A stretch of 64,000 bases of DNA. It comes from Lytechinus pictus (lineage: Eukaryota). Location of the stretch: NCBI RefSeq assembly GCF_037042905.1, contig NC_087253.1:16244001-16308000 (forward strand), written 5' to 3'. The translations under genes were made by a program, and so were the position numbers. Below the pieces are notes generated by a model that had not been told where the DNA came from, did not search any database, and worked only from the letters and a program-made list of their open reading frames with translations. Positions 1 through 64,000 of the stretch are shown here, piece after piece (position 1 is the first letter of the stretch; each line of letters begins with the position of its first letter).

Positions 1-456
1 CCGTCTAAACATAATCCTAAAAAAAATCAGCCTATGACGGAAGAAGCTATAAGATACCATTATTTTGATTATTTGTTGTTGAAATCGTCAGCAAAGCGTA
101 CAAGGGGCGGCGCCACTGGGGGAGTGTGCGATTACCTCTGTTTAAGAAGAGAAGAGCAAAACTAAATTTGCAATTATAAACCAAATTATAATTAAGTGCA
201 CAATAACCCGATAATTAAATTATAAAAAAAGAATATGATGCCGCCCTAAGGTCGCTTTGCCTGCCCCTATCAAGTTACCATTGCACCGTCCCTGTGTCCG
301 TCTACTGCTAAAACTACGCCCCGTTTCTGAGTCAATTTCTTTTTTACACGATCTCTCCCGATTCCTATTTATTTCCCATTCCCTACTTCAGAAATATAAT
401 AATCTGGGAGTGATTTAGGCACTTGATATCTTTGTATGGGGCTTTCTTCTATCCAG

Positions 457-614
457 ACCAAACTATTGCGGAGGATGCTTTGCCGATTTCTACGTTGGTG
501 ACATCAAGGTGAACTGTTCTGCGTGCTCTGAGGGTATGACCTTTGAGGAGTGTGGATCAGGATGTGGCCCTTTCAGTTGTGACAACCCTCCAAGAGATAT
601 ATGTCCAAGAATAT
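457..614 (+). CDS. TIL-repeat gene, 5' half of the exon interrupted by the Harbinger element (PNYCGGCFADFYVGDIKVNCSACSEGMTFEECGSGCGPFSCDNPPRDICPRI)
   Basis: Acceptor ccag at 453-456, phase 2. Open frame paralogous to the uninterrupted exon 12838-13457. An in-frame TGA at 614-616 is created by the insertion junction. Confidence 0.88.
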
Positions 615-922
615 GACCCCTGTTACACATGCGTCGGCTTTCAAAGCCGGCCCCGGAGGCGGCCTCACGCCTGCAATTTGAAGCCGCCTCAAAATCATCA
701 AACCCCTGTTACACATAGTCTCGGGCCCGCAATTTTGCGTCTACACATAGGCCGGCCTCACGTCGCCTTTTCACGAGCTGACGTTGGGGCGCACTTCATG
801 TAAACAAACGCTTAATATTTTCGCGCGGTTTGCAGGTCTTTTTAATTGCATTGGATCTCATCGACATCGCGACCGATCCGTACACATATCTTACCTCCAT
901 ATTTTGTTTATATAATTGCATT

Positions 923-2764
923 ATGAAGGTTAAGAATATCGTAACTATTATTTCTGATCGAAGGAGGGAATTTCGACGTGCTCAAAAAAGGCGATTCCGG
1001 GAGTTTGAAGCACGTCGTCGGCGAGTACGGTACTATTTTTTGTTATGTGCTATAACGTTTGCCTGCACCGTGGAAAGGAGTGTGTGGATGAAGGAGCGAT
1101 CTGGACATTTCTGGGAGAGGATAGTGGAAGGGAGATTCACGGCAAGAGATTTTCGTGAAAATTTCCGTGTGAACAAGTCGACATTTGATTTTCTGTGTGG
1201 TGAGCTAGCACCGGCTATTCGTCGCCAAAACACACGATGGCGTAAAGCAGTTTGTGTCAGAAAGAGAGTTGCCATAACTCTGTGGCGTTTATCCACAAAC
1301 TGCGAGTATCGAACAATCGGGCATCTTTTTGGGGTAGCGAGATGTACCGCCAATGTCATCGTCAACGACACCTGCCTTGTAATTGTACAAGAACTAATGA
1401 GAAGATATATTACCTTTCCTTCTGGAGATAGATTACGGGCAACTGTTCAGGGGTTCGAGGACATGGGGTTTCCCCAAGTTGCAGGTGCCATTGATGGAAC
1501 CCATATCCCTATAATTGGACCTGTTAATTACCATGCTGATTATCATAATCGAAAGGGATGGTACTCTGTCATTCTCCAGGCAGTTTGTGACCATAAGTAC
1601 ATGTTCACAGATATCATGGTAGGATGGCCAGGACGCTGCCACGATGCCCGGGTGCTGGCAAACTCTTCTTTTCACCGAAGAGCGGAAAATGGAGAACTGC
1701 TTCCAAATGTACGTTTACTTTTAAATCTAATTTATAAAACTTGAATTAAATTTCATTTTATTATTAAAGATTTAAGCCACAAAAGATTATGATAGACTAC
1801 AATCATTTAAAATCTCATAGATCTACAAGTCAATAGTAACATGCACATTTCATTTTTTTAAAGGGATAATATAAACAAAGGATTTAAAACAATAAATAAA
1901 CCTAGAGAAATCAAGCCTAGAATAAGGGTAGATCTTCTTTTAAAATTTCATAAGTAATAATAGGCTACCATTAGTTTGCTCCACCTATTCATCTAAAAAC
2001 ACTGAGGTTTGTGTGATTTTGATATTTCATCAGCAGGGCCATAGCCAGTGTTTGATGTTTGGGGGGCACATACATGTAATTGATCAACGTCCTGGGGAGG
2101 GGTCTATAAGGATGGGTGTGTGATCTTGGGGGGGGGGGCACGTGCCCCCCCCCCCTGGCTACGGGCCTGCATGTTCATCAGCATGATCAATGTGTATTTT
2201 AATGAATTAATTTTAATATATATTTTTCTAAACATCTTCATGATATTAAAATAGACCTCTACTTAGTATTGATGTTATTAATATTATTAAATGATTATAT
2301 TTCATTATTATCATTTTCAATACATTGTTTTTGACCAGATGACAAGAAACATCAATGGCCAAGATGTTCCGCTGATGATACTTGGGGACCCTGCCTACCC
2401 ACTGCTGCCATGGCTAATGAAAGGTTTTGCCGATAATGGTCGTCTGACTGAAGATCAGACTAACTTTAACTACAGGCTCAGCAGGGCGAGAATGGTCATC
2501 GAAGGTAGTTTTGGTAGACTGAAGGGGCGATGGAGATGCTTATTGAAGCGCAATGACAGCGCTCTTGAGAACGTAACTAATATTGTTGGAGCGTGTTGTA
2601 CCTTGCATAACCTTTGTCAGATGCAGTCCGATGAGCCAGATGACGAGTGGCTTGATGTTGCTCATGAATTACGAGAGTTTCAGCCACCTTGTCCTTTGCC
2701 AAATCAAAGGCCTGCACCATCAGCATCTGTAGTGCGTGATGCTCTTGTTCAGTATGTTAGGTAA
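923..2764 (+). CDS. Harbinger DDE transposase (HARBI1-like, DDE_Tnp_4); exons about 923-1708 and 2339-2764
   Basis: Motifs [64 protein letters not shown]. Phase-0 intron gt 1709 to ag 2338. The first in-frame ATG is at 923; the true start is uncertain. Confidence 0.92.
2034..2169. mobile_element. Poly-G/poly-C MITE in the transposase intron
   Basis: Inverted ends cagggccatagccag / ctggctacgggcctg with G and C runs. Confidence 0.6.
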
Positions 2765-4272
2765 CTTTTTTTATGCATTTCTTCAACCACTGTTAATGAT
2801 ATTCCACAGGTGTAAACAGAGCCTCAAATGAACTCATTCATTCGGTTAGTCAATGACCCCCCCCCCCCCCCCCCCCCAACCCCCGCCCTCATGATTGAAA
2901 ATGTTATGTAGCCTCTGTTTTGTAATGTAAAACAGTTATCAAGAATAGAGTTTTCTCTCTTGGACATTTCTCTTTGTTTTTCCTTTTTAATTATTAATTT
3001 ATGTTAATCATTCATAATAGACTATTGAGAAAATGCAAATCTGTTATTTTTTTATAATCCATTTTAAAGTAGATGGTTGGCCTTTTTGTAATGAATAATC
3101 TTTTTTTTTTTTAATAATATGCTTTTATTTCACCAAGTCATTTGTTTCATATTTTACTATACAGAGTGATGAAAAAGTAGTAAATTTAAGGTAGGCCTAT
3201 GGCAGATAAGATTATCAGGGCCAGAAGATTGTCAATTAATTAGAATGATTTTTTTTTCTTCTTTGTATCAGTCTCTTTCCCAATCCATGGATACAGTAAG
3301 ACTGGGTTTATGTTATTGTCAACCATAGCTGGGGGCTTTAGGTATGCATAGCAGAGGTTAATGTATGCACTGACATAGCAATGCATCTGACCAGTAGCAT
3401 AGCACACTGCAATCTTCTTTTCATCTTGTGTTTCTTCCCTGTTATGACTGACATAAGTTTAAGTGTTTTAAAACCGAATATTCAAATTCAAATTCATTTG
3501 CCTATATGATCTACAAGTGATGAACACATTTTAACCATCTTATCCTGTGCCCATTCAAAAGCCAGTTTTGTGTTATGTTATTTCATTTGAGGTAAAATGC
3601 AGTTGTATTGTTATTTTTTCAAGCAAATATAGTGCCAGAAGCATTATTTTTTTTCTTGTTGTCCATGTGACTTTCTTGCTATTTCATCAATGCGATAATT
3701 TATATCAATCATTAATCTTAAAAGATGCACTTTAAACTTGACACCAGCATGCCTCATCATGGGAAGATGAATTAATTTTGTTTAGGGTTATGTAGGTCAA
3801 AGGACACAGAGGTTAATACACATGAAACATTACCTATTTGTAGTTCTTTTATCATAATATCTTGTACTATTTGCTTCTTGTATTCAATGTGCTAACAAGT
3901 ATTCATTTGGAGAGGAATTTCAAACAAAGGTTACAGAGGTAAATGTATAATGTATATAAAACAATACCAGATAAACATGATTTATCTTCAAACCCATGTG
4001 GATAAGTAGTAATTGCTTGGGGGCAGGCGCAAGTGGTCATTATCTCTTTAGCTATGTGATTATATTGGATTGTATTCAACCACTATGAAATAGCTGTTTT
4101 GTACATATATGTCGTTTTTTCTTCTCTAACCACTTTTAGTTCAAAATTGTTAGGTATTTTCTGTGTATATGTTAAATACAACATGCCTCCGATAATGAAT
4201 AAAAAGAAGAAAAAACATCAAGAATTCAGCTAAGGGTCTATCCTATTATTTCTGTATTATAACACTCTAAAA

Positions 4273-4437
4273 GCAAACCAATCTAAATTGGAATCAAATG
4301 GGGACATATTTGTTTCTATTCTTATTTAGAATAGATTCTATTCATCTTTTTCCTTCGGATTCTCTTCAATTCTGAGAATTTGAATAGAAACTAATATGTC
4401 CCCATTTGATTCCTATTCATATTTGATTAGTTTGTTT
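4273..4437. repeat. Hairpin or MITE-like inverted repeat inside the Harbinger element
   Basis: ggaatcaaatgggacatatttgtttctattc pairs with gaatagaaactaatatgtccccatttgattcc. Confidence 0.6.
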
Positions 4438-5479
4438 AGAAAACACATTAAGTACATGTCAGTGGCAGACACAGAAATCTTGGGGGGGGGGGGGGGTACC
4501 CCAGGTGTTATAGTTTGTCTTGTTGATGTCCATTTTTTTCTGGGGGGGGGGGGCTGGAACATGTATCATTGTCCATTTAACATTGTAGAATCAAAAGGTA
4601 ATATTTTTTATTTAAAAAAAATTTAAACAAATTATGAAGTATAAAGATACAGAATTTAAACAAAAAGTTTCATAGTACATGTACCAAAAAGGCAATTTAG
4701 GTCACTATATTACAACATTATTTTGACTGACATGGGGTGTAATATAGAATTTTGTTGGGCCTGTAAATGCTTAAATATTCCAAGAGGGACTATTTTTCTG
4801 CAAAGCATGTAGTGTTTGGAAAATGTGATGTTTTCCAAAGAGGAGAAATTAATACCCGAGATGCCAAGATATGTTATCTTTCAACTCTTGCAAGATGACA
4901 TATGGCACCTCTATTATTATATTCTCTTAGGATTAAATCACACTTTCCTTGACTCTATAAGCTTTGCAAATACATGTATATATAAGATAGTCTTTTTTGT
5001 TAAAGAGCCGATTTGCTTTGAACGATCAAAATAACATCCATATTTTGTTTGCATTGTTTCGCAAATCCCCATGAAAAGCATGCTCAGCCAATCATTTGAC
5101 TGGATCTAGGTAGACAATGTATTAACAGAGGTAAAGGTATAGGGTTAGGTCACACATGCAATCAGGCAAGAAGACTGGAAATATACCAAACAAATTATTT
5201 ATTATTCAGAGAATAATGAACACGTACATAAAAAGTAAAACATAAAAGTGCAATATTTGCATAATGCATTCACAAAGTGCAATTTTCTTTACATAGTAAC
5301 TGAAAAGTTATAAAATATACCACAATTATGTCCTGAGTTTAAATTAGTTGGCACTATCGAAAGGCAGACTTTGGTAACGTTTTATTGCCAATATACAGTT
5401 TCTTTCTTAATAAATACAAAGAAAAGGGGGGAAAAGTTTTTGAAAAGTACTGCAAATGCAATGATGACAAACAAAAATG

Positions 5480-6445
5480 TAGACATGTGTGATAAAATAG
5501 CAAATAGACTTTGAAACTTTGTGTGAATGCATATGTATATAACCCATCTTATACATGTAATTGCAAGATAACAAGTACTGACAAAAACAAACAGTTAAAA
5601 AATATAATACTTTACACTTTCAAGTTGTGACTCAACTTTCTTTGGCAATATCACATTGGTACAAAATGAGGGTTGGCAGCGTTTGATATAGATCTTATTT
5701 AAGAACAATAAAACATAGTCATTTGAAAGGTATGTATATAATAGAAGATCAAAATAAAAATGGAATGTTTATATATATATACTGTATATGTACAAAAGTT
5801 CACATGTAGAAATGTGTGCTTAAATAGCAAACAGACTTTGTAACTTTGTGTGAATGCATATACCTGTTTTATACATGTACAGAAATTGCAAGATAACAAG
5901 TACTAACAAAAAGAGCAGTTAAAAAATATAATACTTTACACTTTCAAGTTGTGACTCAACTTTCTTTGGCAATATCAAATTGGTACAAAATGAGGGCTGG
6001 CAGCATTTGATATAGATCTTATTTAAGAACAATAAAACAGTCATTCGAAAAGGTATGTATATAATAGAAGACAAAATAAAAATGGAATGTTTATATATAC
6101 TGTAGATGTACAAAAGTTCACATGTAGAAATGTGTGCTTAAATAGCAAATAGACTTTGTAACTTTGTGTGAATGCATATGTATATAACCTGTTTTATACA
6201 TGTACAGTAATTGCAAGATAACAGGTACTGACAAAAATGAGCAGTAAAAAGATATAATACTTTACACTTTCAAGTTGTGACTCAACTTTCTTTGGCAATA
6301 TCAAATTGGTACAAAATGAGGGTTGGCAGCGGTTGATATAGATCTTATTTAAGAACAACAATAAAACATAGTCCATTCAAAAGTTATGCATAGAATAGAA
6401 GAAAAAATAAAAATGAATGTTTATATACAGATGTACAAAAGTTCC
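5480..6445. repeat. Three tandem copies of a ~320-bp unit
   Basis: aaatagcaaa.agactttg.aactttgtgtgaatgcat recurs at about 5496, 5822 and 6140, each followed by the same downstream blocks. Confidence 0.85.
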
Positions 6446-6804
6446 AATAGCAAGTAAATGGTTACTTGATGTAAAAAAGAACTACATAAAAACAAAGTTA
6501 TATGTTTATAAAAATCTATAAGTGCTAAGAACAAAAAGTACTAACATCTACAATTTACATGTAAATTCCCTTGCCCTTGGCAATGATTCTGGCAGCACTG
6601 AGATGGATGGCTAAGTAAAAACAAGGGTTTCAGCATGGCAAGAGTACAGGTGAATGATATGCAGCAACAAGTACTGAGGAAAGAAATTGTGATGAACAAA
6701 AATCCTGAAAAGTGTCATCTCATATGACAAATACATGTTTACCACCGTGGGAATTCCAAACACACACACTCCTCCACTTGAAGAATGCATTATGTTTGTA
6801 ACAA

Positions 6805-8460
6805 TTACAGTGGAGTGTAATCGTGATTGTAGGGCCAGGAATTTGGAGACCGCTCTGGACCGGACTGGGAGTTGTTTCCCTGTTGCTGCCACATTGAAGT
6901 TGACGACTGCCGCATACCAGCCATTAAGGCCTGAAGCATTTGGAGTTGATGCTGTCTATCACGTTCTTTTTCTTGCTCTCTATGCTCCCTCTCTTCTCTT
7001 CTCCTCCTCTCCTTCTCCTCTAGTTTTTTTTCTTCAGTACGCTGTGCCTTCATTAGGAGCTCACGCTCCCACTCCATTTGGCGCTGCATGAACCGATCCT
7101 CCCTAGCATTGAAGGCATTTGTACTGTCCTCCTCCAGTGTCTTTATCTCCTTGGCTATCAGTCCGAAGGACTCCTGCAGCTTTGATTTCTTCCGCTTTTC
7201 CCCTGTTATGAAGTAGGTAGTATAAAATACATCGTAAATAAAAAAAAATCAATCAAATGTGATAGCGGTAAGAAAGGTATACAATCATTTTATTTCTTTC
7301 AACTTGTTACACACATACTTTTCTGTATTTGACATAAGGCATGCAATATCACACTTCTAATAGCTAATACAACAAATCAAGTGAGAAAACCTTGAGTTGC
7401 AAAAAAAAATCATACTGCATGAAAGCAACATCAACGGGATGTAAAAGGCCCCTTTTCTTGAAAATTTGCTGAATCGAATTCAAATATCATATGAACTATA
7501 AATAAGCAAATGTATGGAAACAATCTGTTTATATTACCAGTTGCCTTACGTCCATTAGCAGATGATGTTGAAGGTCCCTCTAGATCCTCCGGTGGAAAAT
7601 TGCCAACTAAAGAAAATGAGGGATAGAAAAGCGATTACAATAAGTGACTACAATAATAAACATTTCATTTTTATGCATAAAATGAAGGGGAACTAATTTT
7701 TATGTTGTTATGTGTCACTGAAGTAAAAACATTTTAAAACAAAGGCTAACTTTCAATACATTTTTATTTTATTAAATTCAAATCAGTTCCTTTCATATTA
7801 CTCAGTATAAAATGATACATCAAGACAATATAATGATACCAATAATGTTTATTTTAAATGCTCACACTGAGAGGGTAAGAGCCAAAAAGGATTAGTCTTT
7901 ATAATTACACATGTATATACAAATAAACATGTATATGTGATTACAAATGAAAAAAGGAAGAGGAATCCTTTACCCAATTCTGTTGGTGCTTCCACATCAT
8001 TTTCCTCCAGTTCATCATCCGTTATACTTCTATCTTCTTCGGCTCCATCCTCCTCCTCCTCTCTCGGCAGTGAATCAGAGTCCACCGAGTCTAGCGACTC
8101 AGATTGATCCTCCTCCTCTGGTTGCGACGCCAGAATGGCAACTGGTGCAGTCTCTGGTCTGCCCCCAAAGATCTCCTGCAGTTCGCTATAGAATTTACAT
8201 GTAATTCTCCCCCTGCCTGATCGATTGTTATTGTCCTCCGTCTTTCGGAAGGACGCTCTTAGTTGTTTAATTTTCCGCTTGATTTGGTCCTCTGCCCTTT
8301 CGAACCCCCTTTCTTTCATCAATTGGCATATCTTACGAAATACCGTTTTGTTCCTTACTGTGCCATCCATCTGTTCTTGAATGTTTTTCTCCCGCCAAAT
8401 ATTCAGGAGGCACAGCGTCTCCACATCTTCCCACAGACTCCCTCTCCCTGTTGGTGCCAT
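6805..8460 (-). CDS. Harbinger Myb/SANT-like (trihelix-type) DNA-binding protein; exons 8460-7974, 7606-7538, 7202-6805 (317 aa)
   Basis: N-terminal WEDVETLCLLNIW...RNKTVFRKICQLMKERGFER...IKRKIKQLR...FYSELQEIFG. Acidic middle, KRKK NLS-like motif and coiled-coil C-terminus. Two phase-1 GT-AG introns join the frames, including a 69-bp exon absent from the ORF track. Confidence 0.9.
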
Positions 8461-10211
8461 TTTGATCTAAAATGAGAGAACAAATACAAATACAAATTAA
8501 TAATGGTAACCACAAAGATTACGATGTGGTAAAATTATTATATAAAATTATGTGTAACATCTATTAATCACCTTTTAGGATTTTTGATCTTGTCAACAAC
8601 TTCTCTTGTCAGGGGACAGTTGACATGAATATCATCAAAAATTCAAATTTAATGATTCAGATTGATCGACCACCTAGATATATGAAGGCCCTTCTCCCCC
8701 TGCTATGTAACATTTGATGATCGATGGACAAATTATTCCGCTAAAGTTCCATATGTACCCATCACTAAAATTGAATAAAACAATTGAAAAATATGGGTAT
8801 GACTTAGAATGACATAACTAATATAAATAAAGTATACAAAATATGGGAAATCACTTTCTAAAATAACTATCTAGAAATCCATATAGTATACAAAATATGG
8901 GAAATAATATTCTAAAAATCTATCAAGTCCATCAAGATAAACTCCTACAGCTCGGCAACTAACACGTGGCCAGCCGCTGATCTCTGAATACCGGTGGAAG
9001 AAGAACTTATTCATACTTTATTTACAAGTTTCTTTTGTTATCATATCACGTGTTAATCTGTTAATGTATACAATTTTTAATACAATTTGCTTCTAGTGAT
9101 AATTTTAGAGACGGTTTAATGATCATTTAGAGATGGTAGGCCTAGAGTGTTAATTATAGAGACAGTTAATACTATAATAGTAAGGTACGCAGAGTCTGTT
9201 ACAGCTAGGGTTAGGGTTCGCAGACCCCGGCGTCCATCCTAGAGTACGCGGCCTCCTGATGACTTTGGTTGGTTAGGGATAGGACTTCGAAGTTAGAGTT
9301 GTGTATATTATTGTACTGTAATCTGTATTAACATTGTTTTATGCACTCACCGCTAGAATCTACTTATTTTAGTCTACTTCTTTTTTGTGGGGATTTTACA
9401 GGCAGACACTATTTTATATGTAGATCTAGACCCTACTCATTTGTTTCAATGTCTAGCGACATATTTCATGTCCAATTTCTGACTATGTGCGACTCCGACT
9501 GAGTGGATTATTGGCATTTGAAATAATTAATGGCAATTGTCTAGTTTCATGTCTCATGGCCTGGCCTGCCCCTGGCCATGCCTTCAAAATCAAAGTTAAA
9601 TACTTCATCAAGTTCATGCCTCATGATCATGATGACTTTGTTTGAGGCATAAGATGATGTATTAACTCTGACAGTCTGACTCCGAGTCTGATGATGATGA
9701 GTCATAATTTCATAATCATATGAGAAAAATTATGACGGCTCATGATGTATGGCACTCCTGTCCAGGCTATTGTTTTTAGTCTGTCTATTAGTATTGATAA
9801 ATTATCATCGCCAACAAAAAAATAATGATCATTCTTCAGATGGTGCAATCACAGTAGCGATGTATTTAAAAACATCGAAATAAACAGGAAATGATCAGAC
9901 GATCGAAAATCATAATTCCCAAACCCACAGAAATATAGGGATGGGACTGAATTACAAGTCACCATCACTCATCAGTTCTGTTCGGAGAAAATACCAGGAA
10001 TAAACGGTTTAAACTTTTAGCCCACCAGTACAGAATATGTCGTGTCTTAGTGCAGGCTGCTGGATATGAGGAAATTAAAATTTAAAGCAATAAATGATGA
10101 AAAACAATGTAATTTTACGCTCGGGGCGAGGCTTACCTATAATATATACTGCATGCCTGGTCCAAATGGCAAAAGCGCGCCCGGCCGATGCATTGTTGAT
10201 GATGACAGGTC

Positions 10212-10231
10212 GCGTCACTTCCGCTTATAAG
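10212..10231. promoter_or_regulatory. Candidate element promoter: overlapping ETS/CRE-half motif next to CTTATAAG
   Basis: Minus strand reads GCGGAAGTGACGC in a GC-rich patch upstream of the Myb gene. Motif match only. Confidence 0.35.
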
Positions 10232-10448
10232 CCGGCGCCGAGTCCACTTTGGTGTTACACCTACCGATTGCGGGACTGAGTCCGGACTCGGGCCGGCCTC
10301 AAACCACATCCAGAGGTGGACTGAGTCCACCTGGCCTCAGTCCGGCCTCAGTCCGGCTTTTCAAAAAAAGTTGATGTTACACATACGTCGAGCCGCCTCC
10401 GGGGCCGGCCTCAGTCCACTTGCAAACGTATGTGTAACAGGGGTCTAT

Positions 10449-10907
10449 GTCGACCTGGTTGCTACTGTCCAGAAGGACTCGTCAATGATTATCAAGCAAA
10501 CGGTAACCAATGCATCGAGTTTGCCGAGTGTCAAGAGACACCTACCTGTCCAGAGGGTATGGTATTTGAAGAATGCGGATCTGGATGTGGTCCTTTCAGC
10601 TGTGACAGCCGTCCAAGAGATATATGCCCCAAAATATGTCGCCCTGGTTGCTACTGTCCCGAAGGACTCGTCAAAGACCGGGACAATGGCTATCAATGTC
10701 TTCAGCCGAGTTCCTGTTATGAACTAAGTTCTTGTCCCCCGGGTATGGTCTATGAAGAATGCGGTTCAGGATGTGGTCCCTTCAGCTGTGATAACCTGCC
10801 TCGAGATATATGCCCACGAATATGCCGTCCAGGCTGCTACTGTCCCGAAGGCCTTGTCCTTGATGAAGATTACGGGCATCGGTGCATACCTATTGATCAG
10901 TGCCACG
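10449..10907 (+). CDS. TIL-repeat gene, 3' half of the interrupted exon (rest of TIL1, plus TIL2 and TIL3)
   Basis: Repeated CPxGMxxEECGSGCGPFSCD...ICPxICRPGCYCPEGLV...C pattern. Donor g|gtatgt at 10908. The rejoined exon is 617 nt versus 620 nt for its paralog. Confidence 0.9.
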
Positions 10908-11849
10908 GTATGTAGTTTGAGGGAATTTATATCATAGCTCTGTTTGTTGAAATGTAGATATCGGGATTGTAGTTATGAATAATTAATTGCATACGGCTAG
11001 AAGTATTTTGTCATATCCATTAACTGAAAATATTGACATGATGACAATAAACAAGTCACGAATCCATATGTGAAATCTTATTAACGCTAACAATTGGTAT
11101 ATGGAAATCCAGAAAACTTGTTGTTCCCTTCTTCTTAGGATTAGATTTAAAAAAAATCAACAGGTTTCATGGGAGAAAATTGTGTAATTTTGTAGGGTTA
11201 CTTGCAAGTTTAATTATGCAGTTGGTATCTTATCTAACGCTTTTACTTATAAATATATATTTCGAGAATATTTTTTTGTAATTGTATTAGGCCTACAAAG
11301 ACCTTTTACAACTTTGTCAATCAAATCACTTTATAAGTTGTTTCAATAGTAGAATAGATTTATAACTCTTATAGCAGCATTTGATTTAGCAAGAATAAGC
11401 TTGCATGTTATTTGTGATCGATCAAGCTGACAGCGATGAATGAAATTAAGAAAGGGTCAGTTTTATCAGTTTCTAGAATTGATAACAAAGGTTATTTGGT
11501 TTTCCGATGGCGATTAAATATTAGAAGACCAATCTCATGATTATCGTGTCGTTTAGGCGAAAATAAGACAGCAGATCTACGGATCGGGATATGATATTTG
11601 TTGGTAATCTTTATTTGGTTTAATACTTTATCTGAATCTTTTTTTTACTCAGTTTGCTCATCAATGTCTTCGTTATCCTTAAAACATTGTCAGTATTCTT
11701 ATCACCACTATTTGCATCATTATTCTCATCAGTATTATAAACATCAATATATTTAGTGTTAACCTAGTTCATAATATGTTGCCATCATCGAAATTGTCCT
11801 TTGGTAGTTCTTCTGATATTGATATGATCATCATTTAACTGATATTTAG

Positions 11850-11931
11850 ATAACTGCCCTGATGTCTTGAACTGTGGAATGGACCCATGCGTTAACTCCG
11901 AATGTTTTGCATATCCCCTTGCTGAATGTAG
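11850..11931 (+). CDS. 82-bp exon encoding the first half of the NYCGGC Cys module (DNCPDVLNCGMDPCVNSECFAYPLAECR)
   Basis: tttag acceptor and gtaggc donor. Phase 1 to phase 2 exactly bridges 10907 and 12838. Not in the ORF track. Confidence 0.85.
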
Positions 11932-12000
11932 GTAGGCATACGTTCATCTTTCCATTATCACCCCCTCATATTCATCACCATCCGTGAAAGTACAGTCCAC

Positions 12001-12162
12001 CAGGGCTCCGTAACCCAAAGATTAGTGATCAATCGCTAAATGAACTGACCAATCAATATGAATGTTACACGCGCATTGGTTTTAAAATACTTGCCAGGGA
12101 CCAAGCAGTGCGGTTCTTTCATATTTGCAATTCATCGCAAACCTTTGTGTTACGGAGCCCTG
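12001..12162. mobile_element. MITE
   Basis: TIR cagggctccgtaac / gttacggagccctg. Confidence 0.7.
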
Positions 12163-12203
12163 GTTGGTGCATCGTCTTACGCAGGAGTGAGAACAGTGCT
12201 GTG

Positions 12204-12299
12204 GAAGATCTATTCTACATGCGGTTAAAAGAATCAGCGCAGTCTTAGCGCAGTTGGAACCGCGCTGATTATTTTTAACCGCACGTAGAATAGATCTTC
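12204..12299. repeat. Near-perfect palindrome (MITE-like)
   Basis: gaagatctattctacatgcggttaaaa...cagcgc pairs with gcgctga...ttttaaccgcacgtagaatagatcttc. Confidence 0.7.
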
Positions 12300-12837
12300 A
12301 TCTCTCGCACCTAAGCAAGAAGAATGGATAAGTAAAAAAAATATTTTTAAAAAATCCCGCTATATTTTCAGACATTTTGTGTAATCTGTCTTGAAATATC
12401 CCTTAAAAGAACGACTCACGAAAAATCCAGCTAATATAAAAGAAATTAAAATTCAGCTAAGAATTTAAGAAATCAAGGAAATTTACATTAAAACTTCATA
12501 CAGCAAAACAAAACATGTATTCTTTTTACATGTTTGGTTAAAGCTGAGCATTCCCGGAAAGAATCATTTCGTGAATTTCACTGATAAGTTCGATGAGCTA
12601 CTGAAATCAACGCATCTTACATCGGTTGTAAGATAGTAATCCACGGTTTATAGTCCAAGGTCGAGCCTACATTGGCCTGCATAGGGCGAGCGTCTAACCT
12701 CCCTACTTGGGAGCCATTCGGTCTATCATTAATTAAATGGTGTCACAAAATTTACTCTTCTCACACATAGCACTCGCTTAAGTTAATCCTATACTCATTA
12801 AGAGGGATATCCTGGTTTGTGATTTTTGTCTATCTAG

Positions 12838-13457
12838 GCCAAACTATTGTGGAGGATGCTACGCCGATTTTTACGTTGATGGCGTCTTGGTGAACTGTTC
12901 TGCATGCCCCGAGGGTATGACGTTTGAGGAGTGTGGATCGGGATGTGGCCCTCCCAGTTGTGACAACCCTCCAAGAGATATATGTCCAAGAATATGTCGA
13001 CCTGGTTGCTACTGTCCAGAAGGACTCGTCAAGGATTATCCGTCAAACGGCAACCAATGCATCGAGCCTGCTGCGTGCCAAGAGCCATCTTCCTGTCCAG
13101 AGGGTATGATCTATGAAGAATGCGGATCTGGATGTGGCCCTTTCAGCTGCGATAACCCTCCGATAAGGGGAGATTGTCCACAAATATGTAACCCTGGTTG
13201 TTACTGTCCAGAAGGACTCGTCAAGGATCGGGACAATGGCTATCAATGTCTTCCGCCGAGTGTTTGTTATGAACCAAGTTCTTGTCCACCGGGTCTGGTC
13301 TATGAGGAATGCGGTTCAGGATGTCGTCCATTCAGTTGTGATAACCTGCCTCGAGATATATGCCCACGAATATGCCGTCCAGGCTGCTACTGTCCCGAAG
13401 GCCTTGTCCTTGATCAAGATTATGGGGATCGGTGCATCCCTGTCGATCAGTGCGACG
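12838..13457 (+). CDS. TIL-repeat gene, intact exon: second half of the NYCGGC module plus three TIL domains
   Basis: tctag acceptor, phase 2. Three 10-Cys TIL repeats. Donor g|gtatgt, phase 1. Confidence 0.92.
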
Positions 13458-14328
13458 GTATGTAGTTTAAAGGAAATATAATCATAGTTTCATTAGGTGG
13501 AATTTAAGTAGTAATACAGCTTTTTGCTAATATTGCAGACGTTCTTAAGAATATTTTTGTCAGAACGCAAGGTTTATGTCGGAATAATTATGTTCCTCTT
13601 AACGCACAAAAAGTATGGATTTAGTCATAACTTAATAGTATCCATCGACTGCCATTTCATTTACTTATGATATAAGGATTTTGTCTTCATAGTAAGTGTA
13701 TCCGTCTAGCGAGTTGTAACAGTTGAGTTTGAATAAATGTGTTAGCACTCGATAATAATATTCTAGTACACGTATGCAGGTTCTTACCCTTTGATTTCTT
13801 TAACAATTTTAAAGAATGATCGGAATCATCTGTATCTCACACGGTGAAAACACATACAATCGAGTGGCAACTAAACATGGTAAACTCGTCGGATAGCTTT
13901 TCTTCTTAAGGCTACTTTTTTTCAATTAAGAAAAGAGGGAACAATTAAACTAACCCTGAAGAAATGTTCGTTTCTTGAATGAACGAACTCATGATTTAGG
14001 CATATCATCAATTTTTCAGCATTTTGGGCCGGACTAAATTCCCGTGATGAGGGGCATCAATTTGCAGTTTGTATTCGTTTAGGGAATGGAATATTCCTGG
14101 AAATTAGATGAAAATGCGCACTTTTATAGGGGTTTAATTTAAAATCGAAATCTGTAGCTACACGTGTACAGACCATCTATATTATATTTGCAATTATATA
14201 TTTTGTCACGGAGCTTTCATTGCTTTATGAGGCAGATTAGTTGGTATGCGATCAAAGTCCCATATTTTTTTTAAATACTTGTTATAAAGGAGACGAGTAT
14301 CCGGGTCGGAGGAAGGTCGGAGTAACTA

Positions 14329-14714
14329 GGGCCGTCTGCACCAACCCGAGTTTTCAAATTAGCGTGCTAGTTCTGATCCGGCAAATTATCCCTATCTGAA
14401 CAATCTCGAGATTATTTGTAATGGAGATGCAATTTTTGCGCTAGTTCGCAGGATTAATCCCTTAATTGCAATCCCAAGACAACTTGGGATTATTTGCAAA
14501 ATAGCGCGCTATTTTACGAATTATCCTGCTAATTCGCAGTGCAGACGCACTCGGGATTATTTTATTCACGTCGTCAGACCATAACGCATCGATGCCTCGC
14601 TCGAGCAGGAATCGCTATTCTTGCGATGGTGGAGACGGGGTTTCTTGAATCTCGAGAGGGCAGATCGGGCTAAAATCTCGAGATTGAGCAAACTCGGGCT
14701 GGTGCAGCACCGCC
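14329..14714. mobile_element. MITE, apparently nested in an older inverted repeat (about 14304-14755)
   Basis: tgcaccaacccgagttt / aaactcgggctggtgca. Outer pair ggtcggaggaaggtcgga / tccgacctttcctccgacc. Confidence 0.6.
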
Positions 14715-15263
14715 TTCTGTCTACACTAGCACTGATCCGACCTTTCCTCCGACCAAAACAGCCTTTTCCTTGGTCGGGATGAGAAATGGCTATGGAATTT
14801 TATTCCATGCATTGTAGAATTTTACTCCGACTATGATCTCAGGCTGATCAAGGCTAGTCTCGTCATCTTCGCATTAATAAACGAGCCATTGCCTTAGATC
14901 ACGCTCATTTATGAGGGTATGATCACCCCGTCTTATACAACATTCATAACTTATAACTAGTCAGAATTCAAAGTATAATTTTAATTTTCTGGATACCATG
15001 TTATCAAATTCAAGCCCATTATTATCAGTCAAAGACATCTCAACATTTCGAGATGTCCATATAGCTAAGCTTTGTCTTTTTACGAAGTCTTTGAATACGA
15101 ATTATAATTTACCATAACATCAACCTTCGAAGGATTATGCCCTCTACTCGAGTAAAATGGTCTGAGCGCAAAGCCTACAATGACTTGGGTACTAAGGCAG
15201 ACCATCCTTTGTGTGAAGACCCGCTTGAAGGTCAAAGTATCAAGCAGGGTCCATGCCTGCAGA

Positions 15264-15664
15264 GGTAAATGCCAATTCGTCCACTGCCAACCCGTCCACT
15301 CACCACATGGTCTACCTTCATTTAGTCTAATGCCATTCCGTCCATCAACATTTCATCTAACAACCATTTGGTCCAGTTAACACCTCGTCTAATCACCAGT
15401 TGGTCTATTACCATTTCGTCTAATAACCAGTTGGTCTAATACCTATTTTCTTTCCATTCATTTTGCACAATTAACACTTTAGTCTATTTAGACCAAATGG
15501 TATATGGACTAAATGGCTATTTGACCAATTGGTTATTACACGGAATGACATTAGACTAAATGAAAGAAGACCATGTGGTCGGTGGACGAACTGATGGTAG
15601 ACCAAACGAGAGTAGACGAATTGGCAATTGAACGAATTGGCATTAGACGATTTGGAAATAAACC
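15264..15664. mobile_element. Foldback non-autonomous DNA transposon with 8-bp TSD
   Basis: GG...CC ends, inverted arrays of ~15-bp units (tagaccaaatgg-like), TSD cctgcaga on both sides. Confidence 0.8.
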
Positions 15665-16903
15665 CCTGCAGACACCTCAACTTTCATGATTTTACCCTCA
15701 AACGAATCCATGAAAAACACATGTCATTCGTATAATGTAGTGAAAATAACTTTTATAATAACGAAAGATACTAATATTAATAACGTCGTATTGTAAAAAG
15801 AGGTAAACACAAGAAGAACAACAAGGTAAACGAAGGAGGTTGACGGGGGTGATGAAAGATGGGTCTAAACAAAGGTCCTCAGCAGTGTATTAGGCTTTAC
15901 CATCATAATCATGAATACCTGTGTCGGGAGGGGGGGGGCGGGGCACTAATGTATGATGACAGTACGGGTGTGTGCGTGTGGCCCTAAAGGTACCCTTTTC
16001 ACGCTTTGTCAGCAGTTCCCAAAGGATATAATTCCCCTCCAGACCTTTTTCATTGATAAACCAGTTCTCCCTCGTTTCCAACCCGCGTCTGTCAAGGCCC
16101 TAAATCGCAAAATATAGAAAGCGACATTAAAACAGAAAAGGGTTATTTCGATCTGATTTTGATTGATTTAAATGATTAAATTTGCTGTCATTCTTCCTCA
16201 TGGTTGTAAAAAGTAATTTATTTTCTCTGAATTGTAATCAGTTTTATTTCTTCTCTTGTCCTTTTCCTTTGCTTAAACGTAAAGGCGTTCTAAAGGCATT
16301 AGATTATATGCTAAGTGACAATTAGGGATACACAAACAAAAACTAAAAACATTACTATGTACATCCCAAGTGGCCCAACTCCCCCCCATAACGAAAAAAG
16401 GTCCCAAACCAACAAACATGAAGAATAATAATGATAATGGGAGACCAACTTTATGTTGAATGAATACCCTTGTAAAATATTTGAATAAATGAATAAATAA
16501 ATAAATAGATAAATAAATAGATTATATAGATAAATACATATATATCAACAACAACATTTCTCATAAAAATGAGATCACCGACCTAGTTCTCGTTCCCTTA
16601 CTCTTCAACCTATATCCTCCTGCAATTTATGTTTGCCACCCTCTGTGTTCACGCCTCATACGCGCGCACGTTTCTTGTTAATTTTGTACAAGCTTAGGCG
16701 GCGATTTGCGGTTTAGAGCCTTAACATCCTCTTTTTTGAAGACCCCTATTTCATGTTAAATTTGAATTTCCACAATACCCCTCATTTGTAAAGGGCCATC
16801 TAGTTCTTAGTTCTTAAACTCCCATTTCTGTGTTAACGCCTCATACACCGGGCTCATACAGTCATACGTGCACACGGTCCTTGTTAATTTTGTACAAGCT
16901 TAG

Positions 16904-17237
16904 CATGAACGGAAATCCCAGGGGGGGACAGGGGGACGTGTCCCCCCTACTCAAAATAGTAGGGGGGACACGATATCAAATTTCCCCCTACTATTTTTGG
17001 TCTTTTATGATGGCATTTCCATACATCATTCAAAATCGGAATAAGACATGTATTTTAGGACGATATGACCTTAATTTTGGGATGATAACCTTTATTTATT
17101 TTTTATTTTTTTGCTTGTCATATTTATTTTCGTCGAAATGAACTTAAATTTGGGGTGATAAGCTTTTTTTTTTTTTTTTGCTTGTCACATTTTCCAGCCC
17201 CTTGTCCCCCTACCTTGTGGGGGGATTGCCGCCCCTG
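16904..17237. mobile_element. hAT-like MITE inside the second copy of a local ~190-bp duplication
   Basis: CA...TG ends and 8-bp TSD aagcttag. The empty site is visible at about 16690. Confidence 0.8.
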
Positions 17238-17861
17238 AAGCTTAGGCGACGATTTGCGGTTTAGGTGCAATTTGCGGTTAGGGCCTTAACACGCCTCTGT
17301 TTTCGAAGACCCCTATTTCATGTTAAATTCCAGCTTCCACAATACCCTTCATTTGCAGAGGGCTATCTAGTTCTTAAGCCCCGCCCCCCCCCCCCCCCCC
17401 CCATTTCATAGAAACTTAGCCTAAGTTCTGAATGGTATGGTTTCAGATTTTGGAGCTGCACACCTCTATATCCTTTCCTAATCCGAGAGCGCCCCCAACC
17501 CAACCGGGAACTTTTGCGCGAACTATCAGGTAGCGATGCACAAACACCTTGCAAAACAATTATACACTTGTCTTACCCGCCTCACCTTGAGAGCGGATCA
17601 TCTAACGCTTGACTGGAAAAATGACACCAATTAATACCTTCTTCAAGAGGAAGAGTGGTTGTGTATCCTTCTCTCGAGAGCAAACCAACAAACGAGATGG
17701 AAGTTGAGAAGACTTTCGATTTTCCGGTGAGAAAATGCGGGTAGGCCTACTCGATGCCTCTGGGAACATGATCAAACTGTACGTACCACGTTCATGGCAG
17801 ACAGAACTTGTTCGTCGTGATGTCAGAGTATTTAGGAATGGTAATGATACTTTTACGATCA

Positions 17862-18113
17862 ATAATTATCTGGTACTACAAAAATCATTATACTGCAACT
17901 ACTGACAACACTATGACTTTACTACTACGAGGAAGAACACTGTTACTGCTTCTCCTCCTTCATTTCCTTCTTCTTCCTTGTTTACACATAATTATCTGGT
18001 ACTACAAAAATCATTATACTGCAACTACTGACAACACTATGACTTTACTACTACGAGGAAGAACACTGTTACTGCTTCTCCTCCTTCATTTCCTTCTTCT
18101 TCCTTGTTAACAC
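17862..18113. repeat. Direct tandem duplication, 2 x ~126 bp
   Basis: ataattatctggtactacaaaaatc...cttcttccttgtt occurs twice. Confidence 0.9.
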
Positions 18114-18131
18114 ATCATGGTCGCTGACGAA

Positions 18132-18357
18132 CAGTGGCGTAATTAGGCAAAACTTTTGAGGGGGCCAGATTTGGCATATCGGGAATTTTAAAAAAACTTG
18201 CGAGCGAGCAAATATTTCGACATTTCTTTTTTTAATCCAAATTTTTAATAGATTTTGACATAATATTCAGAAAAAATTATATTTCACCCTCCTTACTTTC
18301 ATTTTCTCTATATATTTATTTATATATTTATTTATTGTCTTGGTCAGTACGCCACTG
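18132..18357. mobile_element. hAT-like MITE
   Basis: TIR cagtggcgta / tacgccactg with flanks ctgacgaa / ctgacgag. Confidence 0.7.
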
Positions 18358-18530
18358 CTGACGAGTGTGACGTTGCCTTTCATTTGTGAGAATTATGCTC
18401 CTTTTGCTTGTAAATTTTAATTCCTTTGTGGCATTTTGCTATTGGCATTCGTGATAATTGTAATACCAAGCAGGCTAATTTTTTTGTATACATGTATACA
18501 CAAATGCACATACACACACAGACACACGTG

Positions 18531-18563
<33 letters not shown>

Positions 18564-18854
18564 GTATATGTATATGTATATTCTACTATTAACATATATA
18601 TATTTTTTTTTTTTGCATGGCAAATTTCTAATTCGTAACTTGCTAATGTTGATTTGAATCATATCTCTTGAACCCACGACTTCCATTGTAAAGATTTTTT
18701 TTTTTTTTTTGTGGGGGGGGCAAAATTATCTTGAATATACAGTGCTGCACCCGCCGCCACTGGTGCATTTCTGTGTAATTGAATATATGCTAAGGGGAGA
18801 AGCATTCTGCAACGGAGACAATATCACTTCTTAGTCCTCTTGCTAGACAAGATT

Positions 18855-19040
18855 TTAAAAAGCCCTTTCCTTATTGGTTAATGTCAAGGGCTTTTTAATT
18901 TATGATGGTAGTCTATCTATAGAAATTACATAGGGATTGCATACGTGGAAATTTCCAATCGCGCATGCGTTGTATGATAGTAAAATGGTTAATTCACCCA
19001 ATAGGACGGCATCTTCACAGTCATGTGATTATAAGCAGAA
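18855..19040 (+). promoter_or_regulatory. Putative promoter of the SRCR gene
   Basis: kappaB-type palindrome GGAAATTTCC at 18947-18956, CCAAT boxes (18955, 18998), NRF1-like GCGCATGCG at 18961 and TATA-like TTATAAG at 19029. All lie within ~260 bp upstream of the ATG. Confidence 0.5.
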
Positions 19041-19201
19041 TCTTCCAGTGTTTTTACTGGAAATTAAATTAATATAATATCACCAGATAGATATCATTCT
19101 TGCAGTCACTTTGGTCGCCAAACTTTGACTTGACCGTTCTCCAGACCAAATTGTCGTCTAAAGATTAATCTACGAGTTGGTTTTTCCGGAGTGAATAGAC
19201 C

Positions 19202-19268
19202 ATGGCGGTCCCTCTTTTGGGTGTTCTCTTGATGGGTTTTGCCGTTTCAGCTTATGCCACTTCACCTG
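19202..19268 (+). CDS. Exon 1, signal peptide [22 protein letters not shown]
   Basis: Kozak accATGG, hydrophobic core, A-Y-A cleavage motif, phase-1 donor g|gtaggt. Confidence 0.8.
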
Positions 19269-22200
19269 GTAGGTTATTCACAATCCATCTCTTTCAAAAG
19301 CCAGGCGCGCATCATGGGTGGGGCCGTAATATTTATCCATAAAGAGACGAATAGCTTTATTTTCTTAGTGATGACATTTTTTTTCTTCATTTTTGCTTTT
19401 AATGTTTTTTCTATAAAGCCAGCATTTTAAAAAGAATCCTTGAGCAGCGCCTGAAAGCGATAAGTCTTGAGGTGTACAATATAATTTTCTTCTCCCCCGT
19501 CTTTTCTTCTTAATTTTCTATTAATAGAACTTTTACTATCAAATATTTATATTCATTAGTATCATTATTTCATTAATGATAGTAGAAGTAGTGGCAGTGG
19601 TAATGAGAATAGTAAAGATTATATTTATTACCATTTTGTTTTCCATGTCGTGTAAAAAACCATGAAATCTGTCGAATCTTCAAACATTCCCAGAAATGGT
19701 TTAATCAATCTATTTGTTGGTTCAAACACTACCCTATCACTGCAAAAACATTGGTGTTGAACATCACCAGCCTGGTATCTTAATCGGACAACATCAGAGA
19801 AGTGTTGAAATAACACCAGTTTAGAATCAAACCGATATTCCTTAACACTAACTGATGTTGCTTAAAAACCAAATTGGTGTTAGCCTAACGCCAAACCGGT
19901 GACCTCTCTGGTGTTTTACTATATAAATACAAGACTGGTGTTAAATTAACACCGGCGCTTTTGCAGTGCACCAAACATTTGTTAAAATAAAATAATCAAG
20001 TGGAAAACGTTTTAGGATTTTGTCAACCAACACTTGGTTGGTTAATATTTTACCCCACTTTGGGGATGTTTTGAGAAAAAAAAGGCTGACAAGTAAATAA
20101 ACTAGTCTCAACACAATTTTGTTAACTATACCAAGTTTAAATATATTGTTATAATGTTTGATCATAGATTGTTTTATTGCCATTCTTATTATCTTTCATA
20201 ATTATCACAATAATCATCATGATCATCATTCATATAGAATGAAATAAGAAAATCACAATATCCATCTCTAAGACATGAAATGTTCGTTAGTCTATTTATT
20301 CATCTATGTATGTATGTACGTATGTATCTATCTATTCATCCATCCATCTATCTATGTTTTATTATACTGACAAGCGTGGTTTGAGATATAACATTTTCCT
20401 TAGTAGCCTAACTGCAGTTTCTGTGGTATATGATACAATGTACTACAAACATGATGAGCTATATGTACATGTAGGGCACGATACAGTTATAAACGAACAG
20501 AATCACTATATTAATGGCTCTCTTTAGTGATATCCGTATTTCTTTTAAAGTGTCTGCAATATGTTATGAGAAATGAAAATGAAAATGTACAGTATATAGG
20601 TTTTACACTTAACCACGCCAAGCAGAGCCAAGTGGGAAGTAGTTTTGTGAAGAAAATTTGTATTTTCCGAGAGAGGGTAACGAGTCGAATTCAAATATTA
20701 AAAAAAAACTTGCAATTTAAAAGCCTCATGTTTCATAAAGATTATATTGTAACAATTCTGGTGTTGGGAATACCTTTATCATAATTTGGGAATGCCCTGG
20801 TTGGATTTTTTTTACAATATCATCATCCTCTGCTAATTGGTTATGAACAATATCTTAATGGTAGAGATGGCATTTCTCAGATATGCTATTGTTATCCTTG
20901 TTTTTTTTTTTTTTAGTCTGACCAGGATTGCCCGTCATGGACGTGCAATCCCCCCCCCCCCAAAAAAAAAAAATAATAATAATAAGTGAAATTAAACGAA
21001 GAACTTTCATTTTTCTCTGACATAAACACAGCATAGACCGTTAATAGTTTTTAATTTGTGTCGCCGACCATTCAGGTTTATGTGCATGTCTTAAAATTGT
21101 TAGGATGGAGATATAATGAAATAAAACAAAAACGGTATTCTTGTGAGAGAATTCTAATGTGCTTCATAAAGACGGGAAAGACCCTTCCCTCGAACACAGA
21201 AATATCGTACCCTGAGAATGTTTCCGCCTTTTCACACGGTAAAAAAAAATAATCGTAATTTGAATGATGATTCCAGTGAAAAATAAGGCTAACGAGGAAT
21301 TTTGAGCACGTGTGAAACCAAACTAGAATCACGAACGCCAATCATAATCACAACTTCTAATTCTGCTCCGGAGATGAATAACAGGTAATTTTAACTCAAA
21401 TTACGATACGAATTTTCCGTGTGAAAGGTCCGATGATTCTAAAGACGAATTGCAATCATCATTACAATGATGATTCAAGATTCACGTGTAAAAAGGCCCT
21501 TTCAAGAACATCACGAGTGACCGTCCTTTCATACGGTCACAAAATCGTAATTTGAATGATTCTTGTGAAAAATAAGGCTAATGACGATTTTTTTTTTTGC
21601 ACGTGTGAAACCAAAGAAACCAAATATGATTAGAATCCGAACGCTAATCACAATCACGAATTCAAATTCTACTCCGGAGTGAATTCCATTTAAGTTTCCC
21701 TAAATTACGGTACGAATTTTGCGTGTGAAAGGCTTGACCTCCAAAACAACTTTGGGAAGGGGAGGGGGGCTTACGTGACTTTTCAAGCACTTCCGTAGAT
21801 AATACAATTGTCATGCACTCATCGTGGTTTGTATTTGCGATGCAGTGCTTTCAGTGACAAGTCACCAAGGACACATACCGCCTTCGCTCGGGAATTAGAA
21901 TTCAAATCACAGTTTTCGAGTGAGCGTGTGAAATGTCCGATGATTCTAAAGACGAATTGCAATTATCATTACAATGATGGTTCAAGATTAACGTGTGAAA
22001 AGGCCATGAGAATCACGAGTAAACCTCATTCAGGTCTTCAAGTTGTAATGTAATGTTTTCTATAACAAGATTGACTCAAACCCCTGTTCTTAAAGTGTAC
22101 GGATAAGCCACCGCGCTTTTTCAGATCTATGCAGATGAAGTAGACCTATAAAAACATTGAGTTGCCTATGCAGGCCATGAGACAATTTTCATGACAACGT

Positions 22201-25200
22201 TCTGTTACAAATACTGTTCGTGTAATGCACGTTTTTCTTCAAAGAGATTGGAGTACAGGGGGCGATGAAAGAGAGAAGTAAAACATTCCCACATCCCCTC
22301 TCGAAAAATCACAACGCCTCAAAAAAAATAGTCTTCTATTTTCGTTACATTCGTAAAATGAAACAAAAATCATTGATATTGCATTTGTAACTGTTATCTT
22401 GTGGTAATTATCGATTCTTATTCACAAGAAGGTGTGGAGGTGCCGTGGCCGAGTGGTCTAGCTAAGGCGCCTGGCTATACATGCAAAAGTCCGGGGTTCG
22501 ATCCCCGGCCGCGGCAGCTATGCCCGTGAGCAAGGCATTTAATCTACAATGCTCTTTTATCCTGCTTTCAAATAAATGGAAATGCTTTATGCATTATTGG
22601 TAACTAGGTGTGAACTTTTTTTTTAATGAAGATTTTTACGTAATACCTAGTTCCCACTTACACGATTTGCTCTACGACTCAAACAGCGTTCTTAATCATA
22701 AAGTAATCGTCGTGATCTTATAATAATTATACTTGCTTATATAGTGCTTAACACTTACTTTGTCAGAAGTCTCTAAGCGCTCTACAGTATATGCAGCATA
22801 ATTACCCTGGCTTTAGCAGTGCAGCTGTTACGCGCGCTGCGTTTCAAGGAATAAATTCCTGCCAGGTACCCATTTACGTCACCTGGGTTGAGTGCAGCAC
22901 ATTGTGGATCAATGTCTTGCTGAAGGAAATTACGCCATGGTTGGGATTCGAACCCACGACCCTCTGTTTCAGAGTCCGGAGACTAATCCACTGGGCCACA
23001 ACGCTCCACTATCACATCTTATCACATCGTATTAGATCAGTCGTGGAAATCGTATTGATCGTAGAAATTGTTTGAATGGTTAATGGACAAGTCCATTCCT
23101 AATAAAAAATTGATTTAAATAAAAAGAGAAAAATCAAACAAACACAACACTGAAAATTTCATCAAAATCGGATGTACAATAAGAAAGTTATGAAATTTTA
23201 AAAATTTGCTTAATTTCACAAAATAGTTATATGCACATCCCAGTCATTGTGCAAATGAGGGAACCGATGACATTACTCACTATTTCTTTTGTATTTTATC
23301 AAATGAAAAATGAAGTATTCTAATTTTCTCCTCATTGTCGCGTGAAACCAAGTTTTATTTCGCCCTGAACATGTGAAATTACCATTGTTTAGCAATATAT
23401 GGTTCAGTCGAGTTGATCCTTATTGTCAAAACTGTAAAAGTTGAAATATTGTACAATTCAAACAATAAAGAACAAAAGAAATAGTGAGTGATGGACATCA
23501 ATGATTATTTCATTTGCATGTGACTAAATTGTGCATATAACTCTTTTGTGAAAAATAAGCAAGTCATAACTTTCTTATTGTACGTACGATTTTGATGAAA
23601 TTTTCAGCATTATGCTTGTCTGATTTTTCTCTGTTGATTCAAATCAACATTTTTCTGACGTGGACTTGACCTTTAAACAATTTTCGCGATCAGTTACACA
23701 ATAGGCCAATCGTGGCTTTCGTAAAAGATCGTACACCAGTGAGAACGAGGTTTTAAAAGAATATCCCATAAAGTGTAACAGAGATACACGCACATCCCGT
23801 TTTCAAATTTGGAAACGTAAAAAGAGCAGACTGTAAATAAAATTTTGTATTTTCCACGATTTAACCACTGCAGATAGCAATATGTTGAAAAGAAAAGTCA
23901 AAACTTTGGATAGAAAATAACTTTGTATCTTCTGCCTAGTTGACACTTTCACGATTTTCGGTTCCCGCATAGTTCACGCACTGATATTGCGTCATGCGTG
24001 CCAATGCGTCGACACTTGCGGGAAGGGGCGGGACGATGAGCGGCAATGCGCAGCAATGCGTGAAGAGCGAAAAAAAATTTTCAACATGTTGAAAATTTTG
24101 CCACGCACTTCCCGCATTGCAGCAGTGCGCAAACTATGCGCAAACAAGTCGTGCCACTGCGTACCACTGCGTGGCATCGAAATATAAAATTTGTGGCGCA
24201 AAGAATAGTAGGCACACCCCCGGGGTAGTGGCACGCAGTTCACGACTAGTTCACGACAGGGTCGCGCATACTTTGCGCATAGGTCAAGCATACTTCACGC
24301 ATAGTTCACGAATGATATGCGCAAATTGTGAGTGCAGACCACGTGATCAGTAAGAGTCGTCCTAATAAACGAACGTAGAGGGTGTCAACACAAGAACGTT
24401 GAATATTTAAATTTGCGCTAGATACGTCACAGAATAGGGTGTCGAATATATTTGCTGAAAGCACGTCGGGACAGTGCGTGAACACTGCGTGAACTATGCG
24501 CGAACACTGCGTGAACTATGCGCGAACTATGCGCAAACATGTCGTGAACGTGTCGGAACATTGCGTGAACTGATATAGCCAAGTCGTGCCATGAAGTGTC
24601 CCGCACTGGCACGCATCAATGCGGGGCAATGCGGATACCACAATGCGTGCAAGTGTCAACCAGGCATTCGTAAAAATACAGATCAATGAATTTGTAGATA
24701 TAATTGCTATATTGTGGTTATGAATTATGCATAAGAAGATGAAGTTGATTTCAAGAAAAAAAAACATAATTGCAAACTGCAACAGATACATCCTCTCTTA
24801 CAATTTGGAAGCGCACAAAATAACTTACTACAAGTTCGCATTTTATTTCTTGCAATCTACAAATTAATTACTTTTTTTTTGACATTTTAACACTATGAGA
24901 CATCGAAGCTGTCAGAAACCGGGGGGGGGGGTGTCGAACTATTGTTGACGCCCCTCTTTTAAGCTTTGTCTTATCAGAACGTTTAGGGGCCAATTAAAGT
25001 GTTAAGATTCATTGGTAAACGCCAAATAACATTGCTTTATCACTACACTCCCCCGTGGACAGTTTACCCGCACTTTTATATCCCGTAATGTTATAGAGCA
25101 AAAAGTGCTTCATCTCACTACCACGGAGGTTAACCCCAACCCCTCGTAGTTCCACTATCTTCAACCTCCTTCATATTTTGCAGTAAATGTTTTTCCATTA

Positions 25201-28200
25201 TGCTTCCCCGAGATTCGGTATCAAAATCGTCGAAATGCAAATAATATTAAATATTAAAAGTGATCATACTTCACGAATCATGTCTGCCCGGTGATATTGT
25301 TAATGATGTAACGAGCCACGGTTAAGACCTTAAAAATGAACTTGAATTGTAAAGAAATAAAAAATAAAGCTCAGTGATGCGGATTTTGACAGCTAAGGTC
25401 AAAACCTCAAACTTCTTTTGAAACCGGGAAAGATTTGGTCACTCTTATAAGAAGAAAAGTACGACGACAAAACTTTTGCAAAGATAGGTCACACAAAGTT
25501 GTTATTGTGAAGCTCAACTGACACATGATTGATTTGAATGTTTTGCGAATTGCTGAGATTCACTAGAACTGTTTTCATTGCATTTGGATAATTTCGAAAA
25601 TAAAAACAAACTTGTATATCTTTCTAAAACGTACGTTGTGTGGTTGTGTGCATGAACAGACAGGGAACTTCTATAATCGTGATAATGAAAATACAATTTT
25701 CACTAATCAAGTACGGAAAGTTCGGTCATTAAGCACTGGGGTCAAACAAATCCATTTTCAAAACTGCTACATTCTAAAGTCAAAAGGCGTTTAATATATA
25801 TATACGTTTAACATTTCACCTGTTTTTTTTTTCCATTCATATTTAAACAGAAGCTCCATGTCCGGTAACGGGAGAATGGTACGTGGATTGGGACGCCTCC
25901 TACGAGTGTCTCTCGCAGCTTTCTCAGCCATTCCCTGGTGCTATTCCCGGTCAGATCCTGCCTCTGTTGACCGTAACCGATGTCATACAAGCAGCAGGAG
26001 CGTCCTGGACCGCCGACAACCTCATTGAATCAGAAGGGGAGATATGTGTTAGGATCATACCCCAGCTCTCGGCAGCTGCGTTTGGAGCTGATATCTTCAG
26101 AGAGTACTGCGATCCTGTCCTGACGTCTTTGAGAGAGGGGACGCAGCTTGATGCAGAAGGACACTGTAGGATGATATTCAACATAACAGGGTACATGTCC
26201 TCATTCATGGGGGCTGCCATTACTCCAACACCAACTACTGATACCGAATACCCTACGGGAATCGCCGCATTACGACCTTTCGACTTTGAGGGGGTCATAA
26301 GGGACATTGTTGCCGAGCAATTCGGGATCACCAGTGACGACGTGGACGCAATCTGTAGTGCTCGACAGGTTCTAGTGGATTCTGGGTTGGCTTTGCGGGA
26401 ACTTGTCTCAAATTTCCTTGTGGCATTTGTCGAAGCTCTCATACCCAGAGCTGCGGAGATCTGTAATAGCTGGGATGCCATCAATTCGGCTATTGAGGCT
26501 GCGTCGGGTCCGTACGATTCACCACCTGAGATATTCAACGACGTGTCCGACCTAATAGCACATTTAGTAGGCTTTGAAAACAGAGAGGCTTTGTGCCAAC
26601 GTTTGAACATATCTACTTCCAGCCCACTGCTTCATCTTGCAGCTTCAGATATTGTAGGTAATATGCTCTCTGTGTTGACCGATTCTCAACATTGTTCTGC
26701 CATCGCTCAGGAGGCTATAGATCTTTCTTTGGCGTACACCCCTACCCTAGATAGAGACACGCTAAATCTTCAAATCTATCAGATAACAGGGATTAACGGC
26801 ACCGACCAGCTCTGTCAGGTTGTCGAAGACGCATTCCAGGCAGAAGGTGGGTAACACTATTATCTCATATATATATATATAATGAGAGATGGTACCGATC
26901 GAGACAAGGGATTCTAGAGGTTGTAATGGCATTATGTACTTACATGATTCTACACAGACCTGTCTTCTATCTGCATGTTTTCCCTCCATTATCTTAGAAA
27001 AAATAGAGGATCGTCACCTCTCATAAATGTGAAATCCAACTCACTTCAACCCAGTTCACCTACATGTATTATCCAGCCTTTTTCTTTATTTCCTTGTGAT
27101 GATAACAAAGTGGATATTGCAGATTGATCAGATACTTGTATGTTATTCCATTTACTTTCTACAAATCCACTGTGCCTTTCTGAAATACGGATAGCAACGT
27201 CGTGGAGGGACACGGTTTGTCTACATTGCTATGTTATGATTGTGCATGGGCCCAAAGAATACTTCAATGGTCGAAACCTCGCATATATAAAATCAAAATT
27301 ATACTTTGGTTATGTTAATTTAGTTAGTAAAGTTTGTTAGGTTAGCAAGTTTGGTTCTAATATGAAATTCCTAACATGCTTAAAGAAAATTGTTTATAAG
27401 TATACCCGTGTTCATGGTGTTACTTAAGGTTTTATCCGGTTATCAGTGTGATAACGTGCGTTTTGGGGAATCGGTCTTCTTTTGTATCACTTAGGACTTG
27501 AACATGTTGAAGGGGACGTACGCCTGGCTGATGGGTCTACTGAACTAGAGGGACGTGTTGAGATCTTTGTGAATGGCTCTTGGTCTCCAGTGTGTGACAA
27601 TTCTTTCAACGAAGAAGAGGCCGAAGTTGTTTGCCGACAGCTAGGATTTGACGCAGCAGTTGCAACGTGGTGTTGTTCGCGGTATGGATTCACCGACGTA
27701 CCGGGCGTCCTTGGCGGATTAAGCTGCACCGGGACGGAGGACAACCTTCTTGCATGTCCCCAAGATGAACCAGCCTACACCTACAATCCCTGCTATCCCT
27801 GGGCAAACGCTGGAGTCGTGTGTAGAGGTAAGTGTACAAAGCATAAGGCAAAATTTACCCTTATATATATTGGTTTATGGGTGATCTTCAGGGGAGGACA
27901 ATTTCGAGGTTACGTAACATTTGCTCCGGCGACAATTGCTCCGATAAAAAATCTGCGCTTTGAGCCAAACTCAACCTCAAACACTAAATAAATCCTAATC
28001 CTTACGTTTACATTATTCTGAGCCAAAAACTCTGGTACAGCCCTAACTCTCAACCCCATGTCCTCTGAGCTACTACGACCGGACGAATTGTCGCAGGAGC
28101 ATATGTTGTGTCACCAATCATTTTGGAATTATGTGCAACAATTAATCTAATCACGTAGTCTAAGTAAAATAAAAAATGTTAAGTGGAAATTAAGAAAAAT

Positions 28201-31200
28201 GTTTGATAAAAACAATTTCTGTTGTGAATGTTGAAACCCGTTGGACCCTTCTATAAGGATGCCATGAAGATCCCTACCCCCCCCCCCCCGCCTTCCTTCC
28301 TTCTTGAACATAGAAACACTACTACTTATCTTTTTTTATTAATTTCACAGGAGAACTTACGCCTTGCCCTCTTCCAATTGGACCAGCAATTGATTGGGAA
28401 GCGATATACGAATGTGAACTGCCTTACTTCCAAGAGTTCATACAGTCATACATCAGATACCCTCCGGTTCCCGGGGAGGTCATGCCTTTCCTCACTGTAG
28501 CAAACATTATCGACGCTGCAGGAGCCATTTGGGGATCTGACGACTTGTTCGAAGGGTTAGGCAACTTCTGCACCCTCATTGCTCCACGAGCGACAGCGTC
28601 AGCTGGTCCTGACATATTTCCTGGCATATGCGATCCTCTGATACCTTCGGCGGACGGCGTTGACTTAGATGGGTCCGTTGGTGAAGAGATATGTCGATAC
28701 ATCTACTCCTTGGCAACCCATGGACCTTACCCTGAACCTTCCTATACCGACGCTCCCTTTAGTACGACCACCATACCACCTCAAACAAGCATGAGAAGTA
28801 GCTCAACACCCGCAGTGTGGCCCACGGATTTCCCCTCGTTCATTGAATCAATAACCCCGATCATCTGCATATTCCCTCTTTCGTCCTATGATATTACCTC
28901 CGAAGGCCCTGACTTTGGCATCGACGCCCTTCAAGGATTCGACCCGGTACCTATCTTATTGCAAGCCGTCGATAACGTGCTGAACATCACGGAATATGAC
29001 CAGGACAGTTTGTGCTCTGGAGTGAATCACCTGACTGATGTTGACAACCGGCCACGTGATCTTGCGATAGAGTTCATGACGGAAGTGCTGGCAGCCCTCT
29101 TCCCAATAGGTAGTGAAATTTGCCAGGAGTGGGACAGCTTTATCGAAGCCCTGGTGGCCGAGTCTGGTAGTTACGTCGAAGTCGATCTCGGATTCCTGGT
29201 GGAAGAGATATCTGGAGTCGTTGCGCTGCTGACCGACTTCCCCGACAGGGATTCATTGTGTACGTACATCCAGACCGCTACTGCCTTGCCGGGAGAACAT
29301 GCAAACACCTTTGAACGATTCCTTGTGTTAAACGCCCTGAATGTGCTGCATGATGAAGAAAAATGTGTCTCTGTACTTGACAGCGCCCTGGCAGTCGCTG
29401 ACGCTATACCAGGAACTTCTCGGGAGGAGGTGGAAAATATCTACATGCCAATGTACAGTGGATTTACTGATATCCTTCAGATGTGCCGGTACATAAGTAC
29501 AGCTTTCGGTCCAAGAAGTAAGTTTATTTCAAACTTCCGTAATTTCATTGTTAAAATATTATTCAGTACTCGTAACTCTTGTAAACAAATTCGTTTAAAG
29601 GAACAACAAAATACATTTTATTCTATTAAAAAAACGATCATATTAGTCCAATATTCGTCCATGCACTAATGTAGGTGCCATGCCTTTATACGCATAACCT
29701 TATTCAAACGGCGATGGAGAAATGTTTTAAGCAAGTTTTAGACAATTATACAGAACTAAATTATCATAACGATAGCCTCGACGAGTGCTCAATATCATAT
29801 ATCTTTTTAGTTCAGAACATTGTTGTGAACCTATAAAATTAAGTAAAAAGTGTTCTGAACAAAGCGCAGATGAATACATTCATACAAAAGCTGCGCTATA
29901 CAAATTTATATTATTTTATTATTATTACTATTATTATTTTTCTCAAACAAGTTTATACCCTCTTTTAACAGGTTTGTTCATTAGATCGACACTTCTGTAA
30001 GGACTTTGCACTTGCTTTTTTTGTTCTACCATTCCCCATATCCACTATGTCGACCGCACATTTTGTACTTTGCCAAAGCATGGCGCAAAGAATAACAACA
30101 CGCAGGGAGCGGATGGGCAGTTTGTAAAGCGTTTGCCTTTCAGGCCAAAGATCATTGGTTCGAATCCAACCACATGTGACTGCGCGCGGATGACTAAAGC
30201 CAAGATTGTGTGCCCACGTGCCCTCCCCTGTTTCGTTCTTAGACACGGACAGGAAAAATCCATCCTCCTCGGACAGGATGTTAAGTTGAGGCCTCGTGTG
30301 GAGGGAAGTCACCACCTATGTACTCAAGGACCCACGTCACTAATCGCACACCGACAGGAGGACCCTGGTGTGGTGTTAGGCACGAACCTTATCAGTTATG
30401 TCGGGAGGAGAGCATCGCGGGTCACAATGACTCAGTTCGCGGTTCGCCTCCTAGTGACAACAAACGGAACAAAACTAATTACCATGAAGACGCGTTTCCA
30501 CCCAAACAAGTAAATTGAAATCTGGTAAAATTGTAAGAAGATTGATATGATGGACAAAGGATAATAACAATATTTTTTTCTTCCTCTTTTTTTGTTACCA
30601 CTCAAAGCGCCTCGACTTCCCATCCGGCTCGCTGACGGTAGCACTCCAGATGAAGGACGCGTTGAAGTTCAATACAACGGTACTTGGGGGACCGTCTGCG
30701 ACGATGACTTCGACGATGATGACGCCACCGTTGTGTGCCGGCAACTTGGATACCGAGGGGAAGCCATTTCACTTGGAAACTTGAATCCTGGCAGTGGTGA
30801 TATCCTTTATGACGATCTGAGATGCCTAGGGGTCGAGTCTTTCCTCGGCCAATGCCCAAATGCTGGTTTAACAATCAATAATTGTGTCCACTATGAGGAT
30901 ATCAGCGTGAGCTGCAGTCTTGAAGGTAAAGATTATTGTGATAGACGCATGGGCCACATGTTCCGAAGTCGGGTATGATTTTAACTCTGGTCTAAAGTTG
31001 TGGTTTAACTATGGATAGCAAATTTTGACACGAATCTCTCACGGTACATGCTCAGTACAATTTCTTATTTGACACTCAAATAAAGTAATAAACCATATGT
31101 TAACGGTAGCTAAAATATTTGTATTCATCATTAAAACATGATGAAAAGCACAGAAAAAAATATAAAATATAAAATGTAGATTTGTGACAAATTTCGGCTT

Positions 31201-34200
31201 GCCATATTTTCAGCCGAGATTTGGACCATGGTTTAAGTTGAACCAGACTTCAGAATGTCAGAGTACCATCTGTCGTATATAAGGTCAGTCACTGTGACTG
31301 ATTAATCCAGACATAAAGGCCTGAATTCACAAATGTGGTTTTCTGTAGATTTCCTGTATAAATTACCCTTATTTACCGCGTATATTAAACATAATGCCCA
31401 ATGCTGATGCGCGCTTTTGTCAGAGTGCGCCAAATTGACGCTGTTGCCATGGTTAAGTATAACGTATTTTATTCATGAGTCCACTGTTTGAAGAGTGGAC
31501 TCATTAATGCAAAACAGTGGACTCATGAATAAAATAGCATGGATAACCAAGGCAACAGGCGTCAAAGCCGTGCACTGTGACAAATGCGCGTATCAGCTTT
31601 GGACATTTTTTTTTATAACCGCGGTAAATGAGCGTAAATTTATACCGGACAACTTCATAAACCATGGGTTTAACCAATAGTTTAAGAAACCACCTTAATG
31701 AATTTGGGCCAATATGTTTCCTTGGTAAATGGTTATATGCAAGTTTGGCGTTTACAAGCAAAATGCTGTCCTGCCGAGTTCCTACGGGGGGTACCATAAA
31801 CAGAAATAGAATACAGTTCATGATTTATGTCTCATGTCTCTCCAAGTGTTAATTATACAAATACATGTACATATTTATATTTATTTTATTTTATTTGTAT
31901 TCTTTACTCAGGGTAGCCTGTTCAGTGGTTTAGACACTGTTGTCAACCAGGGCCCTGCACAATACATATATACATAAAACAATCAAAAGAACATATTTTT
32001 ATGAAATCGACATTGTTAAACTGCAATATGATTAGAGAGAAATTATTTGAGTACTTGAAAAATGAAGCAGTATTGGAAATTGACAGGAAAACTAGGAAAA
32101 ATTAATAGGTATGCAATACATCATCCGTCTTTGAAGGGCATTATAGAAATTGCACACGTGGAGTTCCTTTGGATCAGTTCGAACACTTTGTATGTGTATT
32201 TGGACTATTTCAAAGTAACAACTTGAGTAACCATTCTACGAAATGCCCGAGGAAAATGCGGTGCATTATATGTTTTATAGGATTGTGATAAGGATGATAA
32301 CCCATCCACTCCTCAATATCGTGGCCGATAAGCATGGCAAGCGGGTTAATAGAATTAATCAAATAAAATCATCTCAATCAATGGTAGCCGCCATTGGCAA
32401 ATTTGTATGATAGCTAAAATTAATGACAAGTCATGTGATGCATTTCAGCCAATCATTTGATTGGGATTCATATGACCACGTGAAACAGTCTAAACATATG
32501 CGAGTATATTTTTCCAGACGTCTTGAATAGTCCACATCGTCTTTATGAAGAAATGGTATCTATTTAAATGCATGGTATTCTTCTTTCCATCCTTCAGTGA
32601 CACCCCCCATTCTACCAACAACGCAGGCTTGGACAACGGAAGGTATTACTGATCTACCGACAAGACTGGTTAATGGCGGCACTGACAACGAGGGACGTCT
32701 CGAGGTTTTCTACCAAGGCCAGTGGGGCACGGTATGCGATGACTTCTGGGATTCGGATGCTACCGATGTTGCCTGCCGTGCCCTCGGCTTCCTCCGTGGG
32801 GCGAACTATTCTTGTTGTGCCGCTTTCGGCCAAGGTGACGGTTTGATTATCCTTGATGACGTAATCTGTAACGGAAACGAAAGTAGCATCGCATCGTGTC
32901 GCCACGGAGGACCGTATGTCCATAACTGTCAGCACTCTGAGGACGTCGGAATTACCTGTATCCCATATGGTAAAGGCCAACGAACGATGAGGGCGTCAAC
33001 AGAGCAACACTGCCTGTGTTGCTGCCCTGTTCGTTCGTTGGTAAAGACTTGGTAGATGCCAAACATGTTAGGAAATCATGAGCTTGCAAAATTAATGATC
33101 TTGGTTTATTCTGAAGTATAATATCGAATCAGAGTTTGATTAGGTTTCTACAAGGGGGGTCGCTGCTATCTCTTCGAAATAATCAGATATAGCTTGTATA
33201 GTTCGAGGGTATTTGGCAGCGCTCTGATTTATTTATCAATAGTGTTTCAATTATAATGGCCCGCATTTTGAGTCGGTTTTAATTTAAACTCTTGTATAAA
33301 GTTGTGGTTTAATAATGGATAGCCAATAGTAACATGAATGTCTAACAGTAAAGGTTAAATTATCAGCTCATTTGATACTCAAGTAATTATTTAGCCTACA
33401 ATGTAAACGCAATTTTGACAATTTTGGCTTCCGCTTATTTAGCACAGAATACTTTAGAATACGGGCCAATAAATGCACGTTTTGTAAGTGCATTGGTGGA
33501 AGTTCTAGAACATACATACATGTACATCAGTCGCGTAGTGGTCTCGTACTCCGTTTTCAGTGGAGCAGTGCTGCACGATTCAAGGGTATGAATCCTAGCC
33601 AAGGCGTTATTCCTTCAGTAAAAGATTCATTCTCATTGTACTGTAGTCAGCCATGTGAGGTGAAAGCATACCTGAAATGATTCAATCCCTGTATCCGTTC
33701 ATTTCTTGACAACTGCGGCTCTCAAATATATAGGCAATGTGTCAATACGGTTATTTAGACCAATTCTTTTAGGGGGCGTTGTGGCCCAGTGGATTAGTCT
33801 TCTGACTTTAAAACAGAGGGTCGTGGTGTCAAAATCCCAGCCATGGCGTAATTTCCTTCAGCAAGAAATTTATCTACACTGTGCTGCACTCAACCCAGGT
33901 GAGGTTAATGGGTACCCGGCAGGATTAATTCCTTGAATGCATGAGCGCTGAAAGGCAGCTCGAGCTAAAGCCGGGGTAATAATAAAAATGCGCATCGGAA
34001 TAGAATATTTCTAGATAGATTGCGCTATATAAATGCCTATTATTATTATTATTTTTATTATTATTATTATCATTATTATTACTATGGGACCCTCAAGGCA
34101 ACTTTTAGTAACTACCTACCTTTTCCTACCCCCTGTTCCTAGATTCGGCAACAGGAGACGTACGTCTTGTTGGAGGAAATAACCCAGCAGAGGGAAGAGT

Positions 34201-37200
34201 TGAAATTGAACATAATGGCGAATGGGGAACCATTTGCGACGACTCATGGGATTTGGAAGATGCCGGTGTTGTGTGCAGAATGCTGGGCTATCCTGCAGCT
34301 ACTGATGCTCCAGGATATGCTCACTTCGGCCAAGGTTCCGGTCCTATTCTTCTTGATGACGTGGCTTGTACGGGGGATGAGGAGAGTATCTTTGATTGTG
34401 GTAATCCGGGCATCGGTGTTAACAATTGTGGCCATTACGAGGATGCAGGAGTGGTTTGCAGCAACGAAGGTAACACTCCTTTTCAAAGGCGAAACGACCC
34501 CAACCTTTCGTTTAATAGGGAGTTTTCAGAAAGCGCCAGAGAATGAGTCCTATACATGTATATAACGTAACGATTTAATTTTGTCGATAGTCAATGAATC
34601 GGAACAGCAGATTCGTCTGACGTTTCAGAGCTGACGATACAAATTGTAAATATGTCGTGTGTCCAGAGTCACGGACGAAACTGCTCTTTCGATTATTCGA
34701 CCCTCAACAAATACCTCATTGCGATTTGACAAGCACGGCAATGCATTTTATGCGTTGTAGGGTTCATTCCGCGCCGCTGTGCAAAAAAACTCCCTAATAT
34801 ATTTAGTACAACGCAAGCCCCAATTTCGTGAGCTGTAATTGACTTTTACATCGAAACGAAGCAGCAGTTTCGTCCTGGACTCTAGAAAAACGACATATTT
34901 GCATTTATTCGTCAGTTCCGGAACTTCGGACGAACTGCTGTTCCGGTTCACCAATTTTAGATGAAATAACACCCAGCTGTTCATTGTCATTTGACGGGTA
35001 TTTTCCAATACATATACTATGTTCTAGAATTCTTTCTACGTCGCCGTGCAAAAACTCACCATGACTTCCCCTATGTACATAATCTTTGTAGTTTCATTGT
35101 TCATTTCTCCAACCCTAAGCCCAATGCGAAGGTGACATGGTATTCCAGATATGCGGTTCAGCATGCCCGCTTACGTGTGAGGATAGAGAACCGCAAAGCT
35201 GTCCACTTATCTGTGTGCAGGAATGCCAGTGTCCGGCCGGATTGTTCAGGGTTTCAGGTGACGACTCTCGCTGCGTTCCAGAGGAGGAGTGTCCATCAGG
35301 TAGGCCTATTTCTCGCCCATCTGGAAACTTTAATTCTTCTAATTGTAATATTGTATCAGAACAACAATTATTTAAGTGATAATCACGATCATCATCGTCA
35401 TCACCGCTCGCCCCATACACCGAGACCATCGTGATGATATCTGCTTTGCACGGAGCAGTGATTCACATGAAATGGCTTAATATTGATTTCCCTTCTGTTA
35501 ATCATTGTCATGCTTAGGAAAGGTGTGGAGAAACAAGTACTAAATTAAATATTAATTGTAAATCTCGTTTAAATGATGCAGTCTTAGTAAAAAGAAATGC
35601 TGGAGATGTCTGAAATTATTTTTCTTTGCATTCAGTTATGTTCTTAGATCCAGCTGGCATGAAATGGTGAAGGTTGTGCTTACTTGGGGTTAAAATGTTA
35701 ATTTGGGTGGCAAAGTTGTTCCAAATTTTAAAATGTATTTGTTTTATGTCAATTTGCTAAAAATTTCAAAGAAAAATATGCGAAATGTACCGCACGGTCA
35801 GAATCGTCTCCCATATCCTCCGAACGATATTTGGGCATGACGTAAATTACACCTTCATCCCTTATAATGTTTGCGCTCATTCACCCAAAACCTACAACAA
35901 TATGAAGGGCCATTTCAGATATATATCTCACATGACGCCCACGCTTTGGAAATTTAACAAATAGTACGGTATTTCAAGAAGCAGACTTTGGGACATCGTC
36001 TGGGCCAACCTTTTTATAAAAATAAATGTTATATAAAACAAATAATCAATGACGCGTTTCAGAGAGCTTGGTTCATTCTTAACAATGTCACGGTTTAGAA
36101 TTTGATATTCTCCATATCAATTTACTGTGTCTTGATTATAGACATCGACTCGGCAGTTGTACGTCTAGTTGGTGGAAGCAGCGATGCAGAAGGAAGGGTT
36201 GAAATTCAACATGACGGAGTCTGGGGAACTATCTGTGATGACGGATGGGGTCTGGAGGATGCCGGTGTCATCTGCAGAATGCTCGGTTTCGAGGATGCTC
36301 TCAGCGCACCAGGATCAGCTGAGTTTGGCATAGGCTCTGGACCTGTTCAACTCGACGACGTTGGCTGTTCAGGATACGAGGAAACCATCTTGGACTGCTA
36401 TCATCGCCCGATTGGTGAACACAATTGTGCTCACAGCGAAGACGCTGGGGTTGTGTGCATTCCCCAAGGTAGGGGTTACTCTTTAAGTATAGCTTCCAAA
36501 AATATACCTTCACTTTTCCGAAGAAATAACCTAAATTGACAGCGATAATAAGGATATAATAAAGCGATGACTAGTGTCTCGTGGGAGTTTTTTTTCGAAT
36601 ACGAAAAAATTAAGTCGGAAAATAGAACGATTGAGTCTACCTCGAACATGGCTATGAAGAGGACAGATCTTCTGAAGACGCTAGATTGTGTGCATTCCAC
36701 ATATTATTGGTATTCTTTTGAAATTATTGAATCACCTCTGCTAAAATCCCCCCCCCCCCCTATAAGGATCATGCCGCGTATCAAAAAGGCAGAGTGTATT
36801 AATACACTGTTCCTTTTATGTCTCGCCCTCCAGTGTTGAAGGCGAGACTAAGGGATCCGACTGTCGTCCGTCCGTCACAAACATTATGACAAATAACTCC
36901 GCAACCGTTAGTCAGTTTTCAACCAAACTTGTATCGTAGATGTACTTAGGAAACTTGCATGTAATTCTGAAATCGGAGGTCGGAGGTTTTGATTTACTTA
37001 CGCGACATGCATGTCATGGTACAGTCAGAGGTGGCACATGGTAAGGACAAAGGTCATTTTCAGATCAACATTCAAGTTTACGTGCAAGACTGTCTTATGA
37101 CACACAACTCCGCAACCGCAATTTACCTTTCACCCGAACTTGGGTTTTTGATTTACTTACGAGACCTGCATGTCATGGTACAGTCAGAGGTGGCACATGG

Positions 37201-40200
37201 TGACATCAAAGGTCATTTTCAGATCAACATTCAAGTTTACGTGCAAGACTGTCTTATGACACATAACTCCGCAACCGCAAGTCACTTTTCACACAAACTT
37301 TGGTTGTAGATGTACTTACGAGACTTGTATGTCATGGTGCAGTCAGAGGTCACATGGTAAGGCCAAAGGTCATTTAGAGGTCAACATTTAAGTTTACGTG
37401 CAAGACTCTTATGACAAATATTCTTCGATCCCAGTTATTTTACAATGAACTTTTGATACAATTCTGTTGCGTGCCATAGCAAATCACGATATTTCTGATT
37501 ACTAGACACAACATCGCTTATGCCTTGTTTATGTTGGTTATCTCATAAGCCGAAAAGACATACTCTCATACTGATATACATGTATTCATTTTTATACAAA
37601 AGTAGTTACAATATACAAATAGCGAATAGGCATGAGTGCGATGGTGCGAGATTTCGCATGAGGTGAAAGAAAGATGCTCTATTCAACGAGGCGTTAGCCG
37701 AGTTGAATAGAGTGTTTCTTTCTTTCACCGAATGCGAAATCTCGCACCATTGCACGAATAAGAATATTCGCTATTTGTGTTGTACAACGCCTCGGAAGTT
37801 AGCGAAAATATGTAAAAACAAAGAGTTTTTCCTGCAGTAATCTATTAAAAGGGAGCAAAAATATGGAAAACGAAAAGCAAAATCCCACAAGCGAACACCT
37901 CGGGCAGCATTGCGCATTTAGCCAGGCCAGCAGGCTATACGCGTATTGCACCTGCATTTTTACTGAGCGCAATGAATTGAATCGTATTGTGACGTCACCT
38001 CCTAAGCCGTGCAACGGTACATTTTGGACGGTACATTTTGGATGGTACGTCTTTTGTGCAACGGTACGAATGTTTGACATTCAGCCTCCCATTTGCTCGC
38101 GTACAACAAGCTAAGTAGGCGTTGTACAATAACAATAGGCCTACCATGAATACCGTCGAATATTTTTCATGCCTGTGAAACAGTATTTAAACTATAATGA
38201 ACTCTCCACTGTTTTCTGTGGAGAACAGGTTTGAGTTTATGACGACGACCTCTTTTTCTGTTTAAGTTTAAATGAATTTCATTTAATTTCCATTCGACGG
38301 AAAGTTTAGTGTATATACCTATGGCTCTGTAAGAAAGTTTACCCCTTCTTCACACGGCATGACGAGAGAGGTCGAAATGGTTGGTCATTCAACGCATGTC
38401 CAATTGTCCATAATTCTCCACTCATCCTGTATGTACATCCTACATTATTGTAATTTCTGCGTATTTCGAAAGGGAACGTATTCCTCGAGCGTTTGAATCG
38501 TAAATGATTAATAGTTAGGATTATATTCTATATATTTTCTAATGCAAACATAAAAGTGGTACGCCTGGTAAATGGAAACAACGAAGCTGAAGGAAGAGTC
38601 GAGATCAATCTTAACGGAGAATGGGGAACTATCTGTGATGATGGATGGGATCTGGACAATGCTAATGTTATCTGTAGAATGCTCGATTTCCAGGGAGCTC
38701 TCAGCGCCCCAGGATTCGCTCAATTCGGCCAAGGCTCTGGTCCTATCCAACTCGATGACGTCAGCTGTTCAGGAGATGAACAAACAATCTTGGACTGTTC
38801 TCATCGCCCGATTGGTGAACACAATTGTGGTCACAGCGAAGACGCTGGTGTTGTGTGCATTCCCCAAGGTAGGGGTTACTCCATTAGACTTCTCTTAGTA
38901 TAGCTTCTAGAAAATACTGCCACTCCCCCGAATGAATAACCTGAATTGACAGCGAAAATGAGGATATAATCAAGCGAAAATTATTATGTGTATAATGTTT
39001 TTCTTGACATTTTCGAAAATGTAAGGCGAAAGTAGAAAGTTTGTGTCTACCTCGAACATGGCCGTGATAAGAATAGGTCGGGAGACGCTTTAAGTTGTGT
39101 CCATTAAAATTGGTAGAGGATATCCTTATTTAAGACCATCTTCCAATCCACCCCCCCCCCCTTCACCTCGAGAAATAACTTTGAAGTCAACAGCGATCTT
39201 GAAAAGTAAAATATAGAAGGCCTGTGTCTACTTGGAACAACACCAAAAAGATGCATATTTTCTCTAGTAGAAGGTGCATGAATCTTTAAAGGTGATGTTC
39301 AATGACACAAATTAGTGAAGGATCAATGGGGAATGTGTTCATGCGGAAAACATTTTTCGTGTATTCAGGACCGAGTATGTGGAATAGCCTTCCGAGTAGC
39401 CTGAAATCTAGCCAAAGTCTTTCGACTTTTAAACGAACATTCAGAAATTTTCTTCTGAACTCCTATTGATTTGCCCTATCCGCCCCCCCCCCTTGGTTTT
39501 CGTTTTGGTAGATCTTTTTGTGTTATAGGAATTGACCTTCGAAAGGTCTTGAGGCCTATTGTTTATCCCACCACTTTCTGTTATTTACTCGATTCATAAT
39601 GTACCCCTTTTTACTCGTGTTTGAATGTATTTTTAATGTATTTTTTAATGTGTTTTTATTCTATTGTACCAGTATTTTTATCAGAATGTGGAAAATAAAT
39701 AAATCTAAAGAATCTAAAAAGATAATTGATTTATACAGATTCAACTGAATGGAACACATGTTTATATTACCCATGACTCTAATGGAAAATACAACCCTTT
39801 TCACTTCATCAGTATAAAATAGAGAAGTCGAAATGGTTGGTCTTTCAACACGAGTCCACATCCTGCATTCATCCAACTTGGCTTATTTAATGGTATTGTA
39901 GTTTGGGATAATAAAAAAGGAAACGTGTATTTCGAGCGTTTGAATCGTACATAAATATTATCGATCATGCTATCACATTTTGATACCAACATAGAAGTGG
40001 TACGACTGGTTAATGGAAACAACGACGCTGAAGGAAGAGTCGAGATCAACCTTAACGGAGAATGGGGAACTATCTGTGATGATCTCTGGAGTCTAGAGGA
40101 TGCTAATGTTATCTGTAGAATGCTAGGTTTCGAGGAAGCTCTCAGCGCCCCAGGATCAGCTCAATTCGGCCAAGGCTCTGGTCCAATCCAACTCGATGAT

Positions 40201-43200
40201 GTTACCTGTTCAGGAAATGAAGAAACCATCTTGGACTGTTCTCACCGAGGCATTCGTCAACACAATTGTGGTCACAGCGAAGACGCTGGAGTTGTGTGCA
40301 CTCAACAAGGTAGGAGATAATTTATTGAAATTATTCAACTATATCTTCTATAAAATACTACCCCTCCACCTACCCCCCCCCCCCCCCCATCGATAACGTA
40401 GATTTACATTGATGGGGATGTAGTTAAGCGATTACTAGTGTCTCATTAATTCATTTCGAATTCGAGGAGGTAAGGCGGAATGTAGAAAGTTTGTGTCTAC
40501 TAGGAACATTTCTGTTAGGAGAATAAATTTTCTATCGTAGAAATGGAAAATATGAAATGGTGTTCAACGGCAGAAAAAACGCGAAGTTGTGAAGGGGACT
40601 GCATTCATGATAGAGACGTCATTTTCTGCTTGAGTTGCGGCTTGACTAGAGAGGTCGAAATGGTGGTTCTTTCAACAAATGTCCATTGTCTTGCACTTAT
40701 CCTGTATTGTTCATCACGCATTATTGTAATGTTTGCGTATTTCAAAAGGGAACATATTTTTCGAGCATTTGAATCGTACATAATGAATATTAGGATTATT
40801 TTCTATGACTTCTAATACCAACATGATGTCTGAGGTTATTGAATGCATATTTATCCAAATAGAATTACCTGATAAAAAACAAATAGTTGTTGGAGAAATA
40901 TACAGACCCCCTAAAGGTAGTGTCCATGATTTTTTACACTGTGCTCAAAGTCTTTTGTCAATGCATGTTTTGAATAATAAAAAGGTTTTTATAATGGGAG
41001 ATTTTAATTTGAACCTGTTAGATCGTAATACCCCCTGTAATCAAGAATCTATAGATATTATGTTATCCAACTTTTGCATTCCATTAGTAACAAAACCCAC
41101 ACGGATTACAGATACGTCATCAACCTTAATTGATAATATTTTTGTTAACGATTTTTCCCATATATCATCTGGCATCTTGGTATCGGATATATCCGACCAT
41201 TTCCCAATATTTGTTGAAATTGTGTTTGATAGAGTCTCTAAAGATAACAATATTAAACATACATTTCGTGACTTATCGGATGACAATATTATTAGACTTC
41301 GAGAGAGACTGGAATTGGTTGACTGGAGTGAAATATACAATATTCACGACGTTAATGTTTGTTTTGACAAGTTTATGGACATATTTATGTCGATTTATCA
41401 AGAAACTATACCACTAAGAAAATTTTCCGATCTAATTATAAAAAAATACCAAGACTTCCGTGGGTTTCTAAATCGCTCCTGAAGTCAATAAATCGTAAAA
41501 ACAATTTATATTGTAAATACAAAAAGAATCCTGAAAATAGTCATTTAAAAAGTAAATATGTTCGTTATCGGAACGTTCTTACATCCCTGTTACGTTTAGC
41601 TAAAAAACAGTATTTTGCTAATCAATTTAATAAGTATAAAAATGATGCATCGAGTACGTGGAAGGTGATAAATAATGTTTTACAAACAAAGAAATCGAAG
41701 GAGTTCACTAAAGAAATTATAAATAATAATGTAACGGTTGTTAATCCTGCAGATATGGCTGACGTGTTTAACAACTATTTTGTTGATATTGGTGCGACTC
41801 TTTGCCATAATATTCCTGAACCTGACAAAAGATTCCAATACTTTCTAAAAAATCCCAACCCTAAAACCATTTTCCTTACTCCGATCACTGAATTTGAAAT
41901 TAAAAATATTGTAAATAATTTAAAACCTAAGAAAAGTCCTGGATGCGACGAACTTACGAATTGTGTCATAAAACGTGTCATTAATGAAATTGTAACTCCC
42001 TTGACTTTTATATTCAACCAATCTTTGGTAACTGGTCTGGTTCCTCAAAATATGAAAGTAGCCAAGGTTGTTCCAGTGTTTAAAAAAGGAGATAGACGGA
42101 TTGTCAGCAACTATCGTCCACTTTCACTCCTTACTTCCCTGTCTAAAATTCTAGAAAGATTAATCTATTCTCGTTTGACAAATTTCTTATCTGATAATCA
42201 TATTTTATGCGACTCCCAATTCGGTTTTAGAAAAAAACATTCCACTGTACACGCCTTACTTTCTTTTATTCACAAAGTGGCAAATGCTATTGATAATTCT
42301 CTGCACACAGCTGGTGTATTCCTGGACCTTTCCAAGGCCTTTGACACGATTAATCATGATATTTTGCTTTACAAGTTATCACATTATGGTGTGCGTGGAA
42401 AGGCCTTGGAATGGTTCACGAGTTACCTAACTATTAACAGAAAACAATTTGTTTCAATAGAAGACCATAAATCTCAAATGAAAACTATTTCTTGCGGTGT
42501 ACCGCAAGGATCACTCCTAGGCCCACTGCTTTTCTTGTTGTATATTAATGATTTTAATAATTCATCGAATGACCTATCATTTATTCTTTTCGCGGATGAC
42601 TCGAACCTTTTTTTGTCACACCGTAACCCTAATTTACTACTTACCATTTTGAATAGGGAATTGCGGTCTGTTCAGACATGGATTCAAGCAAATAAGTTGT
42701 CACTCAATGTAAACAAAACAAATTTTATGCTTTTCAGTAACTCTGTGAATTCTTTGCCGGACCATGTAATTATAAACAATGTTAATTTGCAACAAGTTAA
42801 TTCCACCAAATTTCTTGGTCTTTACATTGATCATGAATTATCATGGAAATGTCAAATTTATTATATATGTAAGTTATCTTCTCGTAACACTGGCATTTTG
42901 AATAAACTTAAATATTTTTTTCCTGATCACATTTTAAAAACATTATATTCTACACTTGTTTTATCCCATATGAATTATGGAATATTGGCCTGGGGTAATT
43001 GCAATACAACCTTAATTAATAAAATATTCGCGATACAAAAACGAGCAATAAGGGTGGTTAATCAAGTTGGTTTTTATTCCCACACAAACCCATTATTTTT
43101 CCAAAATAAAGTACTCAAAATTTCTGATATATATGCATTTAAAGTTGGTATATTTATGTTTAAGCTTTCAAGAGGTGAATTGCCTGATACATTTGTTTCT

Positions 43201-46200
43201 ATGTTTCAAAGGAACAATCTAATCCACACATATCCCACCCGGCTAAGTGACTCCTATCACCTTCCGCGTACTCGCACTCTCCTTGCTCAAAGAACTATCG
43301 CATTTGAAGGGCCCAGGTTTTGGAACGATCTTCCCGATGATATGGTACATAGTGCCTCACTTAATATATTCAAACGTAAATTGAAAGCGATGCTTATCAA
43401 TTCTTATAATTTCCCTTTGTAAACTTTTATATTCATGCACTTTGTTAATACGCTCTGGCCGAGTAATGAGTAATAAATAATTGTCATAGAGTGGCGGACT
43501 CTTTTTTATTTATTTTTTTTTATTTTTTTTTGTATTCCTTACACAATCGTCACATTTTTGGCATTACTTTGTTATAATCAATTTACTTACCTGTCCTCTC
43601 CTCATTAGGACCGATTTTTTTCTGGATCCTGCAGACTTAACAAGCCTTGCTTTTTTATGCAGGTTCCCTCATATTTCACTCTTTTAAATTGTCTTTAATT
43701 CCAAATCGCTATTTTGTTTAATTTGAATTAATTGTTATGCCTTGTCTGATTTGTATTCTCATAAGTTTTCTGATATTGTTTCATAATTTTGTTTGTACTT
43801 GTGAAATATGTGAAATAAAATCAAATCAAATCAAACATAGAAGGGATAAGCCTGGTTAACGGAGACAGCGAAGCTGAAGGATGGGTGGCGATCAACGTTA
43901 ACGGAGATTGGGGAACTGTCTGTGATTGACGGATGGGGTTTCTTCTTAGGGGTTATTCTTCTGATTCTTGAACTATCTTCCATCCACTTTCATATAAAGC
44001 TTGTTGTAAACCAACTGTGATCGTGAGAATATACATATTAACTTTTAATATATTGATTTTTTAGTTAGAAGAGGTAATAAGCAGAATGGAAAATTTGTGT
44101 CTGCTTGAATCATAACCTTATAAAGGACGAACATTCCCTCGTGGAAAGTGAAAGAACATAAATGGGATCAGTGACACAACATGTGCACAAAGAAGCGATA
44201 GGGCGCTGAGTTTATGACGAAGACCTCTTTTCTTTTTAAGTTTGAATTTTAATTAATTTCGATAGATTCAACGGAATGTTAGGTGTATATACCTATGGTT
44301 CTAAAGGAAAGTATACCCCTTCTCCCCTCACACGGCATGACGAGAGAGATCGAAATGGTTGGTCTTTCAGCTCATAGTCTAGATGATCGGTGCAAAAAAT
44401 AGCAAGAATTGTTCAGATTATGGTAAAAGCATGACATTTGGCTGACAGGTAGAGAAAATAGTGCTGAACATTTTTAGCAGGGGGTGCCAACCGGACCTCT
44501 TCTCGTATAGCAACAGTTGTTAGGTAACATATTTACCTTGGCAACCACCATTTTTGGGGTGTTATCTACATTTCAAAAACTATATTTTGACTTCGAAGCT
44601 CCCATTTTACAATCACATATCAAGAAACATTCCAACCATGTATAGCAACAGTTGCTAAGCAACACATTTTCCATAGCAACTATAGATACTATTACTTAAT
44701 ACAACATCTGGACATAGTGTTTGAATGAAAGTGGTTAGAAAATTGGTCAAGGTATGACTCTGGAATGAAAAAATATACCAGATCCCTAAAAAGTTCAGAG
44801 ACAGTCCAAATAATTATAATGCCTGCATAGTAGGCCTAATCTTATCTATTGGTAACAAACCTAATTTCGATATACATAATTTTACTATTTTTGCATACTT
44901 TTTACTCACACATGACAAAGCTAACACACAGACAAAAATCATGATTGGGTCATTGAATGTGCATATAGGATCTCTCTTGTTATGAAACTGAAACAGGTTA
45001 TTGTAGTGGATGTAACATGGAACACTCAGAAAAACACAGAACCTTGAGGGTAAAGGGAAGCTGAAATTTTATTGACATTAACTAATCGCTCCCAATTAAA
45101 TGACAAACCTAACCTAACAAACCTAATACATACGCACTTGTCAGTAAAATGTTGATATCATATTGACTGACTTGAACATATATGTACAGTAGACCTGAAA
45201 CAGCCTCAAGAATCATTTCCTGTAACTGCACTGTAGAGCATGTGCAGTAGACCTGAAACAGCTCAATCATCATTGTCCGTATGTATGTTGCGCCTTTTTT
45301 ATTTGATTATAATGCTGGACAGTTGAGTCATTTATTTTGCAATAGTTTCTATCTACATGTAGATAATGAATAAAAAATATTTACATAATGTACAACTGTG
45401 CAGTTTCCAGTAGTTTGGGACTTTGTGCACCATTCTAGCGAATGAATAGAACGTACATTTTATGTGTCGCACATGCCTTCACAGAGTTGGGCATATATCT
45501 AGTCCAAAATTTAGGTTAAGACTGTCTGGATTGATTATAAGTCGGGAAAAGCAAAACCACTGTAAAGCATGCATTATGCTCGACAAAGAATATTAGAGGC
45601 AACAGAGGAATACATCAAGAAAGTTACAGCCATCATCATCTTCGGTGTAACAATGAATTGTTCATCAATCAGAGTGTAAGAGACATTTCTCCTCATAAGG
45701 ACATTATATAAGGTGATAGTGCAATCAGCAAATTCATTTCCATCTGAGTTCTGAGTTACACATGCAAAAATGTATTGGAGGTATATTGAAGGAAGAAGCA
45801 TATCAGAACTTAATACTACCGTTCTGTGCCGGGGTTCTCTGGCCGAGTATGGATCACGTCCAGCCAACCTGGGGCCTGTTGCAAGAAAGAGTTGCGTTTA
45901 AACGCAAGTCCCGAACACGGGTGCTTTATTGGCTGAAAATCAAGTTGCGCAAGATTTTTTGAGTTGCGTTGATCGCAACTCTTTCTGCAACGGGCCCCAA
46001 ATATCACAAGTGCGTCATATGGTACATCCTGCAAGATCTTTCAAATAATGATCCATGAAGCTGCAGGATCCCAGCCAAAACACCTGCAATCGGAACTGAC
46101 TGGTCAAAATCAACTTCTGCGAGAGCTTTCAAGTCATGATAGATCCCGGAGCAGCAGGATCCAGGCCAACAAGCCTGGAAACAGAACTGATGGTCGGTCC

Positions 46201-49200
46201 AAATCAACTCTTGGGAGATCTTTCACGTGATGATAAATCCTGAAGCTGAAGGATTGATCCAGGTCACAACACCTACAACAGAACGGACAGGTCCAAATCT
46301 GCAGGGTCGAGTCATGATAGATCAATCATATAGCTACAGGATCCGGCCAACATGCCTAGAAACGGAAATGATCGGTCAAAATCAATTCTAGCATGCAGGA
46401 TCTTTCACGTCATGATAGATCACAGAGCTGCAGGATTGATCAAAGTCAAAACACCTAGAGACGGAATTGACAAGTCAAAATCAACTCCTGCACATGGCAT
46501 TAGGTCCGGAAACGGTATGGAAAGCTAATATGATCTTCATTGCAGGCTTCGAAAGGGAGGGGATAAACCAAGGCATAGTGTGTTGGCTTTCAAGAGAACG
46601 ACTTCTGTTAGCTAGAGATAAAGTGGTATCCAAGCACTCATTTTAAAATTACTTTCTGGCGGGATTTTGGTGTTTTAAATAATTTTTTAGTTGACTCAAT
46701 CAATTCTTGGCGGTCATTTTTTCATCGCTCCAAGATCAGAGATATTCAACTTGTAAGCACCCATGACCTCCTGGTGAGCTCTTGTAACTGTTCTTCTAAC
46801 TGTTCTTCTCTTGTTAAATGTTGGTTTTGTGGAATTCTTTCCAAGGGCATTTGTAGGTGTTACACAGGGTCTTATAGGAGATTCATAGGGCAAATACATA
46901 GCCACAAATTTCCAGAATGTCAACGGTTTCTAGACTTTTAATTCTCGATGATACAAATTCGATCAATTCTACCTCCATTGTCAATCACTCAGATAAGTAA
47001 ACATGAGGTCTATTATCATTCATTGATAAATGGGTAACTAAATTATATAGTAATAACAGACATTAACAAAGTACCCTTTGCTATGAAAGACACCAAATAA
47101 TTTACATCGATGGTCGATCTTTTACACGTGTTTATGTTAATCCATGAAATGGAGAAAAATTGGTGTTAAGGTGAGTTTTTTTAACATGCAGCAAGCATTA
47201 CTATACCAATAATATGGAACCCATAGACATCGTCTTTGGAAATATAAACCATATCATGAGGTAGTTTAATTTGTGCAAGATTTTACGTTTTTAAGCATAT
47301 ATCAATAATCTTACCCTAAGACCTTTAACCATTGGTTGCTACAGAAAACATGTTACATCATCTGGTATTTCGCATGGGCATGTTAACATGGTATGATTGT
47401 CTCTGGGTTGTTGTGATTAATGTATTAATGCTTTAATAGAAAAGATATGGTTCATATAAATTATGATCATGAAAAAAATACCCTATAAGAATTGGTTACT
47501 GTGGAAAAAATGTTGCCTAGCAACCGTTGCTATGGTGCTTATTAGGTCTACCTTAGGAAAAATTAATCACATGAGGAATCTATGGGCCAGATTTAATTTC
47601 TGAGCTATTCTGAGTAAATCTTGTTGATCATATTCATCTGAACAATGATAAACAATTTGTTGCTATGGAAAATGGTCCCTTAGCAGCCGTTGCTGTGAAT
47701 AAATGGATCAAAACTGTTGTGATACAAAGGAACATGCTTTAGGTTGAAATTCATGCAACACATCGCTCATGAAAATGTTACTTAAGCCCAATAAAGCTCA
47801 GTTACTAAGGTAAATATCTTACCTAGCAACCGTTGCTATGTTTGGCAAATTCACGTTGGCACCCCCTGCTAAAAGTGATTAGAATAACTTACTCTACCTC
47901 TGTGCCAATTGTCATGCTTTTACCATTTTCTGAACATTTTTTTCACCAATCACCTAGACTATCATGTCCATAGTCCTGCACTCATCCTGCACAGCAAAAA
48001 CTGTGGTGTTAACCGGTGTACATAGAGGACCACACCAGTTATTTTACACCAGTGTTGAATTGGTGGTGTTAGTTTTACACCTATAGGTGTCATTACAACA
48101 CCTTTGGTTGTTACATTTACACGCTTTGGTGTTATTTTTAATCTCTAGGGTGTTATTTTAACACCTCGGGGTGTGGTCCTCTATTAACACCAACTGGTGT
48201 CAGTTTCAACACCGCAGTTTTTACAGTGTGTATGTTTATCCAACATTATTGTAATGTCTGCGTATTTCGAAAGGGAACGTATTCCTCGAGCGTTTGAATC
48301 GTTAATGATTAATAGTAAAGATTCTTTTCTATAACTTTATAATGCAAACATAGAAGTGGTACGCCTGGTTAATGGAAACAACGAAGCTGAAGGAAGAGTC
48401 GAGATCAACCTTAACGGAGAATGGGGAACTATCTGTGATGACGGATGGGATCTTGACAATGCTAATGTTATCTGTAGAATGCTCGATTTCCAGGGAGCTC
48501 TCAGCGCCCCAGGATTCGCTCAATTCGGCCAAGGCTCTGGTCCTATCCAACTCGATGACGTCAGCTGTTCAGGAGATGAACAGACAATCTTGGACTGTTC
48601 TCATCGCCCGATTGGTGATCACAATTGTGGTCACAGCGAAGACGCTGGTGTTGTGTGCATTCCCCAAGGTCATGAAGGTAGGGGTTACTCCATTGAACTT
48701 CTCTTAGTATAGCTTCTAGAAAATACTGCCACTCCCCCGAATGAATAACCTAAATTGACAGCGAAAAGGAGGATATACTTAAGCGATAATTATTATATGT
48801 ATAATGTTTTTCTTGACATTTTCGAAAATGTAAGGCGAAAGTAGAAAGTTTGTGTCTACCTCGAACATGGCCGTTATAAGAATAGGTCGGGAGACGTTTA
48901 AAGTTGTGTCCATTAAAATTGGTAGAGGATATCCTTTAAAAAATTATTTAAGACCATCTTCCGATCCACCCCCCCCCCCCTTCACCTCGAGAAATAACTT
49001 TGAAGTCAACAGCGATCTTGAAAATGTATTTACTAATAATAGGTCAGGTCTTGTGTGTTTTAATTGAAAAGGTAAAGTAAAATATAGAAGGCCTGTATCT
49101 ACTTGGAACAACACCAAAAAGATGCATATTTTCTCTAGTAGAAGGTGCATGAATCTTTAAAGGTGATGTTCAATGACACAAATTAGTGAAGGATCAATGG

Positions 49201-52200
49201 GGAATGTGTTCATGCGGAAAACATCTTTCGTGTATTCAGGACCAAGTATGTGGAATAGCCTTCCGAGTAGCCTGAAATCTAGCCAAAGTCTTTCGACTTT
49301 TAAACGAACATTCAGAAATTTTCTTCTGAACTCCTATTGATTTGCCCTATCCGCCCCCCCCCCTTGGTTTTCGTTTTGGTAGATCTTTTTGTGTTATAGG
49401 GATTGACCTTCGAAAGGTCTTGAGGCCTATTGTTTATCCCACCACTTTCTGTTATTTACTCTATTCATAATGTACCCCTTTGTACTCGTGTTTGACTGTA
49501 TTTTTCATGTATTTTTTAATGTGTTTTTATGCTATTGTACCAGTATTTTTATCAGATTGTGGAAAATAAATAAATCTAAAGAATCTAAAAAGATTTATTT
49601 ATTTATTTATTTATTTATTTTGTTTTATTTATTTTATACTGCAGGGTAGGCCTGTTCAGTTCTTAAAACTGCTTTACAAAGGCGCCCTGCAGTTTAAAAT
49701 ACATGTCAAGATGACTATGAACAACAACAACAAACAACATCAAAAATACAAAATACAAAATATCTAACATCAGAAACAATTAACACCAAAATATAGAGTG
49801 GGAAGTGACAATTTAAACATACATAGCATTGTAAATCAATAGAATATCATTTCGCTCTTTATCAATTCGTATGAAAGGCTTTGCATAATTTTTTAAAAAC
49901 TAACAAGGAGGTACAAACTTGTAAATTTGAAGGAAGTGCATTAAATAATTTGGGTCCGACATATGCGAAAGATTTTCTTTTATGTTCAATTCTAGCTTTG
50001 GGAAGCTGAAGGGGGCATCGTAAAGAATACCGTGTCCTGTATTTCACGGGCCGTTTACATACTAAAGGTTTTAAATAATTTGGAACTAAATCATTCATTA
50101 TTTTATATGCAAGAACACAATACTGATATTTTATACGCTGATCTACTGATTGCCACTTCAGTGACTGCAACAAAGAAATTTGTGATGTATTATAATCTTT
50201 TTTCAAAAGCATTCTGGCATATTTATTTTGAAGTTTTTGTATCTTATCTAAATGTATTTTTGCACTGCTTCCCCAAGATGTAATACAGTAATCAATGTAA
50301 GGTAAAATCATAGAAAAGTACAGCTTCTTCATAATATCAAAGGACAGTAAGTGCTTAATCCGCCTTACACAACCTATTGCCCGAGATATTTTACAAACGA
50401 TATTAGTAATATGTTCGCACCAAGTCAAGCCCGGATCGACACCTAAGTATTTAATCTTTTTTACATTTTCTAATTGTATGTTCCTGAATTTCACTGACAA
50501 ATGAGCACCCCTCAACTTTTTCTTTTGACCAAATACCATGGCTTTTGTTTTTTGCGGGTGTAAATGCATATTATTTAAGTCTAGCCATTTACTTATTGAA
50601 TCAAAATCATCTTGCAAATACTTTTGTACCTCCTTAATTGATTCACCGTGATTAAAAATGGCGGTATCATCAGCATAAAGAGACATTTTAGAATGTACAT
50701 GCAATTTCAAATTACACATGTCATTAATAAAAATACAAAATATCAATGGACCCAGTATAGATCCTTGTGGGACACCTGATTTTATCTTCAAAAATTCACT
50801 GCGACAACTGTTAATCATTACAAATTGCCTTCTGTCTGTTAAATACGATTCCATCCAGTTGTATTCATTGCCAGTAATACCATAGTACTTAAGTTTTGCA
50901 AGTATAAAATTGTGAGGAATAACATCAAAAGCTTTGCGTAAGTCCAAGAAAATACCACCAGTAACATGTTTTCGGTCCATTTTATCATACAAAAAGTCTG
51001 TAATCTCAGTTAGACAAGTGGCAGTAGAATAAGACGGTCTGAAGCCAGACTGACAATTTGCAAGTAGATCATTCACATTTAAGTACTTATACAATTGATC
51101 ATGTATTGCTCTCTCTAGTATTTTGGACAGGACTGGAAGCACAGAAATTGGTCTATAATTGTCAATATCAAATGATCCTCCCTTATGTACAGGAGTAATT
51201 CTTGCTGTTTTAAAATCTTCTGGAATAACACTAGTTTGTAAAGTTGCATTAAATAAATGGGTTAAAGGGCCATCTATACTCTCTGCTGCCAGCTTAAGAA
51301 ACTTAGGGTGAATGCCATCTACTCCGACCGCTTTCGAACAATCAATATGTAATAGTTCTTTCAAAACATACTCCTTTTTGATTGCATAAAATTTAAATTC
51401 ACAATCTGGAATAAACAGAGTTTGTAAATTGTTTAATAAATCTTTCGAGAAATTACCCGAAGCGGCTTGCAACCTTGAGCCGACTTCATTAAAGGCTTTG
51501 TTTAGAACGTGAGCTATTTCATTGTTAGGTATTTGATCATTATCAATTGTTAATTTAACATCATGACTCGTGGTTTTATTTTTCTTAGGTATAAGCTTCG
51601 ATAAAATGTTCCAGTTCTTTTTTATGTCATTTTCGCAGTCCTTAAATTTGTCCTGATAATACTTCTTTTTCAAATTTTTAATCAAGTTATTAGCTCTGTT
51701 ACGGGAAAACTGAAATTTATTCCACCAATAAATTAATCTTGTTTTTCTAAATTGCTTTCGATAATAATCCCTTTCGCGTGCTAACACCAAAAAATCATCA
51801 TTTATCCAAGGTACCCCTCTTTGTTTTTGCCGCACTGATATCACGGGGGCATGCCTGTCAAAGATAATTGATTTATAGAGATTCAACTAAATGGAACACA
51901 TGCACATGTATATAATACCCATGACTCTAACAGTCTAATGGAAAATACACACTTTTTCACTTCATACGGTATCAAAGAAAAGTCGAAATGGTTTGTCTTT
52001 CAACATGAGTCCACGTCCTGCATTCATCTTACTCATCTTATCTTGTAGTATTGTAGTTTGGGGTATTCAAAAAGGGAACGTATTTGTCGAGCGTTTGAAT
52101 CTTACATAAATATTCTCGATTCCCATGCTATCACATTTTGATACCAACACAGAAGTGGTACGACTGGTTAATGGAAACAACGAAGCTGAAGGAAGAGTCG

Positions 52201-55200
52201 AGATCAACGTTAACGGAGAATGGGGAACTATCTGTGATGATCTCTGGAGTCTAGAAGATGCTAATGTTATCTGTAGAATGCTAGGTTTCGAGGAAGCTCT
52301 CAGCGCCCCAGGATCAGCTCAATTCGGCCAAGGCTCTGGTCCAATCCAACTCGATGATGTTACCTGTTCAGGAAATGAAGAAACCATCTTGGACTGTTCT
52401 CACCGAGGCATTGGTCAACACAATTGTGGTCACAGCGAAGACGCTGGAGTTGTGTGCACTCAACAAGGTAGGAGATAATTTATTGAAATTATTCTACTAT
52501 GACTTCTATAAAATACTAAATACTTCCTGTCCACCACCCCCCCCCCCTTCCACTGATAACTTAGATTTATATTGATCAGGATGTAGTTAAGCGATAACTA
52601 ATGTCTTATTGTTTTATTGTCAAATGCGAGGAGCTAAGGCAGAATGTAGAAAGTTTTTGTCTACTTAGATCACTTCCGTTAGAAGGCTATATATTCTCTC
52701 GTAGAATTTGAAAAATATAAAAGGATTTTCAATGGCAGAAAAGCGCAAGGTTATGAAGGGGACTAGGCTCATTATAAAGACGTCATTTCTGTTTGACTTA
52801 CGGGATGACTACAGAGGTCGAAATGGTTGGTCTTTCAACAAATGTCCACTGTCTTGCACTTACCCTATATTGTTTATCATGCATTATTGTAATTTTTGCG
52901 TATTTTGAAAGTGGTGGTATTTATCGAGCGTTTGAATCGTACGTTAATAAATATTTTCGATTCTCTTGCTATCACATTTTGATGCCAACACAGAAGTGGT
53001 ACGACTGGTTAATGGAAACAACGAAGCTGAAGGAAGAGTCGAGATCAACGTTGACGGAGAATGGGGAACTATCTGTGATGATCTCTGGAGTCTAGAGGAT
53101 GCTAGTGTTATCTGTAGAATGCTAGGTTTCGAGGAAGCTCTCAGCGCCCCAGGATCAGCTCAATTCGGTCAAGGCTCTGGTCCAATCCAACTCGATGATG
53201 TCACCTGTTCAGGAAATGAAGAGACCATCTTGGACTGTTCTCACCGAGGCATTGGTGAACACAATTGTGGTCATAGCGAAGACGCTGGAGTTGTGTGCCT
53301 TCAACAAGGTAGGAAATATTGTAATGAAATTATTCAACTATATCTTCTAAAAAAATACTAAATATTTACCCCCCCCCCATCGATAATTCAAATTGATAAC
53401 ATTGATGAGGATGTAATTAAGCGATTTCTAGTGTCTCATTGTTTTCTTGTTAAATTTGAGTGGGTAAGGCGGAATGTAGAAAGTTTTTGTCTTCTTCGAA
53501 CATTTATGTTAGAAAGATAACTTTTATCTCAAAAAAATTAAATAAAAGGGCGTTCAATGGCAGAAAAACGCGAGGTTGTGAAGAGGACGGAGCTCATGAT
53601 AAAGACGCTGTTTTCTGTTTGAGTTACAGCATGATTAGAGAGGTCGAAATGGTCGGTCTTACAACAAATGTCCACTGTCTTGCACTTATCCTATATCGTT
53701 TATCATACATTATTGTAAAGCCGGGGTAATAATAATAGCAGGGCCCGCTGGGAGAACAGTTTTCGGAACTGAAGCGGCTTCCCTGGGTAAATATACCTGT
53801 ATTATTATTATTATTATTATTGTAATGTTTGAGTATTCCGAAAGGAAACGAGCGTTTGAATCGTACATAATGAATATTTTGGATTATTTTCTATGACTTC
53901 TAATACCAACATAGAAGGGATTGCTTTTACAAGTGGGCGAGACACAACATCGCTTATGTCTTGTTTATGTTGGTTATCTCATAGGCCGGAAAGACACTCA
54001 AATTGATATACATGTATTAATTTTTTTTATACAAAAGTAGTTAAATAACAATAGGCCTACGATGATTACTGTCAAACATTTATCATGTTTGTGAAACCGT
54101 ATATTTCAATAATTTAAATTTCTGCGTATTTCGAAAGGGAACGTATTCCTCAAGCGTTTGAATTGTAAAGGATTATTAGTTAAGATTCTTTCTATAACTT
54201 TTTAATGCAAACATAGAAGTGGTACGCCTGGTAAATGGAAACAACGAAGCTGAAGGAAGAGTCGAGATCAACCTTAACGGAGAATGGGGAACTATCTGTG
54301 ATGATGGATGGGATCTGGACAATGCTAATGTTATCTGTAGAATGCTCGATTTCGAGGGTGCTCTCAGCGCCCCTGGGTCAGCTGAATTCGGCCAAGGCTC
54401 TGATCCTATCCAACTCGATGACGTCAGCTGTTCAGGAGATGAACAAACAATCTTGGACTGTTCTCATCGCCCGATTGGTGAACACAATTGTGGTCACAGC
54501 GAAGACGCTGGTGTTGTGTGCATTCCCCAAGGTCATGAAGGTAGGGGTTACTCCATTGAACTTCTCTTAGTATATAGCTTCTAGAAAATACTGCCACTCC
54601 CCCGAATGAATAACCTAAATTGACAGCGAAAAGGAGGATATAATTAAGCGATAACTATTATATGTATCGTGTTTTTCTTGATATTTTCGAAAATGTAGGG
54701 CGAAAGTAGAAAGTTTGTGTGTACCTCGAACATTGCCGTGATAAGAATAGGTCGGAAGACGTTAGAGTTGGGTCCATCAAAATTGGTAGAGGATATCCTT
54801 TAAAACATTATTTAAGACCATCTCCCAATCCCCCCCCCCCCCCTTCACCTCGAGAAATAACTTTGAAGTCAACAGCGATCTTGAGATGTATTTACTAATA
54901 ATAGGTCAGGTCTTGTGTGTTTTAATTGAAAAGGTAAAGTAAAATATAGAAGGCCTGTATCTACTTGGAACAACACCAAAAAGATGCATATTTTCTCTAG
55001 TAGAAGGTGCATGAATCTTTAAAGTTGATGTTCAATGACACAAATTAGTGAAGGATCAATGGGTAATGTGTTCATGCGGAAAACATTTTTCGTGTATTCA
55101 GGACCTAGTTTGTGGAATAGCCTTCCGAGTAGCCTGAAATCTAGCCAAAGTCTTTCGACTTTTAAACGAACATTCAGAAATTTTCTTCTGAACTCCTATT

Positions 55201-58200
55201 CATTTGCCCTATCCGCCCCCCCCCCCCCTTGGTTTTCGTTTTGGTAGATCTTTTTGTGTTATAGGAATTGACCTTCGAAAGGTCTTGAGGCCTATTGTTT
55301 ATCCAACCACTTTCTGTTATTTACTCGATTCATAATGTACCCCTTTGTACTCGTGTTTGACCGTATTTTTCATGTATTTTTTAATGTGTTTTTATGCTAT
55401 TGTACCAGTATTTTTATCAGATTGTGGAAAATAAATAAATCTAAAGAATCTAAAAAGATAATTGATTTATAGAGATTCAACTAAATGGAACACATGCACA
55501 TGTATATAATACCCATGACTCTAACAGTCTAATGGAAAATACACACTTTTTCACTTCATACGGTATCAAAGAAAAGTCGAAATGGTTTGTCTTTCAACAT
55601 GAGTCCACGTCCTGCATTCATCTTACTCATCTTATCTTGTAGTATTGTAGTTTGGGGTATTCAAAAAGGGAACGTATTTGTCGAGCGTTTGAATCTTACA
55701 TAAATATTCTCGATTCCCATGCTATCACATTTTGATACCAACACAGAAGTGGTACGACTGGTTAATGGAAACAACGAAGCTGAAGGAAGAGTCGAGATCA
55801 ACGTTAACGGAGAATGGGGAACTATCTGTGATGATCTCTGGAGTCTAGAAGATGCTAATGTTATCTGTAGAATGCTAGGTTTCGAGGAAGCTCTCAGCGC
55901 CCCAGGATCAGCTCAATTCGGCCAAGGCTCTGGTCCAATCCAACTCGATGATGTTACCTGTTCAGGAAATGAAGAAACCATCTTGGACTGTTCTCACCGA
56001 GGCATTGGTCAACACAATTGTGGTCACAGCGAAGACGCTGGAGTTGTGTGCACTCAACAAGGTAGGAGATAATTTATTGAAATTATTCTACTATGACTTC
56101 TATAAAATACTAAATACTTCCTGTCCACCATCCCCCCCCCCCTCTTCCACTGATAACTTAGATTTATATTGATCAGGATGTAGTTAAGCGATAACTAATG
56201 TCTTATTGTTTTATTGTCAAATGCGAGGAGCTAAGGCAGAATGTAGAAAGTTTTTGTCTACTTAGATCACTTCCGTTAGAAGGCTATATATTCTCTCGTA
56301 GAATTTGAAAAATATAAAAGGATTTTCAATGGCAGAAAAGCGCAAGGTTATGAAGGGGACTAGGCTCATTATAAAGACGTCATTTCTGTTTGACTTACGG
56401 GATGACTACAGAGGTCGAAATGGTTGGTCTTTCAACAAATGTCCACTGTCTTGCACTTACCCTATATTGTTTATCATGCATTATTGTAATTTTTGCGTAT
56501 TTTGAAAGTGGTGGTATTTATCGAGCGTTTGAATCGTACGTTAATAAATATTTTCGATTCTCTTGCTATCACATTTTGATGCCAACACAGAAGTGGTACG
56601 ACTGGTTAATGGAAACAACGAAGCTGAAGGAAGAGTCGAGATCAACGTTGACGGAGAATGGGGAACTATCTGTGATGATCTCTGGAGTCTAGAGGATGCT
56701 AGTGTTATCTGTAGAATGCTAGGTTTCGAGGAAGCTCTCAGCGCCCCAGGATCAGCTCAATTCGGTCAAGGCTCTGGTCCAATCCAACTCGATGATGTCA
56801 CCTGTTCAGGAAATGAAGAGACCATCTTGGACTGTTCTCACCGAGGCATTGGTGAACACAATTGTGGTCATAGCGAAGACGCTGGAGTTGTGTGCCTTCA
56901 ACAAGGTAGGAAATATTGTAATGAAATTATTCAACTATATCTTCTAAAAAAATACTAAATATTTACCCCCCCCCCATCGATAATTCAAATTGATAACATT
57001 GATGAGGATGTAATTAAGCGATTTCTAGTGTCTCATTGTTTTCTTGTTAAATTTGAGTGGGTAAGGCGGAATGTAGAAAGTTTTTGTCTTCTTCGAACAT
57101 TTATGTTAGAAAGATAACTTTTATCTCAAAAAAATTAAATAAAAGGGCGTTCAATGGCAGAAAAACGCGAGGTTGTGAAGAGGACGGAGCTCATGATAAA
57201 GACGCTGTTTTCTGTTTGAGTTACAGCATGATTAGAGAGGTCGAAATGGTCGGTCTTACAACAAATGTCCACTGTCTTGCACTTATCCTATATCGTTTAT
57301 CATACATTATTGTAATGTTTGAGTATTCCGAAAGGAAACGAGCGTTTGAATCGTACATAATGAATATTTTGGATTATTTTCTATGACTTCTAATACCAAC
57401 ATAGAAGGGATTGCTTTTACAAGTGGGCGAGACACAACATCGCTTATGTCTTGTTTATGTTGGTTATCTCATAGGCCGGAAAGACACTCAAATTGATATA
57501 CATGTATTAATTTTTTTTATACAAAAGTAGTTAAATAACAATAGGCCTACGATGATTACTGTCAAACATTTATCATGTTTGTGAAACCGTATATTTCAAT
57601 AATTTAAATTTCTGCGTATTTCGAAAGGGAACGTATTCCTCAAGCGTTTGAATTGTAAAGGATTATTAGTTAAGATTCTTTCTATAACTTGTTAATGCAA
57701 ACATAGAAGTGGTACGCCTGGTAAATGGAAACAACGAAGCTGAAGGAAGAGTCGAGATCAACCTTAACGGAGAATGGGGAACTATCTGTGATGATGGATG
57801 GGATCTGGACAATGCTAATGTTATCTGTAGAATGCTCGATTTCGAGGGTGCTCTCAGCGCCCCTGGGTCAGCTGAATTCGGCCAAGGCTCTGATCCTATC
57901 CAACTCGATGACGTCAGCTGTTCAGGAGATGAACAAACAATTTTGGACTGTTCTCATCGCCCGATTGGTGAACACAATTGTGGTCACAGCGAAGACGCTG
58001 GTGTTGTGTGCATTCCCCAAGGTCATGAAGGTAGGGGTTACTCCATTGAACTTCTCTTAGTATATAGCTTCTAGAAAATACTGCCACTCCCCCGAATGAA
58101 TAACCTAAATTGACAGCGAAAAGGAGGATATAATTAAGCGATAACTATTATATGTATCGTGTTTTTCTTGACATTTTCGAAAATGTAGGGCGAAAGTAGA

Positions 58201-61200
58201 AAGTTTGTGTGTACCTCGAACATGGCCGTGATAAGAATAGGTCGGAAGACGTTAGAGTTGGGTCCATCAAAATTGGTAGAGGATATCCTTTAAAAAATTA
58301 TTTAAGACCATCTCCCAATCCCCCCCCCCCCCTTCACCTCGAGAAATAACTTTGAAGTCAACAGCGATCTTGAGATGTATTTACTAATAATAGGTCAGGT
58401 CTTGTGTTTTTTAATTGAAAAGGTAAAGTAAAAAAAAGAAGGCATGTGTCTACTTGGAACAACACCAAAAAGATGCATATTTTCTCAAGTAGAAGGTGCA
58501 TGAATCTTTAAAGGTGATGTTCAATGACACAAATTAGTGAAGGATAAATGGGGAATGTGTTCATGCGGAAAACATTTTTCGTGTATTCAGGACCGAGTAT
58601 GTGGAATAGCCTTCCGAGTAGCCTGAAATCTAGCCAAAGTCTTTCGACTTTTAAACGAACATTCAGAAATTTTCTTCTGAACTCCTATTGATTTGCCCTA
58701 TCCGCCCCCCTCCCCTCTTGGTTTTCGTTTTGGTAGATCTTTTGTGTTAAAGGGATTGACCTTTGAAAGGTCTTGAGGCCTATTGCTAATCCCACCACTT
58801 TCTGTTATTTACTCTATTCATAATGTACCCCTTTGTATTCGTGTTTAAATGTATTTTTAATGTATTTTTTGGATATGTTTTTATGCTATTGTACTAGTAT
58901 GTTTATCAGATTGGGGAAAATAAATGAATCTAAAGAATCTGAAAAGATAATTGATTTATACAGATTAAACTGAATGGAACACATGTATATACATACCCAC
59001 GACTCTAATGGAAAATACAACCCTTTTTCCTTCATACAGTATACGGTATGAAAGAGAAGTCGAAATTGTTGGTATTTCAACACGGGTCCACATCTTGCAT
59101 TCATCCGACTTGGCTTATTTTGTGGTATTATAGTTTGGGATATTCGGAAAGGAAACGTATTTGTCGAGCGTTTGAATCGTACATGAATATTCTCGATCTT
59201 GCTATCACATTTTGCTACCAACATAGAAGTGGTACGACTGGTTAATGGAAACAACGACGCTGAAGGAAGAGTCGAGATCAACGTTGACGGAGAATGGGGA
59301 ACTATCTGTGATGATCTCTGGAGTCTAGAGGATGCTAATGTTATCTGCAGAATGCTCGGTTTTGAGGGAGCTCTCAGCGCACCAGGATCAGCTGAGTTTG
59401 GCCTTGGCTCTGGTCCTATCCAACTCGACGACGTCGGCTGTTCAGGAGACGAGGAAACCATCTTGGACTGCTCTCATCGCCCGATTGGTCAACACAATTG
59501 TGCTCACAGCGAAGACGCTGGGGTTGTGTGCATTCCCCAAGGTAGGCATGGTAGGGGTTATTCTATTAGTATAGCTTTCAAAAGTATACTTCCACTTCTC
59601 CAAAGAAATAACCTAAATTGACAGCGATAATAAGGATACAATAAAGCGATGACTAGTGTCTCGGAGTTTTTTTCGAATACGATTAATCAAGTCGGAAAGT
59701 AGAACGCTTGTGTCTACCTCGAGCATGGCTGTGAAGAGGACAGATCTTCTGAAGACGCTAGATTGTGAGCACTCCACATATTATTGGTATTCTTTTGAAA
59801 GTATAAAATCACCTCTGTCAAATCCCCCCCCCCATAAAGATCATGCTGCGTATCAAAAAGGCAGAGTGCAATTATATACTGTTCATTTTTGTCTCGCCCA
59901 CCAGAGGTGAAGGCGAGACTAAGGGATCCAAATGCCGTCCGTCTGTCACAAACATTATGACAAATATCTCCGCAACCATTAGTCAGTTTTCAACCAAACT
60001 TGGATGGTAGATGTACTTAGAGAACTTGCATGTGATGCTGCAGTCGGAGGTCACATGGTAAGGTCAAATGTAATTTTAAGGTCAACATTAAAGTTTACGT
60101 CCAAGACTTTCTTTTGACACATAACTCCGTAACCGTAAGTCACTTTTCACACAATCTTGGGTTGTAGATATATTTAGCAGACCTGCATATTATGTTTCAG
60201 TCGGAGGTCACAAGGTAAGGTCAAAGGTCATTTTCAGGTCAAAATTAAAGTTTACATGCATGACTCACAACTCAGCAAGGACCGCAACCGCCATTCACCT
60301 TTCACCCGAACTTGGGTTGTTGATTTATCTAATAGACGTGCATGTCATGGTGCAATCAGAGGTCACATGTTGAGGTTCAAGGTCATTTTCAGGTCAACAT
60401 TCAAGTTTACGTGCAAGACTGTCTTATGACACATAACTCCGCAACCGTAATTCACTTTTCACACAAACCCGGGTTGTAGAATAGCAGACATGCATGTTAT
60501 GTTTCAGTCGGAGGTCACATGGTAAGGTCAAAGGTCATTTTCAGGTCAACGTTAAGGTTTACTTGCATGACTATCTTATATGACACACAACTTCGCAACC
60601 GTTAGTCACTTTTCAAACAAACTTGGATGGTAGATACTTAGACCTAAATGTTATGGTGCAATCGGAGGGCACATGGTAAGGTCAAAGGTCATTTTGAGGT
60701 CAACGTTAAAATTTACGTGCATGATTCTCTTATGACACATAACTCCGCAACCGCAAGTCACTTTTCACACAAACTTGGATTGTAGATGTACTTACGAGAC
60801 CTGCGTGTAATGGTGCAGTCAGAGGTCACATGGTAAGGTCAAATTTTATTTTGAGGTCAACATTAAAGTTTACGTGCAAGACTCTTATGACAAATGTTCT
60901 TCCATCCCAGTTATTTTACAATGAACTTTGGATACGATTCTGTTGCGTGCCATCGCAAATCACGATATTTCTGATAACTAGACACAACATCGCTTATGCG
61001 TCGTTTATGTTGGTTATCTCATAAGCCGAAAAGACATACTCATATTGATATACATTCATTCATTTTTTCATACAAAAGTAGTTAAAATAACATTAGGCCT
61101 ACCACGAATACTGTCGAACATTTGTCATGTGAAACCGTATAATTCAATATTTTAACTATAATAAACTCTCCACTGTTTTCTGAGGAGAACAGGATTGCGA

Positions 61201-63363
61201 TTATGGCTCTGTTGGGGCCGAAGTTGGCCGCAACCATTCACTCATCAAGGGCGACAAGAGGACAGATGAGAGCGAAGGGACAGGCAGATGTGTTGTGTAG
61301 TGTTTATTAATCATAAACAGAAGAAAAAACGGAAAAACGGGACAACCCCCTAGTATAATAAGGTCCCAGAAATATATGTCTCCTGGTCAGCTGCGCCCAT
61401 GGTCAGCAGCCATGAACACTCAACAGCCTCTATATCAGCGGCTGGTAAATAACAACTGCAAACCTACAGTCAAAAGCTAATGTGCAGCTTCTAAAAGGGT
61501 CAACAAGCCGCGACGACTTCGTTTTGAGTTGTGCACGGGATAATGTCACTGCCCAGCTACCGGGCCTTGCCTAATATATCTCCGCATTTAGATATTAATG
61601 ACGTCACACTCTAATGCATCAAAATATGATATGCGAGTGAATATTAATTTAAATCGACATTAATGTGTAATATATATATGCATATTTATATTCATGCATC
61701 TATGTCCAACAATTGTATCATAATACATGTTTTTAAAAATAATAAAGGGGAGGACTATTTTTCCTCGGCGGGATGACACTAGACCCACGTGACCCAAAAG
61801 TGATTAGGTTTCACGGTCTGTGACAAAATTTTAGCACACCCGAATTGGCCGTAGGGTGGTCTAAAATAGATAAATCAAACCAAAAAAATAAGAAATTAGT
61901 TTGGTCACTACAGCTCTTTTTCTGTTTAAAATTAAATGAATTTCATTTAATTTCTCTAGATTCGACGGAATGTCTAGTGTATATACATATGGCTCTGTAA
62001 GAAAGTTCCCATTCTTCACACGACATGACGAGAGAGGTCGAAATGGTTGGTCTTTCAACACATGTCCAATTGTCCATAATTCTGCACTCATCCTGTATGT
62101 GTATTCTACATTATTGTCATTTCTGCGTATTTCGAAAGGGAACGTATTCCTCAAGCGTTTGAATTGTAAAGGATTAATAGTTAAGATTCTTTCTATAACT
62201 TTTTAATGCAGATATAGAAGTGGTACGCCTGGCTGATGGAAACAACGAAGCTGAAGGAAGAGTCGAGATCAACCTTGACGGAGAATGGGGAACTATCTGT
62301 GATGATGGATGGGATCTGGACAATGCTAATGTTATCTGCAGAATGCTCGATTTCCAGGGAGCTCTCAGCGCCCCTGGGTCAGCTGAATTCGGCCAAGGCT
62401 CTGGTCCTATCCAACTCGATGACGTCAGCTGTTCAGGAAATGAAGAGACAATATTGGACTGTTCCCATCGCCCGATTGGTGAACACAATTGTGGTCACGG
62501 CGAAGACGCTGGAGTTGTGTGCGTTCAACAAGGTAGGAGATACTTTATTTAAATTATTCAACAATATCGTCTATAAAATATTAAATAATACCCCTCCATA
62601 ACCCCTCCCCCCAATCGATAACGTAAATTTACAACATTGATGAGGATGTAATTAAGCGATTACCAGTGTCTCATTATTTTCTTGTCAAATGCGAGGAGCT
62701 AAGGCGGAATGTAAAAAGTTTCTGTCTATTTGGATCCCTCCGTAAGAAGGATATATTTTCTCTCGTAGAATTGGAGAAATATGAAAGGGTTTTCAATGGC
62801 AGAAAAACGCAAGGTTGTGGAGGGGACTGAGCTCATGACAAAGACGTCATTTTCTGTTTGAGTTACTGCATGACGAAAGAGGTCGAAATGGTTCGTCATT
62901 CACCAAATGTCCACTGTCTTAAACTTATCCTATATTATTTGTTTTGCATTATTTTAATTTTGCGTATTTCGAAAGGGAACATATTTATCGTGCGTTTAAA
63001 TTGTAAATAGTTAAGATTCTTTTCTATAACTCTTTAATACAAACACAGAAGTTGTACGCCTGGTTGATGGAAACAACAATGCTAAAGGAAGAGTCGAGAT
63101 CAACGTTAATGGAGAATGGGGAACTATCTGTGATGACCAATGGGATCTGGACAATGCTGATGTTATCTGCAGAATGCTCAATTTCGAGGGAGCTCTCAGC
63201 GCCCCAGGATCAGCTCAATTCGGCCAAGGTTCTGGTCCTATCCAACTCGATGACGTCAGCTGTTCAGGAGATGAACCGACAATCTTTGACTGTTCTCATC
63301 GCCCGATTGGTGAACACAATTGTCTTCACATAGAAGACGCTGGGGTTGTGTGCATTCCCAAAG
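19202..63363 (+). CDS. Multi-exon scavenger-receptor cysteine-rich (DMBT1-like) gene, 3'-incomplete: signal - novel domain - SRCR - novel domain - 3xSRCR - TIL - 13xSRCR
   Basis: 21 exons. Every internal exon is phase 1-1 and a multiple of 3, joining into one open frame of about 2,630 aa. No stop or TM exon in the window. Confidence 0.82.
19738..19968. mobile_element. CACTG-ended MITE (EnSpm/CACTA-like)
   Basis: cactgcaaaa / ttttgcagtg with many aacacc/ggtgtt internal repeats. Related to 47990-48228. Confidence 0.65.
21226..22004. mobile_element. Two adjacent copies of a Harbinger-type MITE
   Basis: gccttttcacacg ... cgtgt(g/a)aaaaggcc ends with homologous interiors (about 21226-21498 and 21523-22004). 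Confidence 0.6.
22436..22620 (+). mobile_element. tRNA-derived SINE
   Basis: A box tggccgagtgg and B box ggttcgatcc, followed by non-tRNA body gagcaaggcattta. Confidence 0.7.
22720..23007 (-). mobile_element. tRNA-derived SINE, same family as 33772-34080
   Basis: Minus strand gtggcccagtgg...ggttcgaatccc, shared body gcactcaacccaggtg...atgggtacc, (att)n-type tail. Confidence 0.8.
23084..23672. mobile_element. TTAA-flanked foldback element (Kolobok-like non-autonomous)
   Basis: TTAA on both sides, ends ggacaagtcca / tggacttgacc, long imperfect inverted arms. Confidence 0.7.
23934..24665. mobile_element. GC-rich MITE
   Basis: TIR gcctagttgacact / agtgtcaaccaggc with internal 10-bp gcgtgaacta repeats in both orientations. 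Confidence 0.75.
25851..26846 (+). CDS. Exon 2: unrecognised acidic 10-Cys domain, copy 1 (332 aa)
   Basis: Pyrimidine tract plus acag acceptor, open frame [20 protein letters not shown]..., donor g|gtgggt. Homologous to exon 4. Confidence 0.88.
27495..27827 (+). CDS. SRCR exon 1 (divergent)
   Basis: VRLADG...EGRVEI...VCD...VVCRQLGF...AGVVC; ag/gt phase 1. Confidence 0.92.
27908..28115. mobile_element. MITE
   Basis: catttgctccggcgacaatt / aattgtcgcaggagcatatg inverted arms with GG...CC ends. Confidence 0.6.
28351..29517 (+). CDS. Exon 4: unrecognised acidic Cys domain, copy 2 (389 aa)
   Basis: ttcacag acceptor, frame [22 protein letters not shown]..., donor a|gtaagt. Cys pattern matches exon 2. 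Confidence 0.88.
30105..30480 (+). mobile_element. tRNA-derived SINE (different family)
   Basis: tRNA-like head with B box ggttcgaatcc and A-rich end. Confidence 0.55.
30608..30925 (+). CDS. SRCR exon 2
   Basis: IRLADG...[17 protein letters not shown]...EDISVSC; phase 1-1. Confidence 0.92.
31318..31710. mobile_element. Foldback MITE
   Basis: ggcctgaattcac / tgaatttgggcc ends with a long internal palindrome around 31500. Confidence 0.65.
32598..32969 (+). CDS. SRCR exon 3 with a short Pro/Thr-rich N-terminal linker
   Basis: TRLVNGG...[17 protein letters not shown]...[13 protein letters not shown]; phase 1-1. Confidence 0.92.
33772..34080 (+). mobile_element. tRNA-derived SINE
   Basis: Homologous to 22720-23007; (tta)n tail. 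Confidence 0.8.
34143..34469 (+). CDS. SRCR exon 4
   Basis: [28 protein letters not shown]...EDAGVVC; phase 1-1. Confidence 0.92.
35120..35299 (+). CDS. TIL domain exon within the SRCR gene (reactive loop CPLIC)
   Basis: 10 Cys in TIL spacing; 180 nt, phase 1-1. Confidence 0.88.
36142..36468 (+). CDS. SRCR exon 5 (type X)
   Basis: SRCR consensus; tatag acceptor and gtaggg donor. Confidence 0.92.
36817..37505. repeat. Interspersed element with ~125-bp internal tandem units; longer paralog at about 59888-60985
   Basis: tgtctcgcc...ggcgagac hairpin start and repeated ggtcacatggtaaggtcaaaggtca units. Confidence 0.7.
38557..38868 (+). CDS. SRCR exon 6 (type A; only the distal AG of the NAGNAG is left)
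   Basis: SRCR consensus; acceptor reads cataaaag where paralogs have catagaag. Confidence 0.85.
39345..39720 (+). mobile_element. 3' fragment of an L2/CR1-type LINE, co-duplicated at about 49215, 55075 and 58565
   Basis: Encodes [37 protein letters not shown], typical of ORF2 C-termini, followed by a 3' UTR ending aataaa. Confidence 0.75.
39995..40309 (+). CDS. SRCR exon 7 (type B)
   Basis: SRCR consensus; phase 1-1. Confidence 0.92.
40825..43833 (+). mobile_element. 5'-truncated L2/CR1-superclade LINE (partial APE endonuclease plus RT, one frameshift near 41430)
   Basis: IYRPP, MGDFN, TLIDNIF, SDHFPI endonuclease motifs; [21 protein letters not shown] motifs; (atcaa)n tail; TSD aacat at 40820-40824 and 43834-43838. 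Confidence 0.92.
43841..43940 (+). pseudogene. Degenerate, truncated SRCR pseudo-exon
   Basis: [29 protein letters not shown] then TGA at 43927-43929; the rest of the domain is deleted. Confidence 0.85.
44375..47961. mobile_element. Non-autonomous DNA transposon, Academ-like, 3,587 bp
   Basis: TAG...CTA termini, long imperfect TIRs, 3-bp TSD TCA. The empty site tttcaacacatgtcc is seen in paralogous introns. No transposase ORF. Superfamily inferred from termini and TSD only. Confidence 0.75.
45871..45998. mobile_element. Small MITE nested in the Academ-like element
   Basis: ggggcctgttgcaagaaagagttgcg / cgcaactctttctgcaacgggcccc. Confidence 0.7.
47990..48228. mobile_element. CAC-ended MITE with 2-bp TSD (EnSpm/CACTA-like)
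   Basis: cacagcaaaaactgtggtgtt / aacaccgcagtttttacagtg, TSD tg; empty site catcctgtatg in paralogous introns. Confidence 0.8.
48354..48677 (+). CDS. SRCR exon 8 (type A, with GHE extension)
   Basis: SRCR consensus; phase 1-1. Confidence 0.92.
49595..51859 (-). mobile_element. 5'-truncated L2/CR1-superclade LINE with an open RT frame
   Basis: [19 protein letters not shown] motifs; (taaa)n tail; TSD aaagat; empty site at about 55450. Confidence 0.92.
52153..52467 (+). CDS. SRCR exon 9 (type B)
   Basis: SRCR consensus; phase 1-1. Confidence 0.92.
52994..53308 (+). CDS. SRCR exon 10 (type C)
   Basis: SRCR consensus; phase 1-1. Confidence 0.92.
53719..53815 (+). mobile_element. 97-bp 5'-truncated SINE insertion
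   Basis: (att)n tail and TSD attattgtaa. Absent from the duplicate at about 57310. Shares aagccggggtaataataa with the SINE at about 33968. Confidence 0.8.
54217..54540 (+). CDS. SRCR exon 11 (type A)
   Basis: SRCR consensus; phase 1-1. Confidence 0.92.
55747..56061 (+). CDS. SRCR exon 12 (type B)
   Basis: Protein identical to exon 9. Confidence 0.9.
56591..56905 (+). CDS. SRCR exon 13 (type C)
   Basis: Protein identical to exon 10. Confidence 0.9.
57707..58030 (+). CDS. SRCR exon 14 (type A)
   Basis: Protein identical to exon 11. Confidence 0.9.
59227..59541 (+). CDS. SRCR exon 15 (B/X chimera; alternative donor after 59550)
   Basis: SRCR consensus; phase 1-1. Confidence 0.9.
61210..61912 (-). 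mobile_element. Solo LTR (703 bp), Gypsy-like
   Basis: TG...CA ends, 4-bp TSD gctc (61206-61209, 61913-61916), minus-strand AATAAA near 61303. Absent from the paralogous intron at about 38240. Confidence 0.75.
62218..62532 (+). CDS. SRCR exon 16 (A/B chimera)
   Basis: SRCR consensus; phase 1-1. Confidence 0.9.
63049..63363 (+). CDS. SRCR exon 17
   Basis: [30 protein letters not shown]...[10 protein letters not shown]; phase 1-1. Confidence 0.9.
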
Positions 63364-64000
63364 GTAGGGCTTACTCCGTTGTACTTCTCTAAGTATAGCC
63401 TCTAGAACATACTACCACCCTCCCAAATAAATAGCCTAAATCCACAGAAATTAGGAGGAATGAAGCGATAACTAATATGTATCATGTCTTTGTTGACGAT
63501 TTTGAAAATGTAAAGTGGTAGTAGAAAGTTTGTATCTACCTCGAACATGGCCCTGATAAGGACAGGTAAAGAAGACTTTAGAGTTGAGTGCATTACACAT
63601 CAATGGTAGATGATATCCTATTTAAATTCTTAGACCATTTCCAATCCCCCCCCCCCCTTCCATCACCTTCAGAAATAACTTTGAAGTCAACAGCGCTCTT
63701 TAGAATATATGAACTAATAATAGGTCAGGACTTGTTTTTGTAATTGAAGAGGTGAAGCAGAATGCAGAAGATTTGTGTCTACTTGGAAGAAGACCTTAGA
63801 GGGGCATATCTTATTTAGTAGGAGGTGCACGAACCTTTGAAGATGCTGTTCAACGGCACAGGGATCAATGGGGAATAAGCTCATGACGAAAACGTTGTTT
63901 CTGTTTGAGTTTGAATTTTAATTAATTTATACAGATTCAATCGAATGGTTATAACATGGATATACATATTTATGATTCTAAAGGAAACTACATCCTTTTC

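What the first reader, a model, noticed from the sequence alone, without database searches (positions are those of the whole stretch)
457..10907. An intact autonomous Harbinger splits a protease-inhibitor exon at the TIL reactive loop, and both halves are undamaged
Seen: perfect TIRs, a TAT duplication, and a transposase and Myb partner that both splice to open frames. Removing the element plus one TAT rebuilds a flawless 617-nt exon matching its 620-nt paralog. The site is the Ile-Cys of CPRIC, the P1'-Cys6 of the TIL inhibitory loop. The exon is phase 2-1, so skipping it alone frameshifts. Established: PIF/Harbinger elements need both proteins and often excise without a footprint; TAA/TTA is the classical target, so TAT is atypical. 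Inference: this is a self-sufficient, potentially revertible gene break in a putative immune locus, conceptually like the transposon-split exon proposed for the origin of RAG-rearranged genes. The simpler reading is a recent polymorphic insertion of an active family, which would still be a candidate transposition tool.
Basis: partly seen in the sequence, partly recalled or inferred. Interest (0 to 1): 0.82.

Follow-up and report, generated by a model that had tools for sequence, protein, structure and literature searches.

The report
Young active-looking Harbinger transposon splitting an exon
A 9.8-kb two-gene "Harbinger" jumping gene, one of at least ten virtually identical and fully intact copies in the painted sea urchin genome, has very recently landed inside a coding exon of a TIL/SRCR gene and truncates it. 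This is an ordinary, probably polymorphic knockout allele made by a family that looks active today, not a built-in gene switch.

Summary
Element 615-10445 (9,831 bp) has 16-nt perfect TIRs and a TAT duplication. Removing it with one TAT rebuilds an open 617-nt exon of three TIL domains, and the break lies between the P1' Ile and the next Cys of CPRIC.

Both element genes are intact. The 403-aa DDE transposase aligns end to end with homologues. The 317-aa Myb protein equals an annotated Lytechinus pictus protein, and its splicing is confirmed by RNA.

The same assembly holds at least 13 loci encoding that exact Myb protein. The ten fetched (one is this window) are all full length and 99.98% identical, with no variable site in either coding region. 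TSDs are mostly TTA/TAA. This copy has one private substitution.

So the undamaged exon halves reflect extreme youth, not preservation. The occupied allele reads ATA-TGA, an immediate stop.

Occupancy in other animals could not be settled. Three of four RNA runs do not express the host exon. The fourth has a low-depth uninterrupted junction that may be an allele or a paralog.

Verdict: a new, probably active member of PIF/Harbinger. The RAG-like switch idea is unsupported. The scan noted this family elsewhere (s1-327705).

The parts
457..614 (+). Left part of the split host exon: pre-TIL stretch plus the first half of TIL domain 1. It ends in ...CCA AGA ATA T, and its last 3 nt (612-614, TAT) are the left TSD copy. 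In the occupied allele the frame reads ATA TGA, a stop at the junction.
615..10445 (+). Complete autonomous PIF/Harbinger element, 9,831 bp. It is identical to locus L010 and 99.96-99.99% identical in substitutions to nine other full-length copies in assembly GCA_037042905.1.
615..634 (+). Left TIR: 16 nt perfect, 19/20 overall. Followed by an 18-nt second inverted block at 646-663 and a subterminal TIR-core repeat at 701-716.
923..1708 (+). Transposase CDS exon 1 (262 aa): HTH region and the first part of DDE_Tnp_4, including the first catalytic Asp (AIDGTHIPI). The donor AAT|GTACGT at 1709 is inferred from homology. An annotated 193-aa model instead fits the donor at 1619.
2339..2764 (+). 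Transposase CDS exon 2 (141 aa plus stop): the rest of DDE_Tnp_4, with LGDPAYP and the [12 protein letters not shown] Glu. The spliced product is 403 aa.
5477..6427 (.). Internal 324-bp tandem repeat (2.9 copies) in the AT-rich non-coding middle of the element.
6805..7202 (-). Myb-partner gene, last coding exon (E/R/K-rich C-terminal part, stop at 6805-6807).
7538..7606 (-). Myb-partner gene, middle coding exon (69 nt).
7974..8460 (-). Myb-partner gene, first coding exon with the Myb_DNA-bind_4 domain (ATG at 8460). The mRNA continues to about 8466-8469. Some transcripts also carry a 5'UTR intron at 8467-10136, with a leader exon starting in the right terminal region (10137 onwards).
10426..10445 (-). 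Right TIR, with further TIR-core repeats at about 10251-10262 and 10376-10386 and an 11-nt mini-repeat at 10333-10357.
10446..10907 (+). Right TSD copy (10446-10448, TAT) and the right part of the split exon: second half of TIL 1, then TIL 2 and TIL 3. The donor is at 10908.
11850..11931 (+). 82-nt Cys-rich host exon. It is spliced to 10907 in an RNA contig of run X1. Together with the 617-nt exon it forms a 699-nt in-frame module.
12838..13457 (+). Paralogous 620-nt 3xTIL exon. It has two 78-nt tracts 100% identical to the split exon, one of them spanning the insertion site (a gene-conversion signature).

Best explanation
This is a very recent germline insertion of a currently or very recently active autonomous PIF/Harbinger family of Lytechinus pictus into the first TIL domain of a 3xTIL exon of a TIL + SRCR mosaic gene.

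Inferred from the superfamily's known mechanism: the 403-aa DDE transposase, recruited to the ends by the 317-aa Myb/SANT partner that binds the TIR and subterminal TGTTACACAT repeats, cut an AT-rich trinucleotide (here TAT rather than the family's usual TTA/TAA) and duplicated it.

Shown from sequence: the occupied allele terminates at a TGA formed at the junction, so it is a truncating and probably null allele. It might be hypomorphic if the 699-nt two-exon module is skipped.

Inferred from age: because the copy differs from its nine fetched siblings by 1-4 substitutions in 9.8 kb, the insertion is far younger than typical allelic coalescence in sea urchins. It is therefore most likely polymorphic or private to the sequenced haplotype.

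The exon halves are intact simply because no time has passed. Precise excision, the rule for this superfamily, could revert it, but only as an unprogrammed by-product of transposon activity.
For: - Anatomy: TIRs, TSD and a perfect exon rebuild.
- Superfamily: DDE_Tnp_4 and Myb_DNA-bind_4 hits. The transposase aligns without gaps across the splice, and the D, D, E blocks are conserved.
- Myb gene: its splicing is seen in RNA contigs and reads with 0 differences, and the product is identical to NCBI 'trichohyalin-like [L. pictus]', 317 aa.
- Copy number: 13 contig loci encode that exact protein. Of the ten fetched, all are full length (9,821-9,836 bp) with perfect TIRs.
- Youth: mean pairwise substitution divergence is 0.018%, no variable column lies in either CDS, and this copy has one private substitution.
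- Target sites: family TSDs are TTA x4, TAA x1 and TAT x1, with a C...G-flanked extended target.
- Other insertions: RNA from other animals joins the right TIR to at least four other flanks, one of which is the L009 flank.
- Stop at the junction.
- Literature: two proteins are required, and excision is usually precise (109/110 events) and helped by TSD microhomology (PMC2836001, PMC4561436).
Against: - No DNA run of this species was available, so presence or absence in other individuals, and heterozygosity in the reference animal, are untested.
- Transposase expression and its splice are not shown. At this locus an annotated 193-aa model fits an alternative donor at 1619, which would delete 30 conserved residues. 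At most other loci no transposase gene was called.
- The near-identity of copies could be slightly inflated by assembly polishing. However, independent RNA contigs match this copy perfectly over about 3.8 kb.
- No new insertion or excision event has been observed directly.
Confidence: 0.88

Rival explanations
1. Programmed or co-opted gene switch. The element is kept in the germline as a removable interruption, and its own transposase excises it precisely in somatic (for example coelomocyte) lineages to assemble a functional TIL/SRCR gene, as in RAG-mediated joining or ciliate IES removal.
For: - The element is self-sufficient, and the superfamily excises precisely.
- The host is an SRCR-family gene of the kind expressed in sea urchin immune cells. 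Homology is shown; the expression pattern is from my memory of the literature.
- One RNA run has an uninterrupted junction 98% identical to the right exon half.
Against: - The copy has one private substitution and belongs to a burst of 99.98% identical copies inserted at unrelated sites. There has been no time for selection to build a dependence.
- The uninterrupted contig differs from this haplotype at 7 of 371 sites, 4 of them non-synonymous. It is therefore another allele or a paralog, not an excision product of this allele.
- The target choice is explained by TAT availability.
- No read joins this locus to the element in any of the four RNA runs.
Confidence: 0.02
2. Tolerated insertion. 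The allele still makes a functional protein because the split exon is skipped together with the 82-nt exon (699 nt, in frame). Alternatively, the gene is one redundant member of a large SRCR family, so the insertion is effectively neutral and may drift to high frequency.
For: - The 617 + 82 nt module is in frame, and a near-duplicate module follows.
- The window holds a long array of SRCR exons.
- The host exon is silent in three of four RNA runs.
Against: No transcript skipping the module was seen. The only host transcript evidence (X1) contains the exon and splices 10907 to 11850.
Confidence: 0.08
3. Assembly artefact. A repeat-mediated mis-join placed a copy of the multi-copy element inside the exon.
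For: At least 13 near-identical 9.8-kb copies are a classic source of mis-joins.
Against: - The two flanks fit each other to the base and rebuild one exon with a 3-bp duplication. A mis-join between two different loci cannot produce that.
- The copy carries its own private substitution and its own homopolymer lengths.
Confidence: 0.02

Closest known systems
Ping/Pong/mPing (rice) and PIF (maize), the naturally active PIF/Harbinger elements
   Same: Two separate genes (a Myb-like ORF1 and a DDE transposase), short TIRs, a 3-bp TWA duplication with an extended C...G-flanked target, and young near-identical copies. Excision is expected to be precise (PMC2836001, PMC4561436).
   Different: This is an animal (echinoderm) element. 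Both genes have introns. It is much longer (9.8 kb, with about 4 kb of AT-rich non-coding interior and a 324-bp tandem repeat). No high-copy MITE partner was seen here; there is only a hint of one derivative in RNA reads. Activity is inferred, not shown.
Harbinger3_DR (zebrafish, reconstructed; Sinzelle et al. 2008, as cited in PMC2836001 and PMC13668399)
   Same: A deuterostome Harbinger with a DDE_Tnp_4 transposase and a Myb/SANT partner that binds terminal or subterminal repeats. The transposase family is that of HARBI1 (top homologues are named 'putative nuclease HARBI1').
   Different: Harbinger3_DR had to be rebuilt from dead copies. Here at least ten natural copies are already intact and identical in both coding regions.
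Harbinger-1M_cIno of Caenorhabditis inopinata (PMC13668399) and Harbinger-Snek of sea kraits with sea-urchin relatives (PMC8437027)
   Same: These are recent reports of active or explosively expanded animal Harbingers. One was caught as a spontaneous exon insertion (dpy-11, TSD TTA). The other links sea-urchin Harbingers to horizontal transfer.
   Different: The C. inopinata insertion was a non-autonomous element. The relationship of the present family to Harbinger-Snek was not tested.
RAG/Transib-derived V(D)J joining and ciliate IES excision (transposon-interrupted coding sequence rejoined in the soma)
   Same: A transposon with inverted ends sits inside coding sequence and could in principle be removed precisely.
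   Different: In those systems the interruptions are ancient, fixed and removed by a domesticated, developmentally regulated enzyme. Here the interruption is a days-old (in evolutionary terms) copy of a selfish family, and no somatic product has been seen.
TIL (MEROPS I8, Ascaris-type) serine-protease inhibitors such as AMCI (PDB 1CCV), BSTI (1HX2) and LL-TIL (8HWU)
   Same: The 10-Cys pattern is present. The loop C-P-(R/K/Q)-I-C aligns with the C-T-M-Q-C reactive loop of AMCI, so P1 would be Arg or Lys in five of the six domains.
   Different: Here the domains are repeats inside a large SRCR mosaic protein, not a free small inhibitor. Many TIL domains in mosaic proteins are not inhibitors, and inhibition is untested.

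Membership tests
PIF/Harbinger DNA transposons | DDE transposase of the DDE_Tnp_4 / HARBI1 type with an intact catalytic triad | tested here: met
   PF13359 hits on both exons. The 403-aa spliced product aligns end to end with 11 homologues, and the AIDGTH, LGDPAYP and RMVIE..FGRLK blocks are conserved.
PIF/Harbinger DNA transposons | [quoted passage not shown] | tested here: met
   PF13837 at E = 4e-18. The three-exon mRNA is confirmed by RNA joints. The product is identical to the annotated 317-aa protein.
PIF/Harbinger DNA transposons | Short TIRs and a 3-bp target-site duplication, typically TWA | tested here: met
   16-nt perfect TIRs in all ten copies. Perfect TSDs are TTA x4, TAA x1 and TAT x1 (this copy). 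Four copies have unequal flanking trinucleotides.
PIF/Harbinger DNA transposons | Transposition that needs both proteins; precise excision | not testable with these tools
   Known for Ping/Pong and Harbinger3_DR. This needs an excision assay.
Currently active transposon family | Multiple near-identical intact copies at different sites | tested here: met
   Ten full-length copies, 0.018% mean divergence, identical CDSs. At least four other right-end flanks in RNA.
Currently active transposon family | Both genes expressed as correctly spliced mRNA | tested here: inconclusive
   Myb: yes. Transposase: RNA-type runs hold 62-76% of the sampled words of window 1-6000, but the splice was not examined. 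An annotated 193-aa model fits an alternative donor that removes conserved residues.
Currently active transposon family | Presence/absence polymorphism or de novo events among individuals | tested here: inconclusive
   No DNA run of the species was offered. In RNA, three of the four flanks are not among the ten fetched reference loci, but three reference loci were not fetched.
Programmed transposon-split gene (RAG-like / IES-like) | Interruption fixed and old; rejoined product made in the soma from the same haplotype | tested here: not met
   One private substitution in 9.8 kb. The only uninterrupted junction seen differs at 7/371 sites from this haplotype. Fixation itself is not testable here.
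TIL (I8) protease-inhibitor domain | Ten-cysteine TIL fold signature and a Pfam TIL match | tested here: met
   PF01826, 3 stretches, E = 5e-25. All three domains of the rejoined exon keep 10 Cys.
TIL (I8) protease-inhibitor domain | Functional reactive-site loop and inhibitory activity | not testable with these tools
   Only the alignment of CPRIC to the CTMQC loop of 1CCV. The position of the reactive bond is taken from memory of the literature.

The most novel reading that the evidence does not exclude
The family is live. Carriers of this allele would then be genetic mosaics in which precise excision restores the TIL/SRCR exon in some somatic or germ cells. In the strongest form, the host exploits this as a stochastic on-switch in an immune-gene family, a present-day analogue of the transposon-split receptor exon postulated for the origin of V(D)J recombination. 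The evidence does not exclude occasional unprogrammed reversion, which is plausible at perhaps 0.2-0.3. The probability given here is for a host-exploited switch.
Probability: 0.02. Interest if true: 0.9.

Novelty: new member of a known kind. Interest (0 to 1): 0.45.

Why it matters
Naturally intact, autonomous Harbinger elements are rare in animals. The zebrafish reference element had to be reconstructed.

Here a laboratory sea urchin that is being developed for genetics carries at least ten, and probably 13 or more, complete and coding-identical copies. One of them has been caught knocking out a coding exon.

If the family is active, three things follow:
- It is a source of spontaneous mutations and revertants in L. 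pictus lines.
- It is a ready-made two-component system for studying Harbinger transposition in a deuterostome.
- It is a candidate transgenesis or insertional-mutagenesis tool.

For the host gene it is simply a truncating allele in a large, redundant TIL/SRCR family.

Tried and rejected
- Exact-product look-ups of the unspliced Myb ORF and the transposase exon-2 ORF found nothing on record.
- The nearest foreign transposase relative (P0001, 84% identity) sits on a contig whose DNA could not be served.
- Read laying is limited to one call and 6 kb, so I chose the Myb gene and the right junction. The left junction and the transposase splice stayed unexamined.
- I considered using reads with the rejoined 17-mer as an empty-site test. 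I rejected it because the paralog exon carries the same 78-nt tract.
- I considered that the X1 uninterrupted contig might be the paralog exon. Rejected: it has 7 differences, where about 45 would be expected. Whether it is the empty allele or another close paralog remains open. The 3.2 kb upstream of the window (from L010) holds no further TIL exon.
- I considered exact splicing-out of the element as a new intron. Rejected: there is no GT at the left end and no AG at the element's last base, and no such joint appears in RNA.
- I considered assembly mis-join. Rejected: the flanks rebuild one exon exactly.
- Literature searches for a described active Harbinger in L. pictus or for the assembly's origin gave nothing relevant.
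- Horizontal transfer was considered because of the patchy distribution of the family among coded organisms. It is not claimed, because multi-copy families inflate word shares and the organisms are coded.
Full report
**What is there.** The window carries a 9,831-bp insertion at 615-10445.
- Its ends are GACCCCTGTTACACAT and the exact reverse complement: 16 nt perfect, 19 of 20 over 615-634 / 10426-10445. A second perfect 18-nt inverted block lies at 646-663 / 10392-10409, and a TIR-core repeat at 701-716.
- The motif has 3 matches in 64 kb, against 0.02 expected.
- TAT flanks both ends, at 612-614 and 10446-10448.
- Joining 457-614 to 10449-10907 gives a 617-nt sequence open in one frame. It encodes a short Cys-containing lead-in and three complete 10-Cys TIL domains.
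- A 620-nt paralog exon lies at 12838-13457, 88% identical in nucleotides.
- In the occupied state the host frame reads ...CCA AGA ATA TGA, a stop made by the first bases of the element.

**The site.** The TSD straddles the Ile and Cys codons of C-P-R-I-C. HMMER aligns this loop to C-T-M-Q-C of the honeybee chymotrypsin inhibitor 1CCV.
- That inhibitor's reactive bond is Met30-Gln31, from my memory of the literature.
- This location is not remarkable. The GC-rich exon has only 3 TAA, 3 TTA and 19 TAT trinucleotides. Nine of the TAT lie in the three DICPxIC loops, three of them at exactly this position.

**The element's genes.** The two genes are convergent.
- *Transposase (+ strand).* Exon 923-1708 joined to 2339-2764 (donor AAT|GTACGT, acceptor ...ACCAG|ATG) gives 403 aa. 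The product aligns without a gap across the junction to eleven full-length homologues from echinoderms, hemichordate, amphioxus, sponge and fish. The three catalytic blocks are conserved.
- This transposase splice rests on homology only. The assembly's annotation at this locus has a 193-aa product over 1463-2764. I can reproduce its length only with ATG 1463 and an upstream donor at 1619, which would delete 30 conserved residues. At most sibling loci no transposase gene was called.
- *Myb partner (- strand).* Exons 8460-7974, 7606-7538 and 7202-6805 give 317 aa with a Myb_DNA-bind_4 domain.
- RNA confirms these Myb junctions exactly. A 1,477-nt contig of run X2 covers 6600-7201, 7537-7606 and 7974-8469 with no difference. 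The same joints occur in X1 and in raw reads of X23, on the strand expected for a minus-strand gene.
- Some transcripts also remove a 5'UTR intron at 8467-10136, so transcription starts in the right terminal region.
- The predicted Myb protein is identical to NCBI 'trichohyalin-like [Lytechinus pictus]'.

**The family.** The exact 317-aa Myb product is encoded on 13 contig loci. The ten fetched all come from assembly GCA_037042905.1, and L010 is this window.
- All ten are full length (9,821-9,836 bp) with both perfect TIRs.
- In a multiple alignment the mean pairwise substitution divergence is 0.018%. Most variable columns are homopolymer lengths, and none lies in either coding region.
- The window copy has a single private substitution, at 4357.
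- Perfect TSDs are TTA (4), TAA (1) and TAT (this copy). The base before the TSD tends to be C, and the base after it is G in 8 of 10 copies, recalling the extended PIF target.
- In RNA of other animals the right TIR end runs on into at least four other flanks, one of which is the flank of L009. One flank belongs to a derivative that shares only the last 43 nt.
- RNA-type runs of the species hold 62-76% of the sampled words of window 1-6000.
- This is a very young, multi-copy, transcribed family with every structural requirement for autonomy.
- A caveat: polishing of a repeat-rich assembly can homogenise copies. However, independent RNA contigs are also identical to this copy over about 3.8 kb.

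**The host gene.** The best library match of the paralog exon is S. purpuratus XP_030844633.1, 'scavenger receptor cysteine-rich protein isoform X5' (74% identity).
- That protein has three N-terminal TIL domains, SRCR repeats and a 340-residue unnamed region. All of these map onto plus-strand exons of this window.
- An RNA contig of X1 splices 10907 to an 82-nt exon at 11850-11931. The unit is therefore a 617/620-nt TIL exon plus an 82-nt exon, 699 nt in total and in frame.
- The split exon and its paralog share two 78-nt tracts of perfect identity (permutation P = 0.002, and below 5e-5 for the second). This is a gene-conversion signature, and one tract spans the insertion site.

**Is the insertion polymorphic, and is it excised?** No DNA run of the species was offered.
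- On window 6600-11399, runs X2, X23 and X24 show no coverage of the host exon. No read in any run joins the TIR to this locus's flank.
- X1 has a low-depth contig matching 10446-10816 with 7 differences. Four of them are the paralog's states, four change the amino acid, and none creates a stop.
- That contig is preceded by 70 nt that the tool placed on the equivalent first half of TIL 2. It therefore has an uninterrupted TIL junction.
- It is not the neighbouring paralog, which would differ at about 45 sites. It is either the empty allele of another animal or a further close paralog.
- Because it differs from this haplotype, it is not an excision product of this allele.

**Conclusion.**
- This is a fresh insertion of a family that looks active, producing a truncating allele.
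- The intact exon halves follow from youth.
- Reversion by precise excision is plausible for this superfamily (PMC2836001: 109 of 110 events were precise; PMC4561436: TSD microhomology helps repair). Nothing indicates a programmed role.
- The scan had already flagged what is evidently the same family on another chromosome: s1-327705, 9,836 letters, the length of L005 and L007.

Noticed in passing
L001, L002, L006, L007 (element ends at about 8016 and 17840-17851 of each locus): Four of ten near-identical copies do not have a direct 3-bp duplication. Their flanking trinucleotides are TAA/TTA, TGA/TTA, TTA/TAA and TAT/ATA. In three of these pairs the flanking trinucleotides are exact reverse complements (TAA/TTA, TTA/TAA, TAT/ATA), so they extend the TIR. 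Three pairs differ only at the central base (TAA/TTA, TGA/TTA, TTA/TAA). This could reflect carry-over of donor-site bases after staggered cleavage inside the TSD, or recombination between copies.
   Followed up: partly
window 571-650 region of the exon alignment: 573-614 plus 10449-10485, versus 12955-13032; a second tract lies in TIL 3 (about 10791-10868 versus 13341-13418): Two 78-nt tracts of perfect identity sit between the split exon and its 88%-identical paralog. This is a gene-conversion signature (permutation P = 0.002, and below 5e-5 for the second). It confounds any short-read test for the empty site.
   Followed up: yes
window 1463-2764 (L010 15697-16998): The annotated transposase model at this locus is 193 aa. 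It fits ATG 1463 plus an alternative donor at 1619 (ATG|GTAGGA), which removes the conserved GWPGRxHDARV block. If that splice is real, it would yield an inactive isoform and could limit activity.
   Followed up: partly
window 10430-13465: The annotation calls a 395-aa TIL gene that starts at an ATG inside the right TIR (ATGTGTAACAGGGGTC TAT GTC...), in frame with the right exon half. The element's end could therefore supply a start codon for an N-terminally truncated product without a signal peptide.
   Followed up: no
(coded organisms): The family's words are held by DNA runs of organisms B (0.47) and C (0.34), which do not hold the host flank. DNA runs of organism D hold the host flank (0.05-0.20) but are not among the holders of the element. 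This patchy distribution is compatible with a recent invasion or horizontal transfer. Sea-urchin Harbingers have been linked to transfer into sea kraits (PMC8437027).
   Followed up: no
window 25859-26839 and 28317-29513: The unnamed helical, Cys-patterned region noted by the scan (s1-329203) matches residues 432-771 of the S. purpuratus SRCR protein XP_030844633.1 at 65% identity. It is therefore a conserved module of this gene family rather than a window-specific oddity.
   Followed up: partly
window 41665-43422 (+) and 49862-51886 (-): Two long reverse-transcriptase ORFs (LINE-type, 585 and 674 aa) are inserted within the SRCR exon array. The SRCR exons around 52-58 kb form a recent tandem duplication: ORFs at 52125/55719, 52966/56563 and 54219/57709 are identical or nearly identical (the first pair differs only by about two residues from a third copy at 39967).
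   Followed up: no
window 10403-10447, runs X23 and X24: 15-21 reads per run share only the last 43 nt of the element. They have different sequence inside (…TCTATCAAATGGAC before 10403) and a TAA-CAAGCAAG flank. This is a transcribed non-autonomous derivative or relative with the same end.
   Followed up: no
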